The position numbers and the translations under genes were made by a program. This document shows, in pieces, positions 1-50,423 of a DNA stretch of 50,423 nt; within the stretch, counting starts at the first letter, position 1; each line of letters opens with the position of its first letter. The DNA is from a virus (Duplodnaviria > Caudoviricetes). The notes under the pieces were generated by a model that was not told where the DNA came from, did not search any database, and saw nothing but the letters and a program-made list of their open reading frames with translations. The stretch lies in the IMG/VR virus record IMGVR_UViG_3300035676_000592, positions 1-50,423 of that record. One strand, given 5' to 3'.

Positions 1-647
1 GTACTGTAGATCCGACTTTTAATTACGGAACTGGATTCAATGGGTATACTGTAGGTTTGATTTTACAAAGTGATGGTAAAATTATTATAGCAGGATATTT
101 TGATGATTATAACGGTAATACATATAATTCATTAATTAGATTAAATTCAGACGGAACAGTAGATGAAAGTTTTTATGTTGGAACTGGATTTAGTAACCCA
201 ATTTCGTCATCTTATAATCAAGTTAATTATCTATATCAATATTCAAACGGACAAATAGTTAGTTTTAATTGGGATTACTACTATAATGATACTCGATTAA
301 ATTATAATTTTTTAATTGAAGGAGATTCCATAACCCCAACACCAACACCAACACCATCTCCGACAGGTTCAATAGTAACAACACCTACACCTACTCCAAC
401 AAAAACAAGTTCACCAACACCATCAGTTACTCCAACCAATACACCTTCACCAACATTTATACCATACAGTGGAGTTGCGGTTAATCAACATTATGCATAT
501 ACGATAGAAATGTTGGGTGATTTTAGTGGAGGAACTGCACCAGCAAATGCAATCGCTCCACATCCAATTATGATAGGTAACGATGGAATACCATACGCAC
601 AAATGAATGCAATACAAATCGGAGGATTTGGCGGATTAAATAATTAA
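1..647 (+). CDS. 5'-truncated delta-60 repeat (DUF5122-like beta-propeller) protein with Pro/Thr linker and conserved C-terminal module
   Basis: Frame is open from the window edge: TVDPTFNYGTGFNG..LILQSDGKIIIAG..LIRLNSDGTVDESF (delta-60 pattern), then TPTPTP linker and YAYTIEMLGDFSGGTAP...GGFGGLNN. Confidence 0.8.
   Translation, partial: TVDPTFNYGTGFNGYTVGLILQSDGKIIIAGYFDDYNGNTYNSLIRLNSDGTVDESFYVGTGFSNPISSSYNQVNYLYQYSNGQIVSFNWDYYYNDTRLNYNFLIEGDSITPTPTPTPSPTGSIVTTPTPTPTKTSSPTPSVTPTNTPSPTFIPYSGVAVNQHYAYTIEMLGDFSGGTAPANAIAPHPIMIGNDGIPYAQMNAIQIGGFGGLNN
368..647 (+). repeat. Direct repeat copy 1 (~280 bp; linker plus C-terminal module)
   Basis: Aligns without gaps to 1759..2038 (offset 1391); 393..466 is identical to 1784..1857. 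Confidence 0.95.
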
Positions 648-658
648 AAAAAACAAAT

Positions 659-2038
659 ATGTCTAGTCTTAATTTAACATTTAATAGTATAGCAAATGCC
701 AACATATTGGTTGGAGATGCATCAGTAGTTGGAGATTGGAATACCTTCTTTGATTTACCTACTTATGGAACACCATTTAGTGCAGTTACAATAAGTGGAA
801 ATACCGTTCAGTTGTTTGGTGGGTCAAATATTGTATTAAATTATAACAATTATGTTGGTGGTTTATTCAACAGTGTCACGTCTTTATTATCAATTTACGA
901 CTACGCTGGATCTATTACGGAATTAATTGACCAAATATTTGTAGGTAGTGGATTGCTCGAATGTTATTTTAACTCTGTAACAAATATTGAAGGTCCGAAC
1001 GATGGAGGTGTGTTTAGTTCGGTAACAACAAAAATACACGCACCAAATTGTTCAAACATCGGATGGGGAGCGTTTCAATATTGTTCCGAATTATTTGATT
1101 TGGATTTAGATTTCAGTAATATTACATCCCTAACTGAAAATTATATATTTTATGAATGTTTATTATTACCTGATTCAGTTGTAAATCAATTTACTAGTTT
1201 AACATCTATCACTGGTCAATATTGTTTTCAATACTGCGAATCTTTAACTAATTTGAATTTACCTTCAGTTACAAATTTAGGTAGATATACATTTTCATAT
1301 TGTACAGGATTGACAACTTGTGATTTATCATCTGTTTTAACCTTGAATAATTTTTGTTTTTATCTTTGTACATCTCTTACGTCAATAACCCTGCCAAATT
1401 TGAAAAGTGCTGGTGTCAGTTGTTTTTCAACTTGTACATCTTTAACGTCAATAAGTTTTTTATCATTGACAGGTTTAAGTCAAAGTTGTTTTGCGGTTTG
1501 TAATTCTTTGACTACAATAGATTTACCTTTATGTACAAATTTAGGTGGTACAGTTGCTAATAACAATGTTTTCTTGGGCATTACTGGAAATACAATAAAT
1601 TTAACAATTCCTACCTCACTTATGACATGTAATGCTGGTAATCCTGACGGTGATATTCAATACCTACAAACAGCAAATACAGTCACAATAATTGAACCAA
1701 CACCCATACCAAGTCCAACACAAACACCAACACCAACACTTACTCCTTCATCAACAACTTCAATAGTTACAACACCTACTCCAACTCCAACAAAAACAAG
1801 TTCACCAACACCATCAGTTACTCCAACCAATACACCTTCACCAACATTTATACCATATACTGGTGTTCCGGTAAATAATTTTTATGCATATACAATAGAA
1901 ATTCTTGGAGATTTTAGTGGAGGAACTGCGCCGGCAAATGCAATTGCTCCTCACCCAATTATGATTGGAAATGATGGAATACCATACGCACAAATGAATG
2001 CAATACAAATCGGAGGATTCGGAGGATTAAATAATTAA
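659..2038 (+). CDS. BspA-type leucine-rich repeat (LRR_5) protein with Pro/Thr linker and conserved C-terminal module
   Basis: Repeats FxxCxSLTxIxLPxVTxLGxxxF; last ~92 aa nearly identical to those of the upstream gene. Confidence 0.85.
   Translation: MSSLNLTFNSIANANILVGDASVVGDWNTFFDLPTYGTPFSAVTISGNTVQLFGGSNIVLNYNNYVGGLFNSVTSLLSIYDYAGSITELIDQIFVGSGLLECYFNSVTNIEGPNDGGVFSSVTTKIHAPNCSNIGWGAFQYCSELFDLDLDFSNITSLTENYIFYECLLLPDSVVNQFTSLTSITGQYCFQYCESLTNLNLPSVTNLGRYTFSYCTGLTTCDLSSVLTLNNFCFYLCTSLTSITLPNLKSAGVSCFSTCTSLTSISFLSLTGLSQSCFAVCNSLTTIDLPLCTNLGGTVANNNVFLGITGNTINLTIPTSLMTCNAGNPDGDIQYLQTANTVTIIEPTPIPSPTQTPTPTLTPSSTTSIVTTPTPTPTKTSSPTPSVTPTNTPSPTFIPYTGVPVNNFYAYTIEILGDFSGGTAPANAIAPHPIMIGNDGIPYAQMNAIQIGGFGGLNN
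1759..2038 (+). repeat. Direct repeat copy 2 (~280 bp)
   Basis: Aligns to 368..647; differences in the module are mostly synonymous. Confidence 0.95.
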
Positions 2039-2059
2039 TAAACTCAAAAAAAATTAAAA

Positions 2060-2251
2060 ATGTCAGAATTAGTGCAACAAAAAGAAAGAAATCAAGTTGA
2101 CCCTCAACAAGTTTTAAACAGAAAAATTCAAAGAGCCGATGAAAATATTACAAAAATAACATCTCGGATTTCTGAAGCGACAGGAAGTGAAAAAGAAAGA
2201 CTTGAATCTTTATTAGAATTACATATAAATTATAAAAACAGTTTAGTATAA
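2060..2251 (+). CDS. Small helical hypothetical protein
   Basis: 63-aa ORF with an A-rich upstream region, filling the gap between genes. Confidence 0.7.
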   Translation: MSELVQQKERNQVDPQQVLNRKIQRADENITKITSRISEATGSEKERLESLLELHINYKNSLV

Positions 2252-2252
2252 A

Positions 2253-2495
2253 ATGGCTATAATTAAAGAAGAAATTAAAGGGACAAAAATTTTCAATGAA
2301 ATAAAATCTTCAAATATTAAAGGGTCTGTTTATGACACTGAATCGAAGACTTTATTAATTGAATTCAACAATGGGACTAAATATCAATATGATGGTGTTC
2401 CCCATCAAATATATACAAAATTTAGGATGGCTAAATCTCAAGGAGGTTTTTTTAGTAGTGATATTGCAAAAAACTACAAATACAAAAAACTTTAA
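2253..2495 (+). CDS. KTSC domain protein
   Basis: SSNIxxxxYDxxxxTLxIEFxNGxxYxYxGVPxxxYxxFxxAxSxGxFF pattern. Confidence 0.85.
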   Translation: MAIIKEEIKGTKIFNEIKSSNIKGSVYDTESKTLLIEFNNGTKYQYDGVPHQIYTKFRMAKSQGGFFSSDIAKNYKYKKL

Positions 2496-2516
2496 GTTTG
2501 AGTATATTTATTAAGG

Positions 2517-3260
2517 ATGAAGAATTTTAATAAAATCCTTGATAGTTTTTTAATTAAAGATACTCTCAACCCAAAGATATGGGAGAATCCATCTAATCCT
2601 GCCAAGGCAAGAATGAAATATGAGGTTAAATCGGCCTTATTAAGAATCGCTGATGAATTTATAGAATACTTGGGAGATGATGTTTTTGTTGATGACATCG
2701 TATTAACCGGATCTCTATCAAACTTCAATTGGTCGGAATATTCAGATTTTGACTTACACGTTCTTATAGATTTTTCACAATATGGAAAACAATCTGAATT
2801 ATATAAAGAATTGTTTGACCTTAAAAAACAATTATTCAACGATAAACACAATATAAAAATATTTGGATATGATGTTGAATTGTATGCTCAGGATATTACA
2901 GAAGAGCATACAGCGTCAGGTGTTTATTCGGTGATGGATGGTGAATGGGTTGAAGTTCCAAATAAAATGGAAAAAGATGTTGATCGTGATTTACTCAAAA
3001 CAAAAATAAAATCTTGGACAAAGAAAATAGATAACGTAATCGAACAATCTAAGAATGGTGAAGATGGAAAAAAATTAAAAGATATTAAAACTAAATTAAA
3101 GGAGTATAGAAAGTGTGGATTGGAAAAGGGAGGTGAATTGGCTTATGAAAATTTGGTTTTTAAATTCTTGAGAAGGTCGGGTCATATTGAAAAATTATTT
3201 AACACACAAAACAAACTTACAGATAAAGAATTATCGATTGAAAGAGAAAATAAGTTTTAA
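2517..3260 (+). CDS. Pol-beta superfamily nucleotidyltransferase
   Basis: IVLTGSLSNFNWSEYSDFDLHV (hGS-x9-DxD) plus a third acidic residue in VELY. Confidence 0.75.
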   Translation: MKNFNKILDSFLIKDTLNPKIWENPSNPAKARMKYEVKSALLRIADEFIEYLGDDVFVDDIVLTGSLSNFNWSEYSDFDLHVLIDFSQYGKQSELYKELFDLKKQLFNDKHNIKIFGYDVELYAQDITEEHTASGVYSVMDGEWVEVPNKMEKDVDRDLLKTKIKSWTKKIDNVIEQSKNGEDGKKLKDIKTKLKEYRKCGLEKGGELAYENLVFKFLRRSGHIEKLFNTQNKLTDKELSIERENKF

Positions 3261-3305
3261 TTATAACAATTAACAAAAAAGATATATTTATATATAAAAA
3301 TATAA

Positions 3306-3500
3306 ATGGCATTATATTCGGCGAATACGCATTACGACTACTCAATTGAAATATTGGGAGATTTTAGTGGAGGGACTGCACCGGCAGGACAAACCGCTCC
3401 TCACCCGATTGCGTATTCGGAAAAAAGAAATGCATCCGGTGATACAGTCATCGATTTGAGTGCAATAACACTGGGTGGATTCGATGGAATAAATAATTAA
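3306..3500 (+). CDS. Stand-alone copy of the C-terminal module; putative small virion or decoration protein
   Basis: HYDYSIEILGDFSGGTAPAGQTAPHP...AITLGGFDGINN* is homologous to the C-termini of the first two genes. Confidence 0.8.
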   Translation: MALYSANTHYDYSIEILGDFSGGTAPAGQTAPHPIAYSEKRNASGDTVIDLSAITLGGFDGINN

Positions 3501-3524
3501 AATAAATAAAAAGTTTATAATAAA

Positions 3525-4772
3525 ATGGGAAAGTTAAAACCAATAGGTAGTGAGAAATTGACAGGTGATGCTAAGATTAAAAGAATCATGGAAATTGCCA
3601 GATATAATGAAAACACTCCTTCATCATTAAATGAAACATCTAGAACAGAATATGGTTTAGATTTAGCCGACGGAAATAATTATCAAATAATTAAAGAAAG
3701 GCAAGGATACATTATAAAGAGAACCATATCTGAATCTCAAACTGAATATATTGAACCAATGAAGAATAGAAAATATTATTCTTCATATTCACAGGCGTTA
3801 AAAAGATTAAACTTACTTGCCGGTGAAATTAACAGATTAAATGAAAATGAAGAAGGTGTTTCTTTATTTGGAGAACAAAAGAAATTTGTTTTAAAAACAC
3901 CAAAACCTGCGGCACCTGACGCTGGTGAAATTCCTGCGCCTCCTATGGCACCACCTCCAGTTCCACAACCTGAATTGCCACCATCTCCAGACGCGGGTAT
4001 GCCTGCCGATTTAGGTGGTGAAGATATGGGTGGTGAAGATATGGGTGGTGAAGCAATGCCGGGTGGAGAAGAAATGGATATTGACATCGAAGGTGGAGAA
4101 GAAATACCTGTTGACCAAGAACCATCAGACAAAGAAGAAAGAGTTTCTTTCAGAACAATACAAAAGTTAACAGGAAAGTTAACTCAAAAGATTAGAGTGT
4201 TAGATAATGAGGAAGGAATGACTTCTGAAAATATCAAATATGTTATAAACATGGTTCTTTCTTCTTTGGATTTAAAATCTTTGTCTGAAGAAGATAAAGA
4301 AGATATCATATCTAAATTTGAGGAAGATTCTGAAGATTTGGAAGGTGATGACTTCGGAGGAGAAGATTTAACGGACGATTCTGAAGTTGAAGATATTCAA
4401 TCAGATATGGATGTTGAAATTCCTGTTGACCAAGAGATGGGAGAAAATTATAACGGAGCAATAATTGATAGCATATTTGGTGAATCCAAAATTGACAAAG
4501 TTCTTTCAAAATATTTTGAGTATTCCAAGAAAGAAATCATGGAATCACAAGAAAATAAATTAAGAAGGAAAGAAAGTGCTAAAAGAAGAGCCAACAGTAA
4601 AATGAAGATAGTTTCAAATCTTTGTGAAACAAAAGAACAACAGTTGGCGTCACAAAGATTTTTGGAAGAAAATAGTTCATTTGTTTTTGTTGGAAAAACA
4701 AACAAGTCAAACTTGGTTTTCGAGAATAAAAACAGACAAATTAAAATAACACCTAATGGACGTGTTCTATGA
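3525..4772 (+). CDS. Acidic/Pro-rich hypothetical protein, putative head-associated
   Basis: 415 aa with low-complexity PPP and GGEDM stretches and several LxE motifs; lies upstream of the terminase. Confidence 0.7.
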   Translation: MGKLKPIGSEKLTGDAKIKRIMEIARYNENTPSSLNETSRTEYGLDLADGNNYQIIKERQGYIIKRTISESQTEYIEPMKNRKYYSSYSQALKRLNLLAGEINRLNENEEGVSLFGEQKKFVLKTPKPAAPDAGEIPAPPMAPPPVPQPELPPSPDAGMPADLGGEDMGGEDMGGEAMPGGEEMDIDIEGGEEIPVDQEPSDKEERVSFRTIQKLTGKLTQKIRVLDNEEGMTSENIKYVINMVLSSLDLKSLSEEDKEDIISKFEEDSEDLEGDDFGGEDLTDDSEVEDIQSDMDVEIPVDQEMGENYNGAIIDSIFGESKIDKVLSKYFEYSKKEIMESQENKLRRKESAKRRANSKMKIVSNLCETKEQQLASQRFLEENSSFVFVGKTNKSNLVFENKNRQIKITPNGRVL

Positions 4773-5164
4773 GTTATTTGATTTATATAAACGGACTCGG
4801 TCCGAATTATAAAGGGGATAATATATATGAATTTATTTTTTCGGATACTTTGAAAGTTTGGGGTGAATATTGGGAAAGCAAACCTTGTAACCAATACCCA
4901 CAACCACCAGAGTTAAAATATGTAAAGAAAGTAGGAGTTTTGAAAAATACCGATGTCGAATTGGAATTGATTCAAAACTCCGATTTTTTTTCTATGATGG
5001 ACGCGATGGATGACGTTGTGGCTTTAGGATGGGAGACCAATGATTCTGATTTTAACAAAAGATTGGTGTTTAGGTTTGGAGAAGATGAAGAAAAAATAAA
5101 AGATAAATTATACGAACGAGACATTGTCTTGGAATTTGAAAAAAAATTAGTATATGAACAGTAA
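4769..5164 (+). CDS. Hypothetical protein
   Basis: 131-aa ORF with ATGA overlap to the upstream gene. Confidence 0.75.
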   Translation: MSYLIYINGLGPNYKGDNIYEFIFSDTLKVWGEYWESKPCNQYPQPPELKYVKKVGVLKNTDVELELIQNSDFFSMMDAMDDVVALGWETNDSDFNKRLVFRFGEDEEKIKDKLYERDIVLEFEKKLVYEQ

Positions 5165-6017
5165 ATTAAAAAAATCCATTCTGATAGGTAAAGGACTTTC
5201 AAAACAAACTTTATCAAAACTTAATGAATCCGAAATAGATGCAATTTACTCAACGATTGTTGAACAAGTAACACAAACTACTAAACAAGTTAAAACAACT
5301 AAAATACCATCATCAACTGCAAGGACCACAGGAGGTGTTGTGGATGGTATATCTATAAAGCAAGATGCTGCTGGAAATATAATTGCAACTCAAACTGAGC
5401 AAGAGTTGGATGAGGAGTTGGATGATGAGGATGCATTAGGTGCTTTATCGATGCAAACTGCGACTGGACAGGAATTACCTCACGATGCTTCAGATGAGGC
5501 TCCTGATGGTATGGACGATGATTCAGATTATGATAGAAAAATGGTTGGTATGGCAGAATCTAAAAAAACTAAGAAACCAAATCCATACGCAATTTGTACA
5601 AGCACATTAGGTAAAGAATTTGGTACAACTAAAAGAAGTGAGTGGACAAAATCTCAAATGAAAAAATATGAAAGGTGTAAGGCAGATATTGATGAATCTT
5701 TGAAGGAATCAAAAAAACCTGTATCTTTGTTGGAGAATGAAATTTTTAGAATCGTTGAAAAACATTTACCTCCAAAAATAACAAAGAAAGACCTTATGAA
5801 TTATCTATCTGAGTCACCAGCAGTAGCACCCGCAAAACCTCAAACAAAACCAGACGTTAAACCAGGTATAAAACCTGGAACTAAACCAAGACCAAGTCAT
5901 CCTGGTAAAAATCCATTTCCAGGAGAACATCCGGCACCAAAGGCAAGCAGACCTTCACCTGAACAGGCTAAGAAGGAAGTCATTAATGTAATACTCGATT
6001 TAATTAAAAGTAACTAA
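5154..6017 (+). CDS. Hypothetical protein, putative head-internal
   Basis: 287 aa; LNE-S, LKE-S and LSE-S motifs, NPYAIC motif, Lys/Pro-rich tail. Confidence 0.7.
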   Translation: MNSKLKKSILIGKGLSKQTLSKLNESEIDAIYSTIVEQVTQTTKQVKTTKIPSSTARTTGGVVDGISIKQDAAGNIIATQTEQELDEELDDEDALGALSMQTATGQELPHDASDEAPDGMDDDSDYDRKMVGMAESKKTKKPNPYAICTSTLGKEFGTTKRSEWTKSQMKKYERCKADIDESLKESKKPVSLLENEIFRIVEKHLPPKITKKDLMNYLSESPAVAPAKPQTKPDVKPGIKPGTKPRPSHPGKNPFPGEHPAPKASRPSPEQAKKEVINVILDLIKSN

Positions 6018-6019
6018 AA

Positions 6020-7294
6020 ATGAAAAAAAGAAATTTCAGAGAACAAATAGAATATGGGTCTAGAAGGGAAAAAATGGATCCTAATTTGGTTTCAAAACTT
6101 GGTGACCCGGAAGGATTATATTCACAGAATCCTGCAATGAGAAAAGGAACTAAAGATGTTGAAAGACTAGTTAGTTCAAGATTTCAAAAAGTTGCGGATA
6201 AATTAAGTCAAGTTACGGGAATTGAGGATTTATCTTCACGACAGGTTCAAGGGATGATATATCAAGAAATGATGTCCAAATTACCCAAGATTATGTCGAT
6301 AGAAGCAAGACATAAAGATGAACTTGAACAATTAGCAATTGAGGCATCATTGGATGAAACTGAAACTCCTGAAGGTTGGTATCAAATTGAGGCGAACTTA
6401 GGGATGCCAACAACTCAAGGATTTAGAATGGGTGGAGGTCAAGAGGAAGAAAGTGAAGAAGAATTAGATTTCGGGTCTGATTTTGATCTTGATGAATTCA
6501 CAAAAGAAGAACAAGTAGAATTAGAAAAACATAAAAGAAATATAATAAACGCCTTAGTTCAGGGAGCTGCGAAAAAAGGGCATTATTTGTTTCAGAAGCC
6601 TTCAATTAAATCGGCATTAGATAGAATCGATCCATCTTTGTATAGAGATTATTTAGGAATCATGGTGATCAATGATTTCATGTATTTTACTATGGAACAA
6701 ATGATTGAAATGATGAGTCAAACTGGTCAAGGTGTTGCAGGTAAATCAGAACTTGAAGATGCTGATCCGGAAGAACAAGAAGAAGGAATTGATACAAAAA
6801 TCAAAGCAACAGGATTTATATTCCCCATTTTATGTCATGAGATAGTGAAAGGTTTAGAAGAAGCCAAAGCAAGACATGGATTACCTGAAGATCCTGAAAC
6901 AAGAAGAAAGGTATTACAAAAAACTGATACATTGGCGAATGAACCAATGCAATTGAGAATAGGACCTGAAATTGTTGAAAAATTAAGAAATGCTTTACCC
7001 GATGAAGTTTTTGATGCTGACAATAAAGGACTTTTAAATTGGTTCCATATTTGTTTATATAAGAAGCCTGCTGAAGAATTTTTACAAATCATAGGTGATA
7101 TTATATCTTCAGATGGGTCAAAGGTTCAAAGAGGTAGAGATGCCTTCAAAGAAATTTTAAATGAGGCTTACGAGTTAAAGGATGAGTTTGAAAACTACAA
7201 GGAAGAAGAAGGTATTGAAGGAGATGAGGATGATGAAGATGATATTAATGACTTTCTCAGGGATTTAGGGATAGAACCCATAAGTGACAATTAA
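6020..7294 (+). CDS. Hypothetical protein upstream of terminase
   Basis: 424-aa ORF with an acidic C-terminus. Confidence 0.75.
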   Translation: MKKRNFREQIEYGSRREKMDPNLVSKLGDPEGLYSQNPAMRKGTKDVERLVSSRFQKVADKLSQVTGIEDLSSRQVQGMIYQEMMSKLPKIMSIEARHKDELEQLAIEASLDETETPEGWYQIEANLGMPTTQGFRMGGGQEEESEEELDFGSDFDLDEFTKEEQVELEKHKRNIINALVQGAAKKGHYLFQKPSIKSALDRIDPSLYRDYLGIMVINDFMYFTMEQMIEMMSQTGQGVAGKSELEDADPEEQEEGIDTKIKATGFIFPILCHEIVKGLEEAKARHGLPEDPETRRKVLQKTDTLANEPMQLRIGPEIVEKLRNALPDEVFDADNKGLLNWFHICLYKKPAEEFLQIIGDIISSDGSKVQRGRDAFKEILNEAYELKDEFENYKEEEGIEGDEDDEDDINDFLRDLGIEPISDN

Positions 7295-7299
7295 GATGT

Positions 7300-9060
7300 G
7301 TGAATTCAAAAGAACAATTAATAATAGAAGTTACGAAGTGCATGAAGAATACTCCTTATGCACTTCGAACTTATTTACAGACATTTGATAATACAGTATC
7401 AAAATACGTCCCTTTAGATTTATTCCCAGACCAAGTTACACTTGTAGAGGATTATGAAAACTACAATGAAAATATTGCATTAAAATATAGACAAGCGGGA
7501 GTTTCAACAGTTACCGCAGCATGGGCATCAAAACGTTTAGTTTTTGCAAAAAAAACAAAGCCCGAAAAAATACTTATCATTGCAAACAAGTTAGACACCG
7601 CAGTAGAAATGGCGAATAAAGTTCGTTCATTTACTGAACAATGGCCTTCTTGGGTTGGTGTAGGGTTTTCACAAGAAAAAAATTCTCAAAGACATTTCAG
7701 GTTAACAAATGATTGTGAAGTAAAAGCAGTTGCAACATCAAAAGATGCACTTCGAGGTTATACCCCAACCATATTGATATTTGACGAAGCCGCATACATC
7801 GAGGCTGATGGTGATTTCTGGGCGGCTTGTATGGCCTCACTATCTACGGGTGGTAAAGTAATCGTTGTTTCCACCCCAAACGGATATGACCCAATTTATT
7901 ATGAAATATATGACCAAGCGTTAAGAAATTATAATAATTTCAAAGTAACAGAAATGTTTTGGTATAGAGACCCAAGATATACCAAAGATTTATATATGGT
8001 CAAAACAAATGATTTGGTTCATTTTTTACTAAATAGAGAACAATATACGGATAAAGATATAGTTGATTTATCGATGGAAAATCCGTATGAGAGAGATTTA
8101 GAAAATGTTAAAAATTTAATAGAACAAGGATATAAACCATGTTCCTCTTGGTTTGAGGGTATGGTTAAAAAACTAAAGTTTGATAGACGTAAAGTTGCAC
8201 AGGAATTGGAGTGTAATTTTTTGGGTTCAGGTGACAACGTATTCGATTCTGAACTAATGCAAAATATTGCTAAAAACCAACTGAGAGAACCACAAGGAAA
8301 AATGATGGGAGGTTCTCTTTGGATTTTCAAAGAACCTGAAAATGGTCATAAGTATGTTATGGGAGTTGACGTATCTCGTGGAGACTCTGAAGATTTTTCA
8401 TCCATAGAAATTATAGACTTTGATGAAAGAGAACAAGTTTTTGAATATGTTGGTAAGGTTCCACCCGACGTTCTAGCTGAGATTGCCTATAAGTGGGGCA
8501 TGTTGTATAACGCTTATTGTGTGATTGATTTAACTGGTGGTATGGGAGTTTCAACTGCAAGGAAAATGCAAGAAATGTCATATCCATGTGGATTCTATGT
8601 TGATGGTGTTGACACATCCAACAAGTGGAAATTTGACCCAAAAATGAATGAAAAAATTCCAGGAATAAATTTTAACAGCAAACGGGTTCAAATAATTTCG
8701 GCATTTGAAGAAGCGGTTAGACACGGGTTTAAAGTATATTCAAGTAGGTTGTATAATGAGATGAACACCTTTGTATATATCAACGGTAGACCAGATCACC
8801 AAAAGGGGCATCACGATGATTGTATTATGGGAATTTCGATGGCGTTGTATGTTGCCGAAAAATCTTTCCAATCTTTAGAGAAGGTAGTAAACCAAACAAA
8901 GTCGATGTTGAATTCTTGGACATCGGTCATGAATGAAAACAAAAATACCTCTGAATATTTCAACCCAATGATTCCTCAAATGGGTCGTCAGAATCCGATA
9001 AATCAAGGACCTACCAAAAAAGATTATCAACAATACGGATGGTTATTTGGTGTTAGGTAA
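7300..9060 (+). CDS. terL: Terminase large subunit (T4 gp17-like)
   Basis: KYRQAGVST (Walker A-like), IFDEAA (Walker B), STPNG, nuclease motifs GVDVSRG and HHDD; GTG start. Confidence 0.95.
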   Translation: MNSKEQLIIEVTKCMKNTPYALRTYLQTFDNTVSKYVPLDLFPDQVTLVEDYENYNENIALKYRQAGVSTVTAAWASKRLVFAKKTKPEKILIIANKLDTAVEMANKVRSFTEQWPSWVGVGFSQEKNSQRHFRLTNDCEVKAVATSKDALRGYTPTILIFDEAAYIEADGDFWAACMASLSTGGKVIVVSTPNGYDPIYYEIYDQALRNYNNFKVTEMFWYRDPRYTKDLYMVKTNDLVHFLLNREQYTDKDIVDLSMENPYERDLENVKNLIEQGYKPCSSWFEGMVKKLKFDRRKVAQELECNFLGSGDNVFDSELMQNIAKNQLREPQGKMMGGSLWIFKEPENGHKYVMGVDVSRGDSEDFSSIEIIDFDEREQVFEYVGKVPPDVLAEIAYKWGMLYNAYCVIDLTGGMGVSTARKMQEMSYPCGFYVDGVDTSNKWKFDPKMNEKIPGINFNSKRVQIISAFEEAVRHGFKVYSSRLYNEMNTFVYINGRPDHQKGHHDDCIMGISMALYVAEKSFQSLEKVVNQTKSMLNSWTSVMNENKNTSEYFNPMIPQMGRQNPINQGPTKKDYQQYGWLFGVR

Positions 9061-9096
9061 CTATTTATATTATTGAATAAATAGGTAAATTTCAGC

Positions 9097-10944
9097 ATGG
9101 CAGATAAAAATTTAACGGTTTGGCAAAGATTAACCAAAACCTTTGGCCCTAATTCTCTTCTTGACCAAGATTATCCTACTTTCACATTTGATAAAAAAGA
9201 ACTGTTAAGGACAGATAACAAACAGGATTACGAAAGAGAAAAATTACAGGCCCAACAAACATATTTTTTAGCATCACAATGGGCTAAAGTAGAAAATAAT
9301 TTATATTCCCAAGCAATTTATTATGAGCCGTCGAGATTATCGGCGCAATATGACTATGAATCGATGGAATATACTCCGGAAATATCGGCAGCATTGGACA
9401 TTTATGCCGAGGAATCGACAACAACAAATGAGGACGGATTCATATTACAGATTTATTCAGAGTCAAAGAGAATAAAATCAGTATTGGCGGATTTATTTAA
9501 TAATGCTCTGGATATAAACACAAACCTACCAATGTGGACAAGAAACACATGTAAGTTTGGTGACAACTTTGTCTATCTAAAATTGGACCCTGAAAAAGGA
9601 ATTGTCGGATGTCAACAATTACCGACAATTGAAATTGAACGTCATGAGGTTGGAGTTGCCAATAGGATATCTGTAGATATCACTAAAGAATTAGACCAAG
9701 ATAAAAAAGGACTTCATTTTACTTGGAAAAACAAGAATATGGAATTCCAATCTTGGGAAATAGCACATTTCCGATTATTGGGTGATGATAGAAAATTACC
9801 ATACGGAACATCAATGCTTGAAAAAGCAAGAAGAATTTGGAAACAACTTCTGTTATCTGAAGATGCGATGTTAATATATAGAACTTCAAGAGCACCTGAA
9901 AGAAGAATTTTCAAAGTATTTGTTGGTAATATGAATGATGATGATGTTGAGGCATATGTACAACGTGTTGCCAACAAGTTCAAAAGAGAACAAATTGTTG
10001 ATAGTAAAACAGGTAATGTTGATATGAGGTTTAACCAAATGGCGGTTGACCAAGATTTCTTTATTCCTGTTAGGGATCCAGCCGCTCCATCACCAATTGA
10101 CACTTTACCAGGGGCACAAAATCTTTCTGAAATCGCAGATATTGAATACATTCAGAAAAAAATGTTGACCGCTCTCCGAGTTCCTAAAGCGTTTTTAGGG
10201 TTTGAAGAAGTTGTCGGAGATGGAAAAAATCTCGCACTTCAAGATATACGATTTGCAAGAACGATAAATCGTATCCAAAAAAGTATGATTGCGGAATTAA
10301 ATAAAATTGCAATCATTCATTTGTTCTTATTAGGATTTGAGGACGAACTTTCTAATTTCACATTAGGCCTTACAAATCCTTCTACACAAGCGGACTTACT
10401 AAAAGTTGATATTTGGAAAGAAAAAGTTTTACTTTATAAAGATTTAGTTTCAGATCCAGGTAATGGTATTCAGGCGACTTCATCTACTTGGGCTAAAAAG
10501 CACATTTTCGGATGGTCTGACGAAGAAGTTAAACTTGATTTACAACAACAAAGAATTGAAAGAGCCGTTGGTGAAGAATTGAAGGCAACTGCCACAGTTA
10601 TAACCAAAACAGGTATATTCGATAATTTGGATAAATTATATGGTTCCACATCTGGCTCTACAGCACCGGCCGGAGGGGCAGAAGCACCACCTGAAGAGGG
10701 TGGTTTTGGAGGATTAGAGTTAGGAGGTGGTGCACCTCCACCGCCACCACCTGCACCTGGAGGAGAAGAGGCACCACCACCCCCACCGGGAGAAGGTGGT
10801 TTAACTCCCGAATCGAAAAATATGAGTTTAAATATATTACTAGAAAGTGATATAATTAAAGGAAATACGAATCTTGATTTAGGTATAGGACAAAAATCTT
10901 TAGGAGAAATTACCAAACAACTGAACAAGTTGTTAAATTCATAA
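9097..10944 (+). CDS. Portal protein (T4 gp20-like)
   Basis: PYGTSMLEKARRIWKQL.L.EDAMLIYRTSRAPERRIF and IDTLPGAQNL..I.DIEY motifs; Pro/Gly-rich tail. Confidence 0.93.
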   Translation: MADKNLTVWQRLTKTFGPNSLLDQDYPTFTFDKKELLRTDNKQDYEREKLQAQQTYFLASQWAKVENNLYSQAIYYEPSRLSAQYDYESMEYTPEISAALDIYAEESTTTNEDGFILQIYSESKRIKSVLADLFNNALDINTNLPMWTRNTCKFGDNFVYLKLDPEKGIVGCQQLPTIEIERHEVGVANRISVDITKELDQDKKGLHFTWKNKNMEFQSWEIAHFRLLGDDRKLPYGTSMLEKARRIWKQLLLSEDAMLIYRTSRAPERRIFKVFVGNMNDDDVEAYVQRVANKFKREQIVDSKTGNVDMRFNQMAVDQDFFIPVRDPAAPSPIDTLPGAQNLSEIADIEYIQKKMLTALRVPKAFLGFEEVVGDGKNLALQDIRFARTINRIQKSMIAELNKIAIIHLFLLGFEDELSNFTLGLTNPSTQADLLKVDIWKEKVLLYKDLVSDPGNGIQATSSTWAKKHIFGWSDEEVKLDLQQQRIERAVGEELKATATVITKTGIFDNLDKLYGSTSGSTAPAGGAEAPPEEGGFGGLELGGGAPPPPPPAPGGEEAPPPPPGEGGLTPESKNMSLNILLESDIIKGNTNLDLGIGQKSLGEITKQLNKLLNS

Positions 10945-10966
10945 TATTTATAAAAAAAATGTGAGC

Positions 10967-11665
10967 ATGACCTTTGGACAAATTAAAACCAGTATAGAAA
11001 ATAATCTTTTGGAATCATATAAGAATGACTCTGATTTCAAAAAAATTTTAAGGGAATTCAAATCGAATATCTTGAATGATAAAACTATGTCAAAATTATA
11101 TTCGTTGTATGACCAACTAAGCACTCCTCAAAATTTAACAGAACAAGAGGCTAAAGATTTTTTAAATGAAGGTATTAATTTGATTCAATCAATCATACCT
11201 AAAATTAGAGAAACAAGGTCACTCAACGAGGATTTGGACAATAATTACAAAGATATTGATACTTTGGTTTACCCGAACAATATTAATATTGCTGAAAGAG
11301 TATCAAGTAGAAAAAATATTATATCTGTTTTAACAACTAAAAAAGAACAAGTTCAAGAATCTATCAACATTCCTTTGACTTCAATGGTTAAAGTTGCCAA
11401 TCAGACATTGAATAGTTATTTGGAAACTTTGGATGAATCTTCCAAGAAAGAATTAATAAAAGTTATATCTGAAGATTCTGAAAAATTAAAGGTTAAGTTT
11501 GATGTTTTGAAAGAAATGACCCTTGAAAAGTTAACCAAAATCAAAGAACAGGATATTGATACAGATACCAAAAACAAAGTTTTGGAGACTATTAATAAAA
11601 TAGAACTCGAAGAATTCAATCAATTAAATTATATTAAGTTGAAAAACTTAGAAAAATCAATTTGA
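10967..11665 (+). CDS. Hypothetical helical protein of the head module
   Basis: ORF between portal and protease; ATG at 10967 preferred over GTG at 10961; many LxE motifs. Confidence 0.7.
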   Translation: MTFGQIKTSIENNLLESYKNDSDFKKILREFKSNILNDKTMSKLYSLYDQLSTPQNLTEQEAKDFLNEGINLIQSIIPKIRETRSLNEDLDNNYKDIDTLVYPNNINIAERVSSRKNIISVLTTKKEQVQESINIPLTSMVKVANQTLNSYLETLDESSKKELIKVISEDSEKLKVKFDVLKEMTLEKLTKIKEQDIDTDTKNKVLETINKIELEEFNQLNYIKLKNLEKSI

Positions 11666-11845
11666 TTGTTTCTTTTTTTGTGTGTAAATTGCTTTGAGTA
11701 TTTGATTCCTTCTCTTGACGGATTTTTTCACATACTCTTTTTTTTCAACTAACTTTTGAGTTTGTTTAGTTTTAATAACTTTGGATTTCAGAGTCTTTAA
11801 TGCTCTATCCAAATTTTCCCCATTTTTTACTTCTACTATTATCAT
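11657..11845 (-). CDS. rpsU: Phage-encoded ribosomal protein bS21
   Basis: MIIVEVKNGENLDRALKTLKSK...KEYVKKSVKRR..ILKAIYTQ matches the bS21 pattern; 62 aa from ATG at 11845. Confidence 0.88.
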   Translation of the reverse strand: MIIVEVKNGENLDRALKTLKSKVIKTKQTQKLVEKKEYVKKSVKRRNQILKAIYTQKKKQSN

Positions 11846-11877
11846 ATAATACAAATATATCGAAATTGATTAAAATT

Positions 11878-11906
11878 TTGACTTATGTGATTTTTTTTAT
11901 TAATTT
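11878..11906 (+). promoter_or_regulatory. Sigma70-like promoter TTGACT-N17-TAATTT
   Basis: Intergenic, upstream of the ORF at 11941; shares the TTGACTTA core with 41701..41729. Confidence 0.4.
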
Positions 11907-11940
11907 TATTTAAAAATAAACAATTTTTCAATGAAAGTTA

Positions 11941-12393
11941 ATGAAGAAGGGGAAAAGTGTAAAGTTGAACTTATATAGTTCAATTAAATCAACGTATGGG
12001 ACAGTTGATTCAAAAGATTTAAAATCAATCTTTATAAATATACAATCATGGGTCACACCAAAAACAGAACAAGAAAATTGGAAAAGGATTGTTAGTTGTT
12101 TGTGTAGAGATATAAAGTGCTGTGTTAATGAATCAATAAATCAAGAAATTTTCAAGGAACAAACAATTGTTGATTTAGATTTAAGAACGAGTGGAATTTG
12201 TTTAGGAAAAAAATCTTTTTTTAATTTAGAAATCAACCTCTATTTGGAAAACAAAGTCGATTTTAAAAATCACGAGGTAAAAGAAACCATAAAAAAAATT
12301 ATCAAAAACATTTATAAATCCCACATTATCTCCAACAAACATTTTGAATTTTCACCATCAAAAAAGGAGTTAGATAATAATCTTTCAATTTAA
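11941..12393 (+). CDS. Hypothetical protein
   Basis: 150-aa ORF divergent from bS21. Confidence 0.75.
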   Translation: MKKGKSVKLNLYSSIKSTYGTVDSKDLKSIFINIQSWVTPKTEQENWKRIVSCLCRDIKCCVNESINQEIFKEQTIVDLDLRTSGICLGKKSFFNLEINLYLENKVDFKNHEVKETIKKIIKNIYKSHIISNKHFEFSPSKKELDNNLSI

Positions 12394-12417
12394 TATATAT
12401 TTATTTGAAAAGATTAA

Positions 12418-13137
12418 ATGAAAAAGTTAAGAATATTAGAAGCAAACGAAGTCGGTCACGGTATCCTTATAGAAGAGGATGCAGGTTGGATTTCTCCTAA
12501 TGATGAAATGAATTCAGTTTTTATAAAAGAATCTAAAAATTTAGATTATAGAAATCCATTTGAGTTTTATGCCGTATTACAAAAATACAACACACCAAAC
12601 CGTAATGGTAGATTCTATCCTGAAAGGATATTAAAAAGAGAAGCCGAGAATTATAAAAAGATAATCTCTAAAGGTCTCGCAACCTCTGAATTAAATCACC
12701 CTGAATCATCCTTAATTGACCTAGATAGAGTATCTCACATCATTACCGATATATGGTGGGATAAAAATATTTTAATGGGAAAGTTAAAATTATTAACTTC
12801 ACCAGGTTTTCATGAAAGAGGTATCGTTTCAACCAAAGGTGACCAAGCAGCCAATTTATTACGTCAAGGTGTTACATTGGGTATCTCGTCAAGAGGTGTT
12901 GGTTCTCTGAAAAAAGTAGGTGAAAGAAATGAAGTTCAGGATGATTTTGAACTTATCTGTTTTGACTTAGTATCATCTCCATCAACACCAGGCGCTTACC
13001 TATTTAATGATGTTAATGAAAGAGATAAATACGAAGAAAATCTAGAGGAAGAAAAAAAGGTTAAACAACAATTTGAATATACTGAAAACAAATCGCTTGA
13101 TTTAATGAAAAAATTAAACGATTTTTTAGGAAAATAA
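12418..13137 (+). CDS. Prohead core protease (T4 gp21-like)
   Basis: NRNGRFYP, ELNHP, GISSRGVGS and FDLVSSPSTPGAYL motifs. Confidence 0.93.
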   Translation: MKKLRILEANEVGHGILIEEDAGWISPNDEMNSVFIKESKNLDYRNPFEFYAVLQKYNTPNRNGRFYPERILKREAENYKKIISKGLATSELNHPESSLIDLDRVSHIITDIWWDKNILMGKLKLLTSPGFHERGIVSTKGDQAANLLRQGVTLGISSRGVGSLKKVGERNEVQDDFELICFDLVSSPSTPGAYLFNDVNERDKYEENLEEEKKVKQQFEYTENKSLDLMKKLNDFLGK

Positions 13138-13144
13138 TTTTAAA

Positions 13145-13363
13145 ATGGATATGGACGAAAAGTATTTTGTTGCAAAAGTAACTTATGACCTTCCTGATGA
13201 TAATACAGGAAAAATCAAAAAAATTAGAGAAGAAAAACTTGTGCGGGGATTTTCAGTTACTGATGTCGAAGCCAAAGTAACTTCAAGGTACAAAGATTTT
13301 GTGCATGATTGGAGAATAACTTCGGTGTCGGAAAGTAAAATTGATGAGGTTTTCGAAAAGTAA
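13145..13363 (+). CDS. DUF4494-like small protein
   Basis: YFVAKVTY...GKIKKIREEKLV...SVTDVEAKV resembles Bacteroidota DUF4494 proteins (recalled, not searched). Confidence 0.55.
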   Translation: MDMDEKYFVAKVTYDLPDDNTGKIKKIREEKLVRGFSVTDVEAKVTSRYKDFVHDWRITSVSESKIDEVFEK

Positions 13364-13369
13364 TTTTAT

Positions 13370-13399
13370 AAAAAGTGGTCAAATTTGACCACTTTTTTT
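13370..13399. terminator. Intrinsic terminator, perfect palindrome, potentially bidirectional
   Basis: AAAAAGTGGTCAAA/TTTGACCACTTTTT directly after the stop at 13363. Confidence 0.8.
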
Positions 13400-13433
13400 G
13401 TTTATAGTAATATTTATTTGTAAACAAACTATT

Positions 13434-13461
13434 ATCCGTATTATATTATACGGATTTTTTT
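13434..13461 (+). terminator. Second hairpin with T-tract
   Basis: ATCCGTAT-tatatt-ATACGGAT followed by a T run. Confidence 0.55.
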
Positions 13462-13502
13462 GTTTTTTCTTGATATTTATAAATTAAATAAAACAAAAGT
13501 TA

Positions 13503-14960
13503 ATGCAAGAAAAAAACAATTTAGTTGAAGAGGCACTTATTCAAATGAGAAATGTTGAACAAGCAATTGCCGAAAATGCAAAAGGAATACTTCAATCTAC
13601 AATGAAAGAAGAAATCTCACAACTAGTAAAAGAATCCTTGTCTGAACAAGACGACGAAGAAATGGATTTTGATTCTGAAACCGATATGGACGATTCAGAC
13701 CAATCAGATTCTGAAGATTTTGATTCTATGGAATTTGATATGGAAGATGAAGAACCTATCGACTTAACCGATGCATCTGACGAAGAAATTCTGAAAGTTT
13801 TCAAATCTATGGGAGACGAAGACGGAATAATCGTTAAAAAGGATGGTGAAGACATTCATTTAAAAGATCAAGATGATGAATATATTATCAAACTTGATGA
13901 GTCTTACGTAGATGATGATGACAATGAAGAATTGGATGAGGATGCAAAAGTTGATAAAATAATCGACGATATTTTTTCCGAAAAATATTCTCACATGGAC
14001 GAAGAAATGGATGAAGAAATGGATGAAGTTGTTTATGAAATTGAATTCGATGACGAAGAAGAAGATTTCGAGTTTGATGATGAAGACGACGACGACGACG
14101 AGGAAGAAGACTTCGATTTCGACTTCAATGATGAAGATGAAGACGAGGAAGAAGATTTCGAATTCGATGATGAAGATGAAGACGAGGAAGAAGAGTACGA
14201 AGGTTATGTTGAAGAGTCATATAATCCAAAAAAAGCGAAAAAAGGAGAACATAAAGAATCAAAGACAACTATCAAACCAAAAGGTTTGGGAATTGGAAAA
14301 CCAAAGTTCTCTTATAAAAAGACAAGTGGAGGATTCAACGAAGACAAACCCGAAGCGTTTAAAGGTAAAACTAAAGCGATGGGTGTAGGAAATCCAAAGA
14401 AAGATGTTTTCCCTAAAGGTGAAAACACTGATGGTAAAGGTAAAGTTGTGAAAAAATCAGAGACTAAAGAAGCCGCAAGAACATTAGGAATGGGTAAAGA
14501 TTTCAGAGAAGGAGGTCTTCCTAAACCAAGAAGTCATTCCAAATTTAACGCTAATATTAAGGAATCTTTAGAAACTGAAGTTAACGTTCTTAGAGAAAAA
14601 AATGAGGAATATAGAAAAGCTCTGAATGTGTTCAGAGAGAAACTCAATGAAGTTGCTGTATTCAATTCTAACTTGGCATACGCTACTCGAATTTTTACAG
14701 AACATTCAACGACAAAAAAAGAAAAATTGAATATTCTTAGAAGATTTGACAACGTTGAAACATTAAAGGAAAGTAAAAACCTTTATAGGTCAATTAAAGA
14801 TGAATTGAATAAAACAGAACCTAAATCAATCACAGAATCTGTTGAGACTAAAATTAATAAAAGCGTAAGTACTGGGTCATCAACAAATTTGATTGAATCT
14901 AAAACTTATGAAAATCCTCAATTTTTAAGAATGAAGGATTTAATGAGTAAAATTTCCTAA
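13503..14960 (+). CDS. Prohead scaffold/core protein (gp22-like position)
   Basis: Lies between protease and MCP; very acidic centre, coiled-coil C-terminus, many LxE sites. Confidence 0.8.
   Translation: MQEKNNLVEEALIQMRNVEQAIAENAKGILQSTMKEEISQLVKESLSEQDDEEMDFDSETDMDDSDQSDSEDFDSMEFDMEDEEPIDLTDASDEEILKVFKSMGDEDGIIVKKDGEDIHLKDQDDEYIIKLDESYVDDDDNEELDEDAKVDKIIDDIFSEKYSHMDEEMDEEMDEVVYEIEFDDEEEDFEFDDEDDDDDEEEDFDFDFNDEDEDEEEDFEFDDEDEDEEEEYEGYVEESYNPKKAKKGEHKESKTTIKPKGLGIGKPKFSYKKTSGGFNEDKPEAFKGKTKAMGVGNPKKDVFPKGENTDGKGKVVKKSETKEAARTLGMGKDFREGGLPKPRSHSKFNANIKESLETEVNVLREKNEEYRKALNVFREKLNEVAVFNSNLAYATRIFTEHSTTKKEKLNILRRFDNVETLKESKNLYRSIKDELNKTEPKSITESVETKINKSVSTGSSTNLIESKTYENPQFLRMKDLMSKIS
14043..14193 (+). 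repeat. Degenerate tandem repeat encoding (D/E)F(D/E)FDDEDEDEEE
   Basis: Repeated gatgaagatgaagacgaggaagaaga units inside the scaffold gene. Confidence 0.8.
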
Positions 14961-14990
14961 AAATAAACTAATAAATTTTAAATTAAAAAA

Positions 14991-16811
14991 ATGGGAGCAT
15001 TATTAGAATCAGGTCTCGTTGGTAATATAGGATTAAAACACCTTAAAGTTATCAAAGAAGACACAATTAACAAGTGGGACAAATTAGGTTTCCTTGAAGG
15101 TCTTAAAGGCCATATGAGAGAAAATGTTGCGCAGTTGTATGAAAACCAAGCATCATATTTGATAAACGAAGCAGCATCAACTTCTGATACAGGTTCTTTC
15201 GAAACTGTTGTATTTCCAATTGTTAGAAGAGTATTCTCAAAACTTTTGGCAAATGACATCGTTTCAGTTCAAGCTATGAACTTACCTATCGGTAAATTAT
15301 TCTACTTTGTACCTAATATTCAGAATTATACTGACGCAAGTACAGCATCAAATGGTATTCATTACCCACCTTATGGTGCACCTGGTGGACCATCTAGTCC
15401 AAATGATGGTTATAATTATAATCAAGGTAGAGACCTTTATGATAGATTCTATGAAGGTAATGAACCAGCATTAGACCCTCCAGGTCTTTTCGATTACTCA
15501 AAAGGTGAGTTTTCTGCAATCACAGGTACTGCGGTAACTGCGGTTTGGGATAATACTACTTTGAATTTAGTAACATCAGGATATACCGCCGGTGATGGAC
15601 CTGATGGAGGTTCGTATAGAAAAGTTTTGATTATTATGTCAGGTTTTGGATCTGATGGTGCAGGTAAATTAATTGGTCCTGATGGTAATCCAATGGATAC
15701 TGAATCATTCTTATCAGATTTGACAATCTATGGTAATACCGACAACTTAAATGTTGCAAGTTTGGGAAGCGGTCCATTCTTATTCAGAGTTGTAACTCAA
15801 AGATATGGTAAGGGTATTGTTCAATATGGTAGTGTAAATGACACTTCAGTATTCCCTAATGATAGAACTGATGGAGGTCAGTGGGATAATATTTGTACAG
15901 CAAATGGTCAAATCTACTTAGAAGTTGACCTTTCAACACCCACATGTATTAGCTGTGGTGGTTCAATCGATGGTTATACAGGTGTAACGTTCTCATCAAA
16001 TACTGATAATAACAATGCGTTTATCCCTGTTTACAGATTATACAAAAACTTGGAATTTGAAGACAGAATTGGTGAAGTTTCTTTTGACCTTATGTCTGTT
16101 ACAGTTTCAGTTACTGAAAGAAAGTTAAGAGCTCAATGGTCACCTGAAATGGCACAAGACGTTGCGGCTTTCCACAATATCGACGCAGAGGCAGAACTTA
16201 CAGCTTTATTGTCTGAACAAGTTGCGGCTGAAATCGATAGAGAGATTTTGAGAGACCTTAGAAAAGGAGCGGCTTGGAATCTTAGATGGGATTACAATGG
16301 TTGGAAGAGATTAGGTTCAAATGCAGTTCCTTACACTCAAAAAGACTGGAACCAAACGTTGATTACTGCAATCAACCAAATTTCAGCTCAGATTCACAAA
16401 TCTACTTTGAGAGGAGGTGCTAACTGGATCGTTGTTTCTTCAGAAATTAGTGCAATTTTTGATGATTTGGAATACTTCCACGTATCAAATGCTGCTCCTG
16501 AACAAGACCAGTACAATATGGGTATTGAAAGAGTAGGTACTTTGGCAGGTAGATATCAAGTATATAGAGACCCTTATTTCCCACCTAACCAAGTGTTGTT
16601 GGGTCACAAAGGAACATCATTACTTGACACAGGTTATATTTACGCACCATACGTTCCATTACAACTTACACCTACAATGTATAACCCATTCAACTTTACA
16701 CCAATCAAAGGTATCATGACAAGATACGCGAAAAAAATGGTAAACAACCGCTTTTATGGCCGCATTACCGTTGATGGTGTTAGAACATTTGATTTAAGAG
16801 AATTGAGATAA
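14991..16811 (+). CDS. Major capsid protein (T4 gp23-like)
   Basis: VSVQAMNLPIGKLFY, RKLRAQWSPEMAQDV.A.H.IDAEAEL..LLSEQVAAEIDREIL, YAPYVPL and GIMTRY motifs. Confidence 0.96.
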   Translation: MGALLESGLVGNIGLKHLKVIKEDTINKWDKLGFLEGLKGHMRENVAQLYENQASYLINEAASTSDTGSFETVVFPIVRRVFSKLLANDIVSVQAMNLPIGKLFYFVPNIQNYTDASTASNGIHYPPYGAPGGPSSPNDGYNYNQGRDLYDRFYEGNEPALDPPGLFDYSKGEFSAITGTAVTAVWDNTTLNLVTSGYTAGDGPDGGSYRKVLIIMSGFGSDGAGKLIGPDGNPMDTESFLSDLTIYGNTDNLNVASLGSGPFLFRVVTQRYGKGIVQYGSVNDTSVFPNDRTDGGQWDNICTANGQIYLEVDLSTPTCISCGGSIDGYTGVTFSSNTDNNNAFIPVYRLYKNLEFEDRIGEVSFDLMSVTVSVTERKLRAQWSPEMAQDVAAFHNIDAEAELTALLSEQVAAEIDREILRDLRKGAAWNLRWDYNGWKRLGSNAVPYTQKDWNQTLITAINQISAQIHKSTLRGGANWIVVSSEISAIFDDLEYFHVSNAAPEQDQYNMGIERVGTLAGRYQVYRDPYFPPNQVLLGHKGTSLLDTGYIYAPYVPLQLTPTMYNPFNFTPIKGIMTRYAKKMVNNRFYGRITVDGVRTFDLRELR

Positions 16812-16833
16812 TCAATTTCTTTTTAAATAAACT

Positions 16834-16863
16834 AAAAGGGACAAGAAATTGTCCCTTTTTTTT
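16834..16863 (+). terminator. Rho-independent terminator after MCP
   Basis: AAAAGGGACAA-gaaa-TTGTCCCTTTTTTTT. Confidence 0.9.
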
Positions 16864-16915
16864 ATTTATTTAAGTAATAATAGTTTTTTTGGTTAAAAGG
16901 TTTATATTTATAAAT

Positions 16916-17599
16916 ATGAAAAAATATATTCCATCACAAGAAGAAATTGAGATTATTCTTAAAATGTATAATGAAGATTTACTTGGGTGTCAGTTAATTT
17001 CAGAAAAAATAGGTCTAAATAAACAACAGGTATTAAGAATTCTTAAAGAAAATGGTGTTATTTTAGGTCCTTCAGGTAGAAGGTTTACTGGAGGTAAAAA
17101 AGTTGCGGATAAAAAATATCGTGAAAAAAATAAAGAAAAATTAAGTAATAATCATAAAAAATGGTATATAGAAAATAAAGAAAAATGGAACCAATACATT
17201 ACTGAATACCGAGAAAAAAATATTGACAAAATCAGAGAGGGAAAAAGAAATTATGAGAAAACACGAAAAAATAATGACCCACTTTATAAACTAATAAATA
17301 ATTTCAGAACTGCGATATATCAAGTATTAAAAGAAAACAATGTTCAAAAAAACGGTCATTATTTTGAGATTCTTAAATACTCACCAAACGATTTAATTGA
17401 CCATTTAGAAAGACAATTTACTGATGGTATGACATGGGAAAATTATGGGAAATGGCATGTTGACCATATTCAACCAATTTCATCGTTCAATATTAAAGAA
17501 ATTGGTGATGAAGAATTTATAAAATGTTGGTCTCTAAAAAATTTACAACCATTGTGGGGTGAGGACAATATTCGTAAATCTAATAAGATTATAAATTAA
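16916..17599 (+). CDS. Free-standing HNH homing endonuclease
   Basis: WENYGKWHVDHIQPISSF...NLQPLWGEDNIRKSNK, N-terminal helical/HTH-like and basic region; ATG at 16916. Confidence 0.85.
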   Translation: MKKYIPSQEEIEIILKMYNEDLLGCQLISEKIGLNKQQVLRILKENGVILGPSGRRFTGGKKVADKKYREKNKEKLSNNHKKWYIENKEKWNQYITEYREKNIDKIREGKRNYEKTRKNNDPLYKLINNFRTAIYQVLKENNVQKNGHYFEILKYSPNDLIDHLERQFTDGMTWENYGKWHVDHIQPISSFNIKEIGDEEFIKCWSLKNLQPLWGEDNIRKSNKIIN

Positions 17600-17773
17600 T
17601 TCTATTATTATATTGGAAAAATGGGTAGGACGTTGTATCTGAATCGTTCCTTCCTACCCCGCCCTATTTAGTGTAATTAATTTATTTGTATCTAAATCGT
17701 TTCCATCAATTACATTTAAATCGTAAAAGTTATGACTATTATATTTTAATAAATATTTATAAAAAAAATAGAT

Positions 17774-18889
17774 ATGATAAAACAAACTTGGAATATAAGT
17801 AGTTCAGAGAAAGAAAGAATTTTGAGACTTCACGAGTCTGCAACCCAAAATCAATATTTAATAAAAGAGCAAGAAACAGAGCAACCTGAAACAGATATAC
17901 AAGGTAAAGTAAAAATAGTTGAAGATGAATTTACATTCAACTTTAATTTTAAATCAGGACATTGGAGTGTTAAAGCTGAAAGCTCATCTGAAGATGGAAC
18001 TACAATTGTTGATCAAGTTGCCGGTGTTATTACTAACCTGAAGAATTTCCTTAGTCAATATCTTTATCCTCAAATTACAAAGATAGATATTGTTTCTGGT
18101 GAGTCGGCGGTTACAAATTATGATAGAGAAATTGAAGGTAAGAACGTTGAATTACCTAAAGGTGAATTGGCAAAAAGAAGAAATGACACACTTAAAAAAT
18201 TGTTTCAAACTTATTTGAATGATTTAATTAATGCTGGTTTAATTCAGAAATTACCTGAATTTACTGAAGAAGTGGTTCAGGGGACTGAAACTGAAAAGGG
18301 TGAGGCGGCCAATTTGGAACAATTCGTTAAAGTTACGATTTCAGTTAGAGGGGTTAAGAAACAAGTGGGTTGTAAATTAGGTGTCGATATAGTTGTTCAA
18401 TATGATAAAGTTCCAGATACTGACCCAAAATTTCACAGATGTAATGATGCGATATTCCAACTTACTTTGAATAATATTCCTGTTGGAGAGGAGGGTGATC
18501 CTGATAGTAGATTTAACTTAAATAATTTCCCACATGGTCAATCGGTTAAGAAAAATCTATTAATAAGTCCTACGTTAGCGCAAAGAATCATCGGGACAAT
18601 GAAAAATCCTGAAGATGAGAATGAACCTATTATTATGAGATTAATATGTAAAACTTTGGGAACATGTCATGATTCACCTATGTTGATGACAATATTTGAT
18701 AAACAAGGTAATGTCGTTGGAGGTCCATCTTATTTTGGAGCATCGGATAAGGGAGAAGATAGAATGAAAGCAAATGAATATAGAGAAATCGGTAGCATCA
18801 ACAAATGTGGTAAAATATTAACGGTTGAAGATTGGTTTTCCGATACCAAAAAAGAAATAGAAGCCGCTCAGACTACTGAACCTAAATAA
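17774..18889 (+). CDS. Putative head-packaged protein with a degenerate OmpA-C-like domain
   Basis: N-terminal EKERILRLHES..LIKEQ leader; F.SG...IDIVSGES...LAKRR...QFVKVTI pattern. Confidence 0.55.
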   Translation: MIKQTWNISSSEKERILRLHESATQNQYLIKEQETEQPETDIQGKVKIVEDEFTFNFNFKSGHWSVKAESSSEDGTTIVDQVAGVITNLKNFLSQYLYPQITKIDIVSGESAVTNYDREIEGKNVELPKGELAKRRNDTLKKLFQTYLNDLINAGLIQKLPEFTEEVVQGTETEKGEAANLEQFVKVTISVRGVKKQVGCKLGVDIVVQYDKVPDTDPKFHRCNDAIFQLTLNNIPVGEEGDPDSRFNLNNFPHGQSVKKNLLISPTLAQRIIGTMKNPEDENEPIIMRLICKTLGTCHDSPMLMTIFDKQGNVVGGPSYFGASDKGEDRMKANEYREIGSINKCGKILTVEDWFSDTKKEIEAAQTTEPK

Positions 18890-18890
18890 A

Positions 18891-19142
18891 TCAATTTGAT
18901 TTATTGTTTTGTTCTTTAATTCTTTTCGTTGTCTCCTCAACAGTTTTATCCCATTTTTGATTAAACTCAATTAAGGACATGACTTTTCCGTTATGTAAGG
19001 TAATATATTCAATGGTATCTTGTCGTTTATGAAAACCGAAAGTATGTTTTTTTCCAATGACCGCACCATCTAAAATTATTACTCGTTGTGTTCCACAAGA
19101 ACAAATAACAAAAATAGATAAAAATAGGATTAATTTTTTCAT
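18891..19142 (-). CDS. Small lipoprotein
   Basis: MKKLILFLSIFVICSC: basic N-terminus, hydrophobic stretch, lipobox-like Cys; ATG at 19142. Confidence 0.65.
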   Translation of the reverse strand: MKKLILFLSIFVICSCGTQRVIILDGAVIGKKHTFGFHKRQDTIEYITLHNGKVMSLIEFNQKWDKTVEETTKRIKEQNNKSN

Positions 19143-19254
19143 CGGTGAATTTTTTGGTAATTTAAACATTTAAGATGAAATAAGAGATTCTGGAACGATA
19201 TTTTTTTAAAAGTGTGTCAGAATTAACAATTCTAATTAAAATCCACCAGTCTCT

Positions 19255-19479
19255 TTAAAATTGGTCTAAATCATTATTATTCAGTATTCTGACAGACTTT
19301 GATATAAGTTCAGACTCTAAAAGATTAAAAATACCTGATTTATAGGCGTATTGTAACGATTGTGTTATAATATGCTTTGTTTGTTTTTCATCTAAATTAT
19401 CTATTAGACTTGTTAAATCTTCAGTAGAATAAAATGGGATACTTCCAAATAATACTCCGACAGGTTGTTTTTGCTCCAT
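19255..19479 (-). CDS. Hypothetical protein
   Basis: 74-aa ORF. Confidence 0.7.
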   Translation of the reverse strand: MEQKQPVGVLFGSIPFYSTEDLTSLIDNLDEKQTKHIITQSLQYAYKSGIFNLLESELISKSVRILNNNDLDQF

Positions 19480-19505
19480 AATAATATTTATTTATAAAGA
19501 AATAT

Positions 19506-20201
19506 ATGAATAAAAAACCAATAAAAGAAGCAACAGGTTCTGGAAGTTCAGGAAAATTTAAAACACCTATTGTGTTGGCACCTGAAGTTTGGGGGAAAAA
19601 AGAATTGGCCCCGTTTATTGAACCGGTTTATTCATATACAAATGCGGAACTTGCGTATGAAGAAGCTGATGGAGATTTTAAGGAAAGTCCACAAAAACGA
19701 GCTGAAATCGAAAGAAAAACAAAACGTATTTCTGCTAAAGATGAATATTTAAAACAATTTTATACAGGACAAACAGATGAGGATGGAAATCCTATTAATC
19801 AAACTATGAGTGGTTTACCTATGAAAGAAGAATTATTAAGAGAAGATTTGGCCGTTTGGTTTGGAACCAAGAAAAAACCTAAAGGTAGTAAACAACCAAA
19901 AGGACCTTGGGTTAATATTTGCAGAAAAGATAAAGATGGTAAACATCCTCCTTGTGGGAGACCTGAAGCAGATACTAAAAGTTATCCTAAATGTAGAGCG
20001 GCAGGTGTTGCGGGTAAAATGACTGACGCACAGAAAAAAGCAGCATGTGCTCAGAAAAGAAGAGAAGAAAAGAAAAATCCAAAAGTAGGAAAAGGTAACA
20101 AACCTACTATGGTATCATATAAACCAAAAGGGTCAAAGAACGAATCCTTAACCCTTTTAATTAAAAATATTTTAAGAGAAAATATTAAAGGTCAGCAATA
20201 A
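19506..20201 (+). CDS. Hypothetical protein with basic, Cys-containing C-terminal domain
   Basis: EDLAVWF..WVNIC...PCGR...YPKCR motif; LxE motifs at both ends. Confidence 0.75.
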   Translation: MNKKPIKEATGSGSSGKFKTPIVLAPEVWGKKELAPFIEPVYSYTNAELAYEEADGDFKESPQKRAEIERKTKRISAKDEYLKQFYTGQTDEDGNPINQTMSGLPMKEELLREDLAVWFGTKKKPKGSKQPKGPWVNICRKDKDGKHPPCGRPEADTKSYPKCRAAGVAGKMTDAQKKAACAQKRREEKKNPKVGKGNKPTMVSYKPKGSKNESLTLLIKNILRENIKGQQ

Positions 20202-20653
20202 GGTGCTGAACATTTTTTCTTTCCATCAGTTCCTGGCATTTTTCCTTTGCATACCTGCACTCCGTATCCATTTGAATATGCACTTGGGTGAACTTTAAAT
20301 TTCGCCTTAGCGGCAGCCAAACCCCTAGCACATAACTTAGTCCCCGCCTTTTTTCTACCTTCACTTAAATCTTCATAGTCTGTATATTCAGATTCTTTGT
20401 TTTTTTCGTTCATAATAAAATCAAAAACTTGGTCCATATTAACTTTGGCTTCGGCGATATGATCATCGGCCCAGTCGTGACCATTAGTTAAGATTTCATC
20501 AATCATATCTCGGTCCATTTCGAGTAACATTTCACATTGTCTTTTTATTTGTTCCAAGTTACTGAAAAACATATAATTTGCTTGTTCTTGTTCTGACAAT
20601 ACTTTTTTAACTAGTCTATTTATGTCAGATTCTTTTAATTTGATTGTTCTCAT
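20192..20653 (-). CDS. Hypothetical protein with LxE leader and PSAY motif
   Basis: MRTIKLKESDINRLVKKVLSEQ leader; KAKFKVHPSAYSNGY. Confidence 0.75.
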   Translation of the reverse strand: MRTIKLKESDINRLVKKVLSEQEQANYMFFSNLEQIKRQCEMLLEMDRDMIDEILTNGHDWADDHIAEAKVNMDQVFDFIMNEKNKESEYTDYEDLSEGRKKAGTKLCARGLAAAKAKFKVHPSAYSNGYGVQVCKGKMPGTDGKKKCSAPYC

Positions 20654-22152
20654 TTTTTATTTACGATTTGAAAGGTTAATTCTCTTTTATAAGTATCTTT
20701 TTCTCCGGAAGTATTCACTTGAATATCAACATAATATTGATTTGGGATTTTATCTCTCATATCAAAAATAAAATAGTATTCATTTGGGGTTCTATTTATT
20801 GGTGTCCAATCTTGGACTTGAACTTCGGTGGTTCCTTCTTTAACATATACTCTATAAAATGCTGATATATTTTGTAGGAGTTGTTGTCCTGTGTAGGCTT
20901 TTTTGATTGTCACTCCGACTTTTCGTATATCGCTATTCAGTATTTTTTCATTTTGTAGGATTCCATAAAAATCAAATCCAAACTTTTGTGGTTCTTTGGA
21001 TAAAGAACCGATTTGGATTCCGGCATTATATTGTTGTAGAGTAAATTGATTGGTTACATTTGGGATGGCCTCTCCGTTAATTTCTAAATTTGACCAAGTG
21101 TCGTAAAACATACAAGGGGTTGGGTAAGCGGTAAATCCATTTGGAACAATAACTTCATAAACTCCTTTGGTTATTAAACAAGTTGGTAGGTTGTTCATTC
21201 CTGCAACAATGGTTCCGTTTCTATCTTCTATGGTAACTGTGGGTAAATTATCTAAATTAACCAAGTCACCGTTTTGATAAACATATAAAAATAGTCTGTT
21301 TGTTTGATTCTTTAAGAATAGATTTCTATCATCTTGGATTAGGTCATTGTAATTAGTCAATAAGTAAGGTTGATAGAATGTTTGTGTGCTTTTTGAGAAG
21401 AATGCAACGCTGTAACTATCGGTAAGTCCTGTGATGTTCTCAACATCAGGAACATATGCAATTCCCCAACCTGTAACACCTGTTATTGTTCCGTTTAATA
21501 TTCCATTGATTTCATCGGTCATATCCATATCGATGTCCTCATTTCCTAGTTCAAAGTGTTGCCTTGTAACTATTGTGAGGCCAGAATAATTAACTGAACC
21601 TTCATTTTTGTTGTTGTATATTCCGGGTTGTGACCAACTTGATGTTGTGGTTGTTTGATACCAGTTTGATGGTCGTGTTGAAAATGCTCTTTCATCAACG
21701 TATGTTAATGGTGATTGACCCCCTTGAGCACTGTTTTTGGATAAGTTAAAATCATTATAATCATAACCTACACCTTCGTCCCATAATTGTGGATCACCTG
21801 TGTCTCCTGAGGTTTTTGGGATTCTGAATAGGATTAAATCAAATGAGGTTGCACGTCTCCTTGAATTGGTCATGAACGTATTTAAAAGTTCATTATCAAA
21901 AGAGGATGTGTTTGTCATCTTTAAGGTATGGGTCATACCTGTTGTGCATCCTGTTGAAATAACACCTGAACTTATGTTTTCACGCAATAAGTCCAAACCC
22001 AAATCGAAGATATATCTTGTGTAACCATAGTTTGGGACAATGAAATCCGATGCACCAAAATTCAATTCAATAACAGGATTCCTTGCAGTGTTGACATAGG
22101 AATTTGACGTTATTGTATTGTTCTTATTAATATAGGAACGTAAAATTGACAT
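20650..22152 (-). CDS. Putative virion structural protein
   Basis: 500 aa, beta-rich composition, next to the spike-like gene, TATTTAT motif upstream. Confidence 0.6.
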   Translation of the reverse strand: MSILRSYINKNNTITSNSYVNTARNPVIELNFGASDFIVPNYGYTRYIFDLGLDLLRENISSGVISTGCTTGMTHTLKMTNTSSFDNELLNTFMTNSRRRATSFDLILFRIPKTSGDTGDPQLWDEGVGYDYNDFNLSKNSAQGGQSPLTYVDERAFSTRPSNWYQTTTTSSWSQPGIYNNKNEGSVNYSGLTIVTRQHFELGNEDIDMDMTDEINGILNGTITGVTGWGIAYVPDVENITGLTDSYSVAFFSKSTQTFYQPYLLTNYNDLIQDDRNLFLKNQTNRLFLYVYQNGDLVNLDNLPTVTIEDRNGTIVAGMNNLPTCLITKGVYEVIVPNGFTAYPTPCMFYDTWSNLEINGEAIPNVTNQFTLQQYNAGIQIGSLSKEPQKFGFDFYGILQNEKILNSDIRKVGVTIKKAYTGQQLLQNISAFYRVYVKEGTTEVQVQDWTPINRTPNEYYFIFDMRDKIPNQYYVDIQVNTSGEKDTYKRELTFQIVNKK

Positions 22153-22173
22153 CTATTGTTTTTATAATAAATA

Positions 22174-23676
22174 TCAATTAAGTCGGATATTGGTATTTAA
22201 GATTGTATTTGAAGCCCCTTGTAGTTTTGTAAGTATCTCTGAGGCCTGTGTTCCATCGATTGTTGTTGGAACTGGTGAAACACCAGGATATGGGTGACAA
22301 TGTGTGACCAAGAACCTAACAATCAATGTTAATAACTCCATTAATTCTTCACCCCTAACTAAAGAAGATGTTTTTGGTAAAATTTCATCATTAAATTGTT
22401 CTTGTGAAATACCGTAGATTGTATTACTGAAATTTATTTTTCCTTTGCCAGGTATTGAACTTCTATGCGACAATAAGAACAACTTATCTGACCCTAATGC
22501 AGATACTGTTGTTTTTTTATACAACGTGTTTGTTTTAGGAATTTCTCGGGTTACGATATCCGCAGGTGTCCCAACCTTATCTTGGGTGTATATTAAACCA
22601 CTTCCACCCTTTAAGGCGGGGTATAATTTTATTGACGCGAATATCTCAGATAGATTTTTCTGTTCTATACCTGACGTATTCATTGCATCGTAAGTGATTT
22701 TTGCTGGACGATAATACATTGGAAATTTATCATTTGAATTGGAAAACAACGGTTTGCCATCAAATGATGTGTTTTTACTATTACACCTTTTAATGAAAGC
22801 GTTAATGTAATTTATCGCATCTTTTTTACTTAAAGCAGTAAAATCATCCTTAAATGATAATATTTTTAAATTTTCAGGAACCACACTATTAACCGACATA
22901 TTATCAGAATTTACTGATATATCAGGTTTTAATTGATATAGGAAAATAGACCCTGTAAATTTATCTAATGTGTTTTCTGGGTTCAATATTACATATTCAA
23001 TCAGATAATTAACCAACAATGTTTTTGGAACCAACTCCGTTATTTTGGAAGGTGCCGTAGATACCTTTTCTTGGTTAAATGCAGATATTTGAAGAAATCC
23101 TCGTTTATTATCAGCAACAGGTAAAACATTTGGTTCCAAAGTTGCACCAACAAACTTACCTGAACGAATTAAAATTTCATCTTGTTTGACTATAACATCC
23201 GAACTACCACGACCTAATAAAGAGTTATCACCAGGTTCAGGAAATACTCCCTTGTGAACTTCAAAGTTTGGATATGTTCCATCTTGATTTTTTAGTGGGA
23301 GTGGATTTGAAATTTGAATTCCCGTCCCCATAAATTTATTCCCACCTTGGTAGTATTGAAACCCTGATGCGGTTGGAGAATAAAACGTGCTTTGTATATA
23401 ATATTGATTAATGAATTTTGTTCCAGGATTGGCATACATCGCCAATACCATCTCATCAACCTTTGGTGTGGAATATAGATAATATGGAATCAATGGGTTG
23501 AAGATAAATGGGTCCCTACTTGTCCAAATATCTTTTTCCTCATTCCAAGGTGGGTCAGAAATACTTTTTAGAATGTCATCGTAGTTATCTATTAAACGTC
23601 TAGCCCTGATTCTACCCAACATTAAAGGGTCATCATTATTTAAAACTTGACATTGAAACAGCAACTGACTTTCCAT
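22174..23676 (-). CDS. Baseplate hub/spike-like protein (gp5/gpV-type OB fold)
   Basis: N-terminal VLNNDDPLMLGRIRAR and PKVDEMVL; C-terminal LVRGEEL...THCHP (HxH). Confidence 0.65.
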   Translation of the reverse strand: MESQLLFQCQVLNNDDPLMLGRIRARRLIDNYDDILKSISDPPWNEEKDIWTSRDPFIFNPLIPYYLYSTPKVDEMVLAMYANPGTKFINQYYIQSTFYSPTASGFQYYQGGNKFMGTGIQISNPLPLKNQDGTYPNFEVHKGVFPEPGDNSLLGRGSSDVIVKQDEILIRSGKFVGATLEPNVLPVADNKRGFLQISAFNQEKVSTAPSKITELVPKTLLVNYLIEYVILNPENTLDKFTGSIFLYQLKPDISVNSDNMSVNSVVPENLKILSFKDDFTALSKKDAINYINAFIKRCNSKNTSFDGKPLFSNSNDKFPMYYRPAKITYDAMNTSGIEQKNLSEIFASIKLYPALKGGSGLIYTQDKVGTPADIVTREIPKTNTLYKKTTVSALGSDKLFLLSHRSSIPGKGKINFSNTIYGISQEQFNDEILPKTSSLVRGEELMELLTLIVRFLVTHCHPYPGVSPVPTTIDGTQASEILTKLQGASNTILNTNIRLN

Positions 23677-23879
23677 TATTTTCTATTTTGAAATTCCTTC
23701 AAAGTATTATTATACATCAACTCAATATTATCAAGATAATAAGTTGAATTTATTATCTTTTGTTTTGTTGATTCAAACTCTTCAGATAATAAATCCATAA
23801 TTTTAACCAAATCTGAATTTGGTAATTCCTGAAGATTTTTTTGTTTTTCTATTATGTCCAAATATTCTTCTTCTTTCAT
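23676..23879 (-). CDS. Small coiled-coil hypothetical protein
   Basis: ATG at 23879, immediately after the stop of the upstream gene. Confidence 0.65.
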   Translation of the reverse strand: MKEEEYLDIIEKQKNLQELPNSDLVKIMDLLSEEFESTKQKIINSTYYLDNIELMYNNTLKEFQNRK

Positions 23880-23880
23880 A

Positions 23881-25941
23881 TTAAAACGATTTTCCTGTTC
23901 CAGTAACACCTGCATCTGTTATTATTTCAACTTTACCATTTTCGTCTCTTTCTTTGTCCGAACCCATGTTCACCGCCAGACCAAATAGCGCCATAAAATT
24001 CGGTGAACCATCAGGTAACACTCCAGTTGGAATTCCGTATGATTGTAAAACTTGAATCATATTAATTGTTGACCTTTCGGGTGACGTTCCTGGTAAAAGT
24101 CTTGTCAAAGGTAATAATGGAGGTGGTATTTCTGGTTTTGGAAAATTAAATTTACCATTAATTAATCCTAATATTGTTAAAATATTATCTATGAGTGATT
24201 TACATTTTCGATAATCATCAATTAATTGTCCCACTGCAAGTGCTAGTTCAACATATCTCAAAATTATTCGATACATTTTTTGAACTTTGGCACTTTTTAT
24301 ATCAGAAATAACAACACCTATTAATTTAATAATGTCTCTTTTTAATATTTGAAATAATTCTTTTAAATATAAAGCACCTATTTCCGAAACTGTATTAACA
24401 GTGAACGTTCTAAATTTTTTCAAAAAATCAACACCATTTGTTACTACATTCGATGTTTGATTTGATAAGGTATTGGCAGAACTGGCGAATGTGTTAAAAT
24501 CCGTAATTGCTTGATTATATGTTGAGTCCCTTTCATTTTGAACTACCGCCAATAGAGTAAATATTGGTAATAAAACTTTTGGTGTTAAAACCCCGGCAGC
24601 AACCGCTAACGGTAATTTTTTGATGACAGATAGATTAATTGAAACATTCAGATTCAAATTTGATAACCCTTCTTGATTCCATTCCGGATTTTGAGTTATT
24701 GTATCGATAATTTTTTCGATACTTTCCACTTGATTATCTAAACTTTGACCGCTTAAACTTTTCCTAAAATTTATTAATTCATCAATTAAAATATCATTGT
24801 TCACAGGTAATTTAACATTACCACAATCTACAAACTCAATTACACCATTTTGTATGTTTGAAATCTCAACTTCAATATTTCTTAAATCGATTTCATTAAG
24901 TTCAAAAAAACTATCATCAATACCGTCTAACTCGGCAACTTTTGCTATACCACTAACATCAATTTCTCTTTTGGAGTCAAAACACAACCCTAAAATTCTT
25001 TGTAAGATTTTGAAAAAGGCGGACTGATTGGCTAAGTCTCCCGTTCCCAAATTTGCACTTACATTCATCACCCCTGACAACAAATTCATTATTTGGTATC
25101 CAATATCAACTGGGTCTACTAAACTAATTGTGCTATAATAGTCACTTAATAATGTTCCAACTTGGTTTGATGGTTGATTGTTTTGGTCTGTACGATTTAA
25201 TAAAACGACTCTGAAATAATCACCAGTAACTCCGTACTGGTTTGTTGTTGTATATTGGATATCAAAAATGTCTTGTTGTGAACTTCCTCGATAAAAATCT
25301 CCAACAATTTCTCGATAAGACTGTCCTTTATTTGCCAAAAGTTCATATAGTGCCTTATTCATCGGAAATGGAGTGATACCTCCATATGGTTTATATCCGG
25401 GACTATTTGCTACTGGTTCATCCTCATAATAAATTTCACCAAATTTACTACCAGGGTCGTTTTTTAGATTATAAAAAATATCAATAGAGGAAACTGGTAT
25501 ATAAATACCTTCTTGAAGAGGTAATAAAGACATTGATTGTAATTGTAATGGGTCAATACCAATATATGTTTGTTCTTGTGAACAACCTAAAGCCTTAATC
25601 GCATTTCTTTTAATTATTTCTTGAACTTCAGGTTGTATTTTAACTGATACCTCTAAAAGTTTTTTTCTTAATTCTTTGACTGTATTAGACCCAGTTCCAC
25701 TTGTGAGACCAATGAATGTCAATAACTCATCCATCGAGGTTGGGACCTCTCTCTGAAATCTTTTCTGTTTTTCTTTAATTTTGTCTAATTGGGATGAAAC
25801 TTCTGACGTTGCTTTTTGTAACGAATTACCTGCAGTTTTTTTTAATTCCTTTGCAGATTTTGAAATCTCGACATAACTTTTGATGGCATTAATTTTTCCC
25901 TTTGCCTCGTTTGTAGACTGATTTAAATCAACTGCTTGCAT
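23881..25941 (-). CDS. Large hypothetical protein, putative structural
   Basis: 686-aa ORF in the baseplate-like block. Confidence 0.7.
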   Translation of the reverse strand: MQAVDLNQSTNEAKGKINAIKSYVEISKSAKELKKTAGNSLQKATSEVSSQLDKIKEKQKRFQREVPTSMDELLTFIGLTSGTGSNTVKELRKKLLEVSVKIQPEVQEIIKRNAIKALGCSQEQTYIGIDPLQLQSMSLLPLQEGIYIPVSSIDIFYNLKNDPGSKFGEIYYEDEPVANSPGYKPYGGITPFPMNKALYELLANKGQSYREIVGDFYRGSSQQDIFDIQYTTTNQYGVTGDYFRVVLLNRTDQNNQPSNQVGTLLSDYYSTISLVDPVDIGYQIMNLLSGVMNVSANLGTGDLANQSAFFKILQRILGLCFDSKREIDVSGIAKVAELDGIDDSFFELNEIDLRNIEVEISNIQNGVIEFVDCGNVKLPVNNDILIDELINFRKSLSGQSLDNQVESIEKIIDTITQNPEWNQEGLSNLNLNVSINLSVIKKLPLAVAAGVLTPKVLLPIFTLLAVVQNERDSTYNQAITDFNTFASSANTLSNQTSNVVTNGVDFLKKFRTFTVNTVSEIGALYLKELFQILKRDIIKLIGVVISDIKSAKVQKMYRIILRYVELALAVGQLIDDYRKCKSLIDNILTILGLINGKFNFPKPEIPPPLLPLTRLLPGTSPERSTINMIQVLQSYGIPTGVLPDGSPNFMALFGLAVNMGSDKERDENGKVEIITDAGVTGTGKSF

Positions 25942-25942
25942 T

Positions 25943-26305
25943 TTATTTCATTTTGTAAGTCTCTTCGCTGGAGACATCTTTCACAATAAGATTTTGTATT
26001 AAATCCTCATCTAAATCCGCCAAAGTGAAAGATTCTTGATTAGAGTTAGACTTTTCCCAAATGCTTGATTGTAATTTAGATAAACTTATTTTTTTATCGA
26101 CACAATCATTAACAATTTTTTGTTGTTTCTCTATTACAGGTCCAATAACTTTCATATCGTCTTGGTCCTTTAACATTGTCAACATTTTATTTTGAATCCT
26201 TATTGCGGTCTGTCTTTGCTCTACAAGTTCATTATATATCTCCTGCATTAAAGATAATATTGAATCTTTAGTAAAATCAATTTGTTTTCTTTGTGGTCTC
26301 GGCAT
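25943..26305 (-). CDS. Hypothetical coiled-coil protein
   Basis: 120-aa ORF with TATTTAT motif 4 nt upstream of the ATG. Confidence 0.75.
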   Translation of the reverse strand: MPRPQRKQIDFTKDSILSLMQEIYNELVEQRQTAIRIQNKMLTMLKDQDDMKVIGPVIEKQQKIVNDCVDKKISLSKLQSSIWEKSNSNQESFTLADLDEDLIQNLIVKDVSSEETYKMK

Positions 26306-26320
26306 ATTAATAAATATTAT

Positions 26321-27070
26321 TTAAACGTTTTTCATTCTGTTTTGAATAATAATATACAACTTTTTATATCTTTTTATTGAACTCCTTATTTCTTTAGTTG
26401 TTAAATTCGTCATTTCTCTCAAAGACAGAAGAATTACATTTTTATTAAATTTATTATTTTCAGTGCCGGAAAATATTTCCTCATAGTTGTCAAATAAATC
26501 AAAAAGAGCCAAACCTAGTTTCTTTTCATTGTCGTTTAAATGTTCCAGATCAATAAAACTTTTCAACTCATTAAGATATTCCGTAATCATTTCAGTTGAA
26601 TCAAATTTTTCTTCATCTATGGTATATATCATATCAGGCCTTTCCTCAAGAGAAGATGATATGTCCTCATATGAAATTTTACGATTTGTCTCTTTTTGGT
26701 CTTTAATTATTTGACCCATCAAATAATTTTTACAAATTGTGCCAAAATATGAATAAGCCTTTTTATTTTTAGATGGTTTGAACTTGTCAACCTTCGTCAT
26801 TAAAAAGGAATGAGTATCTGTATGGATTTCAATAAAATCCATATCCTTTCGATATAATTTATATCGTCTAATAATAGATGATATCATCTTATCTAAAGGG
26901 CCTCTTAGAAATTCATTATAAATTTTGTTTTTTTCTTCTGATGTTTTTGCCATCAAAAAACTTATAACGGCATCTTCTTCTCTTACATCAAAATAATTTT
27001 CTTTAGTTGCCTTTCTACCCCTTTTTTTAGATGAAATATCTTCTGTTTTACCAGATAGATTTTCCAGCAT
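26321..27070 (-). CDS. Phage sigma-factor-like protein (gp55-like late sigma candidate)
   Basis: KVDKFKPSKNKKAYSYFGTICKNYL resembles sigma region 2 of phage late sigma factors. Confidence 0.65.
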   Translation of the reverse strand: MLENLSGKTEDISSKKRGRKATKENYFDVREEDAVISFLMAKTSEEKNKIYNEFLRGPLDKMISSIIRRYKLYRKDMDFIEIHTDTHSFLMTKVDKFKPSKNKKAYSYFGTICKNYLMGQIIKDQKETNRKISYEDISSSLEERPDMIYTIDEEKFDSTEMITEYLNELKSFIDLEHLNDNEKKLGLALFDLFDNYEEIFSGTENNKFNKNVILLSLREMTNLTTKEIRSSIKRYKKLYIIIQNRMKNV

Positions 27071-27877
27071 TTATGCTGTTTCTTGATTATAGTTTATTTC
27101 CCTGTCATTAGTGAAGAAATATTCTTTCTTCGCTGATTGAATCCAAAACTTCACTTCATCTTCAGTCATGACTTCTTCACCGTGTTTGTAATTCCAAAAA
27201 ATTGACCCTTCCCTTAAATTTATATGTTTATAACCTAATCTTGGGATTGTCATAATATTTACAGAATTATAGGTCAACCTCAATAAAAATTCATAAATGA
27301 ATGTTAATTTCATAGATGGTTTAAACCCACCAAAATCTTCAACCAATTTTTTCTTGAACACAGAACCCGCAGTTTGAAAATTTTGATAACTTTGTAAAGT
27401 TTCATTAGTTAAATACCCGAGTTCTTGTGAAAAATTTGCGGCAAATGTTGCTTCATTTGTAAATCCGACAAAAACACCTTTATCGTTTGTATCCACAACA
27501 ACAGGTAGAAACATATCAACACTAGGATATGATTCAATATATTTTTTTACGTTTTTGAACCAAATTTTTGAATACTCATCGTCAAACTCAAAGAGAGAAA
27601 CCCACTCAGATTTTGAATTTTCAATTCCATAATTTATTTGGTCACAATAGTTCGGACCTTTATCCCATAGTAATTTTTGAACATTTAAATCTCCAAAATC
27701 ATAAGAATTAATGAAGTCAATTAAAGATTCTTCTTGAGTATGGACTACAACCAACTCATTAACGGGTACTAGTTGTTCTTTTATTGATTGGATTGACTTA
27801 TCAAAAAATTCTTGAAAGTCTCTAACTTTCGATGATTTAATTGGTAAAATAATTGAAACTGGTACTATATTTTCCAT
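27071..27877 (-). CDS. Glycosyltransferase, GT2-like (GT-A fold)
   Basis: VSIILPI...INYGIENSKSEWVSLFEFDDEY...GGFKP; ATG at 27877. Confidence 0.8.
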   Translation of the reverse strand: MENIVPVSIILPIKSSKVRDFQEFFDKSIQSIKEQLVPVNELVVVHTQEESLIDFINSYDFGDLNVQKLLWDKGPNYCDQINYGIENSKSEWVSLFEFDDEYSKIWFKNVKKYIESYPSVDMFLPVVVDTNDKGVFVGFTNEATFAANFSQELGYLTNETLQSYQNFQTAGSVFKKKLVEDFGGFKPSMKLTFIYEFLLRLTYNSVNIMTIPRLGYKHINLREGSIFWNYKHGEEVMTEDEVKFWIQSAKKEYFFTNDREINYNQETA

Positions 27878-27878
27878 A

Positions 27879-28931
27879 TTAATTTTCAGTTTTAGATAAT
27901 TGCTCTTCGAAAGAATCTGCTCTCTGATTAAAATACGTATCAAAAAGAGTAATTATTTTCGTATCGAAAAGGGATTTATTTGAATACATTTCTGATGTCT
28001 TTTTCATTTCATCATATAAATTTGGATTAATATTATCCTCTAACCAATTTTGGATAAAATCTGCAATAACATCAATCATGATAGTTTTATCGTTTATCCA
28101 CATACCATTTTCATCACTCATCCATTCAGGAACTATATTTGGAATTTTACCAATAACCGGAACTTCTGATTTCATGGATTCTAATGGGAAGGTTCCAAAA
28201 CCGCAATCATCATCTATCCAAACGCTCACAAAACAATCTCTTAAAGATTTAGCAAATTCAGACTCGGATAATCCTCGTAAATCTCTGAAAGTGAACCATC
28301 GATATTGTGGAAATTTAAGATAAAATGCTTTAATAATATTAATTGTGTCACTATGGTCTTTTGTGTGAATTCCTATTAACGGCATTGGAGGGACTCCCTT
28401 AGAGTTGAAATTTTCAGATATATAAGGTTCTACAATATCAAAAGTATTCTGTCTCATTATTTTTTCAATGTATTCCTTTTGTTTGATTGTTGTGGTAATA
28501 CATTTATAAAACCCAAACTGACTCCAACTCTGACCTGGTTGTAATGTTTCTAACATGTAAGCGTAAGATTGTGTTAACACAATTTTGGCACAAGGTAGTT
28601 TCTTAACTTGGTCCATAACATAACCAAAAATTTCAGGAATAATTAAAAAATCATCAGGAGTTACTTCCAAGTTTTGACCTTCAATTGATTCATGAGGTAG
28701 GTCATTATACTCGTCACCTAACCAAGTATTAACACTTGTATAATCATTACGCTCATGTAATATTATAGGGTTGAATCCATTGTTTTTAAGGGTTAAGGCC
28801 ATTTGGTAAATGTATCTAACAGATGCCTTTGCATTACCTTTTGTATCCTGAACTAAAAAATATATTTTTGATTTTTTGTCCCTTAAATTTTGTATTGATA
28901 ACTTAACTTTATCGTTTAATTCGTTTGCCAT
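27879..28931 (-). CDS. Glycosyltransferase, GT4-like (GT-B fold)
   Basis: DDCGFGTFPLESMKSEVPVIG; DFLIIPEI. Confidence 0.75.
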   Translation of the reverse strand: MANELNDKVKLSIQNLRDKKSKIYFLVQDTKGNAKASVRYIYQMALTLKNNGFNPIILHERNDYTSVNTWLGDEYNDLPHESIEGQNLEVTPDDFLIIPEIFGYVMDQVKKLPCAKIVLTQSYAYMLETLQPGQSWSQFGFYKCITTTIKQKEYIEKIMRQNTFDIVEPYISENFNSKGVPPMPLIGIHTKDHSDTINIIKAFYLKFPQYRWFTFRDLRGLSESEFAKSLRDCFVSVWIDDDCGFGTFPLESMKSEVPVIGKIPNIVPEWMSDENGMWINDKTIMIDVIADFIQNWLEDNINPNLYDEMKKTSEMYSNKSLFDTKIITLFDTYFNQRADSFEEQLSKTEN

Positions 28932-28934
28932 AGT

Positions 28935-29213
28935 TTAATAGTGATTAATTAATCCTTTATTTAATAGTGTATTAAAAGCAATACCAAATGGTAATGAAGT
29001 TTTAGGTGCCGACTTTAATCCAAGTCTTTCGTCATAACCCTCCTCATTTTCGGTTAAAATTGTATCTAACAACATTTTAACTAGTTCGAATTTTACCAAA
29101 TTAATTCTGGCTTCGGTGTCACCAGAATCTACATAATTTAAATCATTAATTTCAAGGTATTCTTCAACCTTGTCCAAATCAATGAAATAGTTTTCTCCAA
29201 GAACATTTATCAT
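28935..29213 (-). CDS. Hypothetical protein
   Basis: 92-aa ORF coupled to the upstream gene. Confidence 0.7.
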   Translation of the reverse strand: MINVLGENYFIDLDKVEEYLEINDLNYVDSGDTEARINLVKFELVKMLLDTILTENEEGYDERLGLKSAPKTSLPFGIAFNTLLNKGLINHY

Positions 29214-29860
29214 AATATACTTTCAATTACTGTTTTAAATTCTTTGAATTTAGAAATTTCAAATTCAGTTTTTATACCCTCATTATATGGTGTTATATAT
29301 TTTATAACAATTTTGTTTTGAGGATGATTTAATAATAAATTAGGATTGGCAGTAAGTAAAATGTCTATTGAGTCCCACATTGATTTTATTGTCGATTCAC
29401 TATAAAATTTTACAGTTTCCACCAAACATCCAAATTTAGAAATAAAAAAAAGTGACGCGGGTTTAGATTTACCAATTTCATCCGATACAATTAAAATATC
29501 ATGTCTTTCTCTCAAATCTATGTAGAAATCATTAAAGTCATTCATACTTGAAATTTCAATCGAACCCGCATGTCCAAATATTTCCATAGTATGTTCTTTA
29601 TACATAAAATCATATAACTCGTCATCATTCCTAAATGCAAAGTGAGATATTAAATCTAAACTTGTAATGTCACTCTTTATTTCATATTTAAACATTTCTT
29701 CAACTGTAATTGAATCTGACGTGTTTCCTGATATATCAAGATTAAATTGTTTTTCCGGTGCAACATCATATACGTTGTCAATCAAATTTTTCTCATAAAC
29801 TTGTTTAAATTTACCAAGAGTATCCCGCAAAACTCCGTTCAATTCAACACCAATTCTCAT
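29210..29860 (-). CDS. HAD/5'(3')-deoxyribonucleotidase-like protein with degenerate catalytic motifs
   Basis: MRIGVELNGVLRD (normally IxxDxDGVLxD) and DILLTANP (normally D.LIDD.P). Confidence 0.6.
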   Translation of the reverse strand: MRIGVELNGVLRDTLGKFKQVYEKNLIDNVYDVAPEKQFNLDISGNTSDSITVEEMFKYEIKSDITSLDLISHFAFRNDDELYDFMYKEHTMEIFGHAGSIEISSMNDFNDFYIDLRERHDILIVSDEIGKSKPASLFFISKFGCLVETVKFYSESTIKSMWDSIDILLTANPNLLLNHPQNKIVIKYITPYNEGIKTEFEISKFKEFKTVIESIL

Positions 29861-30591
29861 TCTTCGTATTTTTTTAGAATTTGAGATATTAATGGGTTTC
29901 TTACAACATCTTCAGGAAGAAATTCAAAAGTCCCTATATCACTCATATTTTGGAATTTATGTAACGCATCCCACAAACCTGTTTGTGTTTTATCTTTATG
30001 TCTGTCAAATTGTTCCAAGTCACCCGAGATAAAAAATTTAGAATTAAATCCAATTCTTGTTAACAATAGTTTCATCTGACTTGGAGTTGAATTTTGAGCC
30101 TCCTCGAATATTAATATTGAATTATCAATATTCATCCCTCTCATGTAGGCCAAAGCAAAAACTTCAATAGCTTCAATCTCCTTCAATTTTTCTCTTGTTT
30201 CCTTACCGATAATTTTGTTCATCAAATAATATGACGGGAAAATATACGGGTCTAATTTTTCCTCAACACCACCTGGTAAACTCCCAAGTTTTTCTTCAGC
30301 CTCTACTGCGGGTCTGACTATTATTATTTTTTCATAGGGTGTTTCAGGATCCGCTAATAAGTCTAATGCACATTTCATTGCAATATAACTTTTACCAACA
30401 CCGGCAGGACCGGAACAGATGGTAATTTGGTTATTTGATAATGTTTCATAATAAGTTTTCTGACTATCAGAAAGAAATTTTTGTTTAGTTTTTTTCTTAA
30501 CTAATGAAGTAATTAATTGTTTTTTGTTTTTAACTACAATTTCATCACCAACTGGTGTTGGAATTGGTTGTTTTCTTGTTGATTTGTTCAT
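29857..30591 (-). CDS. phoH: PhoH family ATPase
   Basis: GPAGVGKSY, RPAVEAEEKLGSLPG, YMRG, EEAQN, GDLEQ.D and DVVRNPLI motifs. Confidence 0.93.
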   Translation of the reverse strand: MNKSTRKQPIPTPVGDEIVVKNKKQLITSLVKKKTKQKFLSDSQKTYYETLSNNQITICSGPAGVGKSYIAMKCALDLLADPETPYEKIIIVRPAVEAEEKLGSLPGGVEEKLDPYIFPSYYLMNKIIGKETREKLKEIEAIEVFALAYMRGMNIDNSILIFEEAQNSTPSQMKLLLTRIGFNSKFFISGDLEQFDRHKDKTQTGLWDALHKFQNMSDIGTFEFLPEDVVRNPLISQILKKYEE

Positions 30592-31572
30592 TTAATATTG
30601 TTTATAAAAATTTAACCAATATTCTACCATCTCATCCAGCATTGATTCAAAAGTATATTTTGGCTCCCATGATAATATTTTTTTAGCCTTTGTGGCATCA
30701 CCCTTTAAATTATTTAATTCTTCAGGTCTTAAATATTTTTCATCCGTAATAACATAATCCTCCCAATTAAGATTTAAACTTTTAAACACATACTCACAAA
30801 GATCTTTTACCGAATGAGAAATTCCTGTAGCACATACAAAATCATCTGGATTATCCTGTTGAAGGATTAACCACATCGCTTCCACGTAATCTTTTGCATG
30901 CCCCCAATCTCTTGTGGCATTTAAATTACCTAATTTTAATTGATTAGATAAGCCCAGTTTAATTTTGACTGCTTCTTTACATACTTTATTGGTTACAAAA
31001 TTTGTTCCTCTCCTTGGTGATTCGTGATTAAATAATATTCCGTTAGAGATAAACATATCATATGAATTTCTGTAATTTCTACAAATGTTATATGAAAAAA
31101 CTTTAGCACATCCATATGGGGATACTGGATTCATTGGTGTCGTTTCTCTCTGAAACCCATCTTCATCAATCATATTTCCAAACATTTCTGATGAAGATGC
31201 CTGATATAATTTAATTTTAGGGTTAACTAATTTGATTGATTCCAAAAGATTTAACGTTCCTAACCCTGTAACTTGACTTGTATATATCGGTTGGTCAAAT
31301 GATATTTTAACATGTGATTGTGCAGCTAAATTATAAATTTCAGTAGGTTGGATTTTTTGTATGACACTTATCAAAGATGAGATATCTAAAACGTCCGCAT
31401 AATGTAAATTTACCTTATCATAGATACTATCTATTCGATATGTCTGATTTTCAGATACTGAATTTCTTTTTAATGTCCCGTGAACTTCATAACCTTTCTC
31501 CAATAAAAATTCAGAAAGATAAGAACCATCCTGACCGTTTATTCCTGTAATTAACGCAATATTCTTCTTCAT
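30592..31572 (-). CDS. gmd: GDP-mannose 4,6-dehydratase
   Basis: ALITGINGQDGSYL, NLAAQSHV, QASSSEMFG, SPYGCAK, NHESPRRG and RDWGHAKDYV. Confidence 0.96.
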   Translation of the reverse strand: MKKNIALITGINGQDGSYLSEFLLEKGYEVHGTLKRNSVSENQTYRIDSIYDKVNLHYADVLDISSLISVIQKIQPTEIYNLAAQSHVKISFDQPIYTSQVTGLGTLNLLESIKLVNPKIKLYQASSSEMFGNMIDEDGFQRETTPMNPVSPYGCAKVFSYNICRNYRNSYDMFISNGILFNHESPRRGTNFVTNKVCKEAVKIKLGLSNQLKLGNLNATRDWGHAKDYVEAMWLILQQDNPDDFVCATGISHSVKDLCEYVFKSLNLNWEDYVITDEKYLRPEELNNLKGDATKAKKILSWEPKYTFESMLDEMVEYWLNFYKQY

Positions 31573-32495
31573 TTTCTCACAAAATCATAATTTTTAACAA
31601 ACCAATCAATAGTTTCCGATAATCCTTCTTTAATGCCTATAAAATTATATCCACTCTGAATATTACTTATTGCCGGTTTTTTTTCTTGTCCTTTTGGTTT
31701 ATCAAAATCGTATTCTATTTCCTCTGACTTAATATTAAATTTTTCTGAAATAATATCAACAATTTTTTTTATTTTATATTCTTTTGGGTTCACAGACATG
31801 AATGGTTCGTCTTTATTCCAATTATCAATTGCCCACAATATATTTTTTGCCAAATCCATTGAATAAATGAATTGTCTCTCCGCCTCACCATCACCCCAAA
31901 TAACAAATTTGGTGTTATTTTTCTTGGATAAAAATGCCTTGTGAATTAATGAAGGTATTACATGTCCATTCTCTAAATTAAAATTGTCATTAGGTCCATA
32001 AATGTTCGTGGGAACTACCGTAATCCAATTATATTTTAATACTTTATTAATAATTGATGTTTGATACGTTGAAATTCTTTTTGAAAACGCGTATCCAAAA
32101 TTAGTATGATGAGGTTGCCCAACTAACATTTGGTCGGGTGTTAATGGATAAATCGGAACGTCATCAGGAAAAACACAAGTTGATGATAGATTTACGAAAT
32201 TTTTAATTTGTAATTCCAAACAAGTAGAAATTACATTAGAATTAATTTTAAAATTTTCCAAAAAAAAGTTTTCATTATTTTTTTGGTTATACAAAACACC
32301 CCCGACTTTTGCGGCACAATTTATTATGGTATCTACTCCTTTATTTTTAACTTGATACTCCAAATAATTTTTTGTCACTTCAGAGCTCAATAGGTTCGAG
32401 TCGTTCTTAGTGTGATAAACATGATTTGGACCTAAAATTTCTTTTAATGAGTTTCCAACTAAACCGTTTGAACCTAAAACTAGTATTCTATTCAT
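31569..32495 (-). CDS. fcl: GDP-L-fucose synthase (epimerase/reductase)
   Basis: GSNGLVG, AAKVGG, SSTCVFP, YAFSKR, PTNIYGPNDNF, HVIPSLI and WGDG. Confidence 0.92.
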   Translation of the reverse strand: MNRILVLGSNGLVGNSLKEILGPNHVYHTKNDSNLLSSEVTKNYLEYQVKNKGVDTIINCAAKVGGVLYNQKNNENFFLENFKINSNVISTCLELQIKNFVNLSSTCVFPDDVPIYPLTPDQMLVGQPHHTNFGYAFSKRISTYQTSIINKVLKYNWITVVPTNIYGPNDNFNLENGHVIPSLIHKAFLSKKNNTKFVIWGDGEAERQFIYSMDLAKNILWAIDNWNKDEPFMSVNPKEYKIKKIVDIISEKFNIKSEEIEYDFDKPKGQEKKPAISNIQSGYNFIGIKEGLSETIDWFVKNYDFVRK

Positions 32496-33055
32496 GTATT
32501 ATTTTTTTTTGCTTTGTTTGTCCAACCATTTAACAGTATATTTGAAATAATATTGTAATTTTTTGATTTCAAAAAATCTTCTAAATTTTTGTTGTTTATA
32601 TGTAAATTTTCATAAAAAATTTCATCGATATTAAATCGATTAAAATCGATACTCATTATAATTTTGTCATCGATACCCTCAGCATCGATAAATAAAATAT
32701 CCAATTCAGTTAAATTATATTTTAATAATAAATTATTCAGAGTCATACACTGAAATTCAGATTCTTTAAAGATAAACTGTCCATGTTTTTTTAAATGATT
32801 AGGATTTACTGAGGACACTTCAGTTTCATTTGAATGATAAAATTTTATTTTACCTTCATTTTCACTAATTGAAATGACAATATTTTCAATAATAGGGTTA
32901 TATTCCGAGTAACATTCCAAAAGAGTAGGATTAAACTGATATTGAGGTTCAACTAAAATTAAAACTTCAACGTCTTTTGGATCATATTTTTTAACTATTT
33001 CTGTGAGGTCGTCATGACCACTATGTGTCCCAATTTGTAAAATTTTTAAACCCAT
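32492..33055 (-). CDS. FkbM-family methyltransferase
   Basis: LQIGTHSGHD...LVEP...LDILFIDAEGID. Confidence 0.75.
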   Translation of the reverse strand: MGLKILQIGTHSGHDDLTEIVKKYDPKDVEVLILVEPQYQFNPTLLECYSEYNPIIENIVISISENEGKIKFYHSNETEVSSVNPNHLKKHGQFIFKESEFQCMTLNNLLLKYNLTELDILFIDAEGIDDKIIMSIDFNRFNIDEIFYENLHINNKNLEDFLKSKNYNIISNILLNGWTNKAKKNNT

Positions 33056-33058
33056 ATA

Positions 33059-33862
33059 TTATTTTTTACTATATATATTAAATTCATGTTCTCTAAAATC
33101 GTTTCTAAATAATTCATTAATATTAATACAATCTAAATTTAAATTCATGAACATACTAAAAGATGATAAATTTGAAGTGGACCTAATTAAAAATCCACAA
33201 TTACTTAAAATATATGAATCAATAAGACATTCTAAACCTTTTTGATATCCATTTCCATCATTTGTTGTATGTATTGCTTTATTGTCTTTACTACGAATTC
33301 TATCTACTTCAATTAAAATTGCCCCGTATCTTTTTTTATATAAGTCATATGTAATCTCACAATCTGTTGATAAAAAAATATTTTCATATGAGTTTAATTT
33401 TTTATCTATAATATCAAAAACTAAATTATCATCCACAGGATGTGCCATTGGTTCATTAAATTTGGATGAGAGGTATTTATCGGTTTTTCTAATGTGTAAC
33501 CCCAATGTATCCTTACTTACAATTTGTATATTTTGATTTATCAATTCTCTTGTTTGTTCATTGAGAGTGATATACTTGTTATATATGAAATTAAATGTTG
33601 ACCTCATATTCATTCCTGGATATGGTGACATCTCAATATAATTACCCAAAACATAATCGACAGATTCATTTTCAATTATATCGACTTGTTTGAAATAATT
33701 TTCCCACACATTATCACCATAATTACTATCATAGTATAGTGATGATTTATTTGACCAATTAACGTATATTTTTTTACCTTCTTCTTTGACTTTTTTTATA
33801 TGTCTGATAGTGGTTGTTAATTCTGCAAAAAATCCAGCTCTTCTAGATATAGAAATTACCAT
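33059..33862 (-). CDS. NodZ/GT23-like fucosyltransferase
   Basis: AGFFA, NVWENYF, LGLHIRKTDK, IFLSTD and D.YILSNC.FLIRSTSNLS. Confidence 0.75.
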   Translation of the reverse strand: MVISISRRAGFFAELTTTIRHIKKVKEEGKKIYVNWSNKSSLYYDSNYGDNVWENYFKQVDIIENESVDYVLGNYIEMSPYPGMNMRSTFNFIYNKYITLNEQTRELINQNIQIVSKDTLGLHIRKTDKYLSSKFNEPMAHPVDDNLVFDIIDKKLNSYENIFLSTDCEITYDLYKKRYGAILIEVDRIRSKDNKAIHTTNDGNGYQKGLECLIDSYILSNCGFLIRSTSNLSSFSMFMNLNLDCININELFRNDFREHEFNIYSKK

Positions 33863-34707
33863 TTTTCCAATTGTTTAATAATATTTTTATATACTCCATC
33901 AAATGTAAAATAAGAATCATATATTTTATTTTTATATTCAATTAGTGGAGTAATGTCAGTATTTAAAATAATGTTCTTAATGTCTTTAATGTTTTTAGAA
34001 TTAATTTTTATTATTAACTTATCCCAATCAATCTCATTAGTCCACGGTAGCCATTCTTCATCATAAACATAAATTGGAACTGAATTTAACTGCATTGATT
34101 CATATAATCTAAAACTGGTTTTACCGTATCCTCGAGGACATAAAGTAAATTCACTTCTTGAAGTGACATCCAAAAACCTATTTATGTTCTCTTCTTTTGT
34201 ATTTAATTCCCATGCTTTAACATGAAATTCAAATAAATCACATTCTTTATATTCCTCATATATTTGAGACCTAATATTATGTGTTATAGACCCCACGAAT
34301 GATACTTTAATATTTTTTTCTTTGTTATCATAGTTAATTGGAGAACAAATTAAAGGTATTGGTATTATATTCTCACCTGTTTTATTTCCTCCCATTGAGA
34401 AAACAATCGTATCTATAGGTAATTTTTCATAAACGCAATCATCATGTTGCGATATTGTAAAATATCGATTATCTTTATTCAATAAATTTAATATATTTTG
34501 TATGTCGTATTTTTTACCTACAAAAGATTTGTTTGTATAACAATTTGTCCAAAAAATCGGTAAATATACTCTATTATTAACAGTTAAAGAAGGGTAGTCC
34601 ACAAGGAATCTTTTGAAGAAATATTCTTCAAAATAATCACCTTTATGATAATTTGGGTATGGAGCAATTAGGCTAACTGGACGTAATTTGTTTGTAATCT
34701 CTAACAT
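33856..34707 (-). CDS. Exostosin-like (GT47) glycosyltransferase
   Basis: SFVGS...SEFTLCPRGYGKTSFRLYESMQLNSVPIYV...LPW. Confidence 0.8.
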   Translation of the reverse strand: MLEITNKLRPVSLIAPYPNYHKGDYFEEYFFKRFLVDYPSLTVNNRVYLPIFWTNCYTNKSFVGKKYDIQNILNLLNKDNRYFTISQHDDCVYEKLPIDTIVFSMGGNKTGENIIPIPLICSPINYDNKEKNIKVSFVGSITHNIRSQIYEEYKECDLFEFHVKAWELNTKEENINRFLDVTSRSEFTLCPRGYGKTSFRLYESMQLNSVPIYVYDEEWLPWTNEIDWDKLIIKINSKNIKDIKNIILNTDITPLIEYKNKIYDSYFTFDGVYKNIIKQLEKW

Positions 34708-35308
34708 AATTTAATAACCTTATTTTGTTATCTACTCCTGCACACCAACAGGCGTGAAAAACTAATGTTTCTTCCGGAATTATAAATTGTTCGTCTGTCC
34801 ATATTTTAGACCCTATCACGGTTGCAGGACACATTATTCTATCATTAAATGTTGTATAGTTTATATTAAACTTATTGATTAGTTTATTCAATGCTATTTG
34901 GTCGTCATGATAATGATGACAGTTTTCAACAACCGAATTTAAAAGGTTTCTAACTTCAGGGATATTTTTTAATATGAAAAATCCTGTATTAAGTCCCCCA
35001 AATCCTTTTTGAAAAACCATATCATAATCCATATATTCTTTAATGTAATCAGAAATAGGATTTAAAAAAATTATGTCAACATCAGAAAACAAAACAAATT
35101 CGTTTTCTGTTATACCACTTAACGATTCAAATAAAAATAATATTTTATTTTTAGTTGTCTCATTAAATCCTGTTGTAAAATAATTTCCATCTGGTGATAT
35201 TTGGTCACCAATTTTACATAAAATCTCAAAATCATCTTTAATCGAAGAAATGAAATAATTCTCATAGAGATAGGTGTGAGAATCAGTATAATATGTTATT
35301 AATCTCAT
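34673..35308 (-). CDS. Nucleotide-diphospho-sugar transferase (GT77-like)
   Basis: VLFSDVDIIF, LNTGFFIL, DDQIALN and VFHACW...K. Confidence 0.75.
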   Translation of the reverse strand: MRLITYYTDSHTYLYENYFISSIKDDFEILCKIGDQISPDGNYFTTGFNETTKNKILFLFESLSGITENEFVLFSDVDIIFLNPISDYIKEYMDYDMVFQKGFGGLNTGFFILKNIPEVRNLLNSVVENCHHYHDDQIALNKLINKFNINYTTFNDRIMCPATVIGSKIWTDEQFIIPEETLVFHACWCAGVDNKIRLLNYVRDYKQITSS

Positions 35309-36218
35309 TTTTAAAATGATTAACTGTTTTTATAAACCCAACAGGTGACAAATGGGACTTCCAAAAATCAATGATGTCACTTTGTAGTTTTTCGTAATCT
35401 AAAATGTTATTCCAGTAATTAATTATTTTTTCCTCAATGGAATTAATATCTTCTAATTTTATTTTCAGTATTTTATCTTCGTAAGAAATAAAATCTTCAA
35501 AAGGTAAATCTATATCAGTATCAATAACTAAAGGTATTCTACCTAAAGACATTGTCTCGTATAGTCTATATGAAAAATTACCGGCACCTCTAATACATAA
35601 TACAAAGTCAGAATTTATTGAATTATCAATATATTCTTTTCTCACATCTTTTCCCCAAACTTCACCACCCCAAAAAGAATTTCTTATTATAAAATTATTT
35701 TTTACTGTTTTAAAATTTTTTATTTTATTTAAAACTTCATTTCTTAAATTATGTGTTATTGCCCCGCAAAATCCTATTGTAGGTATATTATCATAATCTC
35801 TTTTAAAATAAGTGAATTCTTTTTTTAAATCATTTGAAAATGCTGGAACTGATAAATAATTTTTTGGTTTTTTAGATTTATATAATGAAGTTCTAAATAT
35901 TATAGAATTTTCAAAATTAAATATAGAATCATTATCATCGTTATAAAATAATAATATTTTTTTATTTTTTTCTTTAGATAACTTAATCAATTCTGTAATG
36001 TCCGAATTTTTACTTATTTTTTCAGGTAATAGAATAAAATCACAATTTTCAATAATAGTGTAATCAATAACTTCTAATATGTCTGAAGATTTTAACTCTC
36101 TAAAAGTTTTATTTTTTGCAATTATGGAATCATCTACTTTACCCAAATAAAGTAGGTTTTCTTCCACAACATTATTAATCTTTATTATAGGACTATAAAG
36201 TTTCAATTTATTATTCAT
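35283..36218 (-). CDS. Exostosin-like (GT47) glycosyltransferase
   Basis: IGFCG...SDFVLCIRGAGNFSYRLYETMSLGRIPLVI...LPF. Confidence 0.8.
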   Translation of the reverse strand: MNNKLKLYSPIIKINNVVEENLLYLGKVDDSIIAKNKTFRELKSSDILEVIDYTIIENCDFILLPEKISKNSDITELIKLSKEKNKKILLFYNDDNDSIFNFENSIIFRTSLYKSKKPKNYLSVPAFSNDLKKEFTYFKRDYDNIPTIGFCGAITHNLRNEVLNKIKNFKTVKNNFIIRNSFWGGEVWGKDVRKEYIDNSINSDFVLCIRGAGNFSYRLYETMSLGRIPLVIDTDIDLPFEDFISYEDKILKIKLEDINSIEEKIINYWNNILDYEKLQSDIIDFWKSHLSPVGFIKTVNHFKNEINNILY

Positions 36219-36841
36219 ACTCTTTTACAAAAACACTGATACATTAATTTACTATTTTCATTTAATTTGTCTTCACTATTGACATCCGCACTATTGTTTA
36301 TACATGAAAATGAATATTTATTTAACAATATATCTTTTATGACCCCCCAATATTCATTTAGATGACACTCTACTAAAATATATTCAATCCTATCTACAAT
36401 TTTTTCCATACCTTCCAAAACTAAATGCTCGGCACCTTCAACATCAATTTTAACTAATTTAATTTTTTTTTCATTTTTTAATAATGTATCTAACCTCATT
36501 GAGGTTATAACCCCTTTCATTTCTTGTTTATTATACAACACATCGTGCCCCATAATATTATTTAGATGATTTTTTTTTGATTCATAATATTTGATTTGTC
36601 CGTCTACATTAGAAATTGCACAATTCATTAGAATTATATTATTAAACCTTGACACATTTTTTCTTAATACTTCAAATGTAGAGTTAGACAACTCTATCGA
36701 ATAGACTTTACCAGTATTTTTTATTTTTTCTAAAAAAAAAGATGTGTATAATCCTTCGTGAGATCCAACATCCACTATAACATCCCCATCAGAAATTAAA
36801 GATGATAAAAGTGAAAAATTTTTTTTATCGTGTTTATCCAT
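36215..36841 (-). CDS. FkbM-family methyltransferase
   Basis: IVDVGSHEGLY...LDTL...LVKIDVEGAEHLVLEG. Confidence 0.88.
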   Translation of the reverse strand: MDKHDKKNFSLLSSLISDGDVIVDVGSHEGLYTSFFLEKIKNTGKVYSIELSNSTFEVLRKNVSRFNNIILMNCAISNVDGQIKYYESKKNHLNNIMGHDVLYNKQEMKGVITSMRLDTLLKNEKKIKLVKIDVEGAEHLVLEGMEKIVDRIEYILVECHLNEYWGVIKDILLNKYSFSCINNSADVNSEDKLNENSKLMYQCFCKRV

Positions 36842-37506
36842 TATAAATTAAAATTTATTTTTTCTCTACTTAGGAAAGTATTTCTATCATGTGTAACATC
36901 TTGGTAATTTTTTCTATGGATCGTATCATGTTTTCCATACCCCCAATCTGGATGTTCATGTTTGATGATTATTTCATCAATATAGGTTTGTTTTTTTAAG
37001 ATATTTCCAACTTGAGTAAATTCATTATCACACCATGTGGAACGATATTCTGGATTATAAATGTAGTTAAATCTTTCATAATATTTCTTACCCAAAATAC
37101 AAAGAGTGTTTAATTCATTTTTTTTGAACCCATCATTAAAAAATAAAACACCATCAGTGTCGGGATAAAGTTCCTTCATTTTATCAACAATAACTTTATC
37201 ATATCCTTTTACTTGTGGTATCATATCATCAGATGCGAGTAAAACTATGTCCCAACTTTGATAGTTTTCAAGATCTCGATTCACCGCTTGGATTTTGTTA
37301 TGTGAAACCCCATAAAAATATGATAGATTATCATATTGATTTAAAACCTCACGGGTTGAATCATCATTCAATTCAGAATCATCAACATCCATAGATACTA
37401 AAAAATGAACCCCAACCTCTTTGGAGAGAAAATCCTGGTATTTTTTTAAGGTTTGAAGAAACTTTGACTTTCTATTTCTTGTTGGAAATTTTATTAACAA
37501 CTTCAT
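36841..37506 (-). CDS. GT-A fold glycosyltransferase
   Basis: KFPTRNR, DIVLLASDDM, WCDNE and IIKHEH. Confidence 0.75.
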   Translation of the reverse strand: MKLLIKFPTRNRKSKFLQTLKKYQDFLSKEVGVHFLVSMDVDDSELNDDSTREVLNQYDNLSYFYGVSHNKIQAVNRDLENYQSWDIVLLASDDMIPQVKGYDKVIVDKMKELYPDTDGVLFFNDGFKKNELNTLCILGKKYYERFNYIYNPEYRSTWCDNEFTQVGNILKKQTYIDEIIIKHEHPDWGYGKHDTIHRKNYQDVTHDRNTFLSREKINFNL

Positions 37507-39128
37507 TCCAAAATTTTTAGATACTCTTCTTTTATTTGATTACAAACATTTGTGGAATAATATTTGGATATATCTGTTGGTGGTTCAAATTTATTCTTTT
37601 CTTCAATATTTCCCAGTGAATTAACTTTATATATCCAAGCCGGTTTTCCTGTCATCCATCCTTCGATTGTGGTTCTACCCAATTGAATTCCCGCGACTTC
37701 TTTACAATTTTGAATATATTTTTCTGTATTCCATGTTGAATGGAAATATTTAACATGAGGATATTGTTGAATTATTCCCAAGTAGTTTGATTTATCTTCT
37801 CCAACTAACCATAGTTCTAAATTTTGTTCTTCAGCATATTCCACCAAATCCATTATGGTTTCTTTCCTCAAATAATCTATTGTTCCTACAAAAAGTATAT
37901 AATTACCTATTTTATCAGATGGTTTGAATTTTTCGTTATCGACAGGATTATAAATTACTTCAATCTGATTTTCATCAATTTCAAAATCTTCAATTAAAAA
38001 ATCCTTAATTTCAGGTCTGATTGCAATATATTTTTTGATTGAATCATGTTTTACAGGTTCTTCTAATGAAATAACTTCAGAATGGATAGTATATATCTTT
38101 TCTATATTAGGATAAAACTGAATGATTCTTTTCGCCACTGGTTTATGCTGAATATGAATAATATCAAAATCAACTTCTTGCATTTTATACATCATATTTG
38201 GAACCGATGCTTGAAATCCATTACCATTGTCAAATCCCCAATTTCCATCACCAATTTTATATCCCGGTGATTTTTCAAACGGGAGACAACGAATTCCAAT
38301 CTTTTGTGCCATGTCAGTCAGTGGACCTCCAATTTGTGATAACACAGTAACCTCACAATCCAGTTTCATTAGTCCTTTTGCAAGTTCAAATACATAAATT
38401 TCAGAACCAGTAAAAGTTTTAAAGTTTAAACAAGATATTAAAACTTTCAATTTCTTTAGTGGATTACGAGGAAGTTTTATAGGTAAAAAACTATCATACT
38501 TTTTCTCAAAAATTTGTCTGTTATTTTCCCATTGTTCATTGGTTTGCCCAATAGATTTATGGGTAATTCTGATATTTGTAATTACACCTACTTTAACTCC
38601 TTCCAAATGATTTTCCAAACAGAAAGGAATATCATAGAAGTGGAATCCTTCAAACTCTTCTATGAAATTTTTCTTAATTCTTTTTTTGCTTACAGCGATA
38701 AATAAACCATCTACAATTACTGTTTGGAAAACAGAATTTTGGAATGACTCTGAATATTTGGACTCCCATTTTTTACCTCCATGTTCATGATTGACAATAC
38801 CAACCATTTTTCTTCTATCTTCCCACCATCTACCACTTTTTGGTAAATCAGGAGTTCCAGCAACACCTAATATTCCGAAATCAGTTTTTTCAAAATGTTT
38901 CATTAATTTGTTATACCAACCAGTTGTATCAAAATAAATGTCATCGTGACACAACACAACTATATCAGTTGTCGCCTCTGCAAGAATTTCATTATATACT
39001 TGTGGTAATGATTTCTCACCATTATTAATTTTCTCTATAACCTGAACTTTCTTGAACCCTGAACTTTTTTTCAGGTATTCTATAAATTCTGGTTTTGTTT
39101 CTCTTGTTGAATATCCAATAGTAATCAT
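37503..39128 (-). CDS. Bifunctional GT-A plus GT-B glycosyltransferase
   Basis: N-terminal VLCHDDI...VDGLFI...FHFYD; C-terminal TGSEIYVFELAK...VIYNPVD...GRTTIEG. Confidence 0.8.
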   Translation of the reverse strand: MITIGYSTRETKPEFIEYLKKSSGFKKVQVIEKINNGEKSLPQVYNEILAEATTDIVVLCHDDIYFDTTGWYNKLMKHFEKTDFGILGVAGTPDLPKSGRWWEDRRKMVGIVNHEHGGKKWESKYSESFQNSVFQTVIVDGLFIAVSKKRIKKNFIEEFEGFHFYDIPFCLENHLEGVKVGVITNIRITHKSIGQTNEQWENNRQIFEKKYDSFLPIKLPRNPLKKLKVLISCLNFKTFTGSEIYVFELAKGLMKLDCEVTVLSQIGGPLTDMAQKIGIRCLPFEKSPGYKIGDGNWGFDNGNGFQASVPNMMYKMQEVDFDIIHIQHKPVAKRIIQFYPNIEKIYTIHSEVISLEEPVKHDSIKKYIAIRPEIKDFLIEDFEIDENQIEVIYNPVDNEKFKPSDKIGNYILFVGTIDYLRKETIMDLVEYAEEQNLELWLVGEDKSNYLGIIQQYPHVKYFHSTWNTEKYIQNCKEVAGIQLGRTTIEGWMTGKPAWIYKVNSLGNIEEKNKFEPPTDISKYYSTNVCNQIKEEYLKILE

Positions 39129-39724
39129 GACAAACCAGTTGAACCAAATCCATTATCACCTCTATCTTTCGGATCTAATTTCTCCACCTCCTCAAAAACA
39201 ACATATTTACCATTCACCACTGGACATAAAACACCTTGAGCTACTTTGGTCCCTTTCTTTATAGAAACAGAATTTCTACTTGTGTTAAAAAGAATAACTT
39301 TAATCTCTCCTGTGTATCCTTGGTCCACAGTTCCAGGTGTGTTCAAAACAGTTAATCCTGAATTTAGAGCAAGTCCACTTTTTGGTCTCACTTGTAATTC
39401 ATAACCTTCGTCAAATGATACCTTTAATCCTGTTGGAACCGCATATCTACCCAATGATTCAATTTCAATATCTTCAGTTGAATATAAATCGAATCCTGAA
39501 TCTGTTGGATACACATATTGTGGTGTAATAGCGTCAGGATTAATTTTCTCGGTATAAATTTTTTTTGTTTTATACAACCTATCCATTTGTTCTGTGATTT
39601 CAGATAAATCACCATCTAAGAGACCATCTAAATCTCCAAGGTCATTATAGAAATCAATATTTGATTCATCCACAAGTTGTTGAAATTTTTTTTGGATTTC
39701 CTCCCATCCTTGATTATTACTCAT
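39125..39724 (-). CDS. dut: dUTPase (trimeric)
   Basis: SGFDL, QVRPKSGLA, GTVDQGYTGEI and RGDNGFGSTG. Confidence 0.95.
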   Translation of the reverse strand: MSNNQGWEEIQKKFQQLVDESNIDFYNDLGDLDGLLDGDLSEITEQMDRLYKTKKIYTEKINPDAITPQYVYPTDSGFDLYSTEDIEIESLGRYAVPTGLKVSFDEGYELQVRPKSGLALNSGLTVLNTPGTVDQGYTGEIKVILFNTSRNSVSIKKGTKVAQGVLCPVVNGKYVVFEEVEKLDPKDRGDNGFGSTGLS

Positions 39725-40422
39725 ACTAATTTTGTTAATTTTTTTATTACATCAATTAAAACTAAAACATCTTTTTCACAATATTTTACAATACCTTGAT
39801 AATCCTTTTTAACCCAATATGCTTCATGGACTTTATTACCTGTTACCTCCATTGTTTTGGATGATTCAACACCCAAACAAACACACATCAACTCCAAAGA
39901 TGCAATCGACCCATAACCACCATATTGCCAAAGTTCTTTAGTATCAAGAGCTTTAACCTCCCAAGGTTTGGTATCGTGACCTGGTAAAATTTTTGGAGGC
40001 ATAATTCCATTCATAATCATCCTTTTTGCCAAAACAGGAATATCAAACCCTTTAACATTATGACCACATAACCAAAATCCTAATTCACCAACTCTGAATA
40101 AAAGTTTTTGAACCTCCATCAATAATTTCTTTTCATCAAAATCGCTGAAGGACTGAATTTTTGTTTCACCATTTTCAGTAACAAAGGCAACACTAACACA
40201 TGCCACTTTAGAAAACTCTGCAACCAACGCCGCTCTATTTACAAACATTTGTCCGACAGGTTTGTCAGCATCTTCAGGAAATCTTTTTTGGAACCAATCG
40301 AAGTAATTCTCAAATTGAAATGACAACGCTTCGTTCTCTTTAACTAAAGTTTCCCAGTCAGGTTGAACTCCAACTGTTTCAATGTCGATAAAAAGTAATT
40401 TAGTTAATGGTATGTTTATCAT
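39721..40422 (-). CDS. DEDDy 3'-5' exonuclease (PolB-exonuclease-like, stand-alone)
   Basis: FIDIET, GHNVKGFD and YCEKDV motifs. Confidence 0.88.
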   Translation of the reverse strand: MINIPLTKLLFIDIETVGVQPDWETLVKENEALSFQFENYFDWFQKRFPEDADKPVGQMFVNRAALVAEFSKVACVSVAFVTENGETKIQSFSDFDEKKLLMEVQKLLFRVGELGFWLCGHNVKGFDIPVLAKRMIMNGIMPPKILPGHDTKPWEVKALDTKELWQYGGYGSIASLELMCVCLGVESSKTMEVTGNKVHEAYWVKKDYQGIVKYCEKDVLVLIDVIKKLTKLV

Positions 40423-41633
40423 ATTAAAGATTTATAAAATTCTGAACGATTTTTTGTTACAATGGTTAAATCATATCTATCCTTTACGGTCTCATATAAC
40501 TTCTCACCCAAATCAACCACCAAGTTAGGATTTTTTTGTAATAAGGTAATATACTTCGCCCAATCAGAGTGATTTCTATTTTCTTCAACCAAAAGAGCGT
40601 TCCCACCTTCGATAAAATTACCGTTTTTAGTTGCGTGAATCAAATCAATTGTATATGGACCTAAATTAGATGCGATTATTGCCTTTTTATAGAAACCAGC
40701 CTCAATTACTTTTAACTGTGATTTTACACGGTTAAACATCGTATTTTTAATTGGAGCCAAAGATACATCAAATTTTGAATAATTCTTGGCATAAGATGTT
40801 ACAGGTTGAGTCCAAACTCTTCTATATGGTTCGTTTTCCAATTCATTATATTCATTTGGAGAGTATTGAAGTAGGAAATTCTTATAATTTTCGGAAACAT
40901 AAGAATATTTGTTCGTAAAAATACTTTCATATTTCGCCCAAACAGTCTCTTCAGGTCTGATATCTCTTTTAACATGTTCACCGGTTTGTTTGTTTATTTC
41001 AGTAACAGTTCCTCTTGTATCAAAACCACAAAGAACAAACTGTAACTTATCAACCATATTGTGTAATTTACCAAATGATTGGTCTAATAGTTGTAAATCA
41101 TGTAAGTGAGATGAACCACCTAACCAACCTATCCTTAATCTATCAGATGGTAATGTTGGTTCACAAAACTGTGATTCTTTTGGGTTTATCGCATTTGGGA
41201 AAATGAATACATTTTTATTGTATTTTTTTATCTCATCCGCAAATATGGTTGTTGTCGTAGTCACATATTTTGACACTTTAATATTTGCCAAAATTTTTTC
41301 ATTAATCTTATGGAATTTGATAATATCATGAATTGGGTGTTCTTTCCCTGGCATCCAATAGTCATCAATATCACATATAGTCGGAATACCTAACTCGTTT
41401 AATTTCTTTATAGTATCTAAAGACTTATCGAAGTCAGGGCCTAAACTTCTATGATATATAATTATATCATAATTTTTAAAATAATTAATGTCATTGTATG
41501 GGACTTCATAAATTATATCAACATGAAATTCATCCCCATATAAATTTTGAAGTGATATGTGAGGGTCAATTGATCTAAATTTTCCAACGCCGGTACGGTC
41601 ACTGGGGATACATAAAACTTTAATTTTTGTCAT
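40419..41633 (-). CDS. GT-B glycosyltransferase
   Basis: DIDDYW, IGWLGGSSHLHDL and FDVSLAPI...FNRVKSQLKVIEAG. Confidence 0.82.
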   Translation of the reverse strand: MTKIKVLCIPSDRTGVGKFRSIDPHISLQNLYGDEFHVDIIYEVPYNDINYFKNYDIIIYHRSLGPDFDKSLDTIKKLNELGIPTICDIDDYWMPGKEHPIHDIIKFHKINEKILANIKVSKYVTTTTTIFADEIKKYNKNVFIFPNAINPKESQFCEPTLPSDRLRIGWLGGSSHLHDLQLLDQSFGKLHNMVDKLQFVLCGFDTRGTVTEINKQTGEHVKRDIRPEETVWAKYESIFTNKYSYVSENYKNFLLQYSPNEYNELENEPYRRVWTQPVTSYAKNYSKFDVSLAPIKNTMFNRVKSQLKVIEAGFYKKAIIASNLGPYTIDLIHATKNGNFIEGGNALLVEENRNHSDWAKYITLLQKNPNLVVDLGEKLYETVKDRYDLTIVTKNRSEFYKSLI

Positions 41634-41700
41634 ACTTTTTAATTGTATTATTTAAGAAAATAAGGATTGGACATTACCAAGATTCCAAATTATTTTAATA

Positions 41701-41729
41701 ATAATACCTAAATTAGACAATTAAGTCAA
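41701..41729 (-). promoter_or_regulatory. Sigma70-like promoter TTGACT-N17-TATTAT
   Basis: Minus strand, between a terminator and the first gene of the GT/metabolism operon. Confidence 0.55.
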
Positions 41730-41765
41730 TTACGTTTTTGTCTTAAATTTAAAGTTAATAGGTAT

Positions 41766-41790
41766 AAAAAAACCCATCGGGAGATGGGTT
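41766..41790 (-). terminator. Rho-independent terminator
   Basis: Minus strand AACCCATC-tccc-GATGGGTTTTTTT at the stop of 41789..42367. Confidence 0.8.
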
Positions 41791-42367
41791 ATGCTATTTT
41801 TTTAATTTTTGTCACTTTACCTTCAAACTGATGTTTTCCTACTTTGAAGGTAAACACCTCATTTGATTTTTCTGTTGATTCTGTTATCAATCCATTTTCT
41901 TTCAGAACTTTTCTAACAGAATCTTCTATCATTTTTTGAATCAAATTGTAATCTATTTGTGAAGATGAATTAGAAACACTTTTTTTCTCAACCGCAGACT
42001 CAGGGATATAATTATTTGAATTACCTTTCATTAATTTAGATGCACGTTCAATCAAGTCATCTGATAAAGTTGCTTGTTGTGTTTGTGCTTGAGCAATTGG
42101 ATGTTCAATCATTAATCGTTTAATTTCATCAGGTAACTTTGAATTTTTAATTGCATCAACGGTTGGAACTCCAACTGGTTTAGTATTAGCCCTAACCGCT
42201 TCACTTTCTTGTATAAATTCCTGTGGTATATTATATTTGGCATTTGGGACATCAAATTGTTGTATATTCATTTTTGATGAAGATTCAGAAACCGAACCTC
42301 TTGTTATACCTTCTGATTTGTCCATAATGGCTTTCGCCATTATTAATTTATCCATTAACTTGTCCAT
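41789..42367 (-). CDS. Hypothetical protein with LxE motifs
   Basis: 192 aa; VSES, IQES and LKENGLITES. Confidence 0.75.
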   Translation of the reverse strand: MDKLMDKLIMAKAIMDKSEGITRGSVSESSSKMNIQQFDVPNAKYNIPQEFIQESEAVRANTKPVGVPTVDAIKNSKLPDEIKRLMIEHPIAQAQTQQATLSDDLIERASKLMKGNSNNYIPESAVEKKSVSNSSSQIDYNLIQKMIEDSVRKVLKENGLITESTEKSNEVFTFKVGKHQFEGKVTKIKKIA

Positions 42368-42370
42368 AAT

Positions 42371-42751
42371 TTAAAATTTACTTATAATAATAATTGAAGT
42401 CATGCTTTTGTCACCATTAGGATTGAAATTTGGTTTCATTTCTGTAAAATTTTCTCCTGTTGGTTTCATTGATAAAATTTTATCTAATCTAAACATTCTC
42501 CATCCGGGTAATGGTTTTTTTCCTAAATACCCCCTATGTGAGGCTCCTTCCATATCCCACGCTCTTAAAACTTTGTTACCTGCCTTACTGGTTCCTAAGC
42601 AAACAGGTTCGATTTCTCTTAAACCTCTACCTCCTGGTTCATCACCATCATAATAGATAATACACTTCTTTTTGTTTTTGATACAATCAATAACAGTTTC
42701 CAAAGAGGCAACTTCTACAATTAGTTCTTTAAGAGATTCGGTTAGTTTCAT
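42371..42751 (-). CDS. Stand-alone WYL domain protein
   Basis: IYY...REIEPVCLG...LRAWD...WRMFRLDKILS pattern; no HTH. Confidence 0.8.
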   Translation of the reverse strand: MKLTESLKELIVEVASLETVIDCIKNKKKCIIYYDGDEPGGRGLREIEPVCLGTSKAGNKVLRAWDMEGASHRGYLGKKPLPGWRMFRLDKILSMKPTGENFTEMKPNFNPNGDKSMTSIIIISKF

Positions 42752-43050
42752 TATAATGGAAAGTTAGGATAACCATTTGACGAGTTAAATTTATTAATTT
42801 TGACTTCATTCTTTCTTTCGAGAACATCATCAATTGTACCGGCTTGAGCATTATATACATCTAAAAAAACACCAGTACCTCTACCTAAACTATCTCCATC
42901 TGCAATAGCATCTTTATTAACTGCCGAATATTCATTACCAACAGCATTATAATCATTTCTTGGGATTAATTTCGATCTTTCTTGGTCCGCATAAGCAGTA
43001 AGTGCGTTAGGAATGTTTTGACTTAAATCTATTGAATATTCATTCGCCAT
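42751..43050 (-). CDS. Small hypothetical protein, possibly structural
   Basis: 99 aa with DGDSLGRGTG motif. Confidence 0.7.
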   Translation of the reverse strand: MANEYSIDLSQNIPNALTAYADQERSKLIPRNDYNAVGNEYSAVNKDAIADGDSLGRGTGVFLDVYNAQAGTIDDVLERKNEVKINKFNSSNGYPNFPL

Positions 43051-43054
43051 AGTT

Positions 43055-43531
43055 TTAAATTTTAGAAATTAGTTCATTTATTCTTCTGAGACTTTCGGTC
43101 ACAGCCGCATTATATCTATTCATAGTGCTTTGGTGATCTTGAGAAGGTCTCACATTCGTATAATTAGTTTTTTGGTGAGGTTTTATAAAAGAGTTTTGCA
43201 TACCAGCATTCATTTTATTTGTTTTGGTCATTTTATTATACTCTCTCATTTTTCTCAACTCATTGTCCACCCAATTTTTCATTTTAAATTCTCCATTCAA
43301 AATGAAAGGTGCGTCATGTTGATTACCTTTAAAATTATCAAAAAAATTTTTTATTCTTTTTAATTGTTTATAATCAATAAATGATTGAGTTTGCAATTCT
43401 TGATTTCGGTTATACCCCTCAACATTTTCATCAGCATCCTTCACTTTAGAGAAACAAATTTTTAAATGTTCTCTCATATCATCAGGAAATTCTATCTCCC
43501 CTTTGGATGTGTTATATAAATCTTTATTCAC
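43055..43531 (-). CDS. Hypothetical protein
   Basis: 158 aa ending in VTESLRRINELISKI. Confidence 0.72.
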   Translation of the reverse strand: MNKDLYNTSKGEIEFPDDMREHLKICFSKVKDADENVEGYNRNQELQTQSFIDYKQLKRIKNFFDNFKGNQHDAPFILNGEFKMKNWVDNELRKMREYNKMTKTNKMNAGMQNSFIKPHQKTNYTNVRPSQDHQSTMNRYNAAVTESLRRINELISKI

Positions 43532-44333
43532 TTTTTAACAATTTTATTAATTCGGTAATACTTATCCCTTCTTTATCGGCTTGTTTTTTAAGTGTTTTAA
43601 TATTTTTTTTCAGAATGTTCGTAATATCACTATCTTTTTTTGGTAGTTCATTATCTTTAGATTTCTTCTTCATAAGAATATCCTCTACCATTTTTATCAT
43701 TTTTTGTTTCTGAATTTCAGATATAGTCCCACGATATAGAAAATTCTTATCACCATAATAAGGTGATTTTTTATCTTTCTTACCTGATGGGTCTTTGCCT
43801 TGCTGTAAAGTTCTTTCTTCGGCTTGGTCAGGTTCCATATCTAATTCATCTGTGTAGTATTCGTAAGTATCTTCACCGTCCATATCTTTTGTCTCCTCAT
43901 AACCAAATGCGTCTGACATATCAACTTCACTTAATTCATCTACTGATTCTCCATAATATGTTCTATACCCTCTCGTTATTGGGTCGTTTGTGATACTAGC
44001 GGCTGCGACAGTTTGGTCCATAGTTTTTTTAGGATGAAGTCTCGGGTCCAAAATTGGAACTGTAGAACTCATCATCGTGCCGTCATCATCAACTAGTTCT
44101 TCTAAATTCTTTTTTAGAGAATTTGTCGATTTGTGTTTTTTATCCTTAATTATTTTACTGATAGCCTTTTTTATTTTGTCCAAATGTTTTTTGTCAAAAT
44201 GAATAACTTCATCTTTTTTTCTCGCTTCAGTTAAAGTTCCTTCAACTGAAAAATACAAAGAACACTTTGTTTCTTTATCTCTCAATAAAAAATAATAGGG
44301 TGATGAGTAAAATTCAGAATCAATCCTAATCAT
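43524..44333 (-). CDS. Hypothetical acidic/basic protein
   Basis: 269 aa with LTEA, LSEVD and ISEI motifs. Confidence 0.72.
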   Translation of the reverse strand: MIRIDSEFYSSPYYFLLRDKETKCSLYFSVEGTLTEARKKDEVIHFDKKHLDKIKKAISKIIKDKKHKSTNSLKKNLEELVDDDGTMMSSTVPILDPRLHPKKTMDQTVAAASITNDPITRGYRTYYGESVDELSEVDMSDAFGYEETKDMDGEDTYEYYTDELDMEPDQAEERTLQQGKDPSGKKDKKSPYYGDKNFLYRGTISEIQKQKMIKMVEDILMKKKSKDNELPKKDSDITNILKKNIKTLKKQADKEGISITELIKLLKSE

Positions 44334-44351
44334 TAGTCTTTATTTTATTCT

Positions 44352-44378
44352 ATAAATACTATGTTAATGAGTATTTAT
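44352..44378. promoter_or_regulatory. Back-to-back TATTTAT motifs; divergent late promoter candidate
   Basis: ATAAATACT-N9-AGTATTTAT inverted repeat between the divergent starts at 44333 and 44387. Confidence 0.6.
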
Positions 44379-44386
44379 CATTTAGT

Positions 44387-47300
44387 ATGGCATATCAAAA
44401 TATTAATCAATACAATTTTAGAAAATTTGGACTACTCCCTGTCCGAGAAATTACTGATATATCATTAGCATCGGATGAAAGGGATTTTGACCAAGAAGTC
44501 GTATTTTCCCCGTTATTAATTGGAGAATATGACGGCAATAGAATGCCCTTGAAGTTTGACTTTAACTCAACAGGAACAACATTAAGTCAAACCGGATCGA
44601 CATTCGATTATGACACAATTGTTTCCGAAAATTATTGGAACCCTACTGACATAGACCCAAATTATTGTCCGATAGTAACATCATTGTGTGATGTTGGATT
44701 AACCGGAATCGATAATGGTTTGGTGAAAAAAATGTCAGGTGAAACAATTGAAGTGTCAACAGGTTTATACACATCACAATCTGACAAATTCAACAGATAC
44801 AAATATGATAGGAGAATGAAATTACATCCTATCACTGGATTTACCACAACAGAAAACAGATTATTAAACGATAATTCATACACATATGACCTATCATATC
44901 AAACACAAAACAATGACATTGGATATTATGTAAAATTCAATGGAGGATTTTATCAAGGATTTTATAAGTTGGCGGGATACGATTATGAAGTATTACCTGA
45001 AAGGCCAAATTTAGGTTGGACTGCCGAATTTTTATTGAGATATCGATGGACAGGTGACACATCAGTTGGTTTGAATTACCGATACCCAAACAATAAAGGA
45101 ACTTTCTTCTTTTTAGGGGCTCGAGCGGAAAACAAATTTTATCATTATGCTGATGGTCATCCATTACATGACTCAGGTTATACTCGAGTCACATCAGGTT
45201 TAACTTGCATGCATACTTGTGGTTGCGCCTCTTCCGCGGCAACCGCATCAACATGTTTGGAAGTTTATCAGATTTCAGGAGGAACATCAAATAGTTGTGG
45301 ATGCTCATGTAATTGTTCTTGTCCTGTCGAAGCATTTTACCCTGAAAAAGATCCATACTATGATGGAATATCAAACGCACTTTCATTACGATTAAGTGGA
45401 GATACTGGAAATCCAAGATTATGCGTCAAAACTTATAGAATTACCGGTGATTGTGAAACAACGGGAACTTGCACCACAGGACTTACATACACAACAGGAA
45501 CTTCAATAACGGAATGGTGTTCATCAAAAGGCATCTTTGATTTATGTGATAACACAGAATATATTAATCTGGAACATTGGGTTCAAATAGATGCCGTGTT
45601 CCAAAGATACACATATTTGGAAGAATGTGACTTATTGGATAAAGGTGGGACGGGACTTATTGTCAGCACTCAATATACTGCAACATCAGCAAACAATAGT
45701 TTAAGTTTAGTAAACCCACCTCTCACTCATGACGAAGATTATGATCCAGCGACAACAGAAGTTGTTAAATTTTCTGACGTATGGATTGAAGAAAAAAATT
45801 ATAGGTTAGGGACCCTCAAATTTTATGTGAACGGTAGATTGTTCATGGTAGTTGAGGATTTTGAAGAAATCATACCAAGATTATTAAATGTCGAAAGAGA
45901 AAAACAAATTGGTGTTGGGTATAACATATCAATAGGTGGTGGAACACAAGGGTTACATGATAACCTCACTTTTTCAGGTGGATGCCCTGAAGAAATTTCA
46001 GAAATAGTCTACCAACAAGATCCAGAGTGTTTAACGACAAATGATTTAGACCAAACAATATATTCGGGATTAACAACAAATATTAAACTCGAAGAAGTTT
46101 TTGGTGGAAGTTTAATCGGCGATATCAGCAAGTTTCACATGTATATCGAACCATTAAATGCTTCACAAATTCGACATAACTTCAACATACAAAAAGATAA
46201 ATATGACCTCTTATACTGGGGATGTTATGATTGCACTATTGGAATAACACCAACACCGACACCTTCATTTAGTCCGACACCAACTAGAACTCCAAGTAAT
46301 TTAGAATGTTCTTTTTATACTGTTGAGGTTTTTGAATCCGATTTACAATCTTCTACGGGTAATACCATGTATATGAACAATTCAGTTTATGTGTCATATA
46401 ATATTTGTGATGGAATGTGTTCAGATGGTGTTTTCTCATTTCATGAACCACAAACATATTCTAATATTTTATGTGTATGTTCAGGATACTCACCTAATGT
46501 GGTATATTTTCAAAATGATATTCCTAAAACAGGTTCATCCTTTGCATACTCAAGTTATATGTCATGTATAACACCTACTCCAACATCTTCACAATCTCAA
46601 ACCCCAACCCCAACTCCAACATTAACACCTTCACCTGTATATTATTATTACTATTTATTAGATTGTAACCTTTCAAATAATAAAATTGGTAGAAGTTCAG
46701 TACCAAGTCTTTCAGGTGTTTATCTGGTAGATGTAGATAAATGTTATTCAATTGTCGGAATAGATTTAGGTCCAATCTTTGATTATGATTTGGACTCATC
46801 ATTATCTGTTTTTGATTGTTCAGATGATATTTGTTTTAACCCGTCTCCAACACCAACAAACTCGAACACACCTACTATAACTCCAACCCAAACATCGACA
46901 CTAACACCAACAATGACAGAAACCCCTTCCCCAACAATCACACCAACAGTTACCACAAGTCCAACCCAAACATCAACATTAACGCCAACAATGACCGTTA
47001 CACCTACGTGTGGAAGACCTTCAGGGTTATCACAAGGTTATTTAATTTCTCAAATTAATATTCAAGAGGGCGGAACTTGTCCGTCAGAAAATTTAGATAT
47101 TAAAAATGCTGCTTCATTATCTGAAGTCTGTTCTTCTTGGGATACATATCAAATCTGTATTTGTCAGGATATTGCTGGTCCGGTAGGATTTAATTCTTAT
47201 GATGTTGAATTTTCAAACATAGATGTAAATGAACCAGTATATTATGGATTTGGAAGTATAAATTGTAATTTAGTTCCTGACGGATATTATTTGTTTGTGA

Positions 47301-48412
47301 ATACAAATAATATATTCCTATTACAACCAATTTTATGTGGTAATTTAACCGTCACTGTTGTGAAAATAGAGTCAGGTTTAATTGTATCTATTGATACTTG
47401 TGTTGCACCATCACCGAGTCCAACACCAACTATTACACCAACTAAAACACCTACAAACACTCCAACACCAACTTGTTCAAGACCTTCAGGATTATCACAA
47501 GGTTACTTAACTTATGGATTCACAACTCAGGCATCAAGTAGTTGTGGACTTAACGCCTATTTTATATTTAATTCAACATCTCAATCTCAAGTTTGTTCAT
47601 TGTGGAACACCTTTGTTGACTGTGTTTGTCCGTTATCATTTACTCCCACAACTATGTCAACAAAACAAATAGAATTTAGTACAATTTCGGTTGGTCAAAG
47701 AATATATGAAACTTTTGGGAGTACTAGTTGTCAAGGACCTTTTGATGGTTATTATTTCTTTACTAGTACAAACAATTTTCAGAATGAACTTTGTACAAGT
47801 AATCCATCCAAACAAGTCACATGTGTTAAAATTTTATCAGGAGTCATAACCGAAGTATTTACTTGTATTTATGTTCCTACTCCAACACCTACCGCAACTC
47901 AAACACCAACAAAGACTCCAACAGTTACTCCGACAAGAACAATTACACCAACAGTTACTCCAACAAGAACAAGTACTCCAACAGTTACTCCGACCAAAAC
48001 TGTTACACCTACTTTTACTCCAACTAATACGATAACACCTACCAATTTAACGTCTGCCAGATTCATTGTCAATTTCAACCCTAATACTGTAGGTTTCGGT
48101 CCGTGTACATTCCAAAATTACGATTTATATGAGTTAACAAGTCAAGAGTCTTGCGATCTTTGGCAAATCTATTATAGTTGTGAATGTGTTCAATCATCAA
48201 ATGCTTCGGTTGGTTGGATAAATGTTCAATACAATTCTTTAACTGTCGGACAAAGAGTTTACGATATTTTTGACGGTAGTTTTTGGTATGTACCATTTGT
48301 TCCTGTAGGTGATATTGTAGATTATTTATGTGGTAACGGAGGTCAAGTAACAATTGTTACAGTTGAGTCGGATTACATAACAAATATTGTAACATGTAAC
48401 TATACTGGATAA
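44387..48412 (+). CDS. Large virion protein: LamG/ConA-like region plus Cys-rich repeats joined by Thr/Pro linkers
   Basis: WVQI...LKFYVNG...IGGG...GDISKFHMYIEPLNASQI (LamG-like); five TP tracts; CxRPSGLSQGYL occurs twice. Confidence 0.75.
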   Translation: MAYQNINQYNFRKFGLLPVREITDISLASDERDFDQEVVFSPLLIGEYDGNRMPLKFDFNSTGTTLSQTGSTFDYDTIVSENYWNPTDIDPNYCPIVTSLCDVGLTGIDNGLVKKMSGETIEVSTGLYTSQSDKFNRYKYDRRMKLHPITGFTTTENRLLNDNSYTYDLSYQTQNNDIGYYVKFNGGFYQGFYKLAGYDYEVLPERPNLGWTAEFLLRYRWTGDTSVGLNYRYPNNKGTFFFLGARAENKFYHYADGHPLHDSGYTRVTSGLTCMHTCGCASSAATASTCLEVYQISGGTSNSCGCSCNCSCPVEAFYPEKDPYYDGISNALSLRLSGDTGNPRLCVKTYRITGDCETTGTCTTGLTYTTGTSITEWCSSKGIFDLCDNTEYINLEHWVQIDAVFQRYTYLEECDLLDKGGTGLIVSTQYTATSANNSLSLVNPPLTHDEDYDPATTEVVKFSDVWIEEKNYRLGTLKFYVNGRLFMVVEDFEEIIPRLLNVEREKQIGVGYNISIGGGTQGLHDNLTFSGGCPEEISEIVYQQDPECLTTNDLDQTIYSGLTTNIKLEEVFGGSLIGDISKFHMYIEPLNASQIRHNFNIQKDKYDLLYWGCYDCTIGITPTPTPSFSPTPTRTPSNLECSFYTVEVFESDLQSSTGNTMYMNNSVYVSYNICDGMCSDGVFSFHEPQTYSNILCVCSGYSPNVVYFQNDIPKTGSSFAYSSYMSCITPTPTSSQSQTPTPTPTLTPSPVYYYYYLLDCNLSNNKIGRSSVPSLSGVYLVDVDKCYSIVGIDLGPIFDYDLDSSLSVFDCSDDICFNPSPTPTNSNTPTITPTQTSTLTPTMTETPSPTITPTVTTSPTQTSTLTPTMTVTPTCGRPSGLSQGYLISQINIQEGGTCPSENLDIKNAASLSEVCSSWDTYQICICQDIAGPVGFNSYDVEFSNIDVNEPVYYGFGSINCNLVPDGYYLFVNTNNIFLLQPILCGNLTVTVVKIESGLIVSIDTCVAPSPSPTPTITPTKTPTNTPTPTCSRPSGLSQGYLTYGFTTQASSSCGLNAYFIFNSTSQSQVCSLWNTFVDCVCPLSFTPTTMSTKQIEFSTISVGQRIYETFGSTSCQGPFDGYYFFTSTNNFQNELCTSNPSKQVTCVKILSGVITEVFTCIYVPTPTPTATQTPTKTPTVTPTRTITPTVTPTRTSTPTVTPTKTVTPTFTPTNTITPTNLTSARFIVNFNPNTVGFGPCTFQNYDLYELTSQESCDLWQIYYSCECVQSSNASVGWINVQYNSLTVGQRVYDIFDGSFWYVPFVPVGDIVDYLCGNGGQVTIVTVESDYITNIVTCNYTG

Positions 48413-48436
48413 AATTAAAATTAATTTAATATTATT

Positions 48437-50423
48437 ATGTATCAAAAGATTAAAATTACAAATATTGGATCTAAAAATGGATATTATAATTATACCGATA
48501 TTGATGGGTTATTTGTATCTCAAAAATTAATACAACCAAATACTACACAAAATATTTGGATAATTGCAGGTTCATTAAGTATTTCATCATCTTTTATACA
48601 ATATATAATAGAGGAAGAAGTAAGTTCATTTAACACATTAACTCAAAATTGTGATAACAATTATTGTTCACAAAATTGTTGTTCATATAGATTGGAGGCT
48701 AAAGATAATGGGTCATATAGTTACATTGATTGTAACGGTGTCTCAACAAACGGCATATTAGATATAAATAATTTTTTAACAATATGTGCGGGATTTTATG
48801 ATTCAATATATGCTCCAAAATGTGATATTATATCCCTTGGATGTTGCCCACAAAATCCACCTGTAACCCCAACTCCATCACCAACATCAAATCCAATACA
48901 ACCTAAGCCAAGTCCACCTGATTTACCGACATATTACTATACAGGATATTGTGGACAGATAATTAATCAATTTTGTACAGGCGAAGATACATTTCCTCTC
49001 AATCCGCCAGGATTTATTACCATTATAACAGTAGATTTAGGTGATTTTGTAGGTACGGTATATTGTAGATGTCTAGGTCATACAAAACCAGATATGTTTG
49101 AATTGGAGTGGAATGGTAATAAAAGTAATTCTGGATTTATATCAACCTGTTATAATTATACACCACCAAGATGTAATTCTTTTGGTTATAACCAAGAATT
49201 GAAAGCGCTAGGATATCCTGAGGTTAGTAACGTTACTCCCATATATATCCAAGTAGAAAAAACTTCTGAAACACCGTCAAAAGTACAAATAACGGTAACA
49301 TCTCCATTAGGGGCTAGTATTCCTTTATGGGAAATTAGAATAATGGCGAATTATAAGGATAAATTTTGGTCGGAATGTCCTGGTTACCCATCAACATTTC
49401 CGGTTTACAATTTTATAGGTAATTGTTCTCAATCTATAAGTTCTAAAAATTATCGTAACTTTATAACGAATACTGATTTTCCCGCGTATTTGGTTTTTAC
49501 ATATGATTTTGATGATTATGTTGGACCTCTCACATTTTTTTATTCTAACTGTGAAACAGGAATATATTATGAAATATTAGAAGATGATGAAATTTTAGAC
49601 TACGGTAGTGTAGGTGATTGTGTTGATAATTTTTATACTTGTCAACAATTAAATGCTTACTTTCTTTCAAATGGATTCGGGTTTTTAACTCAACCCGGAA
49701 CAGGTTCAATTACATTTAATAAAACTAAAACTTCTTCAAATATTGTTCTAAAAATTTGTGCTTTATTTCCAGGTTCTTTGTGGAGCGCTGGGATATCATG
49801 TGTTTTCACACCAGGACCTCCTCCTCCATCATGTGATGGAAAAACATTAGTAATGGTATTATGTAGTGATAATGATAATGCCCTTGAAGTTTACTTAAAT
49901 GGAATTTATTTAGGGAACTCTAATGTATTTTCTGCGGGTAATACAAAATTTTATATTGGTAATTTAAATACTAGTAACTTCTTTTTGGAAGATTTTGGAT
50001 TATGTGGATATCAAGAAAATCGTGGTTCTTACTTTAACCCAAATATTTTAAGAGGCGGTATTAATACTATCACTTTGAAGCCGACTGGTGATCCTGTGGA
50101 AAGCACAAGTTCTGGAATAATTCAAATTAGAGATTTTGAAGTTGATCCTGAATTTTCGTTCTATATTAATCCATGTACGGTTGCCGATTTAAATTTTTCC
50201 GGTTCTTCGGGAGATACACAAACTTTAACATTTACATTTAACAGTTGTTGTGTTACTCCAACTCCAACAAGAACATCAACACCAACTCCAACTCAAACTT
50301 CAACGCAGACTCCAACTCAAACTCAAACTCCAACTCAAACCGAAACACCTACACAGACTCCAACTTCAACTCAAACACCTACTCAAACCGAAACACCTAC
50401 ACAGACTCCAACCGAAACACCTA
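48437..50423 (+). CDS. 3'-truncated Cys-rich protein with Thr/Pro tracts (not in the ORF track)
   Basis: ATG at 48437 gives MYQKIKITNIG...CCPQNPPVTPTPSP...; the same frame reads CCVTPTPTRTSTPTPTQ...TETPT at the window end. Confidence 0.8.
   Translation, partial: MYQKIKITNIGSKNGYYNYTDIDGLFVSQKLIQPNTTQNIWIIAGSLSISSSFIQYIIEEEVSSFNTLTQNCDNNYCSQNCCSYRLEAKDNGSYSYIDCNGVSTNGILDINNFLTICAGFYDSIYAPKCDIISLGCCPQNPPVTPTPSPTSNPIQPKPSPPDLPTYYYTGYCGQIINQFCTGEDTFPLNPPGFITIITVDLGDFVGTVYCRCLGHTKPDMFELEWNGNKSNSGFISTCYNYTPPRCNSFGYNQELKALGYPEVSNVTPIYIQVEKTSETPSKVQITVTSPLGASIPLWEIRIMANYKDKFWSECPGYPSTFPVYNFIGNCSQSISSKNYRNFITNTDFPAYLVFTYDFDDYVGPLTFFYSNCETGIYYEILEDDEILDYGSVGDCVDNFYTCQQLNAYFLSNGFGFLTQPGTGSITFNKTKTSSNIVLKICALFPGSLWSAGISCVFTPGPPPPSCDGKTLVMVLCSDNDNALEVYLNGIYLGNSNVFSAGNTKFYIGNLNTSNFFLEDFGLCGYQENRGSYFNPNILRGGINTITLKPTGDPVESTSSGIIQIRDFEVDPEFSFYINPCTVADLNFSGSSGDTQTLTFTFNSCCVTPTPTRTSTPTPTQTSTQTPTQTQTPTQTETPTQTPTSTQTPTQTETPTQTPTETP

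Follow-up and report, generated by a model that had tools for sequence, protein, structure and literature searches.

Three genes of one phage genome fragment end in the same small module. Two carry it behind unrelated domains and the third consists of it alone. What would such a module do for the phage? The window, which is the whole stretch of 50,423 nucleotides analysed here, is by its sequence part of the genome of a T4-like jumbo phage from fresh water that encodes bS21. The gene for bS21 lies on the reverse strand within the TerL-portal-protease-MCP region, between portal and protease, as in the bS21 phage group. Phages of this group are described as Bacteroidetes phages and are predicted to infect freshwater hosts of that phylum (PMC9723584). 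In the accessible part of a report on moraphages (PMC12619734), bS21 is not mentioned. The features needed here are the following.

3–647, + strand: extra module gene 1, with a delta-60/DUF5122 propeller repeat, a Thr/Pro linker and the module (about 462–644)
369–647, + strand: duplicated linker-plus-module tail (partner 1760–2038)
659–2038, + strand: extra module gene 2, with BspA-type LRR, a Thr/Pro linker and the module (about 1853–2035)
2060–2251, + strand: 63-aa ORF, no relative found
2253–2495, + strand: KTSC-domain gene, whose conserved place is two genes upstream of the usual module slot
2517–3260, + strand: nucleotidyltransferase-like gene (NTP_transf_2 E 0.0014, below cut-off; phrog_36119)
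3282–3291, + strand: putative late-promoter motif TATATTTATA, about 20 nt ahead of the core-slot gene start
3306–3500, + strand: core-slot gene, bare 64-aa module
3525–4772, + strand: conserved 415-aa acidic protein, function not known
7300–9060, + strand: terminase large subunit (Pfam/PHROG matches)
9097–10944, + strand: T4-like portal protein (Pfam/PHROG matches)
11657–11845, − strand: ribosomal protein bS21, phage-group marker (Ribosomal_S21 E 1.4e-11; PMC9723584)
12418–13137, + strand: prohead protease, S77 (Pfam/PHROG matches)
14991–16811, + strand: Gp23-like major capsid protein with a variable insert at about residues 110–350; candidate docking partner

Three module genes in the window

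The three + strand open reading frames share the module as their C-terminal end. The first (3–647) is incomplete at the window start, with its 5' end outside the window. Its propeller repeat matches DUF5122/delta-60 in Pfam (E 1.6e-15), and TIGR02608 matches at E 5.6e-11, below that model's whole-protein cut-off. The second encodes 459 aa with an LRR_5 match (Pfam, E 8e-28). The third is the module and nothing else. A Thr/Pro/Ser linker is present in both fused genes. The original prediction had described exactly these endings, a propeller protein and an LRR protein joined through a Thr/Pro linker and a stand-alone gene, and the reading frames and Pfam matches bear it out.

The tails of the two fused genes are identical in 85 of 90 residues and in 90% of 279 bases. 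They differ in 19 synonymous versus 5 non-synonymous codons. This identity and the synonymous excess indicate a duplication. The free copy shows 52% identity with the fused tails. In the nearest relative (L019), the stretch holding both extra module genes and the 63-aa ORF is absent. The junctions are bridged piecewise by contigs from four public runs of three studies; one run is possibly the window's own sample, and no single piece covers the entire stretch. The propeller-linker junction is bridged in X1 and X4, and the passage from the first module to the LRR start in X4. Likewise, X1 and X3 bridge the LRR-linker junction and contain the complete free gene. Given the bridging contigs and the codon differences between the tails, a misassembly of the three copies was judged unlikely.

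A phage family with interchangeable passengers

The similarity is far beyond chance, since 18 further free homologs match the module at E 3e-31 to 4e-12. Free module proteins measure 55–69 aa. The module stands at the protein end in all 120 best-listed of 371 longer homologs, and in 146 of the 150 listed of 162 matches among 50%-identity representatives. Four proteins were left out of the end and architecture counts. P0192 and P0219 have internal matches in long unrelated proteins, and in P0177 and P0195 the first half of the module continues into another tail. Our DNA-pattern scan demanded a stop after the motif, and it is therefore not counted as evidence for the terminal position.

At least six passenger kinds precede the module, in mixed combinations, in 208 long proteins. 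CysA occurs alone (93), twice (15), with unknown sequence (9) or with CysB (6). The ILEV type occurs alone (10) or with CysB (10). LamG (9), LRR (6), propeller (2) and other mixes complete the set; CysA, CysB and ILEV are labels coined in this analysis. The 40 residues ahead of the module are T/P/S-rich in 145 of the 208. Conversely, the same LRR lacks the module at 25 of 25 other viral loci. Pfam scans of 51 and 83 proteins gave neither an Ig nor a C-lectin domain in those that bear the module. CysA, the commonest passenger, is a four-cysteine domain of about 75 aa with no known function, and for this reason we only infer that the passengers are adhesins. The strictly terminal position and the variety of passengers beyond the window's two agree with what the original prediction expected of a display anchor.

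Searches of Pfam, PHROG, NCBIfam and PDB sequences gave no significant match to the module. The best values were E 0.011 in Pfam (145 modules) and E 0.008 in PHROG (one member only). PDB sequences against profiles of 62 and 145 modules gave weak matches at E 0.054 or above, antibody chains first. The ESM Atlas returned hypothetical viral clusters only, both for the module and for its 415-aa neighbour, and GenBank phages matched neither, apart from one chance match (E 7). Among 185,579 prokaryote genomes, the one match is a 1.6-kb scrap that also holds the phage neighbour gene. The literature searched contains no description of the module. The family thus appears undescribed in these sources, as the original prediction held.

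The bacterial C-terminal sorting signals (T9SS CTD, PEP-CTERM, sortase) combine a signal peptide with a C-terminal motif or membrane helix, and they belong to cellular genomes. The module differs on these points. By a simple hydropathy rule, a signal-peptide-like start and a terminal membrane helix each occur in 1 of 197 proteins. NCBIfam gives no sorting-signal match on the module, and the family is near-absent from the prokaryote genomes searched, being confined to phage contigs. Neither a mainly cellular distribution nor a secretion signal, two of the outcomes that would have spoken against a virion role, was found.

The module family corresponds to fam01 (Table S2) or fam016 (Tables S6–S8) of Chen et al. 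2022 (PMC9723584). Contig L263, listed in Table S2, has the module in the gene at −8 from bS21. According to Tables S7 and S8, 19 of 20 bS21 genomes and 0 of 2 outgroups have the family. It belongs to the core genes of the bS21 phage group. In the tables it has neither a pVOG nor a Pfam domain, and some members bear automatic labels (e.g., mucin, adhesin-like); the accessible text of PMC9723584 does not mention it. The published family may also include Thr/Pro-rich proteins without the module.

The AlphaFold model of the module alone is of low confidence (pLDDT 57, pTM 0.24), and the module behind CysA reaches 43–63 per block. CysA is modelled, at low confidence, as a small beta-barrel. Of the 30 strongest pairs, 6 and 7 fall in covariation ladders, and in 25 column shuffles the number never exceeded 2; the windows were picked after data inspection, and the shuffles ignore relatedness. 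From the covariation, two beta-hairpins are predicted, and the GGxNGLNN tail would fold back onto the PHP motif; together with the low-confidence models, this only suggests hairpins for the anchor. The free C-terminus would be buried in the module fold or in a partner. Compared by Foldseek with viral models, the monomer model had no match at E 0.001. For the model of CysA plus module no clear match emerged: VIA reached Z 4.1 at best, with Tudor domains, and Foldseek no better than E 0.3, with similar folds in unnamed phage proteins. This weak structural match does not establish a new fold.

Copy number, gene context and transcripts

Two redundant locus samples were used, the best 80 of 160 and 80 of at least 124; L125 and L127 were dropped from the latter as duplicates of contigs of L124 and L126. 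Among the matches listed, all 80 loci have one copy, bare or fused, and 71 of 78 contigs have a single copy. The four complete records also have a single copy, fused only in two of them. Free and fused genes occur together in 2 of the 78 contigs listed (L126 and L185, one of each). The bare module is kept at 28 of 80 and 35 of 78 loci among the matches listed. On a 50-row terminase tree, bare and fused states require 9 changes, of which well-supported branches force 7. The two states switch at least seven times.

Among the 78 contigs listed, the module gene is ahead of the terminase run in 53, on the opposite strand downstream of the capsid gene in 16, and immediately 3' of the capsid gene in 6; in 3 the context is unclear. 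All three contexts are near head genes. In the first context, the nucleotidyltransferase-like gene lies immediately upstream of the slot at 76 of 80 loci listed, and the gene for the 415-aa acidic protein immediately downstream at 80 of 80 listed in the first scan. The module gene is separated from the nucleotidyltransferase gene in 22 of the 78 contigs listed. The second context, with its 16 contigs, places the module gene after a homolog of window 20650–22152. The product of that window gene has no significant database match, and its WD40 matches span only about 40 residues. The gene block of this homolog probably consists of tail genes (no significant database match). By a motif, an ORF two genes off resembles a baseplate-hub protein (no database match). 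These neighbours could indicate a tail location. As to the conserved free copy expected near head genes, the neighbourhood stands; a free copy beside fused ones is not the general rule, since relatives mostly have one copy that is either bare or fused.

A TATTTAT motif at 3285 lies 21 nt ahead of the ATG of the free gene. On the + strand it recurs next at 9062, past the terminase. This agrees with the earlier view that the stand-alone gene, with its upstream motif, heads the run to the terminase. Extra module gene 2 is without a TATTTA motif of its own. In the family, TATTTA precedes 79 of 81 intact module genes checked, and the same motif is also ahead of the portal, the protease and a likely scaffold gene.

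Published transcript data (PMC9723584, Table S8) place the family at 0–12% of the capsid gene level. The ratios to MCP in three phages are 1.7–6.5%, 2.7–6.4% and 0–12.5%, with mRNA as a rough proxy for copies. The family is transcribed in samples where the capsid gene is (Tables S7 and S8). In two other phages of the same table, likely slot-family genes have zero reads and the capsid gene is transcribed.

A candidate virion-surface anchor

The best reading of these sequences is a Hoc-like virion-surface anchor of an undescribed family. We consider it fairly probable that the module, which is conserved across bS21-type jumbo phages, docks at low copy number outside the virion, probably on the head, and displays the fused domains. 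Domains fused ahead of the module would thereby be carried on the particle. Most phages retain one module gene, bare or loaded. Passengers are gained, lost and stacked, probably by recombination aided by the Thr/Pro linker and the module DNA. In a minority, including the window phage, a duplicated anchor would give a mixture of displayed domains.

Docking on the tail, baseplate, neck or vertex, and not on the capsid lattice, would also fit transcripts at 0–12% of the capsid gene, which are compatible with a few tens of copies, and the 16 contigs with the module gene among probable tail genes. Nevertheless, the gene immediately follows the capsid gene in 6 contigs and precedes the terminase-portal run in 53, and we regard such a site as unlikely. 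The original prediction pictured a high-copy filler like Soc or gpD, with a free form occupying most sites and minority fusions always alongside. The window, with one free and two fused genes, has this arrangement, as do L126 and L185 with one of each. Soc/gpD-type proteins have about one copy per capsid subunit. Transcripts so far below the capsid gene, as a rough proxy for copies, would not fit that role; since a single copy is also usual, even as a fused gene only, the model is not general, and we hold it to be extremely improbable.

The bare module, with nothing to bundle, argues against a self-oligomerising (foldon-like) or fibre-forming module that gathers passengers and leaves attachment to something else. 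Fibritin-type matches are also lacking in Pfam and PDB. The poor monomer models are consistent with this explanation, and so is a resemblance to foldon, a proline-rich stretch that leads into a chain-terminal beta-hairpin; the explanation seems quite unlikely. A tag for sorting or conjugation, read by an enzyme such as the adjacent nucleotidyltransferase, or for targeting to the infected cell's surface, would explain the strictly free C-terminus (NN or NS in 261 of 267 proteins) and the usual neighbour. However, signal peptides and membrane anchors are absent in nearly all proteins, the gene is found away from the nucleotidyltransferase gene, the last residue of the module varies (N, S, R, Y, W, A), and covariation suggests a folded domain instead of a linear tag. 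We consider such a tag very unlikely.

Known systems share the general idea of anchor and cargo. T4 Hoc and its homologs have a conserved C-terminal anchor, variable N-terminal domains and a gp23-type capsid, and natural capsid functionalisation was already suggested for Hoc (PMC10385173, accessible part). The Hoc anchor binds the capsid hexamer centre and has 96 aa, with a four-stranded sheet and three helices, whereas the module has 55–60 aa and is predicted to be all-beta. Hoc cargo is mostly Ig-like strings; the cargo attached here via Thr/Pro linkers is Cys-rich, LamG, LRR or propeller domains, with no Ig match by Pfam in those scanned. In PG7 the Hoc anchor is N-terminal; the module is C-terminal and often bare. 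Muldoon and PG7 have two Hoc genes each, with differing cargo (PMC10385173). Hoc was not among the PDB sequences that the profiles of 62 and 145 modules matched up to E 10. The module family suggests an origin of anchor-plus-cargo display separate from Hoc, in which the anchor is smaller and the cargo more varied.

Tentaclins, likewise, have a conserved C-terminal domain presumed to anchor variable binding domains to the virion (PMC10743442, accessible part). They belong to gut phages, bear C-type lectin heads and undergo DGR hypermutation, and their anchor is Ig-like and about 100 aa; a whole free module is shorter, and its proteins show neither Pfam domain in those scanned. T4 Soc, lambda gpD and cementing proteins are also small, capsid-borne and tolerant of fusions (PMC7602432), but in the module family fusions are natural and common, not engineered. 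Within our own searches, no dockerin is among 25 of the 31 weak Pfam families listed for 145 modules. A dockerin is a duplicated calcium-binding repeat that binds cohesin. The module differs from it, and no internal duplication is visible in the alignments. The bare-or-loaded switching and the combinatorial cargo, like the family, appear undescribed in the literature searched.

A further reading is possible but rather doubtful. An abundant freshwater jumbo phage clade, as a whole, might use a plug-in anchor of 55–60 residues, distinct from Hoc, for combinatorial display. Close relatives would swap or stack passengers via common linker-anchor DNA, and two or three anchor genes would yield mosaic particles. 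A glycosyltransferase cluster of the phage itself could attach O-glycans to the mucin-like Thr/Pro tethers, and the head would then bear glycoprotein tentacles.

With the anchor reading, an unannotated core gene of a phage group that is widespread and uncultured acquires a function open to testing. Should the module bind tightly, it would make a compact handle for display, as a C-terminal tag of 60 residues. The slot switches rapidly, and its state may reflect the way these phages adhere to hosts or particles.

Module genes of the window and its phage group

Three genes of the window end in the same C-terminal module of about 55-60 residues, all of them as the original prediction had described:

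3-647, + strand: module gene 1, cut at the window edge, with a DUF5122/delta-60 propeller repeat passenger
659-2038, + strand: module gene 2, with a BspA-type LRR passenger
3306-3500, + strand: module gene 3, a bare copy consisting of the module only

The two fused tails are identical at 85 of 90 residues and at 90% of 279 bases; of their codon differences, 19 are synonymous and 5 non-synonymous. The tails are thus a duplication, which looks to be under purifying selection. Since the nearest relative (L019) has the bare gene only, the extra module genes are a lineage-specific addition. Contigs from four runs in three studies bridge the junctions piecewise, and no single contig covers everything. 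In the public runs X1 and X3, a contig joint leads from position 819, within the LRR gene, back to 339 in the Thr/Pro linker. This hints at strains whose LRR-module gene differs or is shorter. The relatives of that gene in the database have 353 to 1002 aa. A 63-aa ORF at 2060-2251 is identical in metagenome contig L248, possibly not independent of the window; the IMG/VR scan gave no relatives of it.

The head genes comprise T4-like terminase, portal and protease genes and a gp23-type capsid gene, whose product shares 41-46% identity with its nearest GenBank capsid proteins over about half of the length. A bS21 gene lies on the reverse strand (11657-11845) between portal and protease. By this arrangement, the phage belongs to the bS21 phages described by Chen et al. 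2022 (PMC9723584). That paper describes myoviruses of 293-331 kb with Bacteroidetes as predicted hosts. The phage-encoded ribosomal protein bS21 is already published for this group. Contig L263 is in its Table S2, and the gene at -8 from bS21 has the module. The module family is thus the unannotated fam01/fam016 of that paper. It is present in 19 of 20 bS21 genomes and in neither of the two outgroups (Table S7).

In the capsid protein (14991-16811), about 240 residues (roughly 110-350) are not covered by the T4-type gp23 match, and they are more variable than the remainder among relatives. This region is likely an outer domain and a candidate docking surface. An Endonuclease VII-like gene, which only some relatives have, lies immediately 3' of the capsid gene (16889-17599).

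A predicted virion-surface anchor

A strictly C-terminal position had been predicted, and it was borne out. A profile search found 371 longer module proteins among 7,999 scored candidates, and all of the best 120 stop exactly at the final residue of the module. When 1.84 billion representatives were searched exhaustively, 162 matched. The module ends the protein in 146 of the 150 listed; of the four exceptions, two are long unrelated proteins that match internally, and two have half a module followed by a different tail. The last two residues of 267 module proteins are NN in 236 and NS in 25.

A terminal domain might also be a cellular tag. We rejected this reading, and with it the two refutations that the original prediction had foreseen, a mainly cellular occurrence and a known secretion signal. 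Among 185,579 prokaryote genomes there was one match, on a contig of 1.6 kb that also has the phage neighbour gene. Of 197 module proteins, one has a signal-like start and one a membrane-like end, and sorting-signal models gave no match to the module.

The TATTTAT reported before the stand-alone gene is present 21 nt upstream, and the next + strand copy lies beyond the terminase. Of the 81 intact module genes checked, 79 have TATTTA in the 60 nt before the start, at a distance of about 20 nt in nearly every case. In the window it precedes 13 of 56 genes, including the portal, protease and likely scaffold genes. We infer a putative late promoter. In Table S8 of PMC9723584, with the module-family genes identified by family and position and not by sequence, their transcripts in three Lake Rotsee phages reach 1.7-6.5%, 2.7-6.4% and 0-12.5% of the capsid-gene level; two other phages show zero. 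With mRNA as a rough guide, these levels fit a low-copy structural protein and argue against a filler with one copy per subunit.

AlphaFold modelled the module poorly, both alone (pLDDT 57) and behind CysA, our label for a passenger domain of about 75 aa. CysA itself reached 80-90 and forms a small beta-barrel in the model; its four cysteines are nearly invariant. Covariation in 349 sequences shows two ladders, both antiparallel, and places the PHP motif in contact with the terminal GGxNGLNN. Of the 30 top-ranking pairs, 6 and 7 fall in the two ladders, compared with no more than 2 in 25 shuffles, with windows chosen post hoc and relatedness uncontrolled. Sequence varies strongly at the tip of the first hairpin (GSFSGGT, CxxC, others). 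The module would be a two-hairpin mini-domain that gains stability from a partner or from further copies of itself.

Taken together, the late-type motif, the head-gene neighbourhood, the tethered cargo, the lack of an export signal and the strictly terminal domain make an anchor on the virion surface, at whatever site, the highly probable role. The conserved module would fasten the protein to the virion, and flexible tethers would carry extracellular-type and cysteine-rich cargo outward. With less assurance, we favour a Hoc-like, low-copy and probably head-bound anchor. By sequence or size, the module belongs neither to Hoc (the T4 capsid-surface protein) nor to the tentaclins of gut phages. 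A literature search largely confined to journals outside subscription gave no description of it.

Copy number and state among relatives

In the best 80 of 160 IMG/VR loci, many of them near-copies, there is one module copy within 10 kb in every case. The 415-aa gene follows directly in all 80, and a nucleotidyltransferase precedes in 76. The module is bare in 28, fused in 51 and cut in one. From a motif scan that included remote members, with at least 124 matches, came 78 distinct contigs with flanks. A single copy is present in 71 of them and two copies in seven, with free and fused forms together only in L126 and L185. The module gene occupies this usual slot in 53, lies on the opposite strand a few kb downstream of the capsid gene in 16, follows the capsid gene immediately in six and is unclear in three. 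Each of four records rated complete has a single copy, bare in two and fused in two. These single copies, and the bare gene of L019, make the proposed scheme, in which a free form fills most sites beside displayed fusions, a minority state.

On a terminase tree of 50 rows (leaving out L073, 5'-cut genes and loci without full terminase), the bare or fused label requires nine changes, seven of them forced by well-supported branches. Sister pairs can differ in state, for example L040 (bare) and L049 (fused). The nucleotidyltransferase-like gene (2517-3260 in the window) encodes about 245 aa in most relatives and 470-710 aa in several (L008, L024, L041, L139, L255), so it may also take on extra domains.

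Passengers and linkers

We classified 208 module proteins longer than 85 aa with our own profiles. CysA occurs alone (93), doubled (15), or with unknown sequence (9), CysB (6), ILEV (3) or LamG (2). The others are ILEV (10), ILEV+CysB (10), LamG (9), LRR (6), CysB (5), propeller (2), three larger mixes found once each, 19 linker-only or short fragments and 16 unclassified. Pfam confirmed the LRR_5, Laminin_G_3 and DUF5122 passengers. The expected diversity thus extends beyond LRR and propeller. A T/P/S-rich stretch directly precedes the module in 145 of the 208, and is missing in LamG fusions and many remote members.

Cargo and anchor travel separately, because none of 25 other viral loci with the LRR of the window has the module. 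BspA-type LRRs with a conserved NPDGDIQYL end and varied N-terminal leaders occur in many other aquatic viral contigs (L099-L123), which suggests that other anchor systems serve this cargo.

In L124 and L168, a shorter module gene has a second module gene in tandem with it (602 and 922 aa). These second genes encode long chains of CysA-like repeats, interrupted in one of them by a propeller-like insert. Two long cysteine-rich proteins of the window have domains joined by Thr/Pro linkers; the one at 44387-48412 is without the module, and the one at 48437-50423 runs off the end of the window. Another anchor may serve these proteins. A sugar-gene cluster (27071-41633, - strand) encodes GDP-mannose dehydratase, epimerase, NodZ-like, two exostosin/GT47-like, GT2/GT4 and two FkbM methyltransferase proteins. 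PMC9723584 interprets such genes as remodelling the host surface; an alternative is putative glycosylation of the Thr/Pro linkers of the virion.
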